DNA from: Candidatus Shapirobacteria bacterium | Lineage (GTDB): Bacteria; Patescibacteriota; Microgenomatia; UM-FILTER-40-11 | Length of the DNA stretch: 64,000 nucleotides | NCBI GenBank assembly: GCA_020059745.1 | Contig: JAGVBK010000003.1 | Coordinates: 1,123-65,122 of the forward strand | Reading direction: 5' to 3' | Shown: positions 1 to 64,000 of the stretch, one piece after another | Position numbering within the stretch: position 1 is the stretch's first letter | Layout of the letters: each line of letters opens with the position of its first letter | The notes under the pieces: generated by a model | Seen by the model: only the letters and a program-made list of their open reading frames with translations | Database searches by the model: none | What the model was told of the DNA's origin: nothing | Program-made: the position numbers and the translations under genes

Positions 1-264
1 GAGGTTTGGTTTCCTTCGGAAGGGAAATATCGGGAAACTCACTCAACCAGTAACTGCACTGACTATCAGGCAAGAAGACTCAACATTAAATACCGGAAAA
101 GTGATGGAGGAACTGACTTTATCCATATTTTAAACGGTACGGTTTTTTCAGAAAGACCGATTCTGGCAATTTTAGAAAACTACCAAGAAGAAGATGGCTC
201 TGTCAAAGTGCCGGAAGTTTTAAGAGATTATTTAGATAAAGAAAAAATTTCTCCCAAAAGCTGA
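1..264 (+). CDS. serS: Seryl-tRNA synthetase, C-terminal fragment (5' end lies outside the window)
   Basis: Frame 1 reads [87 protein letters not shown] (TGA stop at 262-264). This matches the conserved class II SerRS C-terminus (motif 3 region, 'ILENYQ..DGS..IPEVL'). It is absent from the ORF track because it has no in-window start. Confidence 0.85.
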
Positions 265-1577
265 TCACTCTCAAAGTCGGTAATCTTAACCGGTAAAATT
301 TGCCCCTTAATCTCCATTGTTCCTTGTTCATGGTTCATTGTTTTAATCTTGATAGGCCAGTTATTTTTAGTTAAACCTTCAAAGCCACCTTTTGTTTTTC
401 TGACAATTAAAGTTTCCTGAATGGTGTTGATAAGATTTTTAGCCTCTTTTTTCTTGTTTTTAGAAACTGCCTCATTAATGCCCTTTGCCCTTTGTTTTTT
501 TATGTCTTCAGAAACTTCCTGCCACTTTTCCTCCTTAATGTTCTGGTAAGCTTTAGTTCCTTTTCTTTTAGAAAAAGTAAATACATGGGCAAAGGAAATG
601 CTTGTTTCTTTTATAAAACTAAGGGTTTTACTAAATTCTTCATTAGTTTCTTCAGGAAAACCGGCAATAAAATCTGCCCTGAAAGTAAAGCTTGGGTCTT
701 TTTTCTTTATTTCTTTTAGAGTTTTTTTAAGCTTATTAAGATTTTTATTCCTTCCCATTCTTTCAAGGACACTTTCCGAGGCGGACTGAATGGAAAGATG
801 AAATGATTTTGTGGTTCGGGGGGAGCCTAAGATTAGAGAGACAAATTCCTTAGTTAAAACCTCCGGGTAAATTGAGGATAATGTAATCCTTTCGACACCG
901 GTTTCATTCAGAATTTTTTTAATCAGTTGCCTTAAATCAGTCTTTTTTTTCAGATCTTTTCCATAAAGACTGATATTTATGCCGGTCAAAATAATTTCTT
1001 TAACCCCTTTGCTTAGCCAGAAATTAATTTCTTTGATAATTTCATCCGGGGGGGTACTTTTTGGTTTTCCCCTTAATAATGAAGTTATGCAGAAAGTGCA
1101 GAAGTTGGCACAACCTTCCTGTATTTTGATAAATTTTCTGCCGGAAAGCACATACTTATTTTCTAAGTCAATTTTGGGATTTTTATTTAGGTAAGAGGAA
1201 TAATTTTCTTCGATTAGAGATATTACTCGGTCTTTATCTTTATTGCTTATAAAAAGATCAGCTTCAGGAAGGGTAATTTTAAATTTTTCCCTTGCCGTAA
1301 CTCCGCAGCCCAGCACAACCAGCAAAGAGCCTGGATAAAGCCTTTTTAGCCTTCTTATCTTTTTTCTTGTTTCCTTTTCAGCTTTTTGGGTTACCACACA
1401 AGTGTTTAAAAGAATGAGATTTGGTACTTCCCCGATCTTGCCCTGCCGTAGCCCGCAGTCTGCAAGCCGCATATTGATAGCTTCTATCTCTGCCTGGTTT
1501 GTCCGGCAGCCCAAAGAATAGGATTTAAAAGTTTTTGGTGATAAAATTGAGTTTGTCATCGAGCCTAATTTTAACAA
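228..1577 (-). CDS. MiaB/RimO-family radical SAM methylthiotransferase (tRNA/ribosomal protein methylthiolation)
   Basis: 449 aa. N-terminal MTTase domain ([14 protein letters not shown]), radical-SAM CxxxCxxC cluster motif (CANFCTFC) and a C-terminal TRAM-like region. Its 3' end overlaps the serS 3' end convergently by ~37 nt. Confidence 0.75.
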
Positions 1578-1589
1578 AGAAAGAAAATA

Positions 1590-2246
1590 ATGTCATTTCT
1601 TAAAAAACTTATAAATGGCGGAGAGGTACTCGAAACATTTAATTCCCCGTTTAATGGGAAAATGGATGTTTTTAAGGACTTTTCCGGCCGGGTTTCTTTA
1701 AAATGCGACGGAGTGGTGCAATCAGGCGGTTTGGCTGAGAAACTTTGGCAAAAAGGAGTAAAAGAAATCTCCAAATTTAGAGGAAAAAGAGAGATAAGAG
1801 AATGTCTTATCTTAGGTTTGGGTGCCGGAACTTTAGTGAAACTGCTTTTAAAAGAATTTAAAGACTGTAAAATAACCGCAGTCGAGATTGACCCTTTAGT
1901 GATTAAAGCCGGAGAAAAGTATTTCAATCTCAAAAAAGGCAAGGCTCTTAAGATAATTAATTCCAACGCTTTTGAAGTCTTAGAAAAAGTAAAGGGAAAG
2001 TTTGATTTAATTGTGGTTGACCTATATAAAGGTCAGGAGTTTCCGGCCAAAGCCGAGGGCGAAGCTTTTTTTAAAACGCTTTTAGGTCTACTTGATAACA
2101 AAGGCATTGTTGTTTTTAACCGGCTTAACTATAGCCCTATTCATAAGGCCAAAACTCAGGTTTTTAGGCAAAAAGCGGAAAGAAGTTTTAAAAGGCTAAA
2201 AACAATTTCGGCAGTCACAAATTTGCTTCTTTTAGCTTCAAATTAA
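1590..2246 (+). CDS. Spermidine-synthase-like class I SAM-dependent methyltransferase-fold protein
   Basis: 218 aa. Has a glycine-rich nucleotide-binding stretch (ILGLGAGTLVKLL) and an acidic strand (AVEIDPLVI ... DLIVVDLY) typical of SpeE-fold enzymes. It lacks the N-terminal tetramerisation domain. Confidence 0.4.
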   Translation: MSFLKKLINGGEVLETFNSPFNGKMDVFKDFSGRVSLKCDGVVQSGGLAEKLWQKGVKEISKFRGKREIRECLILGLGAGTLVKLLLKEFKDCKITAVEIDPLVIKAGEKYFNLKKGKALKIINSNAFEVLEKVKGKFDLIVVDLYKGQEFPAKAEGEAFFKTLLGLLDNKGIVVFNRLNYSPIHKAKTQVFRQKAERSFKRLKTISAVTNLLLLASN

Positions 2247-2263
2247 TCCCCAAAAAGGGTATA

Positions 2264-4996
2264 ATGGTGACAATGCTTAATATATTCAAAAAAGTATTTG
2301 ATGTTAACCAAAAAGAGCTTGACAGCCTTCTTCCTTTAGTGGAAAGAATAAACAGCCAGGAAGAAAATCTTAAAGATTTTTCCGATAAAGAACTGGCCGC
2401 AAAAACTCCGGAATTTAAGCTAAGGCTTTCTAAGGGAGAAAGTCTTGACAGTCTTTTACCTGAGGCCATGGCGGTAGTTCGGGAAGCGATTAAAAGAACC
2501 GTTGGCCAAAGGGCATTTGATGTTCAGCTTATGGCAGCCGTTTGCCTTCACCAGGGAAAAATTGCCGAACAAAAAACAGGTGAAGGAAAAACTCAAGCAG
2601 CAGCTTTAGCTGCTTATGTAAATGCTCTTTCTGAAAAAGGTGTTCATGTGGTTACTCCTAACGATTATCTTACCAAGGTCGGTGCCGGTTGGTACGGCAG
2701 AGCGCTTGACATGCTTGGTCTTAAGGTGGCGGCAATTGTTCACGAACAAGCATATCTTTTTGATCCGGACTATAGGGATAAGAGCCAAATCGACGACAGG
2801 TTAGCTCACCTAAAACCGATTGAAAGGAAAGAAGCATATCTTTCTGATGTTACCTATGGAACAAACAACGAATTTGGTTTTGATTATCTTCGTGATAACT
2901 TAGTTTCAGACCTTATTGAAATGGTGCAAAGAGGCCACCATTTTGCCATTGTCGATGAGGTTGATTCAATTTTAATTGACGAGGCCAGAACTCCGCTTAT
3001 TATTTCTGCTCCTGACACTGAACCCACAAAAAAATATTATGAATTTGCCCGGCTTATTAGCGGCCTTTCTTCTGATACTGATTACTCTTCTGACGAAAAG
3101 ACCAAAACCGTCAGCTTGACCGAGCATGGCATTAAAAAAGTGGAGAAAATGCTTGGAGTTGATAATCTTTATGAAAAGGACTTTGACACCATTCACCACA
3201 TTGAAAACGCACTTAAGGCAAAGGTTCATTTTTTAAGAGATAGAGATTATGTTGTCAAAGACAATCAGATTGTGATTGTGGATGAGTTTACCGGCCGGCT
3301 GATGTTTGGAAGGCGTTGGTCTGAGGGCCTTCACCAGGCAATTGAGGCTAAAGAAAATGTTCCCATTCAACAGGAATCAAAAACCCTGGCGACAATTTCT
3401 TTTCAGAATTACTTCAGGATGTATGAGAAGCTTTCCGGTATGACCGGAACCGCGGCTACGGAAGCGGAAGAATTCAAAAAAATCTATAACCTTGATGTGG
3501 TGGTTATCCCCACCAATAAACCGATGGTAAGAAAAGACCACACCGATGTGGTTTATAAAAACCAGCGGGCAAAATACGCGGCTATTGTTAAAGAAATTGA
3601 AGAATGCTACAAAGGGGGTCAGCCTGTTTTAGTGGGTACTACTTCAGTTGCCAAAAACGAAATTATTGACCAGTTTCTAAACCATAAAAAAATACCCCAC
3701 CAGGTTTTAAATGCCAAGCAGCACGAAAAAGAGGCTCAAATCATTGCTAATGCCGGTGCTAAAGGTGCAGTTACCATTGCTACCAACATGGCCGGAAGGG
3801 GAGTTGATATTGTTTTAGGAGGAGCCGCACCTCAGCGGATTGACTTTGAAAACGAAGCCGCTTACAAAAAGGCAGTTTCCGAATGGAACAAAAAACACGA
3901 GGAGGTTATAAGTTTAGGTGGCCTTCATGTTATTGGCACAGAAAGGCACGAATCAAGAAGAATTGATAACCAGCTTAGGGGCCGTTCAGGAAGGCAGGGC
4001 GATCCCGGCTCTTCCCGCTTTTTTGTGGCTTTGGATGATGACCTGATGAGGGTTTTTGGTGGAGAACAAATCTCTTCATTGATGACCCGCTTTAACATGC
4101 CCGAGGATGTTCCCCTTGAGCACTCCATTGTTTCCCGCTCCATTGAGCAGGCCCAGGTCAAAGTTGAAGGCTTTAACTTTGATTTAAGAAAACAAGTGGT
4201 TGAATATGACGATGTCATGAACCGGCAAAGGGAAATTATCTATAAAATGAGAAAAAGAGTTTTGGAAAGAGGAGTCATTGGCAACGGAGAAGAAAGCATT
4301 GACACCCTAAAGGATGATTTGCTTGAAAAAATTGAACGGGAAATCTCAAACCTGGTTTTAATGTATTCCCCTGAAGGCTATTCAGAGCCTGAGTATGAAA
4401 AAATTGTGGTTAGCTTTAATGAAATTATTCCTTTTGACACCAGCTCTCAGGAAAGAATTAAAAGCCAGGTTTCCAAACTTAAGACCCCTGAAGAAGTAAC
4501 TGGGTTTTTATCTAAGCTTGTTAAAGATTTATATGAGCAAAGGGAAAAAACCTATGGTGAGCAAACCAGCCGCGACATTGAAAAATATGTGTATATTTCT
4601 ACCATTGACAAGCTTTGGGTAGATCATCTTACTGCAGTTGATGACTTAAGAAACGGAATCGGGCTTCGCGGTTATGCCCAAAAAGATCCTTTAGTGGAGT
4701 ACAAAAAAGAAGCTTTTGAAATGTTTGAAAGACTGGTTAACCAGATTGACTATGAAGTGGTGAGAAAAATCTTCAGGATTCAGGTAGTTTCTCAGCCACA
4801 GACAATTTCCCTGGAAAACTCAACCGAAAAAAGAGGCAGTGCTCCCCTTCCTAATGGAAAAACGAATTTTTCCGAGGAAGAGGAAAGGCCAAAAACAAGG
4901 CCAATCGTTTCCGGGCAGAAAGTGGGCAGAAATGACCCCTGCCCATGCGGTTCAGGCAAAAAATATAAAAAATGTTGTTACCCTAAATATGGATGA
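2264..4996 (+). CDS. secA: Preprotein translocase ATPase SecA
   Basis: 910 aa. DEAD-motor motifs (GEGKT Walker A, DEVDSILIDEARTPLIIS), conserved SecA scaffold/wing, and a C-terminal zinc-binding tail CPCGSGKKYKKCC. An AAGGG RBS sits 6 nt upstream. Confidence 0.97.
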   Translation: MVTMLNIFKKVFDVNQKELDSLLPLVERINSQEENLKDFSDKELAAKTPEFKLRLSKGESLDSLLPEAMAVVREAIKRTVGQRAFDVQLMAAVCLHQGKIAEQKTGEGKTQAAALAAYVNALSEKGVHVVTPNDYLTKVGAGWYGRALDMLGLKVAAIVHEQAYLFDPDYRDKSQIDDRLAHLKPIERKEAYLSDVTYGTNNEFGFDYLRDNLVSDLIEMVQRGHHFAIVDEVDSILIDEARTPLIISAPDTEPTKKYYEFARLISGLSSDTDYSSDEKTKTVSLTEHGIKKVEKMLGVDNLYEKDFDTIHHIENALKAKVHFLRDRDYVVKDNQIVIVDEFTGRLMFGRRWSEGLHQAIEAKENVPIQQESKTLATISFQNYFRMYEKLSGMTGTAATEAEEFKKIYNLDVVVIPTNKPMVRKDHTDVVYKNQRAKYAAIVKEIEECYKGGQPVLVGTTSVAKNEIIDQFLNHKKIPHQVLNAKQHEKEAQIIANAGAKGAVTIATNMAGRGVDIVLGGAAPQRIDFENEAAYKKAVSEWNKKHEEVISLGGLHVIGTERHESRRIDNQLRGRSGRQGDPGSSRFFVALDDDLMRVFGGEQISSLMTRFNMPEDVPLEHSIVSRSIEQAQVKVEGFNFDLRKQVVEYDDVMNRQREIIYKMRKRVLERGVIGNGEESIDTLKDDLLEKIEREISNLVLMYSPEGYSEPEYEKIVVSFNEIIPFDTSSQERIKSQVSKLKTPEEVTGFLSKLVKDLYEQREKTYGEQTSRDIEKYVYISTIDKLWVDHLTAVDDLRNGIGLRGYAQKDPLVEYKKEAFEMFERLVNQIDYEVVRKIFRIQVVSQPQTISLENSTEKRGSAPLPNGKTNFSEEEERPKTRPIVSGQKVGRNDPCPCGSGKKYKKCCYPKYG

Positions 4997-5139
4997 AAAA
5001 ATGTTTACCCCGTAAATGCGCCCTTGCGACGCAAACACGTAGTATTTGGGAGCAAGTAAGCATTTTCTGGGGTTGCTATCCCAAGTTTGGGTAAACCAAC
5101 CGCTTGACAAGCTTACCTAACTTCTTTTTTAATTAGTGT

Positions 5140-5589
5140 ATGGAAGAAAATCCATTGGCCGATTCTTTTCATGAGGAACCAAGTAAATACAAAAACTTTC
5201 TTTCTCCCCATTTTTTAGCGGCATTTTTGATTTTAACTGTTTGTACTTTATTTTTGGGTTTGTCTGTTGAAGAAGTAAAAGAAAAAAAGACTTTCCAGCC
5301 CAAGGCAAGTGTTAACGAGGAAACTCCCTTTTATGTTTATCTTGAAAGCCCTAAAGAGGATGCAGTAGTTATCGATGACAAAGTTCAGGTAATAGGAAGG
5401 ACACTTCCAGGCACGGTAATTTTTGTTTACACGGAAGACGATGTTTATTCTGCCGAGAGCGATAAAGACGGTAATTTTGCAATGGAGCTTTCGGTAAATG
5501 AGGGCATTAATACCATTACTTTGACTGCTTTTGGCGAGAACGGAGAGGAGCAAAGCATTTACTTTGATGTTGTATATGACAAATCATAA
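5140..5589 (+). CDS. Hypothetical membrane-anchored protein with Ig-like beta-rich C-terminal domain
   Basis: 149 aa with one N-proximal TM helix (FLAAFLILTVCTLFLGL). A TTGACA-N17-TTTTAAT promoter-like motif ends only ~5 nt before the ATG, so it is a leaderless candidate. Confidence 0.45.
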   Translation: MEENPLADSFHEEPSKYKNFLSPHFLAAFLILTVCTLFLGLSVEEVKEKKTFQPKASVNEETPFYVYLESPKEDAVVIDDKVQVIGRTLPGTVIFVYTEDDVYSAESDKDGNFAMELSVNEGINTITLTAFGENGEEQSIYFDVVYDKS

Positions 5590-6379
5590 AGCTCTTAAAA
5601 CAATATTTTTTGTTTTCATTTTAAGCTTTTTTTTAGCCCAGCCTCTTAAGGCCCAGTATTATATTGGTTCTGTTTTGGGAGTAAAATCTGAAAAACCAAA
5701 TTCAGCAAGTGAAAGCAAGAGAATGACAGTTGGGGAAGTTGAAGAAATTAAAGGCAACAAAATATCAGTTGAAGATAAAAAAGAAAAGAAGACAAAGGAA
5801 ATAATTCTTGAGGGAAAAACAAGGATTATTAACCAGAATAACAAAGCCATAAATTTAAACCAAGTAAAACCAAAAGATAAAGTGGCCATTATTGCCACCG
5901 AGGGGCCTTTGGCTACAGATACGGCCGGATTAACCAATAGGTTTAAAGTATATGTTAAGCAGCAAAGAGAAATTAGGGAAACAAGAAGAAGGGCGGTTCA
6001 TGGGGTTATTACTGCTGTCAGCGGAAGCAGTATTACCCTTACCCACCAGACCCAGAGAGACAGAATCTCAAATCTAATAGTAACCGAAAGTACAGAAATA
6101 AAGATAAAAGGAGCAGAAACAGGAACTTTGTCTGATCTGGCCCCGGGGTTAAGGATCGCAGCAGTGGGAGACGCAAATTCAGAAGGAGTCTTAGAAGCAG
6201 TAAGAATTCATGTTATCCCGGGTAAGGCAACGGGAATTTGGGAAAATAGGCCACTTCCTTCTCAATCCCAAGACGGAACAGGTTCAGCCATTATTACTGC
6301 CACAAATTTTCCAACGCCGACACAATCTTTAACGGTAACACCAAGCGCCACTCCCAGTGTTTCTTTTACCTTAGAATAG
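5567..6379 (+). CDS. Hypothetical secreted protein
   Basis: The track ORF starts at 5531 and overlaps the upstream gene. The likely start is an internal Met (MLYMTNHK...) followed by a signal peptide (IFFVFILSFFLAQPLKAQ). It has Lys-rich and repetitive beta-strand-like segments (ITAVSGSSITLTH... TESTEIKIKG). No family was recognised. Confidence 0.4.
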   Translation: MLYMTNHKALKTIFFVFILSFFLAQPLKAQYYIGSVLGVKSEKPNSASESKRMTVGEVEEIKGNKISVEDKKEKKTKEIILEGKTRIINQNNKAINLNQVKPKDKVAIIATEGPLATDTAGLTNRFKVYVKQQREIRETRRRAVHGVITAVSGSSITLTHQTQRDRISNLIVTESTEIKIKGAETGTLSDLAPGLRIAAVGDANSEGVLEAVRIHVIPGKATGIWENRPLPSQSQDGTGSAIITATNFPTPTQSLTVTPSATPSVSFTLE

Positions 6380-6444
6380 CTTTTTAATAATTCGCAATTT
6401 AAACAGGCTAGTTTTCAAAATGAGAAAAGGAGGTGAAGAAAGAG

Positions 6445-7119
6445 ATGAAAAAAAAGAGTTCCACTAATGGAAGTATTGGTTTAGTTACGATGATTCTTGC
6501 TTTAATTGGTGCCATTACTGCCGGTGTAATTTACGGAGTTGGCTATGAGCAAAGAAGATCTGTTACTTCAAGTGCCGCTGGCCACGGAGCTCCAAACGGA
6601 GCCCACTATAACTTAAATATTATTGGTGTTCCTAAAGGAAAAACTGCTGACATGACCAGTGGTCACAGGATTTTTGTTCCTTTAGTAGGGAAATGTTCTG
6701 TTGCTTTGAGCCAAGGAGAATTTTCCGTTTTAGACGGCAATTGCACTGACGGCAAGGGAAGTTTCCAGCTGCCAAATCCTGATCCTGACAATGACGGGGT
6801 AACTACCTATTCAGTTTGGGCTAGAGCTTTAGGTAAACCTGGAGGAAAATCTGAAACAACCACTTGTGCCACCGATGCCACCGGAGTTGAATATTGTTCT
6901 GTTAATACCATGATTCAGATAAGGAACAAGGGAAAGACCTCATTCTCTGATGTTTCCAGACAGCTGCTCTATGTGTATGTCGATCTTAACGGAGACGGAG
7001 TCTTGGAAAGAATTCCTTTGTTTGACGAAAGACTGAAGGATTATTACTGGAGTTACGACAACAACGGTTTAAAAATTGTGCAGTTTAGATTCTACGAAAT
7101 CCCCACTAACGTTAATTAA
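6445..7119 (+). CDS. Hypothetical membrane-anchored extracytoplasmic protein
   Basis: The track ORF starts at a GTG at 6433. The ATG at 6445 is preceded by a strong RBS (AAGGAGGTG). It has an N-terminal TM anchor (IGLVTMILALIGAITAGVIYGV) and a Cys-containing ~190-aa extracellular domain. Confidence 0.45.
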   Translation: MKKKSSTNGSIGLVTMILALIGAITAGVIYGVGYEQRRSVTSSAAGHGAPNGAHYNLNIIGVPKGKTADMTSGHRIFVPLVGKCSVALSQGEFSVLDGNCTDGKGSFQLPNPDPDNDGVTTYSVWARALGKPGGKSETTTCATDATGVEYCSVNTMIQIRNKGKTSFSDVSRQLLYVYVDLNGDGVLERIPLFDERLKDYYWSYDNNGLKIVQFRFYEIPTNVN

Positions 7120-7141
7120 ATTTTGACTTGGAGATTTTACT

Positions 7142-7169
7142 AAGCCCGAACTAAGCGGGCTTAGTTTTT
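7142..7169 (+). terminator. Rho-independent terminator (7-bp GC-rich stem AAGCCCG/CGGGCTT, 7-nt loop, T-run)
   Basis: Sequence aagcccgAACTAAGcgggcttagttttt lies directly after the 6445..7119 gene. Confidence 0.6.
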
Positions 7170-7210
7170 CGTCCTACGAAATTTTTTAAAAAAAGTTAAA
7201 ATAGTTTAAG

Positions 7211-8461
7211 ATGAGAACTTTTCGACACCCCCCTTTTTTATTAAAAAACCACAAGCTTGATCATCGTTCTCTTTATCTTGTTTCTTTAATGCTTTTTTTC
7301 TGGTGTATTTTTGACGGCATTGTTGCCTTCATGTCTCCTTTGGTAATTACCAATGCCGGTTTTAGCAAAGCTGCAATGGGTTTGATTATTTCCTGCTCGT
7401 CTTTAACGGGCGCGGTTTTTGATTTTTTACTCAGTAAGTTTCTAAGAAATGCCCAATTTAGAAGATCTTACCTTTTTATGTTTGCCATAAGCTTTGCAGT
7501 ACCGTTCTTGCTTTGGCAAGCAAATACGCTGTTTGTTTTTCTTGCTGCAATGGCTCTCTGGGGGATTTACTTTGATTTCCAGAATTTTGGTAATTTTGAA
7601 TTTGTAACCATGATGACAAAAGAAGAAGAGCATGCTTCAAGCTTTGGGGCCTTAAGTGTTTTTCGGTCTTGCGGCTATTTAATTGCGCCGATACTCTTAG
7701 GTTTTGTTTTAAGCGGCCTAAGTTTTTTACCTTTTATACTGGCCTGGTTTTTTTTGATAGTTTCTTTTTTTGTTTTTTTGTTTCTTTTAAAGACGGCAGG
7801 TAAGGGGGAAAATAAGGCTGAAAAAAGCATGGTCAAAAAGTCAAGGCTTCTTCCTGAGTTTACTTTGTGGAGAAGGGTGGGTAAACTTTTATTTCCGTTT
7901 CTTTTTTTAATGACAATAATGCATATATATAATGCGGTTTTCTGGACAATTGGCCCGATTTTTTCAGAGTCTTTTCCCGGGCTGGGAAATTTCAGCGGCA
8001 TTTTTCTGGCTGCTTTTTTGTTTAGCCCACTTATCTTTGGCTGGCTAGTCGGGCCAGCTGTGAAAGTTTTGGGAAAAAGAAACTCAGTTATTTTTTGCTT
8101 TTTGGCAGGTTCGCTTCTTCTTTCGCTGTTTTCCCTTTTCAGCAATTTATATTTTTTGATTGCCCTTATTTTTGTCTCTTCCGGCTTGGTCACTATCGCC
8201 TGGTCCTCAATTAATGGCATTTTTTCTGACTATCTTAGCGAGTCTGTTGTTTTGGATGGAGAAATTGAAGGCCTGGCTGATTTTTTTACCAACTTAGGTT
8301 ACATAATTGGTCCGGCATTGGCAGGTTTTTTGGCAGAGAAGGTTGGTTCTGGAAACGCTTTTACCGTTATCGGGCTTTTGGGTTTTTCGGCAACCCTTTT
8401 AGTTTTTCTTTTTCTTCCTAAAAGGATAAGATTTGTTGAGCCGTCGCTTCTGAAAGCTTAA
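7211..8461 (+). CDS. Major facilitator superfamily (MFS) transporter
   Basis: 416 aa with ~12 predicted TM helices in two 6-helix halves and a charged central loop (KTAGKGENKAEKSMVKKSR). Confidence 0.7.
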   Translation: MRTFRHPPFLLKNHKLDHRSLYLVSLMLFFWCIFDGIVAFMSPLVITNAGFSKAAMGLIISCSSLTGAVFDFLLSKFLRNAQFRRSYLFMFAISFAVPFLLWQANTLFVFLAAMALWGIYFDFQNFGNFEFVTMMTKEEEHASSFGALSVFRSCGYLIAPILLGFVLSGLSFLPFILAWFFLIVSFFVFLFLLKTAGKGENKAEKSMVKKSRLLPEFTLWRRVGKLLFPFLFLMTIMHIYNAVFWTIGPIFSESFPGLGNFSGIFLAAFLFSPLIFGWLVGPAVKVLGKRNSVIFCFLAGSLLLSLFSLFSNLYFLIALIFVSSGLVTIAWSSINGIFSDYLSESVVLDGEIEGLADFFTNLGYIIGPALAGFLAEKVGSGNAFTVIGLLGFSATLLVFLFLPKRIRFVEPSLLKA

Positions 8462-8463
8462 GG

Positions 8464-9807
8464 TTAGTTATTTAAAATTTCTCTAACTGCGCTTACAAGC
8501 TCAGGGGAATTAAAATATGCATTAAGATTTCTCTCCCAGTTTTTTTCTTCAATGTTTACTACCGGTTCTACCCCATTTCCTTCAATGGGTTGACCATCTT
8601 CACGAAGAGTCAGGCTGTGGACTAAAAACATAGAATACTTTTCCAAGGGGTCAATTTGCTGGTCAATTGAAAATACTTTTTCCACTGTTCCCCAGCCTTT
8701 TGTTTTTTTTCCAACCAAAACACCGGCATTATATTTTTTAAGGGTAGCAGCCATTACCTCTGCAGAAGACTGGGTGTTTTCATTAATCAAAACCACAACT
8801 TTTTTATAGCGGACAAGCCCGGGCAGCCAGCCGATTTTGGTTTTAAAGTCTTCTTTTTCTCCTTGGTGATAAAACTGGTAAGCATACTGGTCCATGCCGA
8901 TAAAAGGCCCTAAAAAGTAGGGCAGCCCGTCAATGGCACCGCCGACATTGTCACGAAGGTCAACAATAAGGGAATTTAAGGAATCATCTTTGCTGTCAAC
9001 TTTTTCCGTGACTTTTAAAAGTTCCTGTACCGTGGTTGGTGAAAATTTATCGATTTTAATATAGTAAACGCTTGGTTTAACTAGCCTGTGTTCCATAGTG
9101 GGTTCAATTCCGAACTGGTCATAGTTTTTTCTGTTATCTTCATCCGCCAAAGCCTGAAATGCTTTATTAAGTTGCGACAGCCTAAGTTCGGCTTCTGGCG
9201 AGGATTCCTTTTTAATCTCGTTTGATTTTTGCTCGAAAACCTGAGCGATTTCTTTGGCAGAAGCATCTTTGTCAACGCCAAGAACTTCATATTGGTCAAC
9301 TTCAGGGTTCCTGTTTTCAACAGTGTTTTTAAGATTAGTTTCTTCTTTGCGGCTGTAAAGCCTGCTTCGGCCGAAAGGCTGCAGGTTGGCCAAGACAATA
9401 TCGGCAAGGCTGACTGTAAACTGCTTTTTCTTTTCTTCACCCTCAAGGTCTTTAAGGATTTTTGTAAGCATTTTTATAAGACTTTGCTTGTCTTTTGGTT
9501 TTGTTGACTGCGGTTGTCCGGTTAGTTTTTCCGTGCCTAAAACAAAAATATTGGCAAGCTGTTCATCGGTGATGCTGTCCCAATAGTTTTCTTTTATTTT
9601 GTCGTAAACCTCAGAAAGAAAAGCCAGGTGCTTTTCTTTGGGAGAAGAAGGAGCTGTTATTTTTTTAAGGTCAATCTTTTTGTTGCCAATAAGATAGCCT
9701 CCAACCGAGCCGGAAATTACAAGAAGGGGAATTAAGAAAAAAAGAGAAATTTTGATAATGTTTTTAGGAAGAAGGCTTTTTTTGTCGAGAACTACTATTT
9801 CAGGCAT
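8464..9807 (-). CDS. S41-family C-terminal processing peptidase with N-terminal TM anchor and an inserted DnaJ-like (HPD-less) domain
   Basis: 447 aa. S41 catalytic region (TQSSAEVMAATL ... GKKTKGWGTVEKVF, Ser/Lys dyad context). It has an N-terminal TM helix. A segment DQYEVLGVDKDASAKEIAQVF...KNYDQFG resembles a J domain but lacks the HPD tripeptide. Confidence 0.7.
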   Translation of the reverse strand: MPEIVVLDKKSLLPKNIIKISLFFLIPLLVISGSVGGYLIGNKKIDLKKITAPSSPKEKHLAFLSEVYDKIKENYWDSITDEQLANIFVLGTEKLTGQPQSTKPKDKQSLIKMLTKILKDLEGEEKKKQFTVSLADIVLANLQPFGRSRLYSRKEETNLKNTVENRNPEVDQYEVLGVDKDASAKEIAQVFEQKSNEIKKESSPEAELRLSQLNKAFQALADEDNRKNYDQFGIEPTMEHRLVKPSVYYIKIDKFSPTTVQELLKVTEKVDSKDDSLNSLIVDLRDNVGGAIDGLPYFLGPFIGMDQYAYQFYHQGEKEDFKTKIGWLPGLVRYKKVVVLINENTQSSAEVMAATLKKYNAGVLVGKKTKGWGTVEKVFSIDQQIDPLEKYSMFLVHSLTLREDGQPIEGNGVEPVVNIEEKNWERNLNAYFNSPELVSAVREILNN

Positions 9808-9830
9808 AAAAACATTCTAGCAAAAAAACT

Positions 9831-11120
9831 TTAACTTTTTAAAGCCTGAGAATGCTTTTCTTTATAGTATTTTTGGGCAAAACGGTGGGATTCGTCTCGA
9901 ATTGCCTGGAGAAGCTGAAGCTCGGGATGCCTTCTTGAAAGACGAAGCGATTTCCAGGAAACGACCTTTCCGTTTAAAAATTTTGGAACAATTACAATTT
10001 CTTCCTTTTTAGCAATTCCCAATAGGGCAATTTGGTCCTCGAGATCTTTTTCTTTAATTGCTTCAAATGCGGCAGAAATCTGGGTTTTTCCTCCGTCTAC
10101 AAGAATAAGCTGGGGGTAGATCCATTCAGGGTGGTTAAGCCGGCGTCTGACTACCTGTTTTATTCCCTCCGGATCATTTTGACCAGAAAGGTTGTATTTT
10201 AAGTTAAATTTTCGGTAAAGAGATTTGTCGGGTTCTCCTTCGATAAAGGTTACCATGCTGCCGACAATAATGTCCCTACCTAGGTTTGAAACATCATAAC
10301 CCTCAATTTTCTTTAGGGTAATGGGGTCAGTTCCCTGGTATTTAGTTAAAAGTTTTCTTAATTCCAAAAAAACCTTTCCCATTTCTCTTTTTTCTTTAGG
10401 GATTCTCCACCCTTCTTTTAATCTTTTCAATGAATCAACTTTGTTTTTTAAACCCTGGGCTTCTTCAAATTTAAGATTGCGGCTTTCTTTTTTCATTTCC
10501 TTCTCCAACGATTTAATGATTTTATCAAGCATATTTGTTTTGCCGGAAAGAACTTTTCTTAGGGCTTTGATTGTTTCTTTGTATTCTCCTTCATTTTTCC
10601 CAATACAAACTCCAGGGCATAAGCCAAGTTGGTAGTAAAGGCAGGGAGCTTTATGTAAGTTCTTGCAGGAACGATATGGGAAAATCGGCCTTAAGGTTTT
10701 AAGGATTCTTCTGGCGTCTGAAGAAGAAGGGAAAGGTCCGAACCAGTCAAGCATGTTTTGGGAGTTAAGCTCTGTCCATCGGGCCAGGTAAACCCGGTTG
10801 GGAAAATCTTTGCCAATAACAATATAGAGGTAACTTTTGCTGTCTTTTTGGACAGTGTTAAACTTAGGCTTGTGCTGCTTTATCAGTCTTGCCTCAAGGA
10901 GAAGGGCTTCAAATTCCGAGTTGACTGCAAAATATTGTAAATCAGCAATATTGGAGACAAGCTCTTTAGTTTTTGGGTCCTTGCTGCTTTTTTGAAAATA
11001 ACTGGATACACGGTTCTTTAAGACTAGGGCTTTACCGATATAAATGATTTTACCTTTGTCGTTCTTAAGAATATAAACACCGGGTTTCTTAGGAAGTGAT
11101 TTTAGTTTCTCTTTTAGCAT
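9831..11120 (-). CDS. uvrC: Excinuclease ABC subunit C (short form lacking the C-terminal HhH domain)
   Basis: N-terminal GIY-YIG nuclease motif (GVYILKNDKGKIIYIGKALVLKNRVSSYF), a UvrB-interacting region, and an RNase H-like endonuclease region ending ...IRDESHRFAQKYY. At 429 aa it is ~170 aa shorter than typical UvrC. Confidence 0.8.
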   Translation of the reverse strand: MLKEKLKSLPKKPGVYILKNDKGKIIYIGKALVLKNRVSSYFQKSSKDPKTKELVSNIADLQYFAVNSEFEALLLEARLIKQHKPKFNTVQKDSKSYLYIVIGKDFPNRVYLARWTELNSQNMLDWFGPFPSSSDARRILKTLRPIFPYRSCKNLHKAPCLYYQLGLCPGVCIGKNEGEYKETIKALRKVLSGKTNMLDKIIKSLEKEMKKESRNLKFEEAQGLKNKVDSLKRLKEGWRIPKEKREMGKVFLELRKLLTKYQGTDPITLKKIEGYDVSNLGRDIIVGSMVTFIEGEPDKSLYRKFNLKYNLSGQNDPEGIKQVVRRRLNHPEWIYPQLILVDGGKTQISAAFEAIKEKDLEDQIALLGIAKKEEIVIVPKFLNGKVVSWKSLRLSRRHPELQLLQAIRDESHRFAQKYYKEKHSQALKS

Positions 11121-11152
11121 TTAAAAATTGTTTTAAAACTTAAAATTTAAAA

Positions 11153-13831
11153 TTAGATAATTTTGTTCTTAAGGTATTTCCCTGTCCACGAGTTTGGATT
11201 GGCGGTAATTTCTGCTGGTTTACCCTGGGCAATAATTTCTCCGCCTCTTTCTCCGCCTTCTGGACCAAGGTCAATAACCCAATCTGCGTTTTTAATCATG
11301 TCTAAATTGTGCTCAATGACAATAACCGTGTTTCCTCTTCCCACAAGCTCCCTTATTACCTGAAGAAGTTTATCAACATCAGCAAAATGAAGCCCGGTAG
11401 TCGGCTCGTCAAGCAAGTAGGCAGCGTGGTTTCTTGACGGCTTAACCAGTTCCCTTGCCAGTTTCAATCTTTGTGATTCTCCGCCCGAAAGCGTGGGAGA
11501 AGGCTGACCAAGCTCAAGGTAGTCAAGACCGATTTTTTGAAGAACTTTAAGCTTGTTAACAATTTTTGGGAAAGAAGCGAAAAATTCTAAAGCCTCGCCA
11601 ATGGTTAATTCTAAAACCTCATGGATATTTTTTTCTTTATATTGAACTTCTAAAATTTCTTCTTTAAACCTGGTGCCGTGGCATTCTTCGCACTCAACCC
11701 AGACATCAGGTAAAAACTGCATTTCCACTTTGTTAAATCCCTGGCCCTGACAGGCTTCGCAACGGCCGCCGTTAACATTAAAAGAAAAGTGGCTGGAGGT
11801 AAAGCCTCGCAGTCTGGCTTCCTCTGTTTGGGTAAAAAGCTCCCTGATATCAGTGAAAACGCCGGTGTAAGTGGCAGGGTTGCTTCTTGAAGTCCGGCCA
11901 ACCGGGGACTGGTCAACCAAAAGTACCTGGTCAAGCTGCTGTACCCCGTTTATGCTCTCAAATTTTCCCGGCTCAGTTTTTGAATAAATATCAAGAGATT
12001 TGGCCAAAGCGGGGTAAAGGGTGTCGTGAATCAAAGTTGATTTTCCAGAGCCGGAAACGCCGGTAATGCAAACATATTTTTTCAAAGGAAACTTAACATC
12101 AATGTTTTTAAGGTTATGCTCACTGCAGCCAAAAAGAGAAATGAAATAGCCGTTTGGTTTGGGCAAAAGCTCGGGGTTAACTTCGGGGCTTGTTACCTTT
12201 TTCCTGCCGCTTAAATAAAGGCCGGTTAAAGAGTTTTTATCTTTCATGATTTGTTCTGGGGTTCCTTCGGCAATTATCTGGCCACCTTTTTTGCCCGCTT
12301 CTGGGCCAAAGTCAATGATCCAGTCTGCGGCTAAAAGCACTTCTTCGTCATGTTCTACTACTACCACGGTGTTACCAAGATCCTTGAGTTTTTTTAATGT
12401 TTCAATCAATCTTTGGGTATCTCTTTGGTGAAGCCCGACAGTCGGTTCGTCTAAAACATAAAGCACTCCGGTTAAACCGGTCCCGATTTGGCTTGCCAAC
12501 CTGATTCTTTGTGCTTCGCCAACAGAAAGAGTAGAGGCGGTTCTTCCTAAAGTAAGATAGTCAACGCCAACGGCGATAAGAAAATTTAATCTGCTGGTGA
12601 TTTCGCGGAGTAAAGGATCGGCAACTTCTTTTTCTTTTTCAGTTGATAAAGTTGGGACTAAGTTTTCAAGCCATTTTAGCAAGGACTCCAAAGAAAGGGC
12701 AGAAATATCGGCAATTGATTTTTGATTAATCGTTACCGACAAAGCCTCTTCTTTTAGCCTGTCTCCATGGCAAAGGGGACAAACTTTTTTAATCATAAGT
12801 TTTTCAATTTCTTCTCTGACTGTGTCGGAGGTAGTGGTGTAATACTGCTTTTCCAGCATTTCCGCCCGCCAGCTTGAAACCTTGCTTCTGTCCACGGCAA
12901 GTTTTACCCCCAAACCATTACATTCAGGGCAAGCTCCCTGGGGAGAGTTAAAGGAAAAAAGCCGGGGCTCGATTTCCGGCAAATTAAGGTTGCAAACCGG
13001 ACAGACAAAACGCCTGGAAAAAAGAGTATCCCCCATTTCTTTTGGCTTTTCCGGAAAATTAAAGTCTTTATCTTTAACTTCAGAGAGAATAGCCAGTCCG
13101 TCTGACAAGTCTAAGGCGATTTCAATGTCGTTAAGTATTCTTGTTTTGTACTCTTCTTCTGAATACTTTCTGAAGATGTTTATCTTGTCAATTACCACCT
13201 CAATGTTATGGCGGTTGGTTTTTATAAGCAGGGGAACATCTCTGAGATAATAAATCTGGCCGTCAATTCTCACCATCTCGAAACCTTTACGCTGAAGGTT
13301 TAAAAAAAGCTGGGAAAACTCGCCTCTTTTGTCTCTTATAACCGGGGAAAGAATAAAAAACCTTGCGGTTTGTCCCCCTCCGACTTTTTTTGAAATAATG
13401 TTCATAACCTGCTCGGTAATGCTGGCGCTGGTTTGGTGGCTTATCTCTCGGCCGCACTTAGGGCAATGGGGATGGCCGATTCTCGCATAAAGCACCCTAA
13501 GATAATCGTAAATTTCAGTTACCGTGCCGACGGTTGAACGGGGATTGTGGGAAAGGCCGTGCTGGTCAATGGCAATGGCTGGAGAAAGTCCTTCAACACT
13601 GTCAATTTCCGGCCTCTTCATCATGCCCAAAAACTGGCGGGCATAGGAGGAAAGGCTTTCTACATACCGGCGCTGGCCTTCGGCATATAAAGTATCCATG
13701 GCTAATGAAGATTTTCCTGAGCCGGAAACGCCCGACAAAACCACCAGTTTATTTTTGGGGATTTTGACAGTAATATCAGCAAGGTTATGCTCCCTTGCTC
13801 CTTTGATAATGATATGGTCTTTATCTTCCAT
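11153..13831 (-). CDS. uvrA: Excinuclease ABC subunit A
   Basis: 892 aa. Has two ABC ATPase modules (GVSGSGKSS Walker A twice, LSGGE signature twice), zinc-finger CxxC pairs, and the characteristic UvrA N-terminus (IKGAREHNLADITVKIP). Confidence 0.97.
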   Translation of the reverse strand: MEDKDHIIIKGAREHNLADITVKIPKNKLVVLSGVSGSGKSSLAMDTLYAEGQRRYVESLSSYARQFLGMMKRPEIDSVEGLSPAIAIDQHGLSHNPRSTVGTVTEIYDYLRVLYARIGHPHCPKCGREISHQTSASITEQVMNIISKKVGGGQTARFFILSPVIRDKRGEFSQLFLNLQRKGFEMVRIDGQIYYLRDVPLLIKTNRHNIEVVIDKINIFRKYSEEEYKTRILNDIEIALDLSDGLAILSEVKDKDFNFPEKPKEMGDTLFSRRFVCPVCNLNLPEIEPRLFSFNSPQGACPECNGLGVKLAVDRSKVSSWRAEMLEKQYYTTTSDTVREEIEKLMIKKVCPLCHGDRLKEEALSVTINQKSIADISALSLESLLKWLENLVPTLSTEKEKEVADPLLREITSRLNFLIAVGVDYLTLGRTASTLSVGEAQRIRLASQIGTGLTGVLYVLDEPTVGLHQRDTQRLIETLKKLKDLGNTVVVVEHDEEVLLAADWIIDFGPEAGKKGGQIIAEGTPEQIMKDKNSLTGLYLSGRKKVTSPEVNPELLPKPNGYFISLFGCSEHNLKNIDVKFPLKKYVCITGVSGSGKSTLIHDTLYPALAKSLDIYSKTEPGKFESINGVQQLDQVLLVDQSPVGRTSRSNPATYTGVFTDIRELFTQTEEARLRGFTSSHFSFNVNGGRCEACQGQGFNKVEMQFLPDVWVECEECHGTRFKEEILEVQYKEKNIHEVLELTIGEALEFFASFPKIVNKLKVLQKIGLDYLELGQPSPTLSGGESQRLKLARELVKPSRNHAAYLLDEPTTGLHFADVDKLLQVIRELVGRGNTVIVIEHNLDMIKNADWVIDLGPEGGERGGEIIAQGKPAEITANPNSWTGKYLKNKII

Positions 13832-13840
13832 AATATTTAA

Positions 13841-13927
13841 AAACCCTAAACCTCAAATCCTAAATCCTAATTTCTACTGCTTAGAGTTTTGTGTTTTGAA
13901 TTTAGAGTTTTAGGTTGATTTGGGTTT
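13841..13927. repeat. Imperfect palindromic element built from degenerate heptamers (TTTAGRG family); copy 1
   Basis: Left arm aaaccctaaacctcaaatcctaaatcctaa. Right arm cttagagttttgtgttttgaatttagagttttaggttgatttgggttt, roughly its reverse complement. It lies in the divergent region between the uvrA start and the small ORF at 14008. Confidence 0.6.
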
Positions 13928-14007
13928 CCTTTGGGACTTTTAATTATATCACTTTTAAGGCCGGTTTGGGTATTGTAAAAAGGGTTTTTTTATACTATCT
14001 TAAAACC

Positions 14008-14295
14008 ATGTTAACAAAGGATGATTTAAAAGAAATAAGGGGTGTAGTTAACGAAGAAGTAAGGGCAGAAATTGACCCTTTAAAGAAAGATGTTTCAGGT
14101 TTAAAATCTGATGTTTCAGGACTAAAGGCTAAAACAGCAACGATAGAAAAAGGAATGAAGACTTTGCAATCTGATGTTACAAGTATAAGAAAAGATGTAA
14201 AATCAATTGTATCGTTTTTTGACAGTGAATATTTGGAGTTGCGGAAAAGGGTAGAAAAGATAGAGCTTCATCTGGGTGTGAATTTTTCTTCATAG
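14008..14295 (+). CDS. Hypothetical small coiled-coil protein
   Basis: The track ORF starts at 13915. The likely start is the ATG at 14008 (MLTKDDLKEIRGVVNEE...), ~11 nt downstream of a TATACT -10-like box. It has heptad-like repeats (KKDVSGLKSDVSGLKAKTATIEKGMKTLQSDVTSIRKDVKS). Confidence 0.4.
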   Translation: MLTKDDLKEIRGVVNEEVRAEIDPLKKDVSGLKSDVSGLKAKTATIEKGMKTLQSDVTSIRKDVKSIVSFFDSEYLELRKRVEKIELHLGVNFSS

Positions 14296-14357
14296 TTTCT
14301 TGTCTTTTGCTCACTGCTTTGCTCGCTATTTGAGGCTAAAGGTGGTAAAATTCAGGC

Positions 14358-16343
14358 ATGGATTTTGAACTTGAATCAAGTTTTCAACCCACCGGAGACC
14401 AGCCTCAGGCAATTGAAAAATTAACTGAAGGAATTAAAAAAGACTATCCTTTTCAGGTTTTGCTTGGGGTAACTGGTTCTGGTAAAACTTTTTCCATTGC
14501 CAATGTCATTAAAAACACCAAAAAGCCGACTTTGGTGATTTCCCATAATAAAACCTTGGCTGCCCAGCTCTATCAGGAATTTAAAGAATTTTTCCCGCAA
14601 AATGCTGTTTCTTACTTTGTTTCCTACTATGATTATTACCAGCCTGAGGCTTACATTCCCCAAACAGATACCTATATCGCTAAAGATGCCGATATAAACG
14701 AAGAAATCGATAAGCTAAGGCTTCTTTCCACCAGCCATATATTTTCCCGGAAAGATGTTATTGTGGTAGCTTCAGTTTCCTGTATTTATAATATTGGCTC
14801 GCCTGACCAATACCGGAACCGAATTTTACATATTGCTCCGGGCCAGAAAATAAAAAGGGAAGATTTCATGTATTCCCTGGTTTCCCTTTATTATCAAAGG
14901 TCCAGGCTTGAATTTAGCCGTGGTTTTTTCAGAATCAGAGGTGAAGTTGTAGAAATTTATCCTTCCTATGCGGACGAGATTATTAAGGTTGAATGGAAAG
15001 ATGATGAAATTATCTCTGTCACCGTCAGGCCGGTTATTGAGGGTGAGGAAAAAGTTTTGGAAAACTATTTCCTTTATCCGGCAAAGCACTTTTTGGCGGA
15101 CAAAAAGATTATGGATGAAGCCTTTAAGCAAATTAAAGCAGATTTAAAAATTAGACTTAGCCAGCTTAAAAAAGAAGGCAAAGACCTCGAGGCAAACCGT
15201 TTAAACCAGAGAGTTAACTATGACATGGAGATGATAAAGGAAGTCGGTTATGTCAACGGTATTGAGAACTATTCTCGCTATTTTGACGGCAGGCTGCCGG
15301 GAGAGCCGCCTTTTTCTCTTCTTGACTATTTTAAATATCAGTATAAAGATGATTTTTTGGTGGTTATAGATGAGTCGCACATGACTGTGCCGCAAATAAG
15401 AGGAATGTATTACGGTGATGCCTCAAGGAAAAAAACTTTGGTGGATTTCGGTTTCAGGCTGCCTTCTGCTTTAGACAACCGGCCGCTTAACTTTCAGGAA
15501 TTTTTAAAAAGGGTGCCGCAAGCGATTTTTGTTTCCGCTACTCCCGATAGTTGGGAAATTGAAAAATCAGAAAAAAGAGTTACAGAGCAATTAATTAGGC
15601 CAACCGGGTTAGTGGATCCGGTGGTTGAAGTAAGGCCGATTCAGGGGCAGGTAAAAGACTTGGTTAAAGAAATCCTTGAAAGAAAGAAAAAAGGAGAAAG
15701 AGTTTTAGTTACCACCTTAACCAAAAGAATGGCTGAAGACTTAAGCACTTACCTTGCAGACCCTGCCAATACCGGAGAAAGGATTTTAGTCCACTACCTT
15801 CATGCCGATATTGACACTTTGGAAAGAACCGATATTTTGGCCGATTTAAGAAGAGGTACTTATGATGTAATTGTGGGAATTAACCTCTTAAGAGAAGGTT
15901 TGGATTTGCCGGAAGTATCTTTGGTGGCAATACTTGATGCCGATAAAGAAGGTTTTTTGCGTTCCCGCGTTTCTTTAATTCAGACCATGGGAAGGGCAGC
16001 GAGAAATTCGGCAGGCAAAGTAATTCTCTATGCCGATTATCAGACAGAAGCAATGAAACAGGCTTTAGCCGAGGTTAAAAGAAGAAGAAAAATTCAGGAA
16101 GAGTACAATAAAAAACACGGCATTGTTCCCCAAACAATAAACAAACCAATAAGGGAAGCTTTGGTAATTGAAGAAGAAGAGGAAGAACTTTCAGAAGACG
16201 GCATGACCCCGGCTGATGCCAAAAAACTGGTGGCAAAGCTAGGCAGACAAATGAGGGAGTATGCCAAACTCATGGAATTTGAAAGGGCAGCGCAGCTTAG
16301 GGATAAAATAGAGGAAGTTAAAAAGAAATTTGATTTAAGCTAA
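14358..16343 (+). CDS. uvrB: Excinuclease ABC subunit B
   Basis: 661 aa. Has the UvrB N-terminus (FQPTGDQPQAIEKLTEGI...GVTGSGKTF), helicase motifs, a beta-hairpin region (YYDYYQPEAY) and a C-terminal UvrC-interaction coiled coil. Confidence 0.97.
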   Translation: MDFELESSFQPTGDQPQAIEKLTEGIKKDYPFQVLLGVTGSGKTFSIANVIKNTKKPTLVISHNKTLAAQLYQEFKEFFPQNAVSYFVSYYDYYQPEAYIPQTDTYIAKDADINEEIDKLRLLSTSHIFSRKDVIVVASVSCIYNIGSPDQYRNRILHIAPGQKIKREDFMYSLVSLYYQRSRLEFSRGFFRIRGEVVEIYPSYADEIIKVEWKDDEIISVTVRPVIEGEEKVLENYFLYPAKHFLADKKIMDEAFKQIKADLKIRLSQLKKEGKDLEANRLNQRVNYDMEMIKEVGYVNGIENYSRYFDGRLPGEPPFSLLDYFKYQYKDDFLVVIDESHMTVPQIRGMYYGDASRKKTLVDFGFRLPSALDNRPLNFQEFLKRVPQAIFVSATPDSWEIEKSEKRVTEQLIRPTGLVDPVVEVRPIQGQVKDLVKEILERKKKGERVLVTTLTKRMAEDLSTYLADPANTGERILVHYLHADIDTLERTDILADLRRGTYDVIVGINLLREGLDLPEVSLVAILDADKEGFLRSRVSLIQTMGRAARNSAGKVILYADYQTEAMKQALAEVKRRRKIQEEYNKKHGIVPQTINKPIREALVIEEEEEELSEDGMTPADAKKLVAKLGRQMREYAKLMEFERAAQLRDKIEEVKKKFDLS

Positions 16344-16597
16344 TGGGAAAAATTTTTGAAAGAATTTACGAAGAAGTAAAAAAAATCCCCAAAGGAGAGA
16401 CAAGAAGTTATGGCGAAATTGCCAGAAAAGCAGGTACTACTCCTCGCGTGGTTGGTTTTGCCTTACACGCTAACCCTGATCCCAAAAATATTCCTTGCCA
16501 CAGGGTAATTTTCAAAGACGGTAGGCTTTCTCCAGGTTATGTTTTTGGAGGAGAAGGAGTGCAAAGAAAAAAACTGGAAGAAGAAGGCGCTATTTAA
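16343..16597 (+). CDS. Methylated-DNA-protein-cysteine methyltransferase (MGMT/Ogt) DNA-binding/active-site domain protein, stand-alone
   Basis: 84 aa with an HTH region (YGEIARKAGTTPRVVGFAL) and active-site motif PCHRV. Its start codon overlaps the uvrB stop (TAATG). Confidence 0.7.
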   Translation: MGKIFERIYEEVKKIPKGETRSYGEIARKAGTTPRVVGFALHANPDPKNIPCHRVIFKDGRLSPGYVFGGEGVQRKKLEEEGAI

Positions 16598-17987
16598 CCA
16601 ATACCAATATTCTTTCCCCTTCTTTTTTAATAACTTGATAATCCTTTGGACTGATGTTTTCTCTGTCCAAGAGCCATTGTTTGGTCAAAAGCAAAAATGG
16701 CCTGTCTGATTTTTCAAAAGCTTGAGCTGAGGTTTTAATTGTTGTATCGGTTGAATGGGGCAGGCTGTAAACTTTTTTTCCTGAATAGAAAACTGCAGCC
16801 GGCCAATAATCATCTTCAAGGTAAATGGTTCCTTCGTATTCCCCTGCTTTTCTGGAAAGGCTGACTTCATCACTGAAAGACTGAGATTTAACCAAATCAT
16901 GAAAAAGACCTTTGACGATTCTTCCCGAATTCCAAACACAAAAGGCAAGCATTAAAAAAACCGCAAGTCTTTTATCAAATTTCGCTCCGATTTTATAAAT
17001 AAAAGCAGGAATAAAAAGAGAAAGTGTGGGATAAAGAATAATTAGGTGCCAAAGCTCAGCCTTAGGCGAGGTGGCAAAGACAAGGAAATACACGAAAAAC
17101 CATAGCCAGAGAAGTTGAAAAGATTTTTGTTTGATGAATAAAAGCGATCCCAATAAAGAGACTAAAAAGGGTTTATACCAAAGTAAAACTCCCATATGAA
17201 GCTCCCAAAGCGTGTTTTTAAGATAAAACCCCTTGCTTGAAGTTAAATTTCCCAAAGATTTCATACCCGGAAGTCTTAAGCCAATGACAAAAATATTGCG
17301 GTTAATAAATAAAAGTCCATAAGCCAGGTAATTAACAACATACCAAGGAAGAAAAATAGCAAAAAACGGAACAAAGAAAAAGAAAATATCTTTTATTTCC
17401 TTTTTTGGGCAGCCGAAATAAAGAAAAAAAAGAACCGGAATCAAGCCAACTCCGATAACTGTTTTGGTAAGCAAAGCCAGGGCAAAAGCCGTACCTGCTC
17501 CTATTAAAAAAAGCCGGCTCTCTTTTGCTTTAAGCATAAAAAAGAGGGCAAGAAGCATGTTAAAGGTAAGAACAATATCCAAATTACCTTCTCTTGCCCT
17601 TAACCAAAACCAGGGAAAGACACTAAGGGAAAGCCCGGCAGCAAAACCTACAGCTCGGTTAAAGAGTTTTTTGCCAATTAGGTAAGAAAGAAGTACAGAA
17701 CCAATACCTGCCAGTGCCGAAGGCAGTCGGGCTGACATCTCACTGACTCCAAAGAGTTTAAAAGAAAGCGAGGTAAGCCAAAAACCTAAAGGTGGGTGGT
17801 CAAAATAGGGAAGACCGTTCCATTTAAGCAAAAACCACTGATTGTCTTTAACAATATTGCGGGAAATTTCTGCATACCAGGCTTCGTCCCAGCTTTTTAA
17901 AGGAGTGTCTCCCAGTTTTGAGAGAAACAAAAGACCTGTTAAAACAACCAAAATTAAAGGCAGAAAAAAGAAGGCTTTGTTCTTCAC
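16590..17987 (-). CDS. GT-C fold membrane glycosyltransferase, ArnT/PMT_2 (GT39/GT83-like) family
   Basis: 465 aa and multi-pass. First extracytoplasmic loop SKLGDTPLKSWDEAWYAEISRNI carries the DE(A)xY acidic motif typical of polyprenol-phosphate-sugar-dependent GT-C enzymes. Confidence 0.65.
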   Translation of the reverse strand: MKNKAFFFLPLILVVLTGLLFLSKLGDTPLKSWDEAWYAEISRNIVKDNQWFLLKWNGLPYFDHPPLGFWLTSLSFKLFGVSEMSARLPSALAGIGSVLLSYLIGKKLFNRAVGFAAGLSLSVFPWFWLRAREGNLDIVLTFNMLLALFFMLKAKESRLFLIGAGTAFALALLTKTVIGVGLIPVLFFLYFGCPKKEIKDIFFFFVPFFAIFLPWYVVNYLAYGLLFINRNIFVIGLRLPGMKSLGNLTSSKGFYLKNTLWELHMGVLLWYKPFLVSLLGSLLFIKQKSFQLLWLWFFVYFLVFATSPKAELWHLIILYPTLSLFIPAFIYKIGAKFDKRLAVFLMLAFCVWNSGRIVKGLFHDLVKSQSFSDEVSLSRKAGEYEGTIYLEDDYWPAAVFYSGKKVYSLPHSTDTTIKTSAQAFEKSDRPFLLLTKQWLLDRENISPKDYQVIKKEGERILVLVK

Positions 17988-18060
17988 TAAATTTTATTAT
18001 AGCTCACTCTCTGGTGACAATTTGTCAAGAGCTTGAAATTTAGCTATTATGAAAATAAGT

Positions 18061-19443
18061 ATGGAAACCAAAGAACTGCCTAAAGCCCCTTCTTTTTGGA
18101 AAATAATCGGGCCTTCTTTTATCTTTCTTGGTTTATCTCTTGGTAGCGGCGAGCTTGTTTTGTGGCCGTATATGGCAGCCAATTATGGTTTGGGAATTTT
18201 ATGGGGGGCGCTTTTAGGAATTACTTTCCAGTTTATTATGAATATGGAAATTGAGCGATACGCTTTGGTGCGCGGGGAGAGTGTTTTTGTCGGTTTCTGG
18301 AAACTGGGGCGCTATTGGTCGCTTTGGTTTATTCTTTCCACTTTTATTGCCTGGGGATTACCCGGTTTTTCCGCTGCCGGCAGCCAGCTCTTAAACCAGC
18401 TTTTTGGTTTTGCCAACGAGACGCTGGTGGCGGTAATCTTGCTCTTGCTTACGGGTTTGATTTTAAGCATCGGCAAAACCCTATACCGGACCATGGAGGT
18501 TTTACAAAAATCAATTATTATTTTCGGGACGATTTTTATCTCGCTTTTGGTCTTTCTTTTAACAAAATTAACTGATTGGCAAGCAGCCGCTTTTGGTCTT
18601 ATCGGCCAGGGAGAGGGTTACCGCTTTCTTCCGGCGGGAATTTCTTTTATGAGTTTTTTGGGTGCCTTTGCTTACGCGGGAGCAGGCGGAAACCTCAACT
18701 TGGCCCAAAGCTATTATGTTAAAGAAAAAGGATACGGCATGGGAAAATACAGCCAAAAGATAAAAAGTCTTTTTGCCAAAGGCGGCAGCGATGTTAGCCT
18801 TAAGGGCACGACTTTTGAAAACAACAAAGCAAGCCGTTTTGAGTTTAAAAAATGGTGGAGGGTGATTAATTTAGAGCATTTTTTTGTTTTCTGGCTTTTG
18901 GGGTTTTTGACAATTACCCTACTTGCTGTTTTATCTTATTCACTTGTTCACGGAGAAGCAGGTGTTAAAGAGGGGATAAACTTTCTTTTTATGGAAAGCC
19001 AGATAATCGGCCAAAAAGTTACCCCTGTTTTTGGGTTTGTTTTTCTCCTTCTTGGCTTCATGATGCTTTATTCAACCCAAATCGGGGTACTCGAATCAAC
19101 TTCAAGGATAATTTCGGAAAATTTCTTTCTCCTTTCTCAGGGCAAAAGCAGCGAGCTTAAAGTGAACCTTTCCAAACTTTTTTATCTTGCTCTTTGGGGT
19201 CAGATAACTTTTGGCATCAGTGTTCTTCTTTTGGGCTTTAAAGAGCCAAGACTTCTTTTAACCTTAGCTGCAGTAATTAATGCTTTTTGCATGTTTGTTC
19301 ACCTTGGACTTACTTACTTTTTAAACAAGAAAATGCTTCCTTCAGAACTAAGACCGGCTCTTTGGAGAAAAGCAATATTGCTAATTGCTTTTATTTTCTT
19401 TGGTGTCTTCTCCTTTTTAACGCTCCGGCAAGGTTTGAGGTAA
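18061..19443 (+). CDS. Multi-pass membrane transporter, Nramp-like (tentative)
   Basis: The track start at 18049 overlaps a TATTAT -10 box. The second ATG at 18061 (METKELPKAP...) is the more likely start. It has ~11-12 TM helices, and the N-terminal GLSLGSGELVLWPYMAANYG motif is reminiscent of the Nramp/MntH first helix. Family assignment is uncertain. Confidence 0.4.
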   Translation: METKELPKAPSFWKIIGPSFIFLGLSLGSGELVLWPYMAANYGLGILWGALLGITFQFIMNMEIERYALVRGESVFVGFWKLGRYWSLWFILSTFIAWGLPGFSAAGSQLLNQLFGFANETLVAVILLLLTGLILSIGKTLYRTMEVLQKSIIIFGTIFISLLVFLLTKLTDWQAAAFGLIGQGEGYRFLPAGISFMSFLGAFAYAGAGGNLNLAQSYYVKEKGYGMGKYSQKIKSLFAKGGSDVSLKGTTFENNKASRFEFKKWWRVINLEHFFVFWLLGFLTITLLAVLSYSLVHGEAGVKEGINFLFMESQIIGQKVTPVFGFVFLLLGFMMLYSTQIGVLESTSRIISENFFLLSQGKSSELKVNLSKLFYLALWGQITFGISVLLLGFKEPRLLLTLAAVINAFCMFVHLGLTYFLNKKMLPSELRPALWRKAILLIAFIFFGVFSFLTLRQGLR

Positions 19444-19479
19444 GCTGGTATAATATTTATAGCTAAAAGCTAATTTAGT

Positions 19480-19920
19480 ATGGCCAGGAAAAGCAGTAAT
19501 TTTGATAAATTCAAAAGCTCGGTTTTGACAATTGTTTCCGGTGTTGCTTTTGTCTTTATTCTTTGGATGCTTTTATACGGTAAAATCAAAGCTACCGGGC
19601 TTCTCTCTCCAATTATAGGCAGGTTGCCTAAAAACGAGGAAGCCTTGGTGGATACAACCGAAGATATTTTAGGGACTGCGGTGCAAAAGGCCAAAGACGG
19701 TGGAGTAAAGCGGACAGTGGAAAGAGGAAGCGAAGTTTTTGAAGAATCAAAATACGCTGAGCCTGCCAGAGACTTAAGAGACGATGTAAGGGAAAAAATT
19801 GACGGTGCGGTTGAATCAGCCAAAGAATTGCCTGCCAAAGAGCTGAAGCTTGTTCAGAAGGAAATTTGCACACAATGGTTTGGGGACGAAATATTTATTG
19901 CCACTGATAGCGGCGAATGA
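19480..19920 (+). CDS. Hypothetical membrane-anchored protein
   Basis: 146 aa with an N-terminal TM helix (VLTIVSGVAFVFILWMLLYG) and a charged soluble domain. No family was recognised. Confidence 0.4.
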   Translation: MARKSSNFDKFKSSVLTIVSGVAFVFILWMLLYGKIKATGLLSPIIGRLPKNEEALVDTTEDILGTAVQKAKDGGVKRTVERGSEVFEESKYAEPARDLRDDVREKIDGAVESAKELPAKELKLVQKEICTQWFGDEIFIATDSGE

Positions 19921-20034
19921 AACCCTAAGTTCTAAATCCAAATCCTAAATAATTTTCAAAACCCAAAATTTATATTTAAAAATTTGAATTTGCTTAGAGT
20001 TTAGAATTTAGTGTTTAGGATTTCCCCAAAGGGG
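19921..20034. repeat. Imperfect palindromic heptamer-repeat element; copy 2, plus CCCCAAAGGGG mini-hairpin
   Basis: Left arm aaccctaagttctaaatccaaatcctaaat, then a 43-nt AT-rich spacer, then right arm cttagag TTTAGAA TTTAGTG TTTAGGA, then CCCCAAAGGGG. It sits immediately upstream of prfB. Confidence 0.6.
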
Positions 20035-20039
20035 ATTTT

Positions 20040-21125
20040 ATGGAAGAAATTGTCCAAAAAATTGAGGAACTTAAAAAAAGGCTTGAGTTTTTGGTAGCCA
20101 AGCTTAATGTTGAAGACAAAAGGAAAGAAATAAAAAGCTTGGAGGCGGAAGCGGCCCGGCCCGGTTTTTGGGATGACCCCGGTCAGGCGCAGGCCAAAAC
20201 AAAACTTCTCTCCTTATATAATGAAGAGCTGTCAAAGGTTCAAGAATATGAAGAAAAAATTAATTCCCTTAAAGAGCTTGCTTCTTCAGAAGATGCTTCA
20301 GAACTTCAGGAGGACTTGAAAAAAGAAGTTGACAGCCTCGAAAAAGCAATGGAAAAGCTTGAGATAAGCACTTATCTTAGCGGCCCTTATGATCGTTCTT
20401 CTGCCATTGTTTCCATTCATGCGGGTCAGGGCGGAACAGAAGCGATGGATTGGGCCCAGATGCTTGAAAGAATGTATGTTCGCTTCGCAGAAAAAAGGAG
20501 TTGGAAAGTTGATGTTGTCGACGAAATTGCCGGAGACGAGGCGGGAATTAAAAGCGCAACGCTTTCCGTAGAAGGACCTTTTGCCTACGGATACCTTAAA
20601 GGCGAAAGAGGAGCGCATCGCCTGGTCAGACAATCTCCTTTTAATGCCGACAAGCTAAGGCAGACTTCTTTTGCTTTAGTGGAGGTTTTGCCGGAAATCG
20701 AGGAAGCGGAAAAAATTCCCATTCCTGATTCTGATATTGAATGGGATTTTTTTAGGGCTTCTTCTCACGGCGGCCAAAATGTTCAAAAAGTTTCCACGGC
20801 TGTAAGATTAAGGCACCTTCCCACCGGAATTGTGGTAACCAGCCAAAGTGAACGCTACCAGGAAAGAAACAGAGAAATTGCCCTAAACCTTTTAAGATCA
20901 AAGCTCTGGCAGCTTGAAGAGGAAAAGAAAGAAAGAGAGAGAAAAGACCTCAAAGGCGAGTTTAAGCTGGCAGCCTGGGGAAACCAGATTCGCTCTTATG
21001 TGCTTCATCCTTATAAAATGGTTAAGGATTTAAGAACTGAGTATGAAGTCAATGACCCTTTCTCTGTTTTAGACGGAAACCTGGACGGATTTATTGAGGC
21101 TGAACTTAAAACTCTTAAAGATTAA
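20040..21125 (+). CDS. prfB: Peptide chain release factor 2 (single ORF, no programmed frameshift)
   Basis: 361 aa with an SPF tripeptide (stop-codon recognition, RF2-specific) and a GGQ motif (SSHGGQNVQKVSTAVRLRHLPTGIVV). The N-terminus aligns with full-length RF2 in one frame. Confidence 0.9.
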   Translation: MEEIVQKIEELKKRLEFLVAKLNVEDKRKEIKSLEAEAARPGFWDDPGQAQAKTKLLSLYNEELSKVQEYEEKINSLKELASSEDASELQEDLKKEVDSLEKAMEKLEISTYLSGPYDRSSAIVSIHAGQGGTEAMDWAQMLERMYVRFAEKRSWKVDVVDEIAGDEAGIKSATLSVEGPFAYGYLKGERGAHRLVRQSPFNADKLRQTSFALVEVLPEIEEAEKIPIPDSDIEWDFFRASSHGGQNVQKVSTAVRLRHLPTGIVVTSQSERYQERNREIALNLLRSKLWQLEEEKKERERKDLKGEFKLAAWGNQIRSYVLHPYKMVKDLRTEYEVNDPFSVLDGNLDGFIEAELKTLKD

Positions 21126-21215
21126 TTTTATACTTGTCCTTTCATTCTTTTCTGTGCTATTCTTTATTCAGCCAGGAGGTCGCCTTTATTAATTTTGGCC
21201 GACAAAAGGAGAAAA

Positions 21216-21668
21216 ATGCCAGAAGAAATTCCTAACCTTAATTCTGACGAGGTTTCTAAAAAAAGACCCAACCCAAAAATTCTTACCCCCTTGCTTTTAG
21301 TAGTGGCTTTAGGTTTAGGGGCTTTTACTGGTTATTGGTTTGCGGGAAGAAATCCTACTTCAGGTTCGGAAGAAATAACCGGAGTTATTTCTGAGGACAA
21401 AATCGAGAAAGGTGCAGAATTCGGAGTTAAAGACACTGAAAATTTCCCCGATAAGGCAATTGGTGTTATTGAGGCAGGCGGAGAAAACGGAGAAGGAACC
21501 CATAAGCTTATAAGAGAAGGCGGGCCAAGCCAAACAGTATATTTAACCTCTTCTGTTTTAGACTTGGATCAGTTTGTCGGTAAAAAAGTTGAAGTAAACG
21601 GCGCCACTACCAAGGCGCAAAAAGTGGCCTGGCTTATGGATGTCGGCAAAATTAAGGTTCTTGAATAA
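21216..21668 (+). CDS. Hypothetical membrane-anchored protein
   Basis: The track start is a TTG at 21195. The ATG at 21216 has an AAGGAG RBS. There is one TM helix (ILTPLLLVVALGLGAFTGYWFAG) followed by a Gly-rich soluble domain. Confidence 0.4.
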   Translation: MPEEIPNLNSDEVSKKRPNPKILTPLLLVVALGLGAFTGYWFAGRNPTSGSEEITGVISEDKIEKGAEFGVKDTENFPDKAIGVIEAGGENGEGTHKLIREGGPSQTVYLTSSVLDLDQFVGKKVEVNGATTKAQKVAWLMDVGKIKVLE

Positions 21669-21705
21669 ACGAAGAAAGTTATTCTTCGTGGCAGTTTAAA
21701 CTGCA

Positions 21706-22416
21706 ATGATTATTTTTGATAAAGTCAGCAAAAAATTTGGAAGCATTATTGCTTTAGAGGATGTTTCTTTCACTCTGGAAAAGGGTGAGTTTGTTTTTCT
21801 TACCGGTGCTTCCGGGGCCGGAAAAACCACTTTGATAAAACTTCTTTTAGGTGAGTACTTGCCTTCTGCCGGTGAAATTGAAATGAATGGCGAAAAAGTT
21901 TCCAAGGTTTCAAAGAAAAATCTTTATCTTTGGCGGAGAAAGCTTGGGGTTGTTTTTCAAGACTACAAGCTTTTTTGGGATAAAACAGTGGCTGAAAATG
22001 TTGCCTTGCCTTTGGAAATAATAAAAACGCCGGCAAAAGAAATTGGGGAAAAAGTGCAAAAAATACTTGAACTTGTAGGGCTGGAGGAAAGAAAAAGCCT
22101 CTTTCCCGCCCAACTTTCCGGCGGTGAACTGCAAAGGGTTTCTTTGGCCAGAGCGGTTATTACTGCTCCGGAGATTTTACTTGCAGATGAACCTACCGGC
22201 AACTTGGACCCCAAAACCTCAAAGGAAATGATAAGGCTCTTTAAAGAGATAAACGAAAAAGGAACAACCATCTTAATGGCTACCCATAACAATGAGATTG
22301 TTGATTCCTTTAAAGCTCGGGTAATTGAGCTTGAAAAAGGTAAGGTGGCAAGAGACGAAAAGGAAGGAAAATACTATAAAGATAAAAAGAAGGAAAAAGA
22401 GGAGGATGATGATTAA
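21706..22416 (+). CDS. ftsE: Cell division ATP-binding protein FtsE
   Basis: Walker A GASGAGKTT, ABC signature LSGGELQRV, Walker B LLADEPTGNLD. It has an unusual C-terminal Lys/acid-rich tail (KDKKKEKEEDDD). Confidence 0.9.
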   Translation: MIIFDKVSKKFGSIIALEDVSFTLEKGEFVFLTGASGAGKTTLIKLLLGEYLPSAGEIEMNGEKVSKVSKKNLYLWRRKLGVVFQDYKLFWDKTVAENVALPLEIIKTPAKEIGEKVQKILELVGLEERKSLFPAQLSGGELQRVSLARAVITAPEILLADEPTGNLDPKTSKEMIRLFKEINEKGTTILMATHNNEIVDSFKARVIELEKGKVARDEKEGKYYKDKKKEKEEDDD

Positions 22417-23278
22417 AACCGCTAAGGATCATATAGTAAGATCGCCCTACCAGTCTTTAGCTGCAATTTTTGTCTTAACGCTTTCGCTTTTTCTCTTAAG
22501 CGCCTTTTTTCTTATCGGCTCTGGCTCACAGGTAATTTTGCGCCATTTTGAGTCAAGGCCTCAGGTCAGCGCCTACCTAAAAGACGAGGCAGCAACACAA
22601 GACATCGATCTTGTTAAGGCAAAAATTCAAGGCAACCCTAAGGTTAAAAAAATTGAATTCATTTCCAAGGAGCAGGCGCTTGAGCTTTACAAAGAACAAA
22701 ACAAGGATAAGCCTTTGCTTTTGGAAATGGTTTCCGCAAAAATTCTTCCCGCCAGTCTTGAGGTTTCCACCTATGATCTTTCTTCCCTTAAAAGCGTTGC
22801 TGAAACCTTAAAACAGGAAGAGATGGTTGAGGATGTTGTTTACCATGAAGATGTTGTTTCTTCTCTTTCAAACTGGATGGCCACTGTAAGAAAGTTTGGT
22901 TTGGGGGTGGCGGTTTTTCTTTTAACCATTGCCATAATGACAATTCTTATCATTTTAGGGATGAAGATATCCCAAAGAAAAGAAGAGATTGAAATCTTAA
23001 AGCTTTTGGGGGCTTCACCGCTTCATATTTGCGCCCCTTTCTACTTTGAAGGGGTGATATACGGGGTTTTGGCGGCTTTTATTTCTTGGGGGTTAAGCTA
23101 TGGGGCAATTTTATTGTCAAGTTCATTTTTAACACAATTTTTAGCGGGAATACCGCTTTTGCCAGTTTCCCCGATTTTTATGCTTGAAGTTCTCGGCGGA
23201 TTGCTCTTTTTAGGAATTTTTGTGGGGTTTGTGGGTAGTGTCTTGGCGGTTTCTCGCTTCAGCAGAACAATTAGATGA
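22406..23278 (+). CDS. ftsX: Cell division permease FtsX
   Basis: The track ORF starts at 22325, but the ATG at 22406 follows a GGAGG RBS and overlaps the ftsE stop by 11 nt. Topology is TM1, a large extracytoplasmic loop, then 3 C-terminal TMs. Confidence 0.85.
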   Translation: MMIKTAKDHIVRSPYQSLAAIFVLTLSLFLLSAFFLIGSGSQVILRHFESRPQVSAYLKDEAATQDIDLVKAKIQGNPKVKKIEFISKEQALELYKEQNKDKPLLLEMVSAKILPASLEVSTYDLSSLKSVAETLKQEEMVEDVVYHEDVVSSLSNWMATVRKFGLGVAVFLLTIAIMTILIILGMKISQRKEEIEILKLLGASPLHICAPFYFEGVIYGVLAAFISWGLSYGAILLSSSFLTQFLAGIPLLPVSPIFMLEVLGGLLFLGIFVGFVGSVLAVSRFSRTIR

Positions 23279-24477
23279 AGCAGAAGATATTACTGATTCT
23301 TTTTTTTATTTTTCTCCAGATTTTTAGTTTCAGGATTGGAGTTTTTGCGGCCGAATGTACGACTCCAAGAGAGGGAGCTACCAGAGAGGAGCTTGAGGAT
23401 ATTATTCGTGCCTGTGAAGCCCAGATAGGCGAAACCAAAAAACAAGTAGACAGCCTTTCCAGAGAAATTGGCATTATTGACGGCCAAATCAGGGTAGCCC
23501 AGCTTAAAATTTCCCAAACAGAATACCAAATAAGAACGCTTGAGGAAGAAATAGTTAATCTTTCCGGAAAAATTGAGAGACTTGACGGTTCGCTTGACTA
23601 TCTTTCCAGAGTTCTTTTAGACCGGGTGGCCGAATCTTACAAAAGAAACAAAGTTGATGCCATAACCATCCTTTTTTCTTCAAGGAATGTTTCTGATTTT
23701 GTTGCCCGCTACCGGTATTTGCAAAAAATCCAGCTTCATGACCGGGAACTTCTTTTGTCAATGGAACAAACAAGGACCAGCTATGACGAGCAAAAAAGCC
23801 TGAAAGAGCAAAAGCAGGAAGAGCTGGAAAAGCTGCAAGCCCAGCTTTTGACGCAAAAAAAGCAGCTTGATATTCAAGTGGCAAACAGGAAAAGAATCCT
23901 TGAGGAAACCAGAGGAAAGGAAGCAGTTTACCAGCAATTTCTTGCTAGCGCCAAAGGAGAACTAGAGGCCATCCTGGGAATTTTGGAGGGCAAGGGAAGA
24001 GAAGAAAGAATAAAAGATGTTTCCGAAGGCGAAAAAATTGCCTCAGTTATTTACGGAGCCTCATGTAATTCAAATGGTACACACCTTCATTTTATGATCA
24101 CTAAAGACGGCAAGCCCTTAAACCCTTTTAGCTATCTTAAGGGAGGTATTAATTATGAAAACTGTTCCGGTTCTTCCTGCGGCAGCGCGGACGCTGATCC
24201 TTTTAATCCGCAAGGTGATTGGGGCTGGCCTTTAAATGAAAAAATCAGGCTCACTCAAGGTTACGGTTATACCTGGGCAATTCAACACATTCCCTGGTTA
24301 AGGGCAATTTATACTTTTCATAATGGTATTGATTTGCAGGGAGGAAGCTTAGATGTTAGAGCAACAAAAAAAGGTGCTCTTTATTGGGGAAGTTATGTGG
24401 GAAGGTGCACTTTAAAGTATGTTAAAGTGGAGCATGAAGACGGCTTCAGTTCCTACTATCTTCATGTAAACTACTGA
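23275..24477 (+). CDS. Coiled-coil M23-family peptidase (EnvC-like FtsEX partner)
   Basis: 400 aa with a signal peptide, a ~250-aa coiled coil, and a C-terminal M23/LytM-like domain with HxH (GTHLHFMITKDGKPLNPF). Gene order ftsE-ftsX-envC is conserved. Confidence 0.7.
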   Translation: MKQKILLILFFIFLQIFSFRIGVFAAECTTPREGATREELEDIIRACEAQIGETKKQVDSLSREIGIIDGQIRVAQLKISQTEYQIRTLEEEIVNLSGKIERLDGSLDYLSRVLLDRVAESYKRNKVDAITILFSSRNVSDFVARYRYLQKIQLHDRELLLSMEQTRTSYDEQKSLKEQKQEELEKLQAQLLTQKKQLDIQVANRKRILEETRGKEAVYQQFLASAKGELEAILGILEGKGREERIKDVSEGEKIASVIYGASCNSNGTHLHFMITKDGKPLNPFSYLKGGINYENCSGSSCGSADADPFNPQGDWGWPLNEKIRLTQGYGYTWAIQHIPWLRAIYTFHNGIDLQGGSLDVRATKKGALYWGSYVGRCTLKYVKVEHEDGFSSYYLHVNY

Positions 24478-25338
24478 TGAGCAGATTTTTAAATAAACTA
24501 CCTTTTTTAGTTTTTTTTCAACTCCTGTTCCTCTTTTCTTTAGCAAAAACTTCCTATGCTCAGGTAGTGATTAATGAATTTGTTTTTGATCCGACAAATG
24601 ACCAAAACGAGTGGGTGGAATTATATAATATGGGTACAGAGACAGTTAATCTTCAAGGTTGGCAAATTTCCGATAAGCTTAGTTCTCCCCATGTTCACTC
24701 TCTTGATAGTCTCGGCTCCATTCCTTCTGATGGGTTTGTAGTTTTTGAATACCAATCTGGAGACGGTTGGCTTAATAATGATGCCGATACGGTTATTCTT
24801 AGGGATAAACGAGGGTAATATCTTGGATGAAAAAGAGTATTCCTCAAATCCGGGAGAAGGAAAATCTTACGGTAGAAGCCCAAATGGTACAGGAGGTTTT
24901 ATTGTTTATGATGCTGCTTCGGTTTCAAAAGGTGTGGTAAACCCTACTCCTACAGAAGTTCCTACCCCCACCCCAACTCCCCAGCCAACGGAGGTTCCGA
25001 CTGAAGCACCAGAGCCAACAGCAACCCCAACCCCTGAGCCGACTTTAACCCCTACTCCCACGACAAAGCCGACAACTAAGCCTTCACCGACTCCAACACC
25101 AGATAAAGAACCGGAAATGGTAACTACCAGCTTCGACGGACCTCAGGGCGAAGTTTTGGGTAGCGAGTCCTCTCCAACAGGACCAGACGAACTCGAAGAC
25201 ATAAAAGCTCTTTATTCCCCTCCGGAAAAGAAAAAATCAATTCTTCTTCCGATTTTTTTAATCGGTGGCGGCGGAGTATCTATTTTCTTTTCAGTTCTTT
25301 CTTTTCTTAAAAAGGAAGAAGGTGAGGAAGTTGCTTAA
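24477..25338 (+). pseudogene. Lamin-tail-domain (LTD) surface protein with Pro/Thr-rich stalk and C-terminal TM anchor, interrupted by a 1-nt frameshift
   Basis: Frame A (24477..24818) holds the signal peptide plus the LTD N-half (VVINEFVFDPTNDQNEWVELYNMGTETVNLQGWQISD...DTVILRD). The +1 frame continues from ~24802 ([27 protein letters not shown]), then [25 protein letters not shown]..., then a TM ([23 protein letters not shown]). The junction is in the A-run gggataaacgagg. Confidence 0.6.
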
Positions 25339-25382
25339 TTTCTTGTCTTTTAAACTAATAAATAATATAGTTAATTTTACCA

Positions 25383-25799
25383 ATGGTTAAAGTTCTTAAA
25401 GATATTTTATATATCTTGCCTCCGCTTTTATGGATGGCTTTAATTTATTACCTTTCTTCGTTTAACAGGCTTCAGGCTTCCGAAATAGGCTGGCAGGATT
25501 TTGTTCTAAGAAAAGGGGCTCATTTTGCCGAATATGCAATTCTTTTTGTTTTAATTTACCGGGCCTTTAATTTTATGACCAGGCTTTCTTTAGCTGACAA
25601 GCTTTTTTTTACCTTTTTCCTAACAGTTTTGTATGCCCTGACAGACGAATATCACCAAACCTGGGTTTTGGGGAGAACCGGAAAGCTTTTTGATGTTATG
25701 GTGGACACTTCGGGGGCAGTTTTTGGCTTTGTTTTTTCTGCTAAATTAATTTACCGCTTGCCAATAAGTATGCAAAGATTTATTCTAAAAAAGTCATGA
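25383..25799 (+). CDS. VanZ-like family membrane protein
   Basis: 138 aa, 4 TM. Motif YALTDEYHQTWVLGRTGKLFDVMVDTSGAVFGF matches VanZ-like (DE.HQ...GR...D...D..G). Confidence 0.7.
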   Translation: MVKVLKDILYILPPLLWMALIYYLSSFNRLQASEIGWQDFVLRKGAHFAEYAILFVLIYRAFNFMTRLSLADKLFFTFFLTVLYALTDEYHQTWVLGRTGKLFDVMVDTSGAVFGFVFSAKLIYRLPISMQRFILKKS

Positions 25800-26779
25800 A
25801 AGTTTTAGTTACCGGTGGCGCCGGGTACATAGGTTCACATACGGTTGCCGAGCTGCAAAAGCAAAACATTGAAGTAGTGGTTTTTGACAATTTGATTTGC
25901 GGCCATAAAGAAGCGGTTACGTGTCCTCTAATTGTCGGCGATCTTCTTAAAAAAGATGAGATTAAAAAAGTTTTTAAGGAGAATAAGTTTGACGGGGTAA
26001 TCCATTTTGCCGCTTATGCCCTGGCCGGAGAATCGATGAAAGAGCCGGCAAAATATTTTGAAAACAATCTCCAGGGCGGGCTTAATCTTCTTGAAGCTAT
26101 GAGAGAGGGTGAAGTTAATAAAATTGTTTTTTCTTCCACTTGTGCAATTTACGGCTATCCGGATAAACTGCCGGTTATTGAAGAGGAAAGCAAAAAGCCG
26201 GTCTCTGTTTATGGGGAATCTAAGCTTATGTTTGAAACCATTCTTCGCTGGTATGACCAGCTTTTCGGAATAAAAAATGTTTGTCTTAGATACTTTAACG
26301 CCAGCGGCGATTCTTTGGACGGCTCAATTGGTGAAGACCACAAACCGGAAACTCATATTATTCCTATTGCCATGCAAGCTGCCTTAGGCCAAAGGGAAAA
26401 ATTCTCAATTTTCGGGGAAGACTACAATACTCCTGACGGCACCTGTATTCGCGACTACATTCATGTTTTGGATTTGGCCTCTGCCCACATAAAAGCGCTT
26501 GATTATTTATCTAAAGAAGGAGAAAGCAATTATTTTAATGTCGGTACCGGCCAGGGCTATTCAAACAAAGAAATTCTCAACATGGTTAAAGAGGTAACAG
26601 GGGTTGATTTTCCGGTTGAAGTTGGGCCGAGAAGAGAGGGAGACCCGGATGCAATTTTTGCGGACAGTTCAAAGGCAAAAACGGTTTTAGGCTGGGAGCC
26701 AAAGCACTCTGATCTTAAGACAATTATTGAGTCAGCCTGGAAATGGCACAAAAGCCACCCCAAGGGCTATTCTTCCTAA
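25796..26779 (+). CDS. galE: UDP-glucose 4-epimerase
   Basis: 327 aa. Has the Rossmann motif [13 protein letters not shown], the SSTCAIYG region and the YGESK catalytic motif (YxxxK). Confidence 0.9.
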   Translation: MKVLVTGGAGYIGSHTVAELQKQNIEVVVFDNLICGHKEAVTCPLIVGDLLKKDEIKKVFKENKFDGVIHFAAYALAGESMKEPAKYFENNLQGGLNLLEAMREGEVNKIVFSSTCAIYGYPDKLPVIEEESKKPVSVYGESKLMFETILRWYDQLFGIKNVCLRYFNASGDSLDGSIGEDHKPETHIIPIAMQAALGQREKFSIFGEDYNTPDGTCIRDYIHVLDLASAHIKALDYLSKEGESNYFNVGTGQGYSNKEILNMVKEVTGVDFPVEVGPRREGDPDAIFADSSKAKTVLGWEPKHSDLKTIIESAWKWHKSHPKGYSS

Positions 26780-26870
26780 GCAAGCGCTTTCTTCTTACCA
26801 AGTTATTACTTCTTTTTAAGAAGCTTCATAAACCGTTAAGGTTTAATGAATTTTGAAGCTAAAAACACTC

Positions 26871-26898
26871 TTGACAAGAAAATTTTTTTTGGTATTTT
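26871..26898 (+). promoter_or_regulatory. Sigma70-like promoter with extended -10 (TTGACA-N16-TGgTATTTT) upstream of hsp20
   Basis: TTGACA at 26871-26876, TG at 26890-26891, TATTTT at 26893-26898. An AGGAGGTG RBS sits 8 nt before the ATG at 26922. Confidence 0.45.
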
Positions 26899-26921
26899 TT
26901 AAATTAAAGGAGGTGATATAG

Positions 26922-27344
26922 ATGGCGATAGTAAGATGGGAACCATCAGGTTTAACCAGAAGAATTTTAGATTGGCCTTTTTTATTCAGTGATGAGGAAA
27001 TGCCAATGGCAATAAGGCAGGGCCTTGACATTTATGAAACAGAAAACGAGGTAGTTGTTAAAGCTCCTGTTCCCGGAGTTTTGGAGGACGAGGTTGATGT
27101 GACTTTTGAAAACGGAGTTTTAAGAATTCAGGCCAGGCACGAAGAAACCGACAAGGAAAAGGAAGAAAAAAGAACTGTTTACCAGCAGCAAAGAATTGTA
27201 TCTTTTGACTACACAACTACTCTGCCGCGTTCGGTTGATCCAGACAAAATTTCAGCTGAAGTGGAGAACGGCGTTGTCGTTGTTAAGGCGCCAATTGCCG
27301 AAGAAGCAAAGCCGAGAAAAATTGCCATTAAAGGAAGAAGATAA
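26922..27344 (+). CDS. Hsp20/alpha-crystallin family small heat-shock protein
   Basis: 140 aa. Alpha-crystallin domain (LDIYETENEVVVKAPVPGVLEDEVDVTFENGVLRIQARHEE...) and a C-terminal I-x-I-like motif (KIAIKG). Confidence 0.9.
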   Translation: MAIVRWEPSGLTRRILDWPFLFSDEEMPMAIRQGLDIYETENEVVVKAPVPGVLEDEVDVTFENGVLRIQARHEETDKEKEEKRTVYQQQRIVSFDYTTTLPRSVDPDKISAEVENGVVVVKAPIAEEAKPRKIAIKGRR

Positions 27345-27365
27345 ACTACCTTTTTTTCTGTGATA

Positions 27366-27395
27366 AGCAGGAAGGATTTCCTTCCTGCTTTTAAA
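27366..27395. terminator. Bidirectional rho-independent terminator (10-11 bp stem AGCAGGAAGG/CCTTCCTGCT, T-run)
   Basis: Sequence aagcaggaaggatttccttcctgcttttaaaa lies between the convergent hsp20 (+) and small membrane ORF (-). Confidence 0.65.
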
Positions 27396-27537
27396 ATGCC
27401 AAAATGCCTAGACCGATAAGACCGATAAGAATAAGATAAATCCCTACTAAAGTTGAAAGCAGTCTGGGATTAAACAGAATTAGAACTCCGAAAACAAGGG
27501 ATAAAATCGGGCTTAAATTCACTAAGGTTAATCTCAT
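27391..27537 (-). CDS. Small hydrophobic membrane protein (48 aa), not in the ORF track
   Basis: Minus strand encodes MRLTLVNLSPILSLVFGVLILFNPRLLSTLVGIYLILIGLIGLGILAF*. It has an AAGGGGG RBS 6 nt upstream and a TTGACT-N16/17-CATAAT promoter (forward coordinates 27584-27589 and 27562-27567). Confidence 0.45.
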   Translation of the reverse strand: MRLTLVNLSPILSLVFGVLILFNPRLLSTLVGIYLILIGLIGLGILAF

Positions 27538-27683
27538 TTAGCCCCCTTTCTTTTAGAGAAATTATGAATGGCTGCCAAACGAGAGTCAAGCAATCTTCTT
27601 TCTTGACAGCAGTTAGTAAAAAATTATATATCATAAAATATAGCAATTAATTTCTTCTGCCCAATCATTACTTACGAAAGGAG

Positions 27684-28040
27684 GTGAAAGAAATGACTTC
27701 AACTGAAAGACGTATCCCTGACGATGGAGTTGCAGAAACACTAAGCCCCATTGCTAGAATGAAAGATTTGAAAGAAAGATTAGGAACAGCGGTTAAAAGC
27801 CCGGAATGGGAAATTGCTGACGATGAAGGAAGAAAGGAAATAATGGAAGGAGTGCTTGGTCAATCTTTGGAGTACTATACCGAAAACGGATACCGAGATA
27901 AAACTGAAGAACTAACCAGGATTCTTGGCCAGTTTAAGGAAGGAGCTATTGGAGTTGAGGTAATTGTTGATACTGCCATGCCGCAAGAAAATAATGGTGT
28001 CAAAAAGAAGGGTTTTTTGACTCTTTTTAGACGCCGTTAA
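27684..28040 (+). CDS. Hypothetical cytoplasmic protein
   Basis: 118 aa with a strong RBS (AAGGAGGTG). A TTGACA(27603-27608)-N16-TATATA promoter lies upstream. No family was recognised. Confidence 0.45.
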   Translation: MKEMTSTERRIPDDGVAETLSPIARMKDLKERLGTAVKSPEWEIADDEGRKEIMEGVLGQSLEYYTENGYRDKTEELTRILGQFKEGAIGVEVIVDTAMPQENNGVKKKGFLTLFRRR

Positions 28041-28105
28041 ACTGGCTTTGTTAATATTATAGAGGGCTTTGGCAAGCTCTCTGTAATATGGAGTAAAATG
28101 GATTT

Positions 28106-28732
28106 ATGATCCATCTTCCTGCAAAAAAAATTGTTAATGTCTTTTCTTTGTTAATTATTTTTTTAGGAATTGGAATTTTGCTTCTTACTTTTGGCAGCCC
28201 TCTTTTTTATGAAGTTCAATATCAGGCAAAAACCATTGCCAAGCCTGGAGCGCAAGAACAAAAGAATAAAGAGATAGTTCCTGTGAATGCAGACTTTTCA
28301 ATTGTAATTCCTAAAATTAACGCTAATGCTCCGATTTTTCCCAACGTTAACCCTTTTGAAGAAAAAGAATTTTCTCCAGTTTTAAAAAAGGGAGTTGCCC
28401 ATGCCAAAGGAACTTCTTTTCCCGGCAACAACAAAAACATTTATCTTTTTGCCCATTCAACTGATGTTTTTTTTAATGTCGGCCGATATAATGCCGTTTT
28501 TTATCTTATTGGAAAACTTGAAAACGGAGATGAAATCGACATTTATTATAGGGAGGGACTTTTTAAATATAAGGTGTTTGAGAAAAAGATTGTTTCTCCG
28601 GAAGCAGTAAATTATCTGGAAATCGGAGATGAAGAAATACTTACTCTTCAGACTTGTTATCCTCCGGGAACAACTCTCAAAAGGCTGGTAGTAAGAGCCA
28701 GTCCCTCGGAAGCACTAAATTCAAAATACTAA
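28106..28732 (+). CDS. Sortase (transpeptidase) family protein
   Basis: 208 aa with an N-terminal TM anchor. It has a His-containing motif (LFAHSTD), the signature TLQTC catalytic Cys motif and a downstream Arg (LKRLVVRA). Confidence 0.8.
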   Translation: MIHLPAKKIVNVFSLLIIFLGIGILLLTFGSPLFYEVQYQAKTIAKPGAQEQKNKEIVPVNADFSIVIPKINANAPIFPNVNPFEEKEFSPVLKKGVAHAKGTSFPGNNKNIYLFAHSTDVFFNVGRYNAVFYLIGKLENGDEIDIYYREGLFKYKVFEKKIVSPEAVNYLEIGDEEILTLQTCYPPGTTLKRLVVRASPSEALNSKY

Positions 28733-28749
28733 GCTCTAAATAAACACAA

Positions 28750-29106
28750 ATGGCCCAAACTCAAAAAACAAAATTTGATTTAGATGAAAGAACATTTAAG
28801 TTTGCGAAGGAAGTTGTTAATTTTGTTAAAGGTTTGCCTCATAATATTTCTAATATTGAAATTGTAAAACAATTAGTCAGGTCTTCCGGATCGGTTGGGG
28901 CAAATTACATTGAAGCAAGCGAATCTTTAAGCAGGAAAGATTTTCTAATGAGGATCAAAATTTGTAGGAAAGAAGCCAAAGAAAGCGTTTATTGGTTAAG
29001 GTTATTGACTTGTTTGGCTGAACAAGAAACAGAAAGAGAGGCTTTGATAATAGAGGGAATCGAGTTAACGAAAATTTTCGGCTCAATTGTCGAGAAATCA
29101 AAATAA
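28750..29106 (+). CDS. Four-helix-bundle protein (23S rRNA intervening-sequence protein family)
   Basis: 118 aa. The pattern FKFAKEVVNFVKGLPHN...QLVRSSGSVGANYIEA...RKDFLMRIKICRKEAKESVYWLRLL is typical of the family. Confidence 0.85.
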   Translation: MAQTQKTKFDLDERTFKFAKEVVNFVKGLPHNISNIEIVKQLVRSSGSVGANYIEASESLSRKDFLMRIKICRKEAKESVYWLRLLTCLAEQETEREALIIEGIELTKIFGSIVEKSK

Positions 29107-29130
29107 TTTGAACTTTTGGTTTTGAAATTA

Positions 29131-29165
29131 TTTAGAGTTTAGGATTTAGGGTTTAGTGTTTAATA
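29131..29165. repeat. Tandem heptamer array TTTAGAG TTTAGGA TTTAGGG TTTAGTG TTTAATA; copy 3 of the intergenic repeat family
   Basis: Five head-to-tail heptamers lie directly upstream of the promoter of the giant adhesin gene. An adjacent aatttgaacttttggttttgaaatta segment resembles the spacer of copy 2. Confidence 0.6.
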
Positions 29166-29174
29166 AAATAGTTC

Positions 29175-29203
29175 TTGACAAGTCCTATAATCTCCTCTAT
29201 ATT
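29175..29203 (+). promoter_or_regulatory. Sigma70-like promoter TTGACA-N17-TATATT for the giant surface protein gene
   Basis: TTGACA at 29175-29180 and TATATT at 29198-29203. No obvious SD precedes the ATG at 29235. Confidence 0.45.
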
Positions 29204-29234
29204 AAGGTAAGCGCTTGCCTGTGCTTTTTATTAC

Positions 29235-32200
29235 ATGAATAAAATTAAGTTTCTTCAAAAAATATTTTCCCTAATCACTTCTTTTAGCTTGCTTATTCAG
29301 TCATCTTTTGGATTTTTAACAACCTACAATTTTGCTTATGCCCAGGAAGAACCAACCCCGACTCCTGAAGTTACGGTTACGGTTGTTCCTCCCCAAGAAG
29401 AACCTACCCCAGAACCAACAATAGTAGTGACAGAAATACCTTTGCCAGAACCAACAGAAACGCCAACTGTAACAACAAATGTAACAGAGCCGGAAACCAC
29501 TCCAACACCTACCCCAGCAGAAACACTTCAGCCTGATTTAAACGAGCCTGAAATAAACGAGCCAAGTGCAGCTCTTAACCCTTCTATTTCAACAGATAAA
29601 GATGATTACCCCCCTACAGGAACAGTAGTTCTTACCGGAAAAGATTTTCCGGCAAACACGGAATTAAGAATTAAGGTAACTTGGCCGGATGGGCAGGTAA
29701 GAAGCGCTTCAGGCGAAATAGGCCAGACAGATACAGCAAAAACAGACGATCAAGGGAACCTTACTTTCTTTTATCCCCTAAGAGGAGAAGGACAGGAAGG
29801 GGAATACCTAGTTGAAATTATTAATGGTGAAACAGTTTTAGCAATTACAAATTTTACAGATCAACATCCCGAGCAGTCTTCGCCAATTGTACTTAATGAA
29901 ATTTTACCTGATCCAATGGGGAATGTTGGAGCGCAAGAGGCAGATGAATTTATTGAAATATACAACAAAGGAACTGAGGTAATCGATCTTTCGGGTTTTA
30001 CCCTGACCGATACCCAGGGCGCAAATCCGTCTCCATTTTCGCTTTCCGGCACGATAGGGGCTGGAGGTTTTATTTCTTATCCTAAAACTGTTTCCCAAAT
30101 AACTCTTAATAACGACGGGGATACTGTGCAGCTTCTTTATAATAGTGTGGTAGTTGATTCGTATAGTTATACTTCTTCGTCAATTACTGAAGGCCGCAGT
30201 TACGGACGGTGTGGTGACGGAGAGGATAATTGGGTTGAGTTGGCGAACCTAACTCCAGGAAGCGCTAATGACTGCTCTTCGCTAGACGATAATCAGACTT
30301 TATCTCAAGAGGTTTGTCCTGAAGGTGAGGGCGGTTGGGTAAAGGTGGATGGTCTAAGTAGTTTATATTATTTTTACACGGCCCCAACAGGCAAACTTGT
30401 ATCTAATACTTGCTACAAAGCAGGAAATACTGTTGTTTATGGGGAAATTACTCCTCCTGCTTCTCCAGTTACAGTTTCCTCAACTGTTTTTAACCAAGAT
30501 GGTTGCACGGAAATTGGTTCGGGATGTAATTATCAGAATTTGTCTCATGCATCTTTTAAGCTTGTTGACGAACCTCTCCCTGATCCGTATTTTAATCTGG
30601 CTGTATGCTATGAAGGTTCTCTTGGTACCCAAGCAACAGAAGCAAGATTTGGGTATTTGGCAAGAGATCTTTCTCTTGAATCAGTAGTGGAAAGAAATAC
30701 ATTGACTAACGGGGGTTCCCTGCCGCAAGGAATTCCTTTAGGTCAGAATTCTGAAAGAGTATGGTCTACAAACACTTACGTATTGAATTCAAACAATTAT
30801 GTTTGGACAGTAAAAATTAACGGAAAACAAAAAACTGCAACAATTGATAAGTTGGGAGGTAAAAATAGTATTGTTACTGAGCAAAACCAATGTCCATTAC
30901 CTGAACCGGTTTGCGGTAATGGAATCTTGGAAGGAGACGAAGAATGTGATGATGGAAATACACTAGATGGTGATAATTGCAATTCCAATTGCCAGTGGGA
31001 ATTAATATGTGATCCTGAAAAAGAACTTGCCATTAACGGTGGGTTTGAAACACCGGTTGTTGGTTCTCAAAAATGGGATATTTTTGAATCAGGAACTTCA
31101 GGCCTTAGTTGGACGGTAAACTGGCGCGAAAGTTTTGGTAACTACAGAGGTTGGGAACTTCCTGATCCAGCTCATCTTGAGCTACATAGGAGTGTTAATG
31201 GATGGTTGCCAAGAGAAGGATCACAGCATGCGGAACTTGATTCAGATTGGAATGATCACTCAGGGAATCTTAATAACGAACCAGCCTCAACGGTCATTTA
31301 TCAAGATATTCCTACAATTCCAGGCAATCAATACACAATTAAGTTTTACTTTTCCCCAAGGCCAAATACACCTCAGACAGACAATGTTCTTGAGTTTAGT
31401 TGGGGGGGAGAAGTTAAGGAAACTATTTCCAGGGCAGGGGGTAGTAATACAGACTGGTCAGAGCATACTTATACTTTTACAGCAACAACAACACCAACAA
31501 GACTTCAATTTAAAGATTTGGGAACGGCAAATTCTTTAGGTACGCTGATTGATGGAGTAAGTGTTCGCTGTCTTGGTCCGGAAAAAGGTTCATTAACAAT
31601 TTGTAAATATAATGATTTAAACAAAGACGCACAAATAACTGAAGGTGAGCCAAAAATTTGGTGGGAAATGACAGTTGTTGATATGGATGGAGCAGATGCA
31701 GGGGAAACCTGGAATAAAGCTACTCCGGCAAATGACTGTTTAACACTTGAAGGGATGGATTTTGGGGAATACGAAGTAACTGAAACTGAAACGTCGGGGT
31801 GGACTCGATCTTATCCTACGGATAGTAATTCTCAAACAGCAGTCTTAAACGTAAGCAATTCGGATGTGATCGTGAATTTTCTAAACTATGAAACACCTCC
31901 GGTTTGTGGAGACGGAGTGATTAATCAAGATTCTGAAGAATGTGACGGAGATGATTTGGGAGATGCTGATTCGGAGAGTAATTTTTGCACCACTGAATGT
32001 AAACTAGTCCCTGTTTATTATGGCGGTAATTCTTGCCCTCCTGAGTATCCGGTTCCAAAGCTTCTTGGGACATACACTGTTTCCAGTACGGATGCTGATG
32101 GGATTTTGGTTCCGGTAACCACGGGAGGAAGATATCTCTTTGAGGCTCTAGGGACTTATCGCCCGACCCAAAGAGATGCTGTGCCGGCAATGTGGTTTGC

Positions 32201-35200
32201 CGATGCCGGTTATTCAACTGATAATAATTGGGACTCATTAAAAACTCAATATGGGATTGGGGGGAGTGGTATTGACAAGGGAGCACATGCGCTTTTGGGA
32301 AACTTGGGTAGCGGAGTGGGGATTGTCGAATGGGGGGATTACAACCAAGATCACGAATATCGTTTTTATCATGAACCAACTCTTTCTTCTTTGCAATTTG
32401 TTATTGGTGACCGTTGGGACTCTTGGTATGGGACAAAATGGGATAACCAGGAGGGAATGTATGATAACAGCGGAGAACTGACTTTAAAATTATATGAGTG
32501 CCTTCCTCAAAAACCTCAATATCTTTGTGACGATACAATTTATACTGCCAATAATCAGAGCAGCTTAACCTGGCTTGACAGCAGCAATGGCAGCACCCAT
32601 GAACTTACTACTATGAATTTTGGTTCTTCGGCCAGTGCAGACGACCCCTTTATGCATATAACTTATTATGTAAATAGATATGGAAACAGTGATGAGTTAG
32701 CTTACTACGACCATGATAGTGATACTCATACTACGGTTGGCAATTTGAATGTTTCATCATTCTTCACAAAACTTGCTTTTGACATTTATGGGAGGTTATA
32801 CGGTCTTACCGATGAACACTCTTTATACCTAATAGATAAAGAAAACGCCTCGGTTGAGAAAAAGGGAGTTATAAGCGGAATTAACAGTGGCGGCGACATA
32901 ATTTTTGATGAAAATAACGATTTATATCTCATTGGAACAAACGGATGGCTCTACACTATTGATCTTTCGACTCTAGTTGCTAGCTTAGTTAAAAAAACAG
33001 GACTAAGCAGCGTAACAGGGATTGCTTACAGGCAGGGGGTCTTTTATGTATCCACTGTAAATAGCGGAAAGTCCAATATTTACACTATGGATAAGTTAGG
33101 TAACGCTTCGGGCCCTCTCAATCAGGAACCGGTTGACCCCATTAATGACCTTAGCTCATGTCTTCCGGGAACCCCGCCTATTTGCGGCGATGGGGTGGTC
33201 AATCAAGCTTCAGAGCAATGTGACGGCGTAGAGGGGACAGCGGGTGATGGCAGTAATTTCTGTACTGATACTTGTAAGTTGATTCCGGTTTATTCAGGAG
33301 ACAATACTTGTCCTGATGGAAAAGTAAAGGCTGCTTCTCCTGTTTTTTCCCAATTTGTGAATGTTAGTCCCACAGCAAGTGAATACATGGTTGTTAATGG
33401 TTTAACAGAAGGAGAAGATTATCTTGTTGAAGTTTCAGGAAAGTATCAATTTGATCCTGGTGTTGCGACCAAATGGGCAGACGCAGCTTATGCCTCTTAT
33501 GCGGCGGATGGAGCAGGTTCACTTCCATGGAACTTCAGAACTGATTTAGGAATTCATCCAACAACAGGTAAAGACGCGGTGGGCAATTATAAAAGCAGGG
33601 GAATTACTTCTTTACTTTCCGACTTGGGAACTGGAGTTATGGGAGTGGTTGATTGGGGAGATTTCGATGAAGGTCATAATTATTCGTTCCTTTATAAGGC
33701 ACTTGCAAGTTCTCCAAAGTTTATTGTTTCTGAATGGTATGGGGATTGGTATAAAACAAGCCAGAGTAATTTTAATACCTTTAATAATCTTGGCAGTTTG
33801 AATCTTGAAGTTTATGAATGTGTGGAGCCGGGCATAATTAAAGGAACTAAGTATCTTGACGAAAACGCTAATGGTATTCATGATTATAATCTTTCTTTAT
33901 CCGATGTTTACGAAAGTCAGCTCCTGAATGGGTGGAAAATTAGGCTTTATGATTCTGGCTGGAACAAGATTGACGAAACTGAAACGGCGAATTTAGGAAA
34001 TAAAGGCCAGTATATATTTAACAATGTCGTCCCCGGAACCTATTATGTTTGCGAGGTAATGGAGAATGGTTGGGAACAAACAGGACCGAACGAGGGAGAT
34101 GGAAGTATAAACAATAATTGGCAGCAGACTGGCAATGGATTGGCGGTAGAGAATGAATCTCCTAATAAAGAGGAAGAAGGTTCAGTTTGTTGGAAAGCTG
34201 ATGTTGAGCCGGGCGAAGAAGATAAATGGCTTAAGTTTGGCAATACGCAATATGGTTCAATTTTGGGGGTTAAATGGGAAGATGTTAATGGAGATGGAGA
34301 CCGAGACGAAGGTGAGGATGGGCTTTCCGGTTGGACAATTCAATTAAAACAAGGAGAAAATACTATTGAAACCACTACTGGCGAAGGCGGAGTCTATTCT
34401 TTTGAGAATGTAATTTCCGGAGAATATGAAGTTTGTGAAGTCATGAAAGATGGTTGGGAAAACACTGCTGGCGGGGTTTGCCGGGAAATAACTTTATCTG
34501 CTGGCGAAGATAAGTCTGGCGTTGATTTTGGGAACTTTGAGCTCGGAAGAATTTTTGGTTACAAGTACAACGATATTAATGATGACAGCAACTTAGATGT
34601 TGGCGAGACCGGGGTTAACGGCTGGCAGATTTGCATTGAGAAACAGGAGGATCAGTTTTCACTACCTGATTTAGCAGCTGAGGTTGCTTCAGAAAATGAT
34701 GAAGGAAATTGTGTTTATACTGATGAAACTGGTTATTACGAATTTACGGGATTAACTGCCGGTATATATACTATTATTGAAGAAGACAGAAGCAGCGAAG
34801 GCTGGAGAGCAAGCAACCCTGAATCGGGAAAATATGAAGGAATTGAAATTCTCTCAGGAACAGGCTACGGTGAAGAAAGCAATTATGACTTTTATAATGC
34901 TCCTCCGCCCAGCATTCTTTTAAATAAAAGCAATAACAATTCTTCAGCCGGAGTTGGAGATACCGTAGGTTACATTTTAACCATTACAGTTGGCGAAAGA
35001 ACTCTTTCAGATATGACTTTGGTTGATAATCTTCCTGAAGGTTTTACCTATCAGGCTGGATCTTCCAAAATTAACGGGAATTCGGTTGAGCCGGCAATTT
35101 CCAATGAGGATAAAACATTAACCTGGACTTGGGGAGAAGTTTTAGCAGGGTCTGTGATAGTTGTAACTTATGATATTAAGATTGAGCCTTCAAACCAGCC

Positions 35201-35462
35201 TGCAGCTTATACAAACTATGCTCAGGTATCCGGGCACGGGTCTCCTACGGTAGTAACCAGCGATATTGTTCAATCAGAAGTTTGGATTGGCAATGTTTAT
35301 GCCTATAATGGCACGGTCGGAGGCCAGGTTTTAGGAACAAGCACAGGCCAGGTTTTAGGCGCTTCCACTTTGCCTGCAGCCGGTTCTGAGACTTGGTATT
35401 TACTGGCAGCCTTTAGCTTAATCGGAACAGGCCTTTTTATTAGAAAAAAGTATTTACATTAA
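29235..35462 (+). CDS. Giant (2075 aa) multidomain cell-wall-anchored adhesin, a probable sortase substrate
   Basis: Signal peptide and PT-rich linker, then an LTD (IVLNEILPDPMGNVGAQEADEFIEIYNKGTEVIDLSGFTLTD...GDTVQLLYNS). Three Myxococcus-type Cys-rich repeats follow (CGNGILEGDEECDDGN.., CGDGVINQDSEECDG..FCTTECK, CGDGVVNQASEQCDG..FCTDTCK). Next come two homologous ~210-aa domains ending LxLYEC, a beta-propeller-like segment, three SdrD/Cna-B-type repeats (GWE..G) and DUF11. The C-terminal sorting signal is LPAAG plus a hydrophobic helix and RKKYLH. Confidence 0.8.
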   Translation: MNKIKFLQKIFSLITSFSLLIQSSFGFLTTYNFAYAQEEPTPTPEVTVTVVPPQEEPTPEPTIVVTEIPLPEPTETPTVTTNVTEPETTPTPTPAETLQPDLNEPEINEPSAALNPSISTDKDDYPPTGTVVLTGKDFPANTELRIKVTWPDGQVRSASGEIGQTDTAKTDDQGNLTFFYPLRGEGQEGEYLVEIINGETVLAITNFTDQHPEQSSPIVLNEILPDPMGNVGAQEADEFIEIYNKGTEVIDLSGFTLTDTQGANPSPFSLSGTIGAGGFISYPKTVSQITLNNDGDTVQLLYNSVVVDSYSYTSSSITEGRSYGRCGDGEDNWVELANLTPGSANDCSSLDDNQTLSQEVCPEGEGGWVKVDGLSSLYYFYTAPTGKLVSNTCYKAGNTVVYGEITPPASPVTVSSTVFNQDGCTEIGSGCNYQNLSHASFKLVDEPLPDPYFNLAVCYEGSLGTQATEARFGYLARDLSLESVVERNTLTNGGSLPQGIPLGQNSERVWSTNTYVLNSNNYVWTVKINGKQKTATIDKLGGKNSIVTEQNQCPLPEPVCGNGILEGDEECDDGNTLDGDNCNSNCQWELICDPEKELAINGGFETPVVGSQKWDIFESGTSGLSWTVNWRESFGNYRGWELPDPAHLELHRSVNGWLPREGSQHAELDSDWNDHSGNLNNEPASTVIYQDIPTIPGNQYTIKFYFSPRPNTPQTDNVLEFSWGGEVKETISRAGGSNTDWSEHTYTFTATTTPTRLQFKDLGTANSLGTLIDGVSVRCLGPEKGSLTICKYNDLNKDAQITEGEPKIWWEMTVVDMDGADAGETWNKATPANDCLTLEGMDFGEYEVTETETSGWTRSYPTDSNSQTAVLNVSNSDVIVNFLNYETPPVCGDGVINQDSEECDGDDLGDADSESNFCTTECKLVPVYYGGNSCPPEYPVPKLLGTYTVSSTDADGILVPVTTGGRYLFEALGTYRPTQRDAVPAMWFADAGYSTDNNWDSLKTQYGIGGSGIDKGAHALLGNLGSGVGIVEWGDYNQDHEYRFYHEPTLSSLQFVIGDRWDSWYGTKWDNQEGMYDNSGELTLKLYECLPQKPQYLCDDTIYTANNQSSLTWLDSSNGSTHELTTMNFGSSASADDPFMHITYYVNRYGNSDELAYYDHDSDTHTTVGNLNVSSFFTKLAFDIYGRLYGLTDEHSLYLIDKENASVEKKGVISGINSGGDIIFDENNDLYLIGTNGWLYTIDLSTLVASLVKKTGLSSVTGIAYRQGVFYVSTVNSGKSNIYTMDKLGNASGPLNQEPVDPINDLSSCLPGTPPICGDGVVNQASEQCDGVEGTAGDGSNFCTDTCKLIPVYSGDNTCPDGKVKAASPVFSQFVNVSPTASEYMVVNGLTEGEDYLVEVSGKYQFDPGVATKWADAAYASYAADGAGSLPWNFRTDLGIHPTTGKDAVGNYKSRGITSLLSDLGTGVMGVVDWGDFDEGHNYSFLYKALASSPKFIVSEWYGDWYKTSQSNFNTFNNLGSLNLEVYECVEPGIIKGTKYLDENANGIHDYNLSLSDVYESQLLNGWKIRLYDSGWNKIDETETANLGNKGQYIFNNVVPGTYYVCEVMENGWEQTGPNEGDGSINNNWQQTGNGLAVENESPNKEEEGSVCWKADVEPGEEDKWLKFGNTQYGSILGVKWEDVNGDGDRDEGEDGLSGWTIQLKQGENTIETTTGEGGVYSFENVISGEYEVCEVMKDGWENTAGGVCREITLSAGEDKSGVDFGNFELGRIFGYKYNDINDDSNLDVGETGVNGWQICIEKQEDQFSLPDLAAEVASENDEGNCVYTDETGYYEFTGLTAGIYTIIEEDRSSEGWRASNPESGKYEGIEILSGTGYGEESNYDFYNAPPPSILLNKSNNNSSAGVGDTVGYILTITVGERTLSDMTLVDNLPEGFTYQAGSSKINGNSVEPAISNEDKTLTWTWGEVLAGSVIVVTYDIKIEPSNQPAAYTNYAQVSGHGSPTVVTSDIVQSEVWIGNVYAYNGTVGGQVLGTSTGQVLGASTLPAAGSETWYLLAAFSLIGTGLFIRKKYLH

Positions 35463-35463
35463 A

Positions 35464-36426
35464 ATGAAAAAAATATTTTTAACAATTTTATTTTTAATTA
35501 GCCTCTGCTTTTTTTCAGTAAACAAGGCTTTTGCCGGGGATTTAGTACTTTCTTTATCAAAACTGCCTGATTATAGGAAGGGTTCTTCTTTCCGGCTTTA
35601 TTACACCTATTTTGAAACTGACGGAAAGACTGCAACAGTTAATCTTTTTATCCAAAAGGACGGCAAAGATTGGAGGCAGACAAACCAAAAAGACAAGACT
35701 ACTGTTTCAGGATACTTTGAAGTGGGCGGCTCTGATTTTTATGACGGTGAAGGAAAGTATCACTTTTATGCAACTGCAAAAACTGACGAAGACACAGTTA
35801 CCAGCGAAACTGTCAGCACTATTCTTGATTCAACTTCGCCGGGAAAAGTGACTGATTACAATAAAGAAAGGCTTAATGCGGCTAGCTTCAGATTAAAGTG
35901 GAAAAATCCTGAAGATTCCGATCTTGACCGGGTTCATATTTACCGTTCAAAAGAAAGAAGCTTTACTGCTGATTCAGGAACTAGGGTAGCGGTAATGCAT
36001 GGTGCTCCCGGGGAAAAGATGATTTGGGAAAATGGTGTTCCTGAAAACGATATTGAATTTTACTATGCTTTTATTGCCTTTGACCACGCCGGCAATCATT
36101 CAGAAATTGTGACTGATGCTCCGGGAGAAGTGACCCCTGGCGCTGTTTTAGGCACACAAACCGAGCTTGGCACAGGAGGGCCTTTAACTTATGATGAAGA
36201 AACAGTAACTTTGCCAGAGGAAGAGGAGACTGAAACGGAAGAGGAAGAAGGACAATTGGGAGGAGGAATTTCCACTGAAGCGGGCGATGTAATGGGCGAC
36301 CAAACTGAGAAGAAATCAAAAACTCCTTACTTTCTTGCCGGTTTGGGAGCTTTGGCAGTGCTTGTTTTTTCCTACTTTAGATTTGTTAAAAGAAATAAAA
36401 GAAGGATAAAACCCAGCAAATGGTAA
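35464..36426 (+). CDS. Secreted, C-terminally membrane-anchored surface protein with Fn3-like domain and acidic stalk
   Basis: 320 aa. Signal peptide, a beta-rich domain, an Fn3-like segment (FRLKWKNPEDSDLDRVHIYRS), an acidic linker (LPEEEETETEEEEGQLGGG), and a C-terminal TM plus basic tail (RFVKRNKRRIKPSKW). There is no canonical LPxTG. Confidence 0.5.
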   Translation: MKKIFLTILFLISLCFFSVNKAFAGDLVLSLSKLPDYRKGSSFRLYYTYFETDGKTATVNLFIQKDGKDWRQTNQKDKTTVSGYFEVGGSDFYDGEGKYHFYATAKTDEDTVTSETVSTILDSTSPGKVTDYNKERLNAASFRLKWKNPEDSDLDRVHIYRSKERSFTADSGTRVAVMHGAPGEKMIWENGVPENDIEFYYAFIAFDHAGNHSEIVTDAPGEVTPGAVLGTQTELGTGGPLTYDEETVTLPEEEETETEEEEGQLGGGISTEAGDVMGDQTEKKSKTPYFLAGLGALAVLVFSYFRFVKRNKRRIKPSKW

Positions 36427-36455
36427 ATTTTTCGTACAAAGGATAACTAAAAAAA

Positions 36456-36478
36456 CTCACCGGTTTGGTGGGTTTTTT
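36456..36478 (+). terminator. Rho-independent terminator (CTCACC/GGTGGG stem, T6)
   Basis: Sequence actcaccggtttggtgggtttttt follows the 35464..36426 gene. The next gene has a strong RBS GGAGGTG. Confidence 0.55.
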
Positions 36479-36503
36479 CTTTTCTGGAAAGGAGGTGAGA
36501 TAA

Positions 36504-37070
36504 ATGAAAAGGATTTTAAGTAGCTTAATAATAATTGCCCTGCTTGCCTCTACCGCTGTTGGGGCAACCCAGGCTTTTTATCATGATGAGGTGGTTTTAG
36601 GAACTAATACTTTTGCTTTAGGTACAGTTGACTTGGAAAATGCTTGGACTAGCGGTTTTCCGTTTAGCTTAAATAATTTAGCCCCAGGGCAAGTCTCGTC
36701 AACTGGTGTTTTAGGTGTTGGCTATGGAGGCTCTCTTACGGCCGATCTTTATTTTGGAGTTAAGGCTGATACAGGGGAGAATCTAAAAGACTATTTAGAA
36801 TATTACATTGAGGAAGTGACAGCAGGAGGTACTCACATTAGGAATGTTTTTGGATGGAGGGATGTAAGCGATGCTTTTACCAACTGGAACTTGGTGGCAG
36901 ACAATGTCACCAAGAGTCAATGGAAATATTATAGGTTACATGTAAGAGTTAAGGATTCAGCTGATAATGGTACTCAAGGCATGTCTGCTACCAATTATGT
37001 AATAATTTATGCTGTTCAAGACGGGGGAACCGCTCCTGGTACAGCTCCATGGCAGTATCCAACTCCATGA
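36504..37070 (+). CDS. TasA/camelysin-like secreted protein with SipW-cognate-type signal peptide
   Basis: N-terminus MKRILSSLIIIALLASTAVGATQAFYHDEVVLGTNTFALGTVDLE fits the SipW-dependent signal-peptide pattern (h-region, then A-x-AFF/Y-x-D, N-T-F-x-A/L-G-T-l-D-L). The body is beta-rich and ~160 aa. Confidence 0.65.
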   Translation: MKRILSSLIIIALLASTAVGATQAFYHDEVVLGTNTFALGTVDLENAWTSGFPFSLNNLAPGQVSSTGVLGVGYGGSLTADLYFGVKADTGENLKDYLEYYIEEVTAGGTHIRNVFGWRDVSDAFTNWNLVADNVTKSQWKYYRLHVRVKDSADNGTQGMSATNYVIIYAVQDGGTAPGTAPWQYPTP

Positions 37071-37133
37071 AAATCTAATTTAGATTCTCAGGTCACCTAA
37101 GCTAGGCTTGGGTGACCAATAGAGGTTAAATAA

Positions 37134-37793
37134 ATGATTAAGACAAAAAAAGTTGGAAGAGTTCTTTATTGGTTTTTAATTGCTTTTCTGGCGCTTGTGG
37201 CTGGGGTGGTGGCGGTATCAATTTTAGACATTCCCGGAGGGATTAAGCTGTTTACGGTTCAGAGCGGGTCAATGTCTCCTAAAATCAGAGCCGGGAGTAT
37301 TGTTGTAGTTAAGCCTGCTGATCATTATCGTACGGGAGATGTAATCACCTTTAGGTCCGAACCTGAGAGGGAAGTCAAAATACCAAAGCTCACAATAACC
37401 CACAGAATTGATGAAGTGAAGTTAAAAGATGAAGGTCTTTTTTATCAAACAAAAGGGGATGCTAACCCAGACCCAGATGTTGACCTGGTTGCAGCAGACT
37501 TGGTTTTAGGCAGGGTCATTTTTTCTTTACCCCTAATTGGATATCCGGTTTCTTTTGCAAAAACGCAAGTTGGACTAATCGTTCTTATTATTGTTCCTGC
37601 GACAGTAATTATATATTCAGAACTTCTGACTATTAAAAACGAAGCAAAAAAACTCATAAAAGAAAGGAAAAGGAGAAAACTTTCCTCTCTCGAAAAAGCG
37701 GAGGTAACAATCGGGGAGGGAATGGTATCAGTAGAAGAAGGGCTCGAAAAAGTGGGGGAAGAAATTAAGGAAAAAATGTCAAATGAAGAATAG
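37134..37793 (+). CDS. Signal peptidase I, SipW/archaeal type (S26B)
   Basis: 219 aa with an N-terminal TM. Catalytic Ser motif SGSMSPKIRAGSIVVVK, His region ITHRIDEV, a second TM near the C-terminus, and a charged tail. Confidence 0.75.
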   Translation: MIKTKKVGRVLYWFLIAFLALVAGVVAVSILDIPGGIKLFTVQSGSMSPKIRAGSIVVVKPADHYRTGDVITFRSEPEREVKIPKLTITHRIDEVKLKDEGLFYQTKGDANPDPDVDLVAADLVLGRVIFSLPLIGYPVSFAKTQVGLIVLIIVPATVIIYSELLTIKNEAKKLIKERKRRKLSSLEKAEVTIGEGMVSVEEGLEKVGEEIKEKMSNEE

Positions 37794-38418
37794 ATTGCTA
37801 AAAGTCTTACTTTTAATTTTTTTAATTGGAATTACCAGAATTCAGGAAACAAATTCATATTATCTTGACACAATAATACTTTCAGACAACACGATATCGA
37901 CAGGTTGTTGGGAAGATGATGAGCCTGGGCTTGGAGATGTGGTTATAAATGAGGTTTATTATGATGTTAGAAATGACGACAGCAAGGGAACGGAAAATAA
38001 AAATGAGTGGATTGAGCTTTACAATAGTTTGGATTATTCAGTCAGCCTTAAAAACTGGACAATAACTGATGGTCAGGGAAATATTAAAACAGTTCATCTC
38101 GAGGTATCGATTCCGGCTAAGGGGTTCGCCGTTTTGTCCCATGACCATTCTACCTGGAGTTTATATTGGCCCCTTCCGGCCGAAACAGTCACAATACAGT
38201 TGGGTGGTTCTTTGGCTTGGTTAAATAATAGCGGAGATGCTCTTACCCTAAAAGATAGTAACGGCAATGAAATAGACCTGGTTTCTTGGAAAAACTTTAT
38301 TGATGGATGGAGTTTGAACGCAACAGAGGGTGAATCGATTGTTCGCAAAGAGAAGGGAAAGGACACAAACAGTCCAGACGACTGGGAGGTATCAAGTGAG
38401 CCTAACCCTGGAGCTTAA
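37783..38418 (+). CDS. Lamin-tail-domain (LTD) secreted protein with SipW-cognate-like signal peptide
   Basis: N-terminus MKNRLLKVLLLIFLIGITRIQETNSYYLDTIILSDNTISTG. LTD motif VVINEVYYDVRNDDSKGTENKNEWIELYNSLDYSVSLKNWTITDGQGN...GDALTLKDSNGNEIDLVSW. Confidence 0.65.
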   Translation: MKNRLLKVLLLIFLIGITRIQETNSYYLDTIILSDNTISTGCWEDDEPGLGDVVINEVYYDVRNDDSKGTENKNEWIELYNSLDYSVSLKNWTITDGQGNIKTVHLEVSIPAKGFAVLSHDHSTWSLYWPLPAETVTIQLGGSLAWLNNSGDALTLKDSNGNEIDLVSWKNFIDGWSLNATEGESIVRKEKGKDTNSPDDWEVSSEPNPGA

Positions 38419-38460
38419 CTCTTTACTTTTTCGAGCCTCTCATGCTTAAATAGAATTACT

Positions 38461-39381
38461 ATGTCTGCCCTTTGGCATTTATTCTTACCTCATCACAAAA
38501 ACAATCACAAAGCTAACTTACTAAAGCCTTATTCAATTCTTTTAGTTTCCGTATTTTTTGTCTTTTTTCAGGTTTTTTTGAGCTTTTTTATGATGGCCAA
38601 TCCGGCGGTTTTGGGATATTCGGCCAATATTTCTCCTGAAAAAATAATTGAACTTACGAACCTGGAAAGAGCTGGTTTGGGCCTTTCTCCGCTTAAACAT
38701 AACGGCTTGCTTTCGGAGGCAGCCAGACAAAAGGCGGCTGACATGTTTGCCTTTAATTACTGGGCTCATGTTTCCCCTTCAGGAAGAACGCCCTGGTCTT
38801 TTTTCTCAGATGTAGGCTATAAATATCAATATGCGGGCGAAAACCTGGCCCGGGATTTTAGAGACCCTGATTCAGTAGTTCGGGCTTGGATGAACTCGCC
38901 TTCTCACCGGGAAAATATTGTCAATGGGAAATATTCGGAAATCGGGGTTGCGGTTGTAGACGGCAGCCTTCAAGGAGCGGAAACTACGCTGGTAGTCCAG
39001 CTTTTCGGCACTCCTTACGGTGCTTCTGTTCCAAAGGTTGAACAACAGCCTAAACCCGCAGAAAAACCGGCAAAGCAGCCTGAGGCTGTAGCTCAGAAGC
39101 CTGAGGAAGTTTCTGAATTAGAGCAAAGACCGGTTGCCTCAAAAGAGGTTTTATCTCAGGGAGAAAAGCTTAAGCTTTCTCCTGTTGCCAGCCCGCTTGA
39201 CCTTACTAAAGCCATGGTAATCTTTATTGTCGGCATTCTAATTGGCGCTTTTGCCGCTGATTTGATTCTTGTTTCCCATAATCACACTCCCAGGCTATCA
39301 AGCAGAAGCTTGGCACAAATGCTCTTCCTTTTCTTTGTTCTGGTTGCCACATTATTTATTAAGCAAGGAGCAATTTTATGA
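38461..39381 (+). CDS. CAP/SCP/PR-1 (YkwD-like) domain protein with N- and C-terminal TM helices
   Basis: CAP motifs (LTNLERAGLGLSPLKHNGLLSEAARQKAADM; YAGENLA; AWMNSPSHRENIVNGKYSEIGVAV). Also a Pro/Lys/Glu-rich linker and a C-terminal TM. Confidence 0.7.
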   Translation: MSALWHLFLPHHKNNHKANLLKPYSILLVSVFFVFFQVFLSFFMMANPAVLGYSANISPEKIIELTNLERAGLGLSPLKHNGLLSEAARQKAADMFAFNYWAHVSPSGRTPWSFFSDVGYKYQYAGENLARDFRDPDSVVRAWMNSPSHRENIVNGKYSEIGVAVVDGSLQGAETTLVVQLFGTPYGASVPKVEQQPKPAEKPAKQPEAVAQKPEEVSELEQRPVASKEVLSQGEKLKLSPVASPLDLTKAMVIFIVGILIGAFAADLILVSHNHTPRLSSRSLAQMLFLFFVLVATLFIKQGAIL

Positions 39382-39650
39382 AAAAACTTATTGCTGATAT
39401 GAGGGAGCACTCAAACCATTACCTGGTTTTAGTTTTTATCCTTGCTTTCGGCGCTTTGGCTTTTTTCTATTTTCAAAGAATACCCCAAGTTCAGATTCTT
39501 TCTGTTTTTATTACCGCAGTTTTTTATGTTGTTTGGGGGGTGGTCCACCATCACCTTGAGGGTGATCTTCATTTGAGGGTTGTTTTAGAGTATGCGGCGG
39601 TGGCTTTATTGGGTTTTTTAATTTTATTAACTCTAATTAAGAGGGTTTAG
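39378..39650 (+). CDS. Small membrane protein (2-3 TM)
   Basis: 90 aa, hydrophobic with an HHH cluster. Start overlaps the upstream stop (ATGA). Confidence 0.4.
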   Translation: MKKLIADMREHSNHYLVLVFILAFGALAFFYFQRIPQVQILSVFITAVFYVVWGVVHHHLEGDLHLRVVLEYAAVALLGFLILLTLIKRV

Positions 39651-39651
39651 G

Positions 39652-40368
39652 ATGAAAGGGGTTATTTTAGCCGGCGGTTTAGGCACCAGACTTTATCCTT
39701 TAACTCATGTAACCAATAAACATCTTCTTCCCGTCTACGACAAACCAATGATTTATTATCCTATTCAAACTTTAGTTAAGGCTGGGATTAATGAAGTAAT
39801 TATCGTTACCGGCGGCCCTTTTGCCGGCCATTTTTTAAATGTGCTTAAAAACGGTGGGGAATTAGGGCTTAAACATCTTGAGTATGCATACCAACAAGGA
39901 GAGGGGGGTATTGCTGCCGCCTTGGCTTTAACAGAGGATTTTGCTGACGGTGATTCAATAGCAGTTATTCTAGGCGACAATACCACTGACGCCGATATTT
40001 CCGGAGCAGTAAAAAATTTTAAAGACGGTGTTCTGGTTTTTTTAAAAAAAGTGCCTGATCCCCAGCGTTTCGGGGTAGCTGTTTTTGACCAAAATGACAA
40101 AAAAAGACTAATAAAGATTGAGGAAAAACCCAAAAAGCCAAAATCAAATTTTGCCGTAACCGGTCTTTATCTTTATGATAACAGTGTCTTTGACATCATT
40201 AAAACTTGTCGGCCTTCGGTCAGAGGAGAGCTTGAAATTACGGATGTTAACAACTGCTATCTAAAAGAGGGAAAGCTTAATTGGTCTGAGCTCAAAGGCT
40301 TTTGGTCAGATGCCGGCACTTTTGAGAGCCTATTTCGTTCCAACGCCTATTGGGCTAGTAAAAAATGA
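39652..40368 (+). CDS. Sugar-phosphate nucleotidyltransferase (glucose-1-phosphate thymidylyl/uridylyltransferase-like, short form)
   Basis: N-terminal motif MKGVILAGGLGTRLYPLTHVTNKHLLPVYDKPMIYYPIQTLVKAGI (G-x-G-T-R-L nucleotide-binding signature). 238 aa. Confidence 0.7.
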   Translation: MKGVILAGGLGTRLYPLTHVTNKHLLPVYDKPMIYYPIQTLVKAGINEVIIVTGGPFAGHFLNVLKNGGELGLKHLEYAYQQGEGGIAAALALTEDFADGDSIAVILGDNTTDADISGAVKNFKDGVLVFLKKVPDPQRFGVAVFDQNDKKRLIKIEEKPKKPKSNFAVTGLYLYDNSVFDIIKTCRPSVRGELEITDVNNCYLKEGKLNWSELKGFWSDAGTFESLFRSNAYWASKK

Positions 40369-41309
40369 CTGTTTTTAAAAGACATCCTGAAAATCCACTT
40401 ATAAAACCTAACCCCAAGCATTATTGGGAAGATGAAGCTGTTTTTAACCCCGGCGCTACTTATTTTAATAATAAGTTTTACATGCTTTACCGGGCAATTG
40501 GGGAGTATGACCACTATATTTCTTTTGTCGGGTTGGCAGTTTCAGAAGACGGGGTGCATTTTGAAAGGCAGGAAGAGCCGCTCCTAAAGCCGGAACGAGT
40601 TTATGAACAACATGGCATTGAGGACTTGCGCATTAACCCTCTTGACGGTAATTATTACCTTACCCACACAGCTTTAAGCAGGCCTGCCACCCAGGGAGGA
40701 GAACCGCACCAGGTGGGGCTTATTAGAACAGCTGATTTTGTTAAATTTGAGAGAATTGGGGTTATTACCCCAAAGGAGTTTTGCAGTCGAAATGCAGTTT
40801 TATTGCCCAGAAGGATTGACGGAAATTATGTGATGCTTCACCGCCCCCTTTATTTGACTAAGGAAAGGTATCCTAAAAACGGATATTATCCTACTGAGCC
40901 CGGAATTTGGATTTCCTATTCCAAAAATTTGGTTGATTGGGTTAATCACCAATTACTTATGGAATCTTGGTTTCCCTGGGAAAGCTTTAAGATTGGGGGT
41001 GGTCCGCCGCCGATAAGGACAGAGAGGGGTTGGCTTTTTATTTATCACGGAGTTGACCAAAACCGCTGTTACCGGGCCGGAGCAGTCCTTCTTGACCTTA
41101 ACGACCCAAGAAAGGTGATTGCCCGTTCCCGCTACCCGATTTTAGAGCCGGAGGAAGAGTATGAAAGAAAAGGAGATGTTCCCAATGTAGTTTTTCCAAC
41201 CGGGCTTGTTGAAAAAGACGGACTTCTTTATCTTTATTATGGCGCGGCAGATAAAACCTGCTGCCTGGCAACTGCGCCTCTTACAGAGTTTCTGGATTCG
41301 ATTGGCTGA
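40365..41309 (+). CDS. GH130-family glycoside hydrolase/phosphorylase (DUF377 beta-propeller glycosidase)
   Basis: 314 aa. Motifs VFNPGATYFNNKFYMLYRA, GLAVSEDGVHFER, GIEDLRINPLDGNYYLTHTA, GGGPPPIRTERGWLFIYHG are typical of GH130 mannoside phosphorylase-like five-bladed propellers. Confidence 0.6.
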   Translation: MTVFKRHPENPLIKPNPKHYWEDEAVFNPGATYFNNKFYMLYRAIGEYDHYISFVGLAVSEDGVHFERQEEPLLKPERVYEQHGIEDLRINPLDGNYYLTHTALSRPATQGGEPHQVGLIRTADFVKFERIGVITPKEFCSRNAVLLPRRIDGNYVMLHRPLYLTKERYPKNGYYPTEPGIWISYSKNLVDWVNHQLLMESWFPWESFKIGGGPPPIRTERGWLFIYHGVDQNRCYRAGAVLLDLNDPRKVIARSRYPILEPEEEYERKGDVPNVVFPTGLVEKDGLLYLYYGAADKTCCLATAPLTEFLDSIG

Positions 41310-42315
41310 CTTTTTCTTCCACAATATCAAGTTTAATTGCGGAAATATAGGCAAAAAGGAAACAGATGTTCGATTCTGCCCCCCTGTTTAGGTTAACACC
41401 ATAAGAAGTTAAACCGTCATAACAAGCAAAGTCTTCAGTAACCATGCAGGCTTTTTTAAGGTTGTTGCCAAAAAACCAGCTCCACCACATGGCTGCCTCT
41501 TTGAGGTATTTGGGGTCTTTGGTTGCTTTATAAGCCTTTTCAAGACAGCAAACCATGTAGGCAGGGTCAATTGGCTGCTGGTCGTAAAGGGCTTTTTCTC
41601 CTCCCTTGGGATACCAGCCGTTGCAGCCGATAGGGGCAGGGATATTATTGACCTTTGAAGTTTCAAGGAGAAAATCAGTTGTTCTTTGGGCAATTTCAAA
41701 AGCTTTTTTGTCTTTTCTTTTTAAGAAAACTTCCCACATTGCCCAGGGAAAAATGGCGTTTGCATAAGTTAAAATGTTTTCGAACCAGGGCCAGTCTTTG
41801 GTGGCATTTTTTTCAAACAAATCAACAAGCTTTTCAAAAAGTGTTTTTTCAAGCGGGCTTGCTTTTTCTTCTACGGTTAGGCCGATTAGGGCTTCGGACA
41901 TGGCCCGCGGAGAGTTCCAGGTCAATGCGTTTTCAGAAATACTTTTAACAATTGGGGCAAAATCTTCTTTCTTATAATTTCCGGTCTTATAAAGAGCCCA
42001 GAGAGTCATAGCGTAAGCTTCCTGAGCAGATATTGTCTTTTCGGAAGAGGAGTTGTCTTCATGCCCGCCCTTTTTTTCGTAGTAGAACTGATGTAAAAGA
42101 CCGTCTTTTCGTTTTGCTTTAGCAATAAAATCAAGGTAAATACCGCAAAGTTCCTGGTTATTGAAGGTGTGGGCTACTAAAAGCGCACGAGCCTGGTCTT
42201 CCAAAGCAAAGCCGTGAACCGGGTCAATGCGGTCGTATTTGGTGTGCTGATATATTCCCAAAGGACTGGTTAGTTGTTTAATCCGTTTTAGAGGATCAAT
42301 ACTTTCACTTTCCAT
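41281..42315 (-). CDS. Hypothetical protein, possibly an (alpha/alpha)6-barrel glycoside-hydrolase-like enzyme
   Basis: 344 aa, Trp/Tyr-rich, helical. Its 3' end overlaps GH130 convergently. Assignment is tentative. Confidence 0.25.
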   Translation of the reverse strand: MESESIDPLKRIKQLTSPLGIYQHTKYDRIDPVHGFALEDQARALLVAHTFNNQELCGIYLDFIAKAKRKDGLLHQFYYEKKGGHEDNSSSEKTISAQEAYAMTLWALYKTGNYKKEDFAPIVKSISENALTWNSPRAMSEALIGLTVEEKASPLEKTLFEKLVDLFEKNATKDWPWFENILTYANAIFPWAMWEVFLKRKDKKAFEIAQRTTDFLLETSKVNNIPAPIGCNGWYPKGGEKALYDQQPIDPAYMVCCLEKAYKATKDPKYLKEAAMWWSWFFGNNLKKACMVTEDFACYDGLTSYGVNLNRGAESNICFLFAYISAIKLDIVEEKVSQSNPETL

Positions 42316-43513
42316 AAACAGTTCTTAAGAACCTAAAGATGTCGGTGTAGGCATCTGCTACCTTGACCCAGGTCATTTTTCGTCCTAAAAGATAAGAGCT
42401 ATGGGCCATTTTTTCCCTTTCTTCCGGATTTTCAATAAGGAAGTTTAAGGCTTCAGCCAGTTTTTCGGAATTGTTAAAAGGAACTAAAATACCCCTTTTG
42501 TCGTTTAGGTGTTCTTTGGCATAGGCAAAAGGAGTGGCAACACATGCCCTGCCGCAGCCTATGGCGTAAGCAAGCGCGCCTGAAGAAATTTGCTGAGGGT
42601 TAGTGTAGGGCGCGACATAAATGTCCATGGCCTGGATAATTGAGGTGAGCTCCTGAAGCGACAGGTATTTGTTAAGGAAGTAAACTTTGTTTTTTATACC
42701 CAGTTTTTCTGTCAGCTCCACTAGGCTTTCCCTGTATTTTTCTCCCATGCTCTCCTTAACTTTAGGGTGGGTTTCTCCGGCAATAAGGCCAATGACCTCA
42801 GTGTGCTTTTCTATTACCGCAGGCAATGCCTTAATTAAATGTTCATAACCCTTATTGGGGCTAAGTAAACCAAAGCTGCCGATAATAAACTTGCCCTCAG
42901 CGTCAAGCAGGCTTTTCCAGAGTTCGGAAGAGCTGAAAGGCAAATCGGGAATTCCGTGGGGAATAATCACGATTTTACCGGGTTCAACCTCATGCTTTTT
43001 TATCAGCCTTTCTTTTGGAGTCTGCCCCATGACTACCATTACCTTAGCAATCTCAGAAAGCTCTTTCAGGATTCTTTTTTGGTTTTCTGAGGGGGTATCA
43101 AGGACTGTGTGCAGGGTAACAACAAGAGGCACTTCTAAATGCTTGGCAAAATTAAGAATATATTCTCCGTCTTTTCCTCCGAAAATGCCGTACTCGTGTT
43201 GTATGCAAACAGCGTCAAAGCCTTCTTTGTTTACGTACTGGGCAGCTTTGACATAATCTTCTTTGTTGTCGTATTCAATTTTATAAGAAACTTCCCACGG
43301 GTAGTTTGGCTTTTCCCCCCAAGGGGTAACGGCAATAATTTCAGAAAGCTTATTAGGGTTAAGAAGGTTAACGGCCGTGGTTAAGTCCTTGGTGAAAGTG
43401 GCAATTCCGCACTTGACCGGGGGATAAGTACCGACAAAAACATTTCTAATGTCTTCCTGGTTTTCCAAAACAACCGGCATTTTGTTTTTAGTGATTTTGA
43501 TTTTTGTTTCCAT
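42305..43513 (-). CDS. Glycosyltransferase family 4 (GT-B, 'glycosyl transferase group 1')
   Basis: 402 aa with a C-terminal GT4 core (GSFGLLSPNKGYEHLIKAL...E-x7-E region). GGAGG RBS and TATAAT -10 upstream on the minus strand. Confidence 0.75.
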   Translation of the reverse strand: METKIKITKNKMPVVLENQEDIRNVFVGTYPPVKCGIATFTKDLTTAVNLLNPNKLSEIIAVTPWGEKPNYPWEVSYKIEYDNKEDYVKAAQYVNKEGFDAVCIQHEYGIFGGKDGEYILNFAKHLEVPLVVTLHTVLDTPSENQKRILKELSEIAKVMVVMGQTPKERLIKKHEVEPGKIVIIPHGIPDLPFSSSELWKSLLDAEGKFIIGSFGLLSPNKGYEHLIKALPAVIEKHTEVIGLIAGETHPKVKESMGEKYRESLVELTEKLGIKNKVYFLNKYLSLQELTSIIQAMDIYVAPYTNPQQISSGALAYAIGCGRACVATPFAYAKEHLNDKRGILVPFNNSEKLAEALNFLIENPEEREKMAHSSYLLGRKMTWVKVADAYTDIFRFLRTVYGK

Positions 43514-43595
43514 AAAAAAACCTCCATAATTACTATAAGGTATTTAATTATATCAAATTAGTTCAAAAGAACAAAGTTTTAAGGCTAGTTTGAGG

Positions 43596-44327
43596 CTATC
43601 TTTCAAACTGCAAACTTAAGCCGCCGTCAACAGTTATGGTTTCACCGGTGATATAACCGGACAAAGTAATGTTGGACAAAAAGGCAACTGTGTCGGCAAT
43701 GTCTTCAGGAGCGCCGGTTTGCATGTTAAGGGGAATTCTTGGGTCTTCAACTTTTTTTTCAGTGATTCTTCCGGGAGCAATGCCGTTAACCCTGATTCCG
43801 TATTTTCCCAAATCATAAGCCAGTTCTTTTACCGTCATAATAACCGCGCTTTTGGTAGAAGAGTAATCAGCGTTTCCGCTGGGGATTTTTCCGTGGATGG
43901 AGGAGATAAAGATAATGGTGCCTTTTATCTTTTTTTCAATCATTATTTTAGCTGCTTCCTGGGAAAGAAAAAAAGGAGCAATTAAGTTGGTTTTGACTGA
44001 TTTTTCTAAGTCTTTAAGCTCCATTTCTAAAAATTCTTTCCCTGAACCAATGCCTACATTATTAACAAGAATGTCAAGCCTGCCGAATTTTTCCAGAGCC
44101 CCACTTGTAAGTTCTTTGCGGTATTCTTCTGAGGTAATATCTCCACAGGAGAAATAAAGGCTCTTTTCTTTGGTTTCACTTTTAAAAGCATCTATTAAAT
44201 CTTCATTAATGTCATTTACCAAAACAACGGCTCCCTTATCTATAAGTTTTAAGGCAATTTTTTTGCCAATGCCGCTGCCACCTCCGGTGACTATGGCAAC
44301 TTGGTTTTTAAGGCTTTTATCCTCCAT
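43596..44327 (-). CDS. SDR-family oxidoreductase (FabG-like)
   Basis: Motifs VAIVTGGGSGIGKKIA (TGxxxGxG), NNVG, and catalytic S...YxxxK (YSSTKSAV). Confidence 0.85.
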   Translation of the reverse strand: MEDKSLKNQVAIVTGGGSGIGKKIALKLIDKGAVVLVNDINEDLIDAFKSETKEKSLYFSCGDITSEEYRKELTSGALEKFGRLDILVNNVGIGSGKEFLEMELKDLEKSVKTNLIAPFFLSQEAAKIMIEKKIKGTIIFISSIHGKIPSGNADYSSTKSAVIMTVKELAYDLGKYGIRVNGIAPGRITEKKVEDPRIPLNMQTGAPEDIADTVAFLSNITLSGYITGETITVDGGLSLQFER

Positions 44328-44365
44328 ATATTGATTTTACCATTTGTTGTATAATTGCTACACCA

Positions 44366-45409
44366 ATGAACGTTTTAGTTACCGGCGGCGCTGGTTTTAT
44401 AGGTTCAAACTTCATTTCTTTTTGGCTTGAAAAATATCCCCAAGATAAAATTATTAACCTTGATAAGCTTACATATGCCGGCAACCTTTCTTCTTTAAGG
44501 GAAGCACAAAAAAACAAAAACTACAAATTTGTTAAAGGTGACATTTGTGAGGCAAACCTAATTGATAAACTAACAAAAGATATTGACTTAATTGTTCATT
44601 TTGCTGCTGAATCGCATGTTGACCGTTCCATACTTGGGCCTCAGGTTTTTGTGCAGACTAATGTAATCGGCACTCAGGTGCTTTTGGATGCTGCTCTGCG
44701 CAACAAAGTAAAACGGTTTCATTATGTCAGCACTGATGAGGTTTTTGGCGCTTTGCCGGACAAAGGGGAAGAGAAGTTCTGCGAAGACTGGCCTTTTCGG
44801 CCTAACTCTCCTTACGCAGCTTCAAAAGCTGCAGCCGACTGCTTGGTTAGGGCTTATTGCCAAACTTTTGGTTTGCCGGTAAGCGTTACTAACTGTTCAA
44901 ATAATTACGGTCCATACCAGTTTCCGGAAAAACTAATTCCTTTGGCAATTACAAACCTTATGGAGGAGAAAAAAGTGCCTGTTTACGGCGATGGTATGCA
45001 GGTTAGGGATTGGCTTTATGTTAAAGATCACTGCCAGGCAATTGATTTAATAGTTCATGATTCTGATTCAGTTGGAGAAACTTATTGTATTGGCGGCTTA
45101 AACAAAGACATTCCCAATCTTGAAGTAATAAAAAAAATTTTGAAAATTATGGAGGCAAAGGAGTCTGAGATTGAATATGTAAAAGACAGGCCTGGTCACG
45201 ACAGAAGATATAGCGTTGATTGGATAAAAGTTTCAAAAAAGCTGGGGTGGAGACCGGAAAACGATTTTGACACTTGGCTTGAGAAAACCGTTAAGTGGTA
45301 CAGAAACAACACTAACTGGTGGAAACCACTTAAGGAAAAACAAAAAGAATACTTTAAAAAACAATACTCTTCAGAGGAAAAGAAAAAAATTAAGAATTGT
45401 CGTTTTTAA
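44366..45409 (+). CDS. rfbB: dTDP-glucose 4,6-dehydratase
   Basis: [16 protein letters not shown]..., extended-SDR YAASKAAAD (YxxxK), 347 aa. A TATAAT -10 box at 44350-44355 lies only 10 nt before the ATG. Confidence 0.88.
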
Positions 45410-46118
45410 GAAGATCGGGCCGGTTTTCTTTTGTTTTTTCCAGGGCTTTTTGTTTTCTCCACTTTTCTATTTCAGCATGATTGCCGGAAAGAAGCACTTT
45501 GGGCACTTTAAGGCCACGGAAATCCTCAGGATGGGTGTATTGGGGATACTCTAACATTAATTTTAAATCTTGCCTGTCGGCAGACAGGTTTTTAATTTTT
45601 AATTTTAAACTATCAGAGAATGATTCATTTTGGGTTGCTTCGGGTTTTTCAAGAACTCCGGGAATTAATCTCACGATTGAATCAACTAAAACCATGGCTG
45701 GGATTTCGCCGCCGGTTAAAACATAGTCGCCGATACTGATTTCCTCATCAATAAAATTCATTACTCTTTCGTCAATCCCTTCATAACGGCCACAAATTAG
45801 GATTAAATGTTTTTTTTGGGAATATTCTTTGGCTTTTTTTTGTTGCCAGACTTTCCCCCTTGGACTAAGAAGAACCACTAAAGATTCTTTGGTTTTTAGC
45901 TCCTCAATTGCCTTAACGATAGGCTCTGCCATCATTACCATGCCGACCCCTCCGCCGTAAGGCCGGTCATCAACAGTTCCCCTTTTGTCGGTGGTCCATT
46001 TTCTTAAGTTGTGAAGGTTTATTTCTGCCAGTGATTTTTCCTGCGCCCGTTTAACAATGCTTTCGCCAAAAGGACCTTTAAACATTTCCGGAAACAGGGT
46101 AATGATATCTATTTTCAT
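45390..46118 (-). CDS. trmD: tRNA (guanine37-N1)-methyltransferase
   Basis: [13 protein letters not shown]...; SPOUT-fold motifs ([24 protein letters not shown]). 242 aa. Confidence 0.92.
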
Positions 46119-46161
46119 CTCTTGTTTATTTTAACACGGCAGTTATGCTATATTTAAATTA

Positions 46162-46177
46162 TGGAGGCAATATTGCC
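46162..46177. promoter_or_regulatory. Perfect 16-bp palindrome GAGGCAATATTGCCTC in the trmD/GT2 divergent region (candidate operator)
   Basis: Perfect dyad symmetry, read directly from the sequence. It lies between the trmD start (46118, -) and the GT2 start (46202, +). Confidence 0.4.
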
Positions 46178-46201
46178 TCTATAGTTCTTGAAAGGAAAAA
46201 A

Positions 46202-47344
46202 ATGAGAGTAGTCAACATGCTGGCCACCTATAATGAAAAAGATAATGTTGGCCCGATGGTGGAAACCCTGGAGAGGATTGCCAAAGACCTTTCTGAGGGG
46301 CAAAACCCTAAGTATGAATTTGTTAATTTGGTGGTGGATAGTCATTCTCCTGACGGGACCGGAGATGTAGTTAGAGAACTTGCTAAAAAGAGAAAAAACC
46401 TTTTTCTTCTGGAGACTCCAAGAGGGCTAGGGGTTTCTCTTATCCACGGCTACCGTTATGCCATGGAAGAGCTTAAGGCTGATGTGGTTATCCCTAACGA
46501 TTGTGACTTTCAGTGGGATCCGGAATTGATTCCGCAAATGCTTGAAAAAATTGAGGAAGGCTATGATGTGGTTGTTCCTTCCAGACATATTAAAGGAGGC
46601 AAAGATAATTTTAATTCCTTCAGAAAACTTACCCATTTTGTTTCCAACACTCTTTTTAACTACTACTGGGCAGGCATAAGGGAAGTAAAAGACCTAGCTG
46701 GAAATTTTAAGGCCATAAGAGTTAAAAATGTGCTTGATAAAGTGGAGCTCGACAAGCTTAATGTTAAGGGCTTTGTCATTCAGTCAACCATGATTTATGA
46801 GCTTTCCAAAACCGGAGCAAAGTTTGTAGAAATTCCGGCAGTTTTTGGGAATAGGAGAGCCGGAGAAAGCAAAGTCGGTTTAAGCAAACAATTTTTTAAG
46901 GATATTTTCGAAACCGTAAAAAACGCCACAAGAATAAGAATTGAGCGCTCGCGCCAATTTATTAAATTTGGAACAGTCGGCTTTATTGGTTTTATAGTTA
47001 ATTCTCTTGGGCTTGAGCTTTTTTACAGGATTGGCCTTGCTCCCGGAGTAGCCGCTGCTTTTGGCGCAGAGTTGGCAATTATTTCAAACTTCACCTTAAA
47101 CAATCTCTGGACTTTTTCCGAAAGAAAAATATTTAAACCGGCAGATATTGTTAAAAAGTTTTTAATGTTTAACCTGACTTCAGCAGGTGCGATTGCTATC
47201 CAGTTTATTGTAGTTGGCTTTGGAACCAGATTAACCGGGGACAGCCTAAGGCAGCTTTGGTTGGTGATTGCCATCGGCTTTTTTATCATTCCATACAACT
47301 GGTTTATGTATAACCGGGTTATTTGGAAGAAAAAAAGTGCTTAA
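46202..47344 (+). CDS. GT2 polyprenol-phosphate sugar synthase (Dpm1-like) fused to a C-terminal GtrA-like 4-TM domain
   Basis: The track start at 46145 is probably too far upstream. MRVVNMLATYNEKDNV follows an AAAGGA RBS. GT-A motifs (SHSPDGTGD, DxD-like PNDCD). The C-terminus FIKFGTVGFIGFIVNSLGLELFYR matches GtrA-family helices. Confidence 0.7.
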   Translation: MRVVNMLATYNEKDNVGPMVETLERIAKDLSEGQNPKYEFVNLVVDSHSPDGTGDVVRELAKKRKNLFLLETPRGLGVSLIHGYRYAMEELKADVVIPNDCDFQWDPELIPQMLEKIEEGYDVVVPSRHIKGGKDNFNSFRKLTHFVSNTLFNYYWAGIREVKDLAGNFKAIRVKNVLDKVELDKLNVKGFVIQSTMIYELSKTGAKFVEIPAVFGNRRAGESKVGLSKQFFKDIFETVKNATRIRIERSRQFIKFGTVGFIGFIVNSLGLELFYRIGLAPGVAAAFGAELAIISNFTLNNLWTFSERKIFKPADIVKKFLMFNLTSAGAIAIQFIVVGFGTRLTGDSLRQLWLVIAIGFFIIPYNWFMYNRVIWKKKSA

Positions 47345-48370
47345 TGATTTAGCACAAAAAATTAAATCCCAAAAATTATTTAAAAAGGAAAATTTCCTTT
47401 TATTTTTTTGGCCTTTTCAATTCCTTATTATTGGTTTAGTAATAGGCTATTTTGTCTCAAGAATTACTGTGGATAGATCCCATGATGTGGTCGGCGAGGT
47501 TCACCAATTCCAGGCTGAATATCCTTTTATTAACTCTTTAATGGCCTGTGATTTTTCAGAACAGAAAGCCTTAAAACCGTTTAAGGAAAAGATTAAAGAC
47601 TATATTGAAAACAGTAAAAAAAGAAATAAAGTTTCTCATGTTTCAGTCATTTTTAGAGACTTAAAAAAAGGAGACTGGTTCGGTGTGGAGGAAAACAGCG
47701 AGTTTATCCCCGCCAGTCTTCTGAAAGTTCCTCTTATGATGGCGTATTTAAAAGAAGCTGAAGAAAACCCGGGGATTTTAAGTGAAAAAATATACTTTGA
47801 TGGTGTGCATGAGTACACTACCACCAGAAACATAATTCCCACAGCCATTTTGGAAGAAGGAGACTACACAGTCGAAGAGTTAATAATGATGATGATTATC
47901 TATTCCGATAACGATGCTCTTGAGGTTTTGTTTAAACACATAAATAATTATAAGGAACTAGGTTCTTTTTACTTCAATTTGGGTCTCGGTCTTTTTGACG
48001 CGACACTTAAAGAAGGAGACGGTGCTGTTTCGGTCAGGTCATATTCCTCACTTTTTAGAATACTTTACAACGCCTCTTATCTTAACAAAAGAATGTGTCA
48101 AACAAAGCACTTGAAATTCTTTCAACGGTAGAATTTCGTGACGGTTTAAGAGCAAAATTACCTCCGGAAATAAAAATTGCCCATAAATTTGGAGAAAGAG
48201 GAACACGCGATGGTTTCCAACTTCACGACTGCGGCATTGTGTATTATCCGGAAAGGCCGTATCTTTTATGTGTTATGACCAGGGGCCAGGATATGGATAG
48301 CTTAAAAGAAGTGATCCAAGATATTTCATTTATGGTTTACAGCGAAGTATCAAAAAGCACTTACAAATAA
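47334..48370 (+). pseudogene. Class A beta-lactamase-like serine hydrolase (membrane-anchored), split by a 1-nt frameshift
   Basis: The first frame (to 48131) has an N-terminal TM, SxxK (PASLLK) and SDN (YSDNDALEV). Frame +1 from ~48086 continues SNKALEILSTVEFRDGLRAKLPPEIKIAHKFGE (KTG-like KFG). The junction is in the cttaacaaaagaatg A-run. Confidence 0.55.
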
Positions 48371-49545
48371 GGAGTCCAATCTGCAACCGGCGCAGTATTT
48401 TGGGCAATAAAGTTAATTGCAAAAAGGTAAACTGCGGGAATAATAATAAAAAGGGCAATTTTAAATTCTTTCTTTTGTAAAAACTCGTCAAAAGCAATAA
48501 GGCTGAAAGGAATTAAAGGAAGGCTGTAGCGGGCAAGATCACGGTGGGCTACAAATAATGTGGCACTGAAAAAAACTCCGGCAAAACTTGCCAAAGCGAA
48601 AAGCTTTTTCTTTATCAAAAAAACCACGGTTAAAGCTCCTAGCAGATATTGCCAAACCATGTCTTCTCTCCAAAAGTCTCCCAGCCAGCTTCTTTGGGGA
48701 GAAAAAGCTTGGTAAGGAGGGAAAAAGAGATGAAAATTATCACCGGAATGAAAATACGCCCAAAAATTTCCGGTTCTTATCTGGTAGAATCCGAAAACCA
48801 GCAATGCGGACAGGGGAATTAAAAGCAAAGGCAAAGACGGTTTTGCAATGTGGTTAAAAAGGTTTTTAAATGAAAAAGCTTTGCCTTTTTCTTTAATCAT
48901 TTTGTAAAAAAGGAAAATTTCAAAACCTGCAAAAAGAAGAATGCCCGGGCTTTTTGTTATTTGAGCCAATCCTCCGAAAATCCCTGCTAAAAGCAAATCA
49001 AGATAAACGTTTTTCTTTTTGGAAAAGAGATTGTTTTCTACCTTATCAAAAGCACTTTTGAAAAAATATATTGAGCTTAAGACAAAGAAAAGAAACATTG
49101 GTTCCGGGCTGCCGACTGCTTTGACTGCCACCCAGCGGGCCGGGAAAATAAGAAATAATAGGCTGAGGGAAAAAGGATCTTTTGAAAGTTTAAATTTATA
49201 AACCAAAAGATAAAAAGAAAAAAGGCAAAGTATAGAAAAAATCAAAGTAGAGCCAAGCATTGCCCAAGTTCCCGGCAGGAAAAGATCAAATACAAAGATT
49301 GAAAAAGGGTAACCGGGAAGGTGGGCCGGGTAATACTCCAGAGGTGTTGGCAAAGAGAACCTGCTTGCGATTTGAGCTTGATCATACCAGGTTTTGGCAA
49401 TGACAATATAATTTGGGCCGTCGTAGTTTTTAAAGACCGTTGTTATTCCTTCTTTTAGGTCGAAGAAAAAAGGCAGCCAGACAAATAAAGTTGCCAAAAA
49501 GGCAGCCAGAGTTAAGAAAAAAAGGTCTTTTTTTACTTTGCCCAC
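48361..49545 (-). CDS. Multi-pass membrane protein, putative GT-C-like glycosyltransferase (DUF2029/PIG-V-like)
   Basis: 394 aa with ~10 TM helices and a loop NYDGPNYIVIAKTWYD. GTG start in the track. Assignment is tentative. Confidence 0.35.
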   Translation of the reverse strand: MGKVKKDLFFLTLAAFLATLFVWLPFFFDLKEGITTVFKNYDGPNYIVIAKTWYDQAQIASRFSLPTPLEYYPAHLPGYPFSIFVFDLFLPGTWAMLGSTLIFSILCLFSFYLLVYKFKLSKDPFSLSLLFLIFPARWVAVKAVGSPEPMFLFFVLSSIYFFKSAFDKVENNLFSKKKNVYLDLLLAGIFGGLAQITKSPGILLFAGFEIFLFYKMIKEKGKAFSFKNLFNHIAKPSLPLLLIPLSALLVFGFYQIRTGNFWAYFHSGDNFHLFFPPYQAFSPQRSWLGDFWREDMVWQYLLGALTVVFLIKKKLFALASFAGVFFSATLFVAHRDLARYSLPLIPFSLIAFDEFLQKKEFKIALFIIIPAVYLFAINFIAQNTAPVADWTPYL

Positions 49546-49604
49546 TAGGTAAATGATAACAAAAACACGGTGTTTATGCTAATATTTTAATAAAGGAGAG
49601 GTGT

Positions 49605-50309
49605 ATGAAAAAACTTAGAGAACTTTCTTTGTTCTTTCCGGCTTATAACGAGCAGGAAAATATAGAAAACACAGTGGAAAAGGCTATCCCCGTGCTTTCT
49701 CAGGTTGCTGAAAAGTACGAGCTTATTATTGTCAATGACGGTTCGAAAGACAATACCGGGAAAATTGCCGCAAAACTGGCCCAAAAATACCCCTTTATCA
49801 GCGTAATTACCCATAACCCCAACCGCGGTTACGGTGGAGCGGTAAAATCAGGGCTTTACCATAGTAAGTATGAATGGATAGTTTTTACAGATTCAGACGG
49901 ACAGTTTGATTTTTCAGAAGTTGTCAAATTTATAGAAAAGCAAAAAGAGACAGGTGCTGATCTTGTAATCGGATATTATCTTAAAAGAGCGGTTAGTCCG
50001 ATAGTGATTTTTACTTCTAAATTGTGGGAATTTTTGGTATTCTTTCTTTTTGGTTTGAAAGTTACTGACACTGACTGTGGATTTAAGATGATAAGAAAAG
50101 AAGTTGTAGAAAAGATCCCGAAGCTTGAGGCGGAAAGAGGCCCTTTTATTACCAGCGAATTTTTAATTAAAGCTAAAAAAGCGGGTTTTAAATTTGCCGA
50201 GGTGGGGGTGAATCACTATCCAAGAAAAGGGGGCAAGGCTACAGGCAGAAGCTTTAAGGTTATCCTTTCCGGATTATCTGATCTTTTAAGGCTGCGCTTT
50301 TCAATATAA
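49605..50309 (+). CDS. GT2 polyprenol-phosphate mannose/glucose synthase (Dpm1-like)
   Basis: LSLFFPAYNEQENI...YELIIVNDGSKDNTG...RGYGGAV...DSD. 234 aa. RBS AAAGGAGAGGTG. Confidence 0.8.
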   Translation: MKKLRELSLFFPAYNEQENIENTVEKAIPVLSQVAEKYELIIVNDGSKDNTGKIAAKLAQKYPFISVITHNPNRGYGGAVKSGLYHSKYEWIVFTDSDGQFDFSEVVKFIEKQKETGADLVIGYYLKRAVSPIVIFTSKLWEFLVFFLFGLKVTDTDCGFKMIRKEVVEKIPKLEAERGPFITSEFLIKAKKAGFKFAEVGVNHYPRKGGKATGRSFKVILSGLSDLLRLRFSI

Positions 50310-50311
50310 AT

Positions 50312-51859
50312 ATGGAAAAGGTTTTTAGTGAGCTCAAACGCTACTGGCCGATTATTCTTATTGTTTTAATTTCTCTTACCCTCAGGCTTTATAGAATTTC
50401 TTCTTACATGACCTTTTTAGGAGACGAAGGGAGGGATGCCTTGGTTTGGCTGAGAATGGTAAGAAACGGAAAGCTGACGCTTATTGGCCCCCAAACCTCA
50501 ATCGGCAACATGTATTTAGGTCCTCTTTTTTACTATTTAATGCTTCCCTTTTATTTTGTTTTAGGAACGGCCGGTCCCTCGGTTGGGACAGCTCTTTTTG
50601 GCGGAGCAACCACTTTTCTTCTTTGGTATGTAGGGAAAAACTGGTTTTCTTTCCGGGTTGGCTTGTTTGCCGCTTTACTTTATGCTCTTTCTCCGGTAGC
50701 CATTGTCCTTTCGCGTTCTGCCTGGAACCCTAATATTATGCCCTTTTTTGCCTTGCTTTCTGCCTGGGGAATTTGGCAGTTTTGGCAAAAAGAAAACTTT
50801 CAGTGGTTGGCTTTGGAGGGGATAATCCTTTCCATAATTGTCCAGTCCCACTATCTTGGTTTGTTAATCATTCCCTTGGTGGGAGTTTTTTTTACAATTA
50901 AGTTTGTAAGCCTTATTAAGAATAAAGATAAAAACTTGAAAAAATACCTTTTAAATTTTTTCCTTTGTGTTTTTGTTTTTGTTTTCCTCACCTTTGTGCC
51001 GCTTCTTTGGTTTGATTTAAGACATGGCTTTATAAATTATAATTCGTTTTACAAGTTTTTTTCAGAAAGACAGACAACGGTTAATTTTAAGCCCTACAAG
51101 GCCATTCCAAATTTTTGGCCTCTTTGGAAAATGTTTGTAACCAGGCTGCTTGCGGCAAAAGATGAGCTCGTCGGGCTTTGGCTTTCAATTGCAATTATCC
51201 TAGGAGGAATTTTCATTGCTGCTTTTAATTTTAAAAGCGAACTAAAAAGGATATTAAAAAACAAAAACTTAAAACCGCTTCCTCCGGGCGTTGCCATTAT
51301 TCTTGCTTGGTTAGGGATAGGGCTTTTGGGTATGGGCCTTTACAAACAGCACATTTATGACCACTACTTTGGCTTTCTTTTTCCGGCTTTGTTTTTATTC
51401 ACTGCAGCTTTGCTCTCCAGGGTTTGGAAGCTTCAGTACCCGGGAAAGCTTTTGGCTTTGGTTTGTTTTTCAATTATTCTCCTTTACTCTTTAAAAGAAT
51501 CTCCCCTCAAAGATGAGCCGGGTTTTCAAATGCAGAAAACCAGGGAAATTAGCAAAAAAATAATTGAAGAATCGAAAGGGGAGCCTTTTAACTTGGGTTT
51601 AATTGCCAAACAAAATTATGATGCAGGCTACCGCTATTTCTTGGAAAAAGAAGGCCGCAAGGCAGTTGAGATTAATGCCTTAAAGCCTGAGGAAACAATA
51701 ACCAAGCAGCTTTTTGTTGCCTGTGAAGACGAAAAATGCGAGCCAATAGGCCACCCCAATGCTGAGATTGCCAATTTTGGCTGGGCAAAAATAGAAGAAG
51801 AATGGACCTTTCCCTGGGGAACAAAACTCTTTAAGCTGGTTCATTATGAGAAACAATAA
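50312..51859 (+). CDS. GT-C-like multi-pass membrane glycosyltransferase, paralogous family B (member 1)
   Basis: 515 aa. Conserved first-loop motif FLGDEGRDALVWLRMVRNGKLTLIGPQTSIGNMYLGPLFYY, shared with the 51869 and 55598 genes. Confidence 0.55.
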   Translation: MEKVFSELKRYWPIILIVLISLTLRLYRISSYMTFLGDEGRDALVWLRMVRNGKLTLIGPQTSIGNMYLGPLFYYLMLPFYFVLGTAGPSVGTALFGGATTFLLWYVGKNWFSFRVGLFAALLYALSPVAIVLSRSAWNPNIMPFFALLSAWGIWQFWQKENFQWLALEGIILSIIVQSHYLGLLIIPLVGVFFTIKFVSLIKNKDKNLKKYLLNFFLCVFVFVFLTFVPLLWFDLRHGFINYNSFYKFFSERQTTVNFKPYKAIPNFWPLWKMFVTRLLAAKDELVGLWLSIAIILGGIFIAAFNFKSELKRILKNKNLKPLPPGVAIILAWLGIGLLGMGLYKQHIYDHYFGFLFPALFLFTAALLSRVWKLQYPGKLLALVCFSIILLYSLKESPLKDEPGFQMQKTREISKKIIEESKGEPFNLGLIAKQNYDAGYRYFLEKEGRKAVEINALKPEETITKQLFVACEDEKCEPIGHPNAEIANFGWAKIEEEWTFPWGTKLFKLVHYEKQ

Positions 51860-51868
51860 CTTTTTAAA

Positions 51869-53338
51869 TTGTCTTTTATGAAAAAAAGCCCTACCAACTT
51901 TCTTCTTTTTTTAATCCTTGGTGCTTCAGCTTTTTTTAGGCTTTATCGGCTGGGCGATCTTTTAGGCTTTTGGTATGACCAGGGCAGGGATGCTTTAGTC
52001 ATTTGGGATCTTTTAAACTATGGAAAGTTTTTTTTAATCGGTCCGGTAACCGGAATAGACGGCATTTATCTGGGCCCTTTTTATTACTACCTTATTGCTC
52101 CTTTTTACTGGCTCGGAAAAGGGAACCCGGTTTTCCCGGCTGCAGGAATAGTTTTTCTTACCCTTGGCTCAATTTACCTAATCTTTTATTTAGCTAAAAA
52201 AATATACAACCCGCAAGTTGGTGTTTTGGCGGCATTTTTATATGGTTTCTCTTACAGCTTGGTTACTTTTTCAAGATGGCTTTCCAACCCAACGCCTTTA
52301 CCCTTTTTTACCATGGTTGTTCTTATTGGTCTTTTTCTCTTTATTAACGGCAAGAAAAAAGCTTTGCTTTGGACTGCTTTTATAATTGGCTTGTGCCTTC
52401 AGCTTGAAGCTGCTTCAGCTGTCTTTTTTCTTCCTGCCACTCTGGCAATTTTATTTTTGGAAAAAGAAGTTTTTAAAGATAAAAGGATTTTAATTCTTTC
52501 TTTTCTTGCTTTTTTTATTACCTTGCTGCCGCAAATTTTATTTGATATCCGCCACGAGGGGGTGCTTCGGGCTGCTTTTAATAAATTTTTAGTGACGGAG
52601 AAAAGTTTTAAGCTTTCTTTATGGCAAACCTTTAGATTAAGGCTTTTGACCTATTATGATGTGTTTTTTGCAAAGCTTTTTCCCGGCAGCAAAATTTTAA
52701 AATTAGTTTCTTTAGCCTCGTTTTCCGCAGGTTTTCTTTTCTTTAGAAAAAGGGTATTAACAAAAGGAGGGAAGATGCTTGCGATTTGGCTGGCTGCTCC
52801 TTTAGTTGGTTTTTTGTTTTATCAAGGTAATAATGGCTATGTCTGGGACTATTATTTTACCGGCGTTGTTCCGGCGTTTATTATCCTTTTTGCCGCTTCT
52901 TTAGGTTTTCTTTTGGAAAAAAGAGCTTACCAAATTGCGGTGATGGTCTTTTTGCTTCTTTTTGCTGTTTCCAATGTCAGACAGATCGGTAATTATCACA
53001 AAACCGGTATTGGCATTACTTTAAAAGCGCAGAAATGGGCTATTGACTGGATATATAAAGACGCAGACGGCAGTGAGTTTAATATTGACGCTTATGTGCC
53101 CCCCCAGATTTATTATTCCTATTCATATCTTTTTAAATGGTATGGAAAAAGTAAATACGGTCGGGAACCCGAGACAAACCTGGTTAAAAACCTGTATACT
53201 TTATATGAGCCGGACGGTGAGCATCCCCAGTTTTTAGAAGGTTGGCTTTTAAGGCAGGATACAATCGGCAAAGTGGTTAAAAGCGACTTTTGGGGAGACA
53301 TTACTGTCCAAAAAAGAGAAAGAGTAATGTATGAATAA
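51869..53338 (+). CDS. GT-C-like multi-pass membrane glycosyltransferase, paralogous family B (member 2)
   Basis: 489 aa. LLGFWYDQGRDALVIWDLLNYGKFFLIGPVTGIDGIYLGPFYYY is a paralog of the 50312 gene. Confidence 0.55.
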   Translation: MSFMKKSPTNFLLFLILGASAFFRLYRLGDLLGFWYDQGRDALVIWDLLNYGKFFLIGPVTGIDGIYLGPFYYYLIAPFYWLGKGNPVFPAAGIVFLTLGSIYLIFYLAKKIYNPQVGVLAAFLYGFSYSLVTFSRWLSNPTPLPFFTMVVLIGLFLFINGKKKALLWTAFIIGLCLQLEAASAVFFLPATLAILFLEKEVFKDKRILILSFLAFFITLLPQILFDIRHEGVLRAAFNKFLVTEKSFKLSLWQTFRLRLLTYYDVFFAKLFPGSKILKLVSLASFSAGFLFFRKRVLTKGGKMLAIWLAAPLVGFLFYQGNNGYVWDYYFTGVVPAFIILFAASLGFLLEKRAYQIAVMVFLLLFAVSNVRQIGNYHKTGIGITLKAQKWAIDWIYKDADGSEFNIDAYVPPQIYYSYSYLFKWYGKSKYGREPETNLVKNLYTLYEPDGEHPQFLEGWLLRQDTIGKVVKSDFWGDITVQKRERVMYE

Positions 53339-54089
53339 AAAGCCTTATCTTTCTGTTGTTATTCCTTGTTATAACGAGAAAGAGAATCTTGAACGCGGTG
53401 TTTTGGATGAAGTTTACGACTTTTTAAGAAAACAGGATTTTTTATGGGAAGTGATTATTTCCGATGACGGTTCAACTGATGAGAGCCGGGAGTTGGTGGC
53501 AAAACAAATTAAAGGAAAAAACAATTTCCGGCTAATTGAAAATCCTCACGGAGGAAAGCCGTCGGCGGTTTGGGGAGGAATAAAAAACGCAAACGGAGAG
53601 TATGTTCTTTTTACTGATATGGACCAGTCGGCTCCAATTGAGGAACTTAAGAAGCTGATGCCTTTTTTTGATGAATATGATGTGATTATCGGCTCACGAG
53701 GCATGGAAAGGGAGAACTTTTCTCTTTTGAGGAAAGTCGGTTCAAATGTTTTCAGGTTGGTAAGGAAAAGCCTTATGCTAAGGAGAATAAACGACACTCA
53801 GTGTGGTTTTAAAGCTTTTAAAACCAAAGTGGCTAAAGAGATTTTTCCTTTGCTTCAGTTTTTTAAAACCAACGAAACAATCAAAGGCTGGAAAGTTACT
53901 TCTTTTGATGTTGAACTTTTATTTATTGCCGAGAAGTTCGGTTATAAGATAAAAGAGGTTAAGGTGACCTGGAAAGACAGAGATGTAAGCACAGGCAAGA
54001 AAAAAAGCTATTTAAAAGAATCCCAAGATATGCTAAAGCAAATTTTTAGGGTTAAGCTTAATGATATCAAAGGAATGTACCACCTGTAA
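53331..54089 (+). CDS. GT2 polyprenol-phosphate sugar synthase (Dpm1-like)
   Basis: LSVVIPCYNEKENL...VIISDDGSTDES...FTDMDQS (DxD). 252 aa. Confidence 0.8.
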   Translation: MNKKPYLSVVIPCYNEKENLERGVLDEVYDFLRKQDFLWEVIISDDGSTDESRELVAKQIKGKNNFRLIENPHGGKPSAVWGGIKNANGEYVLFTDMDQSAPIEELKKLMPFFDEYDVIIGSRGMERENFSLLRKVGSNVFRLVRKSLMLRRINDTQCGFKAFKTKVAKEIFPLLQFFKTNETIKGWKVTSFDVELLFIAEKFGYKIKEVKVTWKDRDVSTGKKKSYLKESQDMLKQIFRVKLNDIKGMYHL

Positions 54090-54093
54090 TTAA

Positions 54094-55614
54094 ATGCTCA
54101 AAGAACTTCAGTTTTTGCACAAAGACTATCCATTAATACTTTTTTGCTTTATCTTGGTAGTTTTGTATTTTATCTCCAGGTTTTTAAACCTGACCATAAT
54201 TCCCGTTTTTGCCGATGAGGCAATTTACGTTCGTTGGGCGCAAGTGATGAGGGCGGTCAGCTCGCTTCGTTTTTTACCCCTATCAGACGGAAAACAGCCT
54301 CTTTTTATGTGGACTGTTATTCCTTTTTTAAAGATTATTAACGACCCTCTGGCTGCCGGAAGAACGGTATCTGTTTTTTTGGGGATGGGAACAATGGCAG
54401 GCGTTTTTACTTTAAGCCTTAGCCTTTTTAGGGATAAAAAGGCAGCTTTGCTTGCTTCCCTTTTTTATTTAATTACCCCCTTTGTTTTATTTTTTGACCG
54501 CATGGCTTTGGCAGACGCCATGCTTTCTTTTTTTATGGTCTGGTCCTTAATTCTTTTTATCTGGCTGGCAAAGTCACCCAGGCTGGATTTGGCAATGATT
54601 GCCGGAATTTTGACAGGTTTAGGTTTACTGACAAAATCTCCTGCCCTTTTTTTGCTTATCCTGCTTCCTTTTTCTCTGTTGGCCTTTTCTTTTAAAAATA
54701 AAAGCTTGCTTTCTTTGATAAAACTGGTGGGTTTTTGGCTGGTAATTTACGCTTTTGGATTTGCTATTTATAACATTCTAAGATTAGGTCCGGAGTTCCA
54801 TATGATTGGAATAAGGAATAAAGACTATGTGTTTTCTTTGGCCGAGATAATTAAGCATCCTTTTAATCCTTTAGTGGGGAACCTTAAAAGCGCTTTAAGC
54901 TGGTATTTTATCTTAATGACCCCCCCGGTTTTTTTCTCTTCCATTTTAGGGTTACTTATTTCTCTTAAGAAAAAATTTAGAGAAGGTTTGGTTCTTTTTC
55001 TCTTTTTCTTTGCCCCCCTTTTTGGCCAAAGCCTGATTGCCAAGGTTTATACGGCCAGATATATTCTATTTACCGTTCCTTTGCTTATTGTTTTTGCTTC
55101 TTTTTTTGTCTCTTTACTTTTTCAGAAAACAAAAAACAAAGTTCTTGCTACCTTTTTGCTAACGGCATTGTTTATCTTTCCCCTATATGAATCCTTGCTT
55201 TTAATTATCAAGCCTGAAAAGGCTTGGTTGCCGGAAAACGAAAGGAGCGGTTATCTTGAACAATGGACGGCAGGCTACGGCATCAAAGAATCTGCCAATT
55301 ATTTAAAAAAAGTAGCTAAAGAGGAAAAAGTTTTGGTCGGCACAGAGGGTTACTTTGGCACTCTGCCAGACGGCCTTTTAATTTACCTTGAAAAAGTTCC
55401 CAATATAACAGTAGTGGGGGTTGATTTTCCCGTAAGAAGCATTCCTGAGAAACTGGAGGACGGCAAAAAAGATAATCGGGTGTTTTTAATGGTAAACGAT
55501 TCTCGTTTTGAAGGGCCAGAAGATAATCTGAGGCTTGTAGCCAAGTATCCAAAGCCAAAAAATTTACTTACTGACAAAGCGGAAAATCTTTTGTTGTTTG
55601 AGATTCTTAAATAA
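54094..55614 (+). CDS. GT-C membrane glycosyltransferase, ArnT/PMT_2-like
   Basis: 506 aa. First loop IPVFADEAIYVRWAQ carries the DE motif. ~12 TM helices and a C-terminal periplasmic domain. Confidence 0.65.
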   Translation: MLKELQFLHKDYPLILFCFILVVLYFISRFLNLTIIPVFADEAIYVRWAQVMRAVSSLRFLPLSDGKQPLFMWTVIPFLKIINDPLAAGRTVSVFLGMGTMAGVFTLSLSLFRDKKAALLASLFYLITPFVLFFDRMALADAMLSFFMVWSLILFIWLAKSPRLDLAMIAGILTGLGLLTKSPALFLLILLPFSLLAFSFKNKSLLSLIKLVGFWLVIYAFGFAIYNILRLGPEFHMIGIRNKDYVFSLAEIIKHPFNPLVGNLKSALSWYFILMTPPVFFSSILGLLISLKKKFREGLVLFLFFFAPLFGQSLIAKVYTARYILFTVPLLIVFASFFVSLLFQKTKNKVLATFLLTALFIFPLYESLLLIIKPEKAWLPENERSGYLEQWTAGYGIKESANYLKKVAKEEKVLVGTEGYFGTLPDGLLIYLEKVPNITVVGVDFPVRSIPEKLEDGKKDNRVFLMVNDSRFEGPEDNLRLVAKYPKPKNLLTDKAENLLLFEILK

Positions 55615-56917
55615 GTTCTTGAAATTGAATTGTTTGATGTCCGCAATTAAAAAAGTTCTGCAAAAAAGCGAATTAATTGTTTTTTTAGTCATTACTTTCC
55701 TTTCTTTTTATCTTCGTTTTGCTGATTATCCTCGCTTGTTGAATTTTCATCACGATCCGGCATTTTACTTTCATGAGGTTAAAGATATGGTTGATTCGGG
55801 AAAACCAAGGCTAACAGGCCCTATTGTTTTAAGTAAGATGGTTGACGGAAGAGGGTTTTTTACCGGGCCCACGCATTATTACTTTTTGGCAGCATTGGGC
55901 CTTCTTTCAAATTGGGATGTAGTCTTTATGAGCGCGGTTTACACTTCCTTTTGGCTACTGGCTTATATTATCCTTTTTTTCTGGTTAAGATTTAGATTTG
56001 GAAAGGCGATTGCCTTACTTATTTATGGATTGCTTTCTTTTTACCCGGCAGTGGTTCCGATATCAAGAATGATATGGAATCCCCATTTTCTTCCTTTTTT
56101 CGGAAGCTTGTTTTTAGTGTTTCTGGATTTGAGAAAGAAGAAACCTTTTTTTTATTTTTTATCAGGCTTATTTTTTGGCCTAGCTTTTAGCGCTCACTAT
56201 GCTGCTGTTCTTTGGCTGCCGATAATCTTATGTGTTTTTGTTAACGACTATATTAAAGAGCGTTCTTTGCTTAGAAACTGGATTCTTTTTATACTTGCTG
56301 TAATCATTGCCGAATCGCCATTTATTTTATTTGAATTGAGGAATAATTTTTACAATTTAAGGACTTTTTATTTCCAATTACAAAACTATAAACCGTCAGC
56401 AGGATATACACTTGCCCTTTCCTACTATTATGTTTTTCCTTATATCCCGGTGGCAGCATTTTTGCTGGCTGCAATTTTGAAACGATTAAAAAGCTCGCCC
56501 TTATTTCCCTTTGTTAATACTTTACTTGTGGTTTTGATTTTTGTTTTTTTAATTGACTCGTTTTACGGAGAAGGCAAAAAAACTCTATACCCTTATTCCT
56601 GGAATTTGAGTACCCAGAGAAAAGTTACTCAAATGATCATTGATGATAATGAACCAAGTTTCGAGGTAGCAGAGACAATTAATTCCGACACCCGGGCTTT
56701 GGATCTTCGCTGGTGGTTACGCATGGAGGGGGTAAGGCCAATGGATGTAACTCAATATGACAAAGCGGAAGTTTTGTATTTGGTAGCTCCTAATGAGAGA
56801 CCTCCGGAAGAAGAAACTGTTTGGGAAGTAATTAGCCTAAGGCCGTTTGAAATCAAGAAAAAGGAAAATTTGGGAGGAGGCCTGATTTTTTACAAGCTAG
56901 TAAAAATGGTAAAATAG
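55598..56917 (+). CDS. GT-C-like multi-pass membrane protein, paralogous family B (member 3, divergent)
   Basis: 439 aa. Motif DPAFYFHEVKDMVDSGKPRLTGPIVLSKMVDGRGFFTGPTHYYF parallels the family B first-loop motif. The true start may be an internal Met. Confidence 0.45.
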   Translation: MRFLNKFLKLNCLMSAIKKVLQKSELIVFLVITFLSFYLRFADYPRLLNFHHDPAFYFHEVKDMVDSGKPRLTGPIVLSKMVDGRGFFTGPTHYYFLAALGLLSNWDVVFMSAVYTSFWLLAYIILFFWLRFRFGKAIALLIYGLLSFYPAVVPISRMIWNPHFLPFFGSLFLVFLDLRKKKPFFYFLSGLFFGLAFSAHYAAVLWLPIILCVFVNDYIKERSLLRNWILFILAVIIAESPFILFELRNNFYNLRTFYFQLQNYKPSAGYTLALSYYYVFPYIPVAAFLLAAILKRLKSSPLFPFVNTLLVVLIFVFLIDSFYGEGKKTLYPYSWNLSTQRKVTQMIIDDNEPSFEVAETINSDTRALDLRWWLRMEGVRPMDVTQYDKAEVLYLVAPNERPPEEETVWEVISLRPFEIKKKENLGGGLIFYKLVKMVK

Positions 56918-56923
56918 CCTCAC

Positions 56924-58591
56924 ATGCTTAAAAAAATTTACCCTTGGATTTTACTGTTGCTGCTTTCCTTTTTTTCTTTTAAATCCCTTCTTCGGCCGGG
57001 ATATTTTCCGATGCACGACGACATGCAGGCAATGCGCCTGCTTCAGCTTGATAAATGCCTTAGAGACGGCCAGTTTCCCTGCCGCTGGGTGCCTGACATG
57101 GGTTATGGTTATGGCTATCCTCAGTTTGTTTATTATTCTCCCTTGCCATATTATGTGATGGAGCTTTTCCATCTTTCAGGGTTATCTTTTCTTGATTCAG
57201 TTAAAGCCGGTTTTGCTTTGAGCTTTATTCTTTCGGGTTTGGCAATGTTTTTACTGGGCAAGTCTCTATGGGGGAAGCTTGGCGGGCTTGTCAGCGCGAT
57301 TTTTTATGTTTATGCTCCCTACCGGGCTTCAGACGCTTTTAGCAGGGGGGCAGTGGGAGAGTTTTGGGCTTTGGTATTTTTGCCGTTAATTTTCTGGTCG
57401 GTTCATGAATATGTTAAAACCGAGAAAAGTAAGTACCTTGTCTTTTTGGCTCTTTCTTATGGCAGCCTTCTTGTTACTCACAACATTACCTCCCTTGCTT
57501 TTACTCCCTTTTTAGCCTTATGGTCACTTTTTTTGCTTTATCTTTACAAAAAATGGAAATTGGTTTTAAAGCTTGTCCCTGGAGGGCTTTGGGGAATTGG
57601 TTTGGCATCATTTTTTCTTCTGCCGGTTATTTTTGAGAAAAAGTTTGCCCATACCGAAACCATGATTATGGGTTATTTTAACTATTTAGCTCATTTTGTC
57701 TCCTTAAAACAGCTTTTCTGGTCAGGCCACTGGGGTTTTGGCTCAAGCGAGCTTGGGCCAAATGACGATCTTTCTTTTAGTATTGGAGTTTTGCACTGGC
57801 TTTTTGCCTTAGTTGCTTTGGTTCTTTTCTTTATTAAAGAAAGAAAAGAAAAAATCTTTAAAATTGCAAGTTTTCTTTTTTTGACCGGGCTGATAGCGGT
57901 GTTTATGGCTCACCAACGGTCGGTCTTTATATGGAACAGGCTTCCATTTCTTGAGTACTTCCAGTTTCCCTGGAGGTTTTTAACCATTGTCACTTTTAGT
58001 TTTTCTTCTTTGGCCGGAGCCTTGATATATTTTGTAAAATCAGAGGCAAATAAAAAAACCTTGGCCTTTTTCTTGATTGTTTTAGGAATTTTCTTTAACA
58101 GTTTTTATTTTAATCCAAGGGAATGGTATGACCTTTCTGATGAGGAAAAGTTTTCTGGCGAGCTTTGGCAAAAACAGCTTACCATAAGCATTTTTGACTA
58201 TCTTCCAATTTTTGCGAAGATGCCGCCTAGCAGCGAGGCGCCTGGACTTCCATTGGTGGTTCAGGGGCAGGCGGAAATTTTGGATTACCAAAAAGGCTCA
58301 AATTGGCAAAAAGGAAAAATAAAAGTGTTTTCCGAAAATTCGAAAATTCAAATTCCCTCTTACTATTTTCCCGGTTTTAAGGTTTGGGTTAATGGAAGAG
58401 AAACGGAAATTGACTATAATAATGACCTAGGATTAATAAGAATAACCCTTTCCAGGGGCGAAAACGAAGTTATGCTTAAGCTTACCAAAACACTGCCGAG
58501 AAAAGCGGGGGATTTTTTAACCCTTTTTAGTGTTGGGGCCTTAATTTATTTTTTGTTTTATGAAAAGAATTTTTTCAAAAGAAAATCTTAA
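56924..58591 (+). CDS. GT-C-like membrane glycosyltransferase, tandem triplicated family A (copy 1)
   Basis: 555 aa. N-terminal TM then LLRPGYFPMHDDMQAMRLLQLDKCLRDGQFPCRWVPDMGYGYGYP. Eleven or more TM helices and a ~150-aa C-terminal soluble domain. Confidence 0.55.
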   Translation: MLKKIYPWILLLLLSFFSFKSLLRPGYFPMHDDMQAMRLLQLDKCLRDGQFPCRWVPDMGYGYGYPQFVYYSPLPYYVMELFHLSGLSFLDSVKAGFALSFILSGLAMFLLGKSLWGKLGGLVSAIFYVYAPYRASDAFSRGAVGEFWALVFLPLIFWSVHEYVKTEKSKYLVFLALSYGSLLVTHNITSLAFTPFLALWSLFLLYLYKKWKLVLKLVPGGLWGIGLASFFLLPVIFEKKFAHTETMIMGYFNYLAHFVSLKQLFWSGHWGFGSSELGPNDDLSFSIGVLHWLFALVALVLFFIKERKEKIFKIASFLFLTGLIAVFMAHQRSVFIWNRLPFLEYFQFPWRFLTIVTFSFSSLAGALIYFVKSEANKKTLAFFLIVLGIFFNSFYFNPREWYDLSDEEKFSGELWQKQLTISIFDYLPIFAKMPPSSEAPGLPLVVQGQAEILDYQKGSNWQKGKIKVFSENSKIQIPSYYFPGFKVWVNGRETEIDYNNDLGLIRITLSRGENEVMLKLTKTLPRKAGDFLTLFSVGALIYFLFYEKNFFKRKS

Positions 58592-60266
58592 AAAAGACAT
58601 TTTTTCCCTAGGACTTGTCTTGCTTTTATCTGTTCCCGCTTTTTTGCCATTGCTAAGGCCCGGGTATTTTCCAATGCATGATGATATGCAGGTAATAAGG
58701 CTAGAGCAGATGGAAAAATGCTTTCTTGACGGCCAGATTCCCTGCCGCTGGTCGCCAGACCTGGGAGCCGGTTTTGGCCAGCCGATGTTTAATTATTATT
58801 CTGCCTTTCCTTATTACTTTGGCGTTTTTTTCAGGATTTTTGGCTTTCAGTTTATTGACATTGTAAAGCTTCTCTTTCTTTTTTCTCTTGCTCTTTCCGG
58901 TGTCTTTATGTACTTTTTAGGCAAGCAATTTTTCGGGAAGCTGGGAGGAATAACGGCAGCGGTTTTTTATGTTTATGCGCCTTATCATGCGGTTGATATT
59001 TATGTTAGGGGAGCTTTGGCTGAATCCTGGGCAATAACATTTTTCCCCTTGGTCTTTTTACTGGTTTATAAACTTATTAAAGAAGGGAAACCAATATTTT
59101 TGGTTGGGTCGGTTTTATCTTTATTTCTTGTTTTTACCTCTCATAATGTTATGACCCTGATCTTTACTCCGGTTTTGCTTTTGTGGTCATTTTTTGCTAT
59201 GGCCGTTACGGGCCAAAAACGCCTTAAAGAGGTTTTGCTTTTTTTCTTTTGGTCGTTTTGTCTTTCTGCCTTTTTTATATTGCCGGCTTTTTTTGAAAAA
59301 GGGTATGTACTGATTGATTCTTTAAAAGCCGACTATTTTGATTTTCGTTTGCACTTTGCCAGTAAAAAACAGCTTCTTTGGTCAAGGCATTGGGGTTTTG
59401 GCGGCTCACTCGGGCCTGACAGCGATATGTCGCTCCAGATTGGCTGGCCGCACTGGCTTTTAGCCTGTTTTTCGGCTTTGTCTTTAGCGGCATATACTCT
59501 TAAAAAAAACTTATTAAGGAAAAGCGAAACTCTTTTAATCCCTGTCTTTTTTTTAAGTCTTTTTCTGGTTTCAGTTTTTTTTACTCACCGGCTGTCTTTG
59601 TTTTTTTGGGAAAATCTTCCTCTTCTTTCCTATGCCCAGTTTCCGTGGCGGTTTTTAGCGCTTGTTATTTTCAGTTCATCATTCTTGGCTGGGTTTATCT
59701 CCTTTTGGTTAAAAGACAAGGTAAAAGGAAAGCTTGGAATTTTACTTAGTCTCTTTATAATATTTAGCGCCATTTTTTTAAATTATTCTTATTTTAAACC
59801 CCAGGTGATGTACGGTTTTGCTACAGATGATTGGAAGTTGAGCGGAGAAGAGCTTAATAAGCAGAAAAAATCCGCTCTTTTTGACTATCTGCCTAAGCAG
59901 GTAAAAGACGCTCCTTTGCAAATTGCCCCCGATTCTCCCTGGATTGTTTCCGGCGAGGCCGAAATTTCCGAGTTTGAAAAAAGGACAAATTTTTTCAGAA
60001 TGACCGTTTCCGCAAAAGGAGATCTGCCTGCTACAATAAGGGTACCGGTTTTTGATTTTCCTAATTGGGAAATTTATGCAGATCAAAAAGTAATTCCCCA
60101 TAATTCGGAAAACAAACAAGGAGTGATTGAGTTTGAGATTGGCAGCGGCAAACACACCGTGGTCGGCTGGTTCAGAAATACCCCGCTAAGGGATCTTGCT
60201 AATGCGGTCACGCTTTTTTCTTTTGGCTCGCTGATTGTTTATTTTATTCTTAAAGAAGAAAGATGA
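58560..60266 (+). CDS. GT-C-like membrane glycosyltransferase, tandem triplicated family A (copy 2)
   Basis: 568 aa. LLRPGYFPMHDDMQVIRLEQMEKCFLDGQIPCRWSPDLGAGFGQP. Colinear with copy 1. Confidence 0.55.
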   Translation: MKRIFSKENLKKDIFSLGLVLLLSVPAFLPLLRPGYFPMHDDMQVIRLEQMEKCFLDGQIPCRWSPDLGAGFGQPMFNYYSAFPYYFGVFFRIFGFQFIDIVKLLFLFSLALSGVFMYFLGKQFFGKLGGITAAVFYVYAPYHAVDIYVRGALAESWAITFFPLVFLLVYKLIKEGKPIFLVGSVLSLFLVFTSHNVMTLIFTPVLLLWSFFAMAVTGQKRLKEVLLFFFWSFCLSAFFILPAFFEKGYVLIDSLKADYFDFRLHFASKKQLLWSRHWGFGGSLGPDSDMSLQIGWPHWLLACFSALSLAAYTLKKNLLRKSETLLIPVFFLSLFLVSVFFTHRLSLFFWENLPLLSYAQFPWRFLALVIFSSSFLAGFISFWLKDKVKGKLGILLSLFIIFSAIFLNYSYFKPQVMYGFATDDWKLSGEELNKQKKSALFDYLPKQVKDAPLQIAPDSPWIVSGEAEISEFEKRTNFFRMTVSAKGDLPATIRVPVFDFPNWEIYADQKVIPHNSENKQGVIEFEIGSGKHTVVGWFRNTPLRDLANAVTLFSFGSLIVYFILKEER

Positions 60267-61984
60267 AAAAAATAATTGAGAAAGAGTTTTTTTGGATTGT
60301 TCTTCTTTTAGGGCTTTCCTTTCTTTTAATTTTACCAATTTTTAAAAGAGGTTTTTACCCTTTTCATGATGAGTCTCATGTGGCTAACCTTTACCAAATG
60401 GTGAGAGCTGTTTCTTCAGGCCAAATACCGCCGCGTTGGGCGCCTGACTTTAGTTTTAACTATGGATATCCTTTTTTTAATTTTAACTATCATTTGCCTT
60501 TTTACCTTGGTGCCTTTTTCAATCTTGTTTTCGGCCTTAGCCTGGTTTGGTCTTTGAAAATCGTTTTTGCCTTAAGCGTTCCTTTGTCAGCCCTTGCTTT
60601 TTACAAGCTTGGAAGAAAGTTTTCCTCTTCTGGTTTTTCGTTTTTTGCGGCCATGATTTACTGCCTTGCTCCTTATCGGGCAGTTGATCTTTATGTTAGA
60701 GGAGCGGTGGGAGAGCTTTGGGGGTTTGTTTTCATGCCCTTGGTTTTGCTTTCTTTTATAAACCTCATTGAGAAAAGAAGCCTTAAAAAAATAATTTTTG
60801 CCGGGCTTTCCCTGGCGGGGCTGGTTATTTCCCACAGCTTAACCACCATTGTTTTTATGCCTTTTGCGGCCTTGTTTCTTTTTTCGTGTATTCTTTTTGG
60901 GAAAGATAAAAAAAACGCCATTATTTCTTCTTTTTTTGGGCTGGTTTTAGGCTTGTCTTTAAGTGCTTACTACTGGCTGCCTGCTTTTCTGGAAAAAAAG
61001 CTAATGCAGCCCGGTACGCCTTTTAATCCTTTTGACCATTTTCCTTTTATTAAGCAGTTAGTTATTCCTTCCTGGGGATACGGAGCTTCCGTTTGGGGGC
61101 CGGGCGACGGCATGTCTTTTCAGATCGGAATTATCAATATCTTTTTTATTTTATTTTCTTTATTTTTGCTTTTGTTTTTCAGGAAAAAAACGGAAAAGTT
61201 TAATCTTAAGCTTTTTTTTGTTTCCTTAACTTTGTTTTTTTTAAGTCTTTTTTTAATGAATATTCGCTCGGGCTTTATTTGGTCTGCTTTTCCTTTGGGT
61301 GAATATGTTCAATTTCCCTGGAGATTTTTAATTATTTCCACTTTTTTTAGCTCGCTTTCTTTAGTGTTTGTGGAAAGGGTTATTGACCTTGAAAAAAAGG
61401 CGATTAGTAAATACGGGATACTGGCTCTTGTCTTTTTTTCCTTTTTTATAAACAAGCCTTATTTTAAACCTGAAAAAGAAGTTTTTACCGACGATGATTA
61501 CTTTTTAAAAAGATTTTTTATTGACCGGATTTCAACCGGGAAAAGCAAGGAACTCTCCGAAGCCTACTTTTTTTTAAGTGAGGATTATCTGCCTTTACCG
61601 GTTTGGGTTGAGAAAAGGCCCGACTCTTTGCCGGAAGAAAAAGTTGAGTTTTTGGCCGATCAGCCAAATGGGAAAATTACCTACAAAGAGATAACCCCGG
61701 TTAAATATGAAATTCAAGTTGTTTCTGAAAAGGAAGGCAAGGTAATAATTAATAACTACAACTATCCAGGCTGGACAGCAAAGGTAAACGGAAAAATTGC
61801 AGAGATAAAAACTGAAAAGCCTTATGGCAACATGTCAATTGAGGTACCTGCCGGGGCAAGCTCGATTTTGCTTTTCTTTAAGGAAACGCCGCTTCGGCTT
61901 GCAGCAGATTTAGTTAGTCTTTTCTCTTTTTTATTTTCAGCCCTAGCCCTTCTTTTAATAAAAAAAGTGGATTTTAAAAAATGA
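60263..61984 (+). CDS. GT-C-like membrane glycosyltransferase, tandem triplicated family A (copy 3, most divergent)
   Basis: 573 aa. FKRGFYPFHDESHVANLYQMVRAVSSGQIPPRWAPDF. Same architecture as copies 1 and 2. Confidence 0.5.
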   Translation: MKKIIEKEFFWIVLLLGLSFLLILPIFKRGFYPFHDESHVANLYQMVRAVSSGQIPPRWAPDFSFNYGYPFFNFNYHLPFYLGAFFNLVFGLSLVWSLKIVFALSVPLSALAFYKLGRKFSSSGFSFFAAMIYCLAPYRAVDLYVRGAVGELWGFVFMPLVLLSFINLIEKRSLKKIIFAGLSLAGLVISHSLTTIVFMPFAALFLFSCILFGKDKKNAIISSFFGLVLGLSLSAYYWLPAFLEKKLMQPGTPFNPFDHFPFIKQLVIPSWGYGASVWGPGDGMSFQIGIINIFFILFSLFLLLFFRKKTEKFNLKLFFVSLTLFFLSLFLMNIRSGFIWSAFPLGEYVQFPWRFLIISTFFSSLSLVFVERVIDLEKKAISKYGILALVFFSFFINKPYFKPEKEVFTDDDYFLKRFFIDRISTGKSKELSEAYFFLSEDYLPLPVWVEKRPDSLPEEKVEFLADQPNGKITYKEITPVKYEIQVVSEKEGKVIINNYNYPGWTAKVNGKIAEIKTEKPYGNMSIEVPAGASSILLFFKETPLRLAADLVSLFSFLFSALALLLIKKVDFKK

Positions 61985-62679
61985 AACTTTCTGTGGTTGT
62001 CCCTGTTTTTAACGAAGAAAAAACCATTAAAAAGATACTTGAAAAAGTATTGTCTGAAAAAACTCCGAAAGAGGTGATTGTGGTTGATGACGGCTCTTGT
62101 GACAAAACAAAAGAAATTCTTAAAGATATTAAAGACGAAAGAGTGAAAATAATCTTTCATGAGCAGAACAAAGGCAAAGGAGCGGCAGTGAGAACAGGTA
62201 TTAAAAATGCCGAAGGAGATTTTTTGATTATTCAAGACGCAGATTTGGAGTACGATCCGGAATGTTACCAGAAATTGGTCAATATTGTTTCTAAAGATAT
62301 AAAAGTTGTTTACGGAACAAGATTAAAAAATTTAAAATTCAGGCTTTTTGGAAAAAATAAAACTCCCATGCCACTGCATTTTGCCGCCAATCGTTTTTTG
62401 ACTTTACTGACAAATTTTCTTTACGGTTCAAAAATTACCGACATGGAAACCTGCTATAAACTCATGGCCAAAGAAGTTTACCAAAGTCTTGAGCTTGTTT
62501 CCGATAAATTTGAAATTGAGCCGGAAATAACGGCAAAAATATTAAAAAAAGGATTTAAAATTATTGAGATGCCAATTGTCTTTAAGCCAAGAACTTATAA
62601 GCAAGGGAAAAAAATAAAAACCAAAGACGCTTTTGCTGCTGTTTGGTCGCTTGTTAAATATAGAATAGTAAACAAATGA
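61981..62679 (+). CDS. GT2 polyprenol-phosphate sugar synthase (Dpm1-like)
   Basis: LSVVVPVFNEEKTI...VIVVDDGSCDKT...QDADLEYD. 232 aa. Confidence 0.8.
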   Translation: MKLSVVVPVFNEEKTIKKILEKVLSEKTPKEVIVVDDGSCDKTKEILKDIKDERVKIIFHEQNKGKGAAVRTGIKNAEGDFLIIQDADLEYDPECYQKLVNIVSKDIKVVYGTRLKNLKFRLFGKNKTPMPLHFAANRFLTLLTNFLYGSKITDMETCYKLMAKEVYQSLELVSDKFEIEPEITAKILKKGFKIIEMPIVFKPRTYKQGKKIKTKDAFAAVWSLVKYRIVNK

Positions 62680-64000
62680 GAACCAAACTTCTTTTATTAT
62701 TAATTTTCATTATTGCAATCTTTCTTTTTTCTTCTACCCTTTCTTGCTTTTTTGTTCAGGATGACTTTTTCCAGTTTAAGATGGCGGAGGTTGAAAAAGC
62801 AGGGGACTTTTTTGCATTTTTTCTTCCGGGAAATAAATTCGGTTACAGGTTTTACCGTCCTTTGACGCATCAGGGCTTTTTCTTTCTCGGCAGAAGTCTT
62901 TTTGGCCTGAATCCTCTTGGTTTTAGATTAATAATGACAGGGTTTTTCTTAGCCAACATTTATTTGGTTTACCGTTTGGCGGAAAAGATGGTTTCAGAGA
63001 AAGTTGGCCTTATTGCCGGCTTTCTTTATGCAATTTGTTCCTGCCATTTTACCTCTTTATCTTATATTTCCACTTTTGGGAGTATTGCCGTTGCATTTTT
63101 TATCTTTTTGACAATTCATTTTTATCTTAAGGAAAAAAAGCTTGCTCCCATTATTTTTGTTTTGGCTTTATTGTCTTGGGAAACGGCAGTTACTCTCCCC
63201 CTGGTCCTTTTGCTGGCTGAAATGTTTGGCGAAAAAAGATGGGAAAGGCTGATTATATATTTTTTAATTGCCGCAGGATATGTTGCTTTTCGTTTGTCGT
63301 TTTTTGCTTTTCCGAAAGGGGACAGCTATCAAATGTCCCTGACCGTTAAAAGTATTTTGAATACTTTGGCTTGGTATGTTTTTTGGGCGCTAGGAGCTCC
63401 TGAAAACATGGTTGATTTTGTTGGCTCAGGATTCAGGCCCACGGAGCGTTTTAACGAAGTATTTGGCTTAAGCGGTAAGCTTATTGTTGCCGGAGCAATG
63501 CTCGTCTTAATAGCGGTTGGCATCAGGTTTTTTCAGCTTTTGCTTCAAAAAAACAATAAACAAATCCGGGCTGAAATAATTGTCTTCTCCGGCTGGTTTT
63601 TGATTTTTCTTTTGCCTTTTCTTTTTTGGCCGCAGCACAAATTTGCGTATTATCTTGAAGCACCCCTTTTCGGGTTTTGCGTTCTAATTTCTTTGGCTAT
63701 CACTAAACTTCCCAAACTTTTTGCTTATTTGGTTTTTCTTTCTTTTATTACCACTTCACTTTTAACTGTCAACTTTTACAGAAATAACTATTGGACGGTA
63801 GGCAGGTCTAAACTTGCCAAAGAGTTAATTGACGATTTAAAAGTTAATTTCCCTGATGTTCAAAAAGGTTCTATTTTTTATTTTAAAAATGACCCTGAAT
63901 ATAAATTTATTTCCAAGGAATGGGGAGGATCAAGCTCTCAAGCAAAAATTGCAATTTCAGGCTGCAATGCGCCCCAAATAATTTATGGCGATAAAACTCT
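62676..64000 (+). CDS. GT-C membrane glycosyltransferase (PMT_2/ArnT-like), 3' end beyond the window
   Basis: The ATG at 62676 overlaps the upstream stop (ATGA). Translation MRTKLLLLLIFIIAIFLFSSTLSCFFVQDDFFQFKMAEV... has a DD motif in the first loop. The multi-TM ORF stays open to the window end, so it is absent from the ORF track. Confidence 0.6.
   Translation, partial: MRTKLLLLLIFIIAIFLFSSTLSCFFVQDDFFQFKMAEVEKAGDFFAFFLPGNKFGYRFYRPLTHQGFFFLGRSLFGLNPLGFRLIMTGFFLANIYLVYRLAEKMVSEKVGLIAGFLYAICSCHFTSLSYISTFGSIAVAFFIFLTIHFYLKEKKLAPIIFVLALLSWETAVTLPLVLLLAEMFGEKRWERLIIYFLIAAGYVAFRLSFFAFPKGDSYQMSLTVKSILNTLAWYVFWALGAPENMVDFVGSGFRPTERFNEVFGLSGKLIVAGAMLVLIAVGIRFFQLLLQKNNKQIRAEIIVFSGWFLIFLLPFLFWPQHKFAYYLEAPLFGFCVLISLAITKLPKLFAYLVFLSFITTSLLTVNFYRNNYWTVGRSKLAKELIDDLKVNFPDVQKGSIFYFKNDPEYKFISKEWGGSSSQAKIAISGCNAPQIIYGDKT

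Follow-up and report, generated by a model that had tools for sequence, protein, structure and literature searches.

Organization of the Locus

The window analysed here, a 64,000-nucleotide stretch of chromosomal DNA from a Candidatus Microgenomates bacterium (CPR/Patescibacteria), contains three consecutive genes for membrane proteins. The preliminary description of this DNA had reported three head-to-tail paralogues with overlapping stops and starts, and all three open reading frames were found on the plus strand:

56924..58591, plus strand: copy 1 (c1), 555 aa, GenBank RJR23680.1, annotated "hypothetical protein"; predicted PF10131-like GT-C membrane glycosyltransferase
58560..60266, plus strand: copy 2 (c2), 568 aa, GenBank RJR23679.1; paralogue of c1
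60263..61984, plus strand: copy 3 (c3), 573 aa, GenBank RJR23678.1; most divergent paralogue

The end of c1 and the start of c2 overlap by 32 nt, and the c2/c3 overlap and the overlap of c3 with the downstream GT2 gene (61981) are each 4 nt long (ATGA). BLASTP aligned the copies over their full length, with identities of 41% between c1 and c2 (E 9e-134), 33% between c1 and c3 (E 2e-72) and 31% between c2 and c3 (E 9e-63), values at which homology lies far beyond chance. Divergence had been described as progressive from copy 1 to copy 3; instead, c1 and c2 pair as sisters, with c3 outside them.

The trio is translationally coupled within an array of at least 11 tightly packed genes, in which GT2 genes alternate with GT-C genes. 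The neighbouring features were as follows:

46145..47344, plus strand: GT2 fused to a GtrA/DPMS transmembrane domain (PF00535 + PF04138)
48361..49545, minus strand: PMT-type GT-C, on the opposite strand but part of the conserved block
49605..50309, plus strand: GT2, 234 aa; opens the tightly packed same-strand array, which reaches the window end
50312-51859 and 51869-53338, plus strand: two PMT_2-type GT-C genes (Pfam match)
53331..54089, plus strand: GT2, 252 aa, ArnC/DPMS-like; best solved relative ArnC 9bhc (E 9e-16)
54094..55614, plus strand: PMT/PMT_2-type GT-C, 506 aa (Pfam match)
55598..56917, plus strand: memX, 439-aa membrane protein immediately upstream of c1; PMT_2-like GT-C
61981..62679, plus strand: GT2, 232 aa, PF00535 130.6 bits; ATGA-coupled to c3; relative of polyprenyl-phosphate sugar synthases
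62676..64000, plus strand: memY, multi-pass membrane protein with a QDD motif after the first transmembrane helix; runs past the window end

In Microgenomates, this block extends over more than 15 kb with at least eight GT-C and four GT2 genes, and it is conserved in related genomes. In most related loci, the counterpart of the PMT/PMT_2 gene at 54094 lies directly upstream of the trio (PMT was the upstream neighbour in 35 loci), and the GT2-GtrA gene is kept at the same position in many. We regard the GT2-GtrA protein as a candidate lipid-sugar synthase plus flippase component. Among NCBIfam models, the GT2 at 61981 matched AglJ best, followed by PgfS, ArnC and Dol-P-hexose transferase, all under their cutoffs, and its best solved relative was the Pyrococcus Dol-P-Man synthase 5mlz (E 5.8e-18), followed by GtrB 5ekp and ArnC; it is a candidate maker of the lipid-linked donor. 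The membrane protein memX had no Pfam match of its own, but PF13231 is found in many of its homologues, which are named ArnT-like or GT39. The memY protein had no Pfam match either, and its hhalign comparison with the trio family was not significant; a fusion of a c1-like and a memY-like protein exists (P0383), and memY is probably another GT-C. The window also holds a gene for a 2075-aa surface protein.

Family Placement

The preliminary description could not place the trio in a named family, but the family is already catalogued, as a divergent branch of PF10131 (PTPS_related). PF10131 is a Pfam family of the GT-C clan CL0111 with unknown function, and it was the sole Pfam family matched by all three copies. 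The scores were 25.6 bits for c1, 13.6 for c2 and 27.1 for c3 against a gathering cutoff of 26.4, which only c3 passes. The matches lie in the N-terminal ~300 profile positions, so that about half of the 621-position profile is covered. Most database homologues carry a precomputed PF10131 match, some are named "6-pyruvoyl-tetrahydropterin synthase-related protein" by NCBI, and orthologues and fused relatives pass the cutoff, the latter with up to 104 bits. The profile search found 23,400 representative clusters at E <= 1e-3, of which 8,113 remained at the stricter E <= 1e-30. No characterised PF10131 member was found in the searchable literature, which gives "function unknown", and the family has no solved structure.

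The full-length proteins had no match at E <= 0.1 to YfhO (hmmscan, PF09586.16) or to PMT/PMT_2 (PF02366, PF13231), unlike the neighbours at 48361, 50312, 51869 and 54094, which match PF02366 or PF13231. Some homologues, and also P0001 (c1 as called from M30, 526 aa), are listed with a precomputed PF09586.17 match, a c2-c3 fusion protein (P0241) scored 63.5 bits against the same profile, and a few homologues had weak PF13231 matches. The hhalign comparison of the family with a neighbouring PMT-like protein was not significant. On sequence grounds, c1-c3 are best described as a borderline, divergent branch (subfamily) of PF10131 that may be YfhO-like.

Fold, Membrane Topology and Conserved Residues

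The AlphaFold2 model of c1 had a pLDDT of 94.5 and a pTM of 0.93. The trio had been called GT-C-like, and when the model was compared with the PDB by Foldseek, the best 38 matches were all GT-C enzymes, mostly at probabilities of 0.9-1.00, with 18 of them at E <= 1e-3. They included STT3, AglB, PglB, AftD, AftA, ArnT, Emb, ALG12, Pmt4 and DPY19, and STT3 6s7t gave an E of 7e-6. Over these 38 matches TMq was 0.30-0.46; the TM-scores to solved GT-C structures were moderate (0.36-0.46), so a specific GT-C subfamily is not assignable. The modelled structure superposes on solved enzymes of class GT-C_A, which supports a GT-C fold for c1-c3.

Each copy is predicted to have about 12 transmembrane helices with both ends cytoplasmic, in agreement with hydropathy. 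In c1, the predicted cytoplasmic loops contain 17 lysines or arginines in 41 residues, compared with 4 in 35 in the short outer loops, and the outer loops are the most conserved regions. Because the positive-inside rule, the conservation and a clade-conserved cysteine pair agree, loop 1 was placed outside the cell, and the H-D-[DE] motif lies in it, about 9 residues past TM1. The catalytic acidic residue of GT-C enzymes lies in the first external loop. The preliminary description had put its conserved loop outside the cell and its acidic motif at the GT-C site, and these data bear it out; the two outcomes it had named as evidence against itself, a fold other than GT-C and a cytoplasmic loop, were both looked for and neither was found. 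The elements of c1 that matter here are:

57014..57022, plus strand: H31-D32-D33, putative catalytic acidic motif in extracytoplasmic loop 1
57077..57097, plus strand: P52-C-R-W-V-P-D58, second conserved motif of loop 1
57962..57979, plus strand: Q347-F-P-W-R-F352, signature of the whole family, at the outer end of TM10
58253..58483, plus strand: extracytoplasmic beta-sandwich domain, residues 444-520 (AlphaFold2 strands)
58493..58585, plus strand: C-terminal transmembrane helix, residues 524-554; anchor of the beta-sandwich, with a basic cytoplasmic tail after it

The acidic motif is HDD at residue 31 of c1 and residue 40 of c2, and HDE at residue 35 of c3, with PCRWVPD, PCRWSPD and PPRWAPD, respectively, about 20 residues downstream. 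The consensus proposed earlier, F-P-[MF]-H-D-[DE] followed by P-[CP]-R-W-x-P-D, thus holds in its motifs for all three copies but fails at its first position in c3, where Y precedes P (YPFHDE). D32 did not vary in an alignment of 97 sequences, its conservation was at least 90% among 215 family members covering all three clades, and by its position in the c1 model it is the putative catalytic acidic residue. QFPWR (347-351 of c1) was present in 215/215 family members examined and invariant in alignment A2; it is a stronger family signature than the motifs of the preliminary description, in which it is absent. The most conserved residues were D32, R54, D58, R141, E146, H186, E238, H257, QFPWR 347-351 and D406, all in predicted outward-facing loops or helix ends. 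Conservation of the putative active-site residues is at least 90% over the 215 members, and because all three clades keep the conserved set, c1, c2 and c3 are all probably catalytically active. Cys45 and Cys53 are conserved as a pair in the c1 and c2 clades only, and the c3 clade has P53.

In the c1 model, residues 228-288 also form a long, flexible loop on the outer side, within which pLDDT drops at 271-280. A soluble C-terminal domain had been described; what the model contains instead is a beta-sandwich of about 80 residues inside an extracytoplasmic region of about 125 residues (396-523) after TM11, tethered by the final transmembrane helix. In Foldseek, this domain resembled accessory beta-sandwiches of glycoside hydrolases, but weakly (best E 5e-3). 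Between clades, no region is less conserved than this extracytoplasmic C-terminal domain, and it is plausible that acceptor specificity differs among c1, c2 and c3.

Conservation of the Trio in Microgenomates

The order c1-c2-c3 was found in about 48 of 83 related Microgenomates loci (36 + 11 + 1), and it is kept across Woese-, Davies-, Shapiro- and Collierbacteria, including the same arrangement in Woesebacteria GCA_001792515.1. A neighbour-joining tree gave three orthologue clades matching array position; the c2 clade holds 52 of the 59 second-position genes, and c3 forms its own clade. Orthologues in other Microgenomates classes reach 67% identity for c1 and 55% for c3, compared with 31-41% for the paralogues within the genome. 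When an orthologous locus, 82-86% identical at the amino-acid level, was used for comparison, dN/dS was 0.093 for c1, 0.124 for c2 and 0.109 for c3, and 0.108 for the adjacent GT2, while dS between paralogues was saturated (1.7-4.1). These sequence comparisons indicate that each copy is under purifying selection and that the three copies are ancient orthologue groups rather than the product of a recent local triplication.

Proposed Function and Alternatives

We believe, with a probability of roughly 70%, that c1-c3 are anciently diverged, non-redundant extracytoplasmic GT-C transferases of a divergent PF10131 branch that use lipid-phosphate-sugar donors. Multi-component transmembrane glycosylation systems consist of a GT-A lipid-sugar synthase, a flippase and a GT-C (PMC8035078). 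All three component types are co-localised at 46145-64000, as a GT2 of the lipid-sugar synthase type, a GtrA domain and GT-C genes. In the proposed scheme, the neighbouring GT2 enzymes (DPMS/GtrB/ArnC-like) would attach a monosaccharide to polyprenyl phosphate on the cytoplasmic side of the membrane, and the lipid-sugar would be flipped across the membrane; the block encodes a GtrA-domain protein. Each GT-C paralogue, with D32 as catalytic base, would then transfer the sugar to a different position or at a different step of an extracytoplasmic acceptor, which may be a cell-envelope glycopolymer or a surface protein. A Pol-P-monosaccharide donor is suggested because DPMS/GtrB/ArnC-like GT2 genes are adjacent, a GtrA domain is present and GT2-c1 fusion proteins exist; c1-c3 would then use a polyprenyl-phosphate-linked sugar on the extracytoplasmic face. 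The GT2-c1 fusions form five independent clusters at 50% identity, with GT2 at the cytoplasmic N-terminus; like all fusion proteins considered here, they are metagenome gene calls that could include frameshift artefacts. The trio's conserved block probably decorates the cell surface with sugars.

In Bacillus and Listeria, the GT-C YfhO (PF09586) adds sugars to lipoteichoic or wall teichoic acid, and its partners are CsbB, a GT2, and GtcA, a flippase of the GtrA type. The trio shares with YfhO the GT-C fold and the genomic logic of a GT2 lipid-sugar synthase, a GtrA domain and a GT-C, but the YfhO profile has 835 positions and c1-c3 are 555-573 aa long. ArnT, PMT_2 and PMT proteins (GT83/GT39) are likewise GT-C enzymes, of similar size (ArnT 5f15 against c1: TMq 0.43, TMt 0.44), and five such genes neighbour the trio in the conserved block, whereas the signatures of c1-c3 (H-D-[DE], P-x-R-W-x-P-D and Q-F-P-W-R) differ from theirs. 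The mycobacterial embC-embA-embB genes are three tandem paralogous GT-C genes. The c1 model has structural matches to EmbA/B/C, AftA and AftD and shares with this group an extracytoplasmic beta-sandwich after the transmembrane core, but Emb proteins are about 1,030-1,090 aa long with large carbohydrate-binding domains and have no sequence similarity to c1-c3.

It is also conceivable, though doubtful, that c1-c3 are subunits of one obligate hetero-oligomeric GT-C machine, like EmbA-EmbB or Pmt1-Pmt2. This explanation overlaps the best one and differs only in needing physical association. The strictly conserved gene order, the overlapping or coupled start and stop codons and two natural fusions of adjacent copies in the same order, c2-c3 (P0241) and c1-c2 (P0242), speak for such a machine, and since the number of transmembrane helices is even and both ends are cytoplasmic, these fusions are topologically possible. 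However, the fusions may be gene-call artefacts, a copy is missing or the array is otherwise variant in about 25 of the 83 loci (patterns 1, 11, 13, 131 and 132, some at contig ends), and the full catalytic residue set in all three copies would be superfluous for a scaffold subunit. A wider version, in which the trio is an obligate hetero-oligomeric GT-C polymerase and, with the block's four GT2 genes and at least five other GT-C genes (46145 to beyond 64000), makes up the main assembly line of a Microgenomates-specific envelope glycopolymer, seems to us rather improbable; the glycopolymer would then be built almost wholly outside the cell from polyprenyl-phosphate monosaccharides.

That c1-c3 are oligosaccharyltransferases of the STT3/AglB/PglB kind (GT66), which would move a preassembled glycan en bloc from polyprenyl-diphosphate to Asn or Ser/Thr of surface proteins, is highly unlikely. 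In the structural comparison STT3, AglB and PglB came out on top, with E from 7e-6 to 9e-4 at probability 1.00 over 450-530 aligned columns; like c1, they carry an acidic motif in the first loop outside the membrane and have a long, flexible external loop, and a 2075-aa surface protein is encoded in the same window. However, the TM-scores to oligosaccharyltransferases (0.37-0.46) were no better than those to ArnT and AftD (0.43-0.45), and no copy had a WWDYG-type motif (regex WWD[YWFN]G or W.D.G), an STT3 Pfam match at E <= 0.1 or a sequence match to a PDB chain. The C-terminal domain is a small beta-sandwich with a transmembrane anchor, not the large periplasmic domain of oligosaccharyltransferases, and the adjacent GT2 enzymes resemble polyprenyl-monophosphate monosaccharide synthases, which makes a Pol-P-monosaccharide the likely donor instead of a Pol-PP-oligosaccharide. 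The likeness is confined to the general fold.

A lineage-specific tandem triplication now diversifying, as the preliminary description had tentatively proposed, with relaxed or positive selection on the newer copies, as the adjacency of the copies and their marked difference in the extracytoplasmic C-terminal domain might suggest, is extremely improbable, being refuted by the orthologue phylogeny and opposed by the closer orthologues in other classes, the order kept in about 48 of 83 loci, the dN/dS of 0.09-0.12 in all three copies and the saturated paralogue dS.

Significance

Read as non-redundant extracytoplasmic GT-C transferases, c1-c3 involve no new mechanism, and their logic is that of the known scheme of lipid-sugar synthase, flippase and GT-C. 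The trio adds a model, candidate residues and partner genes to PF10131, a large orphan family. Experiments could start from the confident model, from the candidate catalytic residues D32, R54, D58, R141, E146 and QFPWR, from the partner GT2 genes and from the natural GT2 fusions. If the assembly-line proposal were true, it would give a function to orphan PF10131 and reveal a surface structure that only this CPR lineage possesses. Because CPR bacteria, which are uncultured, rely on contact with hosts and carry very small genomes, the make-up of their surface matters. The conserved block, with a trio under purifying selection, points to a substantial and lineage-typical investment in extracytoplasmic glycosylation.

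The three genes and their reading frames

Three same-strand open reading frames (ORFs), copies 1 to 3 of the preliminary description, are all present at 56924-61984:

c1: 56924-58591, + strand, ORF of 555 aa
c2: 58560-60266, + strand, ORF of 568 aa
c3: 60263-61984, + strand, ORF of 573 aa

The end of c1 is overlapped by the start of c2 by 32 nt, and 4-nt ATGA overlaps are found between c2 and c3 and between c3 and the next gene, a GT2 gene at 61981-62679 (GT2_61981). In full-length pairwise BLASTP, the identities of c1-c2, c1-c3, and c2-c3 were 41% (E 9e-134), 33% (E 2e-72), and 31% (E 9e-63), respectively, and at these values similarity by chance among the three sequences is excluded. Tandem paralogy with overlapping stops and starts was thus correctly described, while the divergence said to progress from copy 1 to copy 3 actually follows the pattern (c1,c2),c3. 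The two loop motifs were recovered as HDD in c1, HDD in c2, and HDE in c3, and as PCRWVPD, PCRWSPD, and PPRWAPD, respectively; only the F-P preceding the first motif fails in c3, which has Y-P-F-H-D-E. In GenBank, the three proteins are RJR23680.1, RJR23679.1, and RJR23678.1, each annotated "hypothetical protein", and the source record is a Candidatus Microgenomates MAG.

Public gene calls place some starts later, at M30 for c1 (database protein P0001, 526 aa; window 56924-57013) and 20 residues later for c2 (P0390, 548 aa; window 58560-58620). The M30 start of c1 would drop the conserved first transmembrane (TM) helix. We favour the longer starts because TM1 and the L-R-P-G-Y-F-P segment are conserved. 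Two antisense ORFs, 59778-60155 (-) inside c2 and 61822-62235 (-) inside c3/GT2, encode 125 aa and 137 aa, respectively; being Lys/Phe/Asn-rich and of low complexity, they are almost certainly spurious.

Fold and topology

The AlphaFold2 model of c1, which was built from a 97-sequence alignment, had a pLDDT of 94.5 and a pTM of 0.93. When this model was searched against the PDB with Foldseek, ranks 1-38 were exclusively GT-C glycosyltransferases. The best match was 6s7t_A (STT3, E 7e-6), human and yeast STT3 were both matched, and further matches included archaeal AglB, bacterial PglB, AftD, AftA, ArnT, EmbA/B/C, ALG12, Pmt4, Pmt1-Pmt2, and DPY19. Most of these had a probability of 0.9-1.00, a TMq of 0.30-0.46, and 270-760 aligned columns. 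Because all 38 ranks are GT-C enzymes, mostly at high probability, the assignment to the GT-C fold is secure, and because the TM-scores are alike across GT-C subfamilies, no subfamily is singled out for c1. The trio has the properties that define a GT-C fold, as had been suspected. An STT3-type OST identity was rejected because the trio has no WWDYG motif, no profile match, and a small C-terminal domain. By behaviour, the trio is most like decorating enzymes of the YfhO/PMT_2 type; considered as a tandem paralogue set, it comes closest to the embCAB arabinosyltransferases.

The helices of the c1 model are 2-23, 89-129, 132-141, 144-166, 170-185, 187-207, 211-227, 289-305, 310-329, 349-370, 374-395, and 524-554. 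In the model, helix 89-129 covers TM2 and then, past the Gly-rich turn WGKLGG, the beginning of TM3. Hydropathy gave 11 strongly hydrophobic segments and an amphipathic TM3 at 121-141. In a 12-TM topology with both ends inside, K/R made up 17 of 41 predicted cytoplasmic residues versus 4 of 35 residues of the short outer loops. In an alternative 11-TM topology, every Lys-rich loop would fall outside.

The within-clade conservation of the predicted outer loops was 0.71 (EL1), 0.77 (EL2), 0.93 (EL3), 0.68 (EL4), and 0.64 (EL5), whereas that of the cytoplasmic loops was lower (0.38-0.54). Such a peak in the outer loops is the pattern that an outward-facing active site should give. The H-D-[DE] motif lies 9 residues past TM1 in predicted outer loop 1, which is the position of the catalytic Asp/Glu in solved GT-C structures. 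Residues D32, R54, D58, R141, E146, H186, E238, H257, QFPWR 347-351, D406, and YLP 426-428 (c1 numbering, 555-aa form) are conserved at 90% or more in all three clades, with QFPWR found in 215/215 family sequences. Because this putative active-site set is kept in all clades, c1, c2, and c3 are probably all active enzymes. Loop 1 has two cysteines, C45 and C53 (window 57056-57058 and 57080-57082), whose conservation is restricted to the c1 and c2 clades; C53 is present at 100% in both, whereas in the c3 clade position 53 is P and position 45 lacks a conserved Cys. This conservation fits an oxidising, external location of loop 1, and the pair may be a clade-specific disulfide. Model confidence dips at 271-280 within the c1 outer loop 228-288, and by analogy this loop may resemble the external loops that are mobile in PglB and ArnT.

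The soluble C-terminal domain described beforehand exists, but it is followed by a final transmembrane helix. Residues 396-523 of c1 are predicted to be extracytoplasmic; their last part is a beta-sandwich (444-520), for which TM12 serves as the tether. The model of this domain alone had a pLDDT of 78.5, with the sandwich mostly >85. Its Foldseek matches were weak and generic (best E 5e-3, none at E <= 1e-3), and most were accessory beta-sandwiches of glycoside hydrolases (GH30, GH127/146, GH29, sterylglucosidase, and GH5). The modelled sandwich would be compatible with a carbohydrate-binding role; the label of carbohydrate-binding module was rejected because matches at this level are too weak. 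This domain is the least conserved region between the three clades, with the consensus identical at 18% of positions.

Family assignment

Each copy had one weak Pfam match, to PF10131 (PTPS_related), over the first ~300 profile positions, with scores of 25.6 (c1), 13.6 (c2), and 27.1 bits (c3) against a cutoff of 26.4. Judged by these scores, the trio belongs to PF10131 as a divergent, borderline case. The proposal of a GT-C clade outside any named family was therefore abandoned, as the clade is already catalogued as this orphan family. Haloferax AglS was considered as a possible further member, but it is not put forward as one. PF10131 is a member of the GT-C clan CL0111, and the one paper found to mention it (PMC7801869) gives it as "function unknown". 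Literature on PF10131, PTPS_related, COG5617, and CPR GT-C gave "function unknown" mentions or nothing.

Among the scored candidates, 1,341 homologues of c1 and 1,176 of c3 were found at E <= 1e-3. Most database homologues of c1 and c3 carry a precomputed PF10131 match, sometimes together with PF09586 (YfhO) or PF13231 (PMT_2). These homologues go under the names "hypothetical protein", "6-pyruvoyl-tetrahydropterin synthase-related protein", or "glycosyltransferase family 39 protein". An exhaustive profile search returned 23,400 representative clusters at E <= 1e-3 and 8,113 at E <= 1e-30. The NCBIfam scan of c1, c2, and c3 gave no match, and PDB searches by sequence, with c1 on its own or with the 97-sequence profile, yielded nothing meaningful. 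The YfhO, PMT, and PMT_2 profiles had no match at E <= 0.1 to the full-length c1-c3 ORFs of the window; the database record of the shorter c1 gene call (P0001) carries a precomputed PF09586 match.

Age of the trio and selection

A scan with one genome per species found 322 relatives, and the best 80 loci of these came from Woese-, Davies-, Shapiro-, Collier-, and Blackburnbacteria and from "Microgenomates" and "Patescibacteria" MAGs. Many third-party MAGs among the best loci are labelled "uncultured Gammaproteobacteria", "Pseudomonadales", or "Clostridia bacterium" (L004, L006, L007, L009-L014, and others). The Microgenomates-type locus is present in them, at 40-65% identity and in unchanged synteny, and their labels are probably placeholders or errors.

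Each family ORF in 83 loci was assigned to its best window paralogue. The c1-c2-c3 order was kept as 1-2-3 (n=36), 1-2-3-1 (n=11), or 1-1-2-3 (n=1); the other loci had partial or variant arrays, several of them cut by contig ends. This synteny comparison had been suggested in advance and supports a shared gene order. In the 1-2-3-1 loci (L019, L030, L031, L038, L041, L043, L045, L047, L050, L055, and L057), a fourth gene follows c3 and falls in the c1 clade; the named examples are mostly Daviesbacteria, and the others have generic or doubtful taxon labels. Orders 1-3-2 or 1-3-1 were seen in other lineages. In Woesebacteria GCA_001792515.1, three genes encoding 560, 554, and 552 aa come after a GT2 gene and overlap at their ends.

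In a neighbour-joining tree of 215 sequences, three clades tracked gene position (78/93, 52/59, and 46/60). The top database matches had 49-87% identity to c1 and 40-82% to c3, all closer than the in-genome paralogues. Because orthologues are closer than in-genome paralogues, the two duplications predate the divergence of these classes. The triplication is thus an old, conserved three-gene module and not one that is still diversifying, as had been supposed.

The dN/dS comparison proposed for the three copies was run, but the paralogue dS was saturated (1.7-4.1), which makes the paralogue dN/dS uninformative, and an orthologue comparison was used instead. Against the orthologous locus L084 (JGI 3300015370; 82-86% amino-acid identity), the NG86 dN/dS values of c1, c2, and c3 were 0.093, 0.124, and 0.109, respectively, and that of the adjacent GT2 was 0.108.

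Genomic neighbourhood

Eleven same-strand genes occupy 49605 to the end of the window, each at most 10 nt away from the next or overlapping it, in the order GT2, PMT_2, PMT_2, GT2, PMT, memX, c1, c2, c3, GT2, memY. Upstream are an opposite-strand PMT-type gene and a GT2-GtrA fusion. In 46145-64000 as a whole, four GT2 genes (one GtrA-fused) are interspersed among at least eight membrane proteins of GT-C type. Two of these genes are:

memX: 55598-56917, + strand, 439-aa membrane protein, no Pfam match, H-H-D motif just past the first TM
memY: 62676-64000, + strand, membrane protein running past the window end, no Pfam match, Q-D-D motif after TM1

The block order GT2-GtrA / PMT(-) / GT2 / PMT_2 / GT2 / PMT / c1 c2 c3 recurs in related loci and is kept in dozens of Microgenomates genomes. 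In most related loci memX is missing from this position, and the PMT-type gene adjoins c1. Judged by its homologues, many of which carry PF13231 (PMT_2) and have ArnT-like or GT39 names, memX is PMT_2-like; memY is likely another unclassified GT-C. In hhalign, the family profile gave probabilities of 2-10% against memX, memY, and a PMT-like neighbour, each as a single protein, which is not significant. The nearest relatives of the GT2 genes are polyprenyl-phosphate glycosyltransferases: for GT2_61981, the Dol-P-Man synthase 5mlz of Pyrococcus (E 5.8e-18), followed by GtrB and ArnC, and for GT2_53331, named by its start, ArnC (E 9e-16), followed by DPMS and GtrB.

Fusions of GT2 with c1 form five independent 50%-identity clusters (~820-830 aa) with GT2 on the cytoplasmic N-terminus. 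Fusions of c1-c2, c2-c3, and c1-memY were also found, and the metagenomic protein P0383 (1067 aa) joins a c1-like domain to a memY relative. Among other multi-domain relatives (P0241, P0242, P0243, P0251, P0245, P0248, P0267, P0279, and P0329), some have two to six family domains per ORF, up to 3,329 aa, and others are GT2-c1; these could be real Rosetta-stone fusions or frameshift or gene-call artefacts.

Because terminator-like sites in the promoter and terminator scan of the window (24 versus 22.9 expected from shuffling) were at chance level, no operon boundaries were drawn from it. The tRNA scan of the 64-kb window found none. Otherwise, the window carries ordinary chromosomal genes (SecA, UvrABC, RF, FtsX, and TrmD). 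A 2075-aa ORF at 29235-35462 with SdrD_B, SpaA, lamin-tail, DUF11, and DUF642 domains encodes a giant surface or adhesin-like protein, which is a conceivable glycosylation target. Another PMT_2 GT-C gene is located 30 kb upstream, at 16590-17987 (-), and a sugar-nucleotide/glycan cluster at 39652-45409 contains NTP_transferase, GH130 phosphorylase, GT1, SDR, and NDP-sugar dehydratase/epimerase genes.

Proposed role of the trio

Multi-component transmembrane glycosylation systems consist of a GT-A lipid-sugar synthase, a GtrA-type flippase, and a GT-C transferase (PMC8035078), and the c1-c3 block has the same architecture. Because of this context, we infer that the donors of c1-c3 are probably polyprenyl-phosphate monosaccharides, a donor class suggested by the gene context. 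The neighbouring GT2 enzymes would make these lipid-linked sugars, and c1-c3 would pass the sugar on to an extracytoplasmic acceptor, at three different sites or steps.

The GT-C reading of c1-c3 is right, and the analysis shows their fold, topology, conservation, and context. Work on the function of PF10131 and on CPR surface glycobiology could usefully start from the trio, although it would not surprise a specialist.
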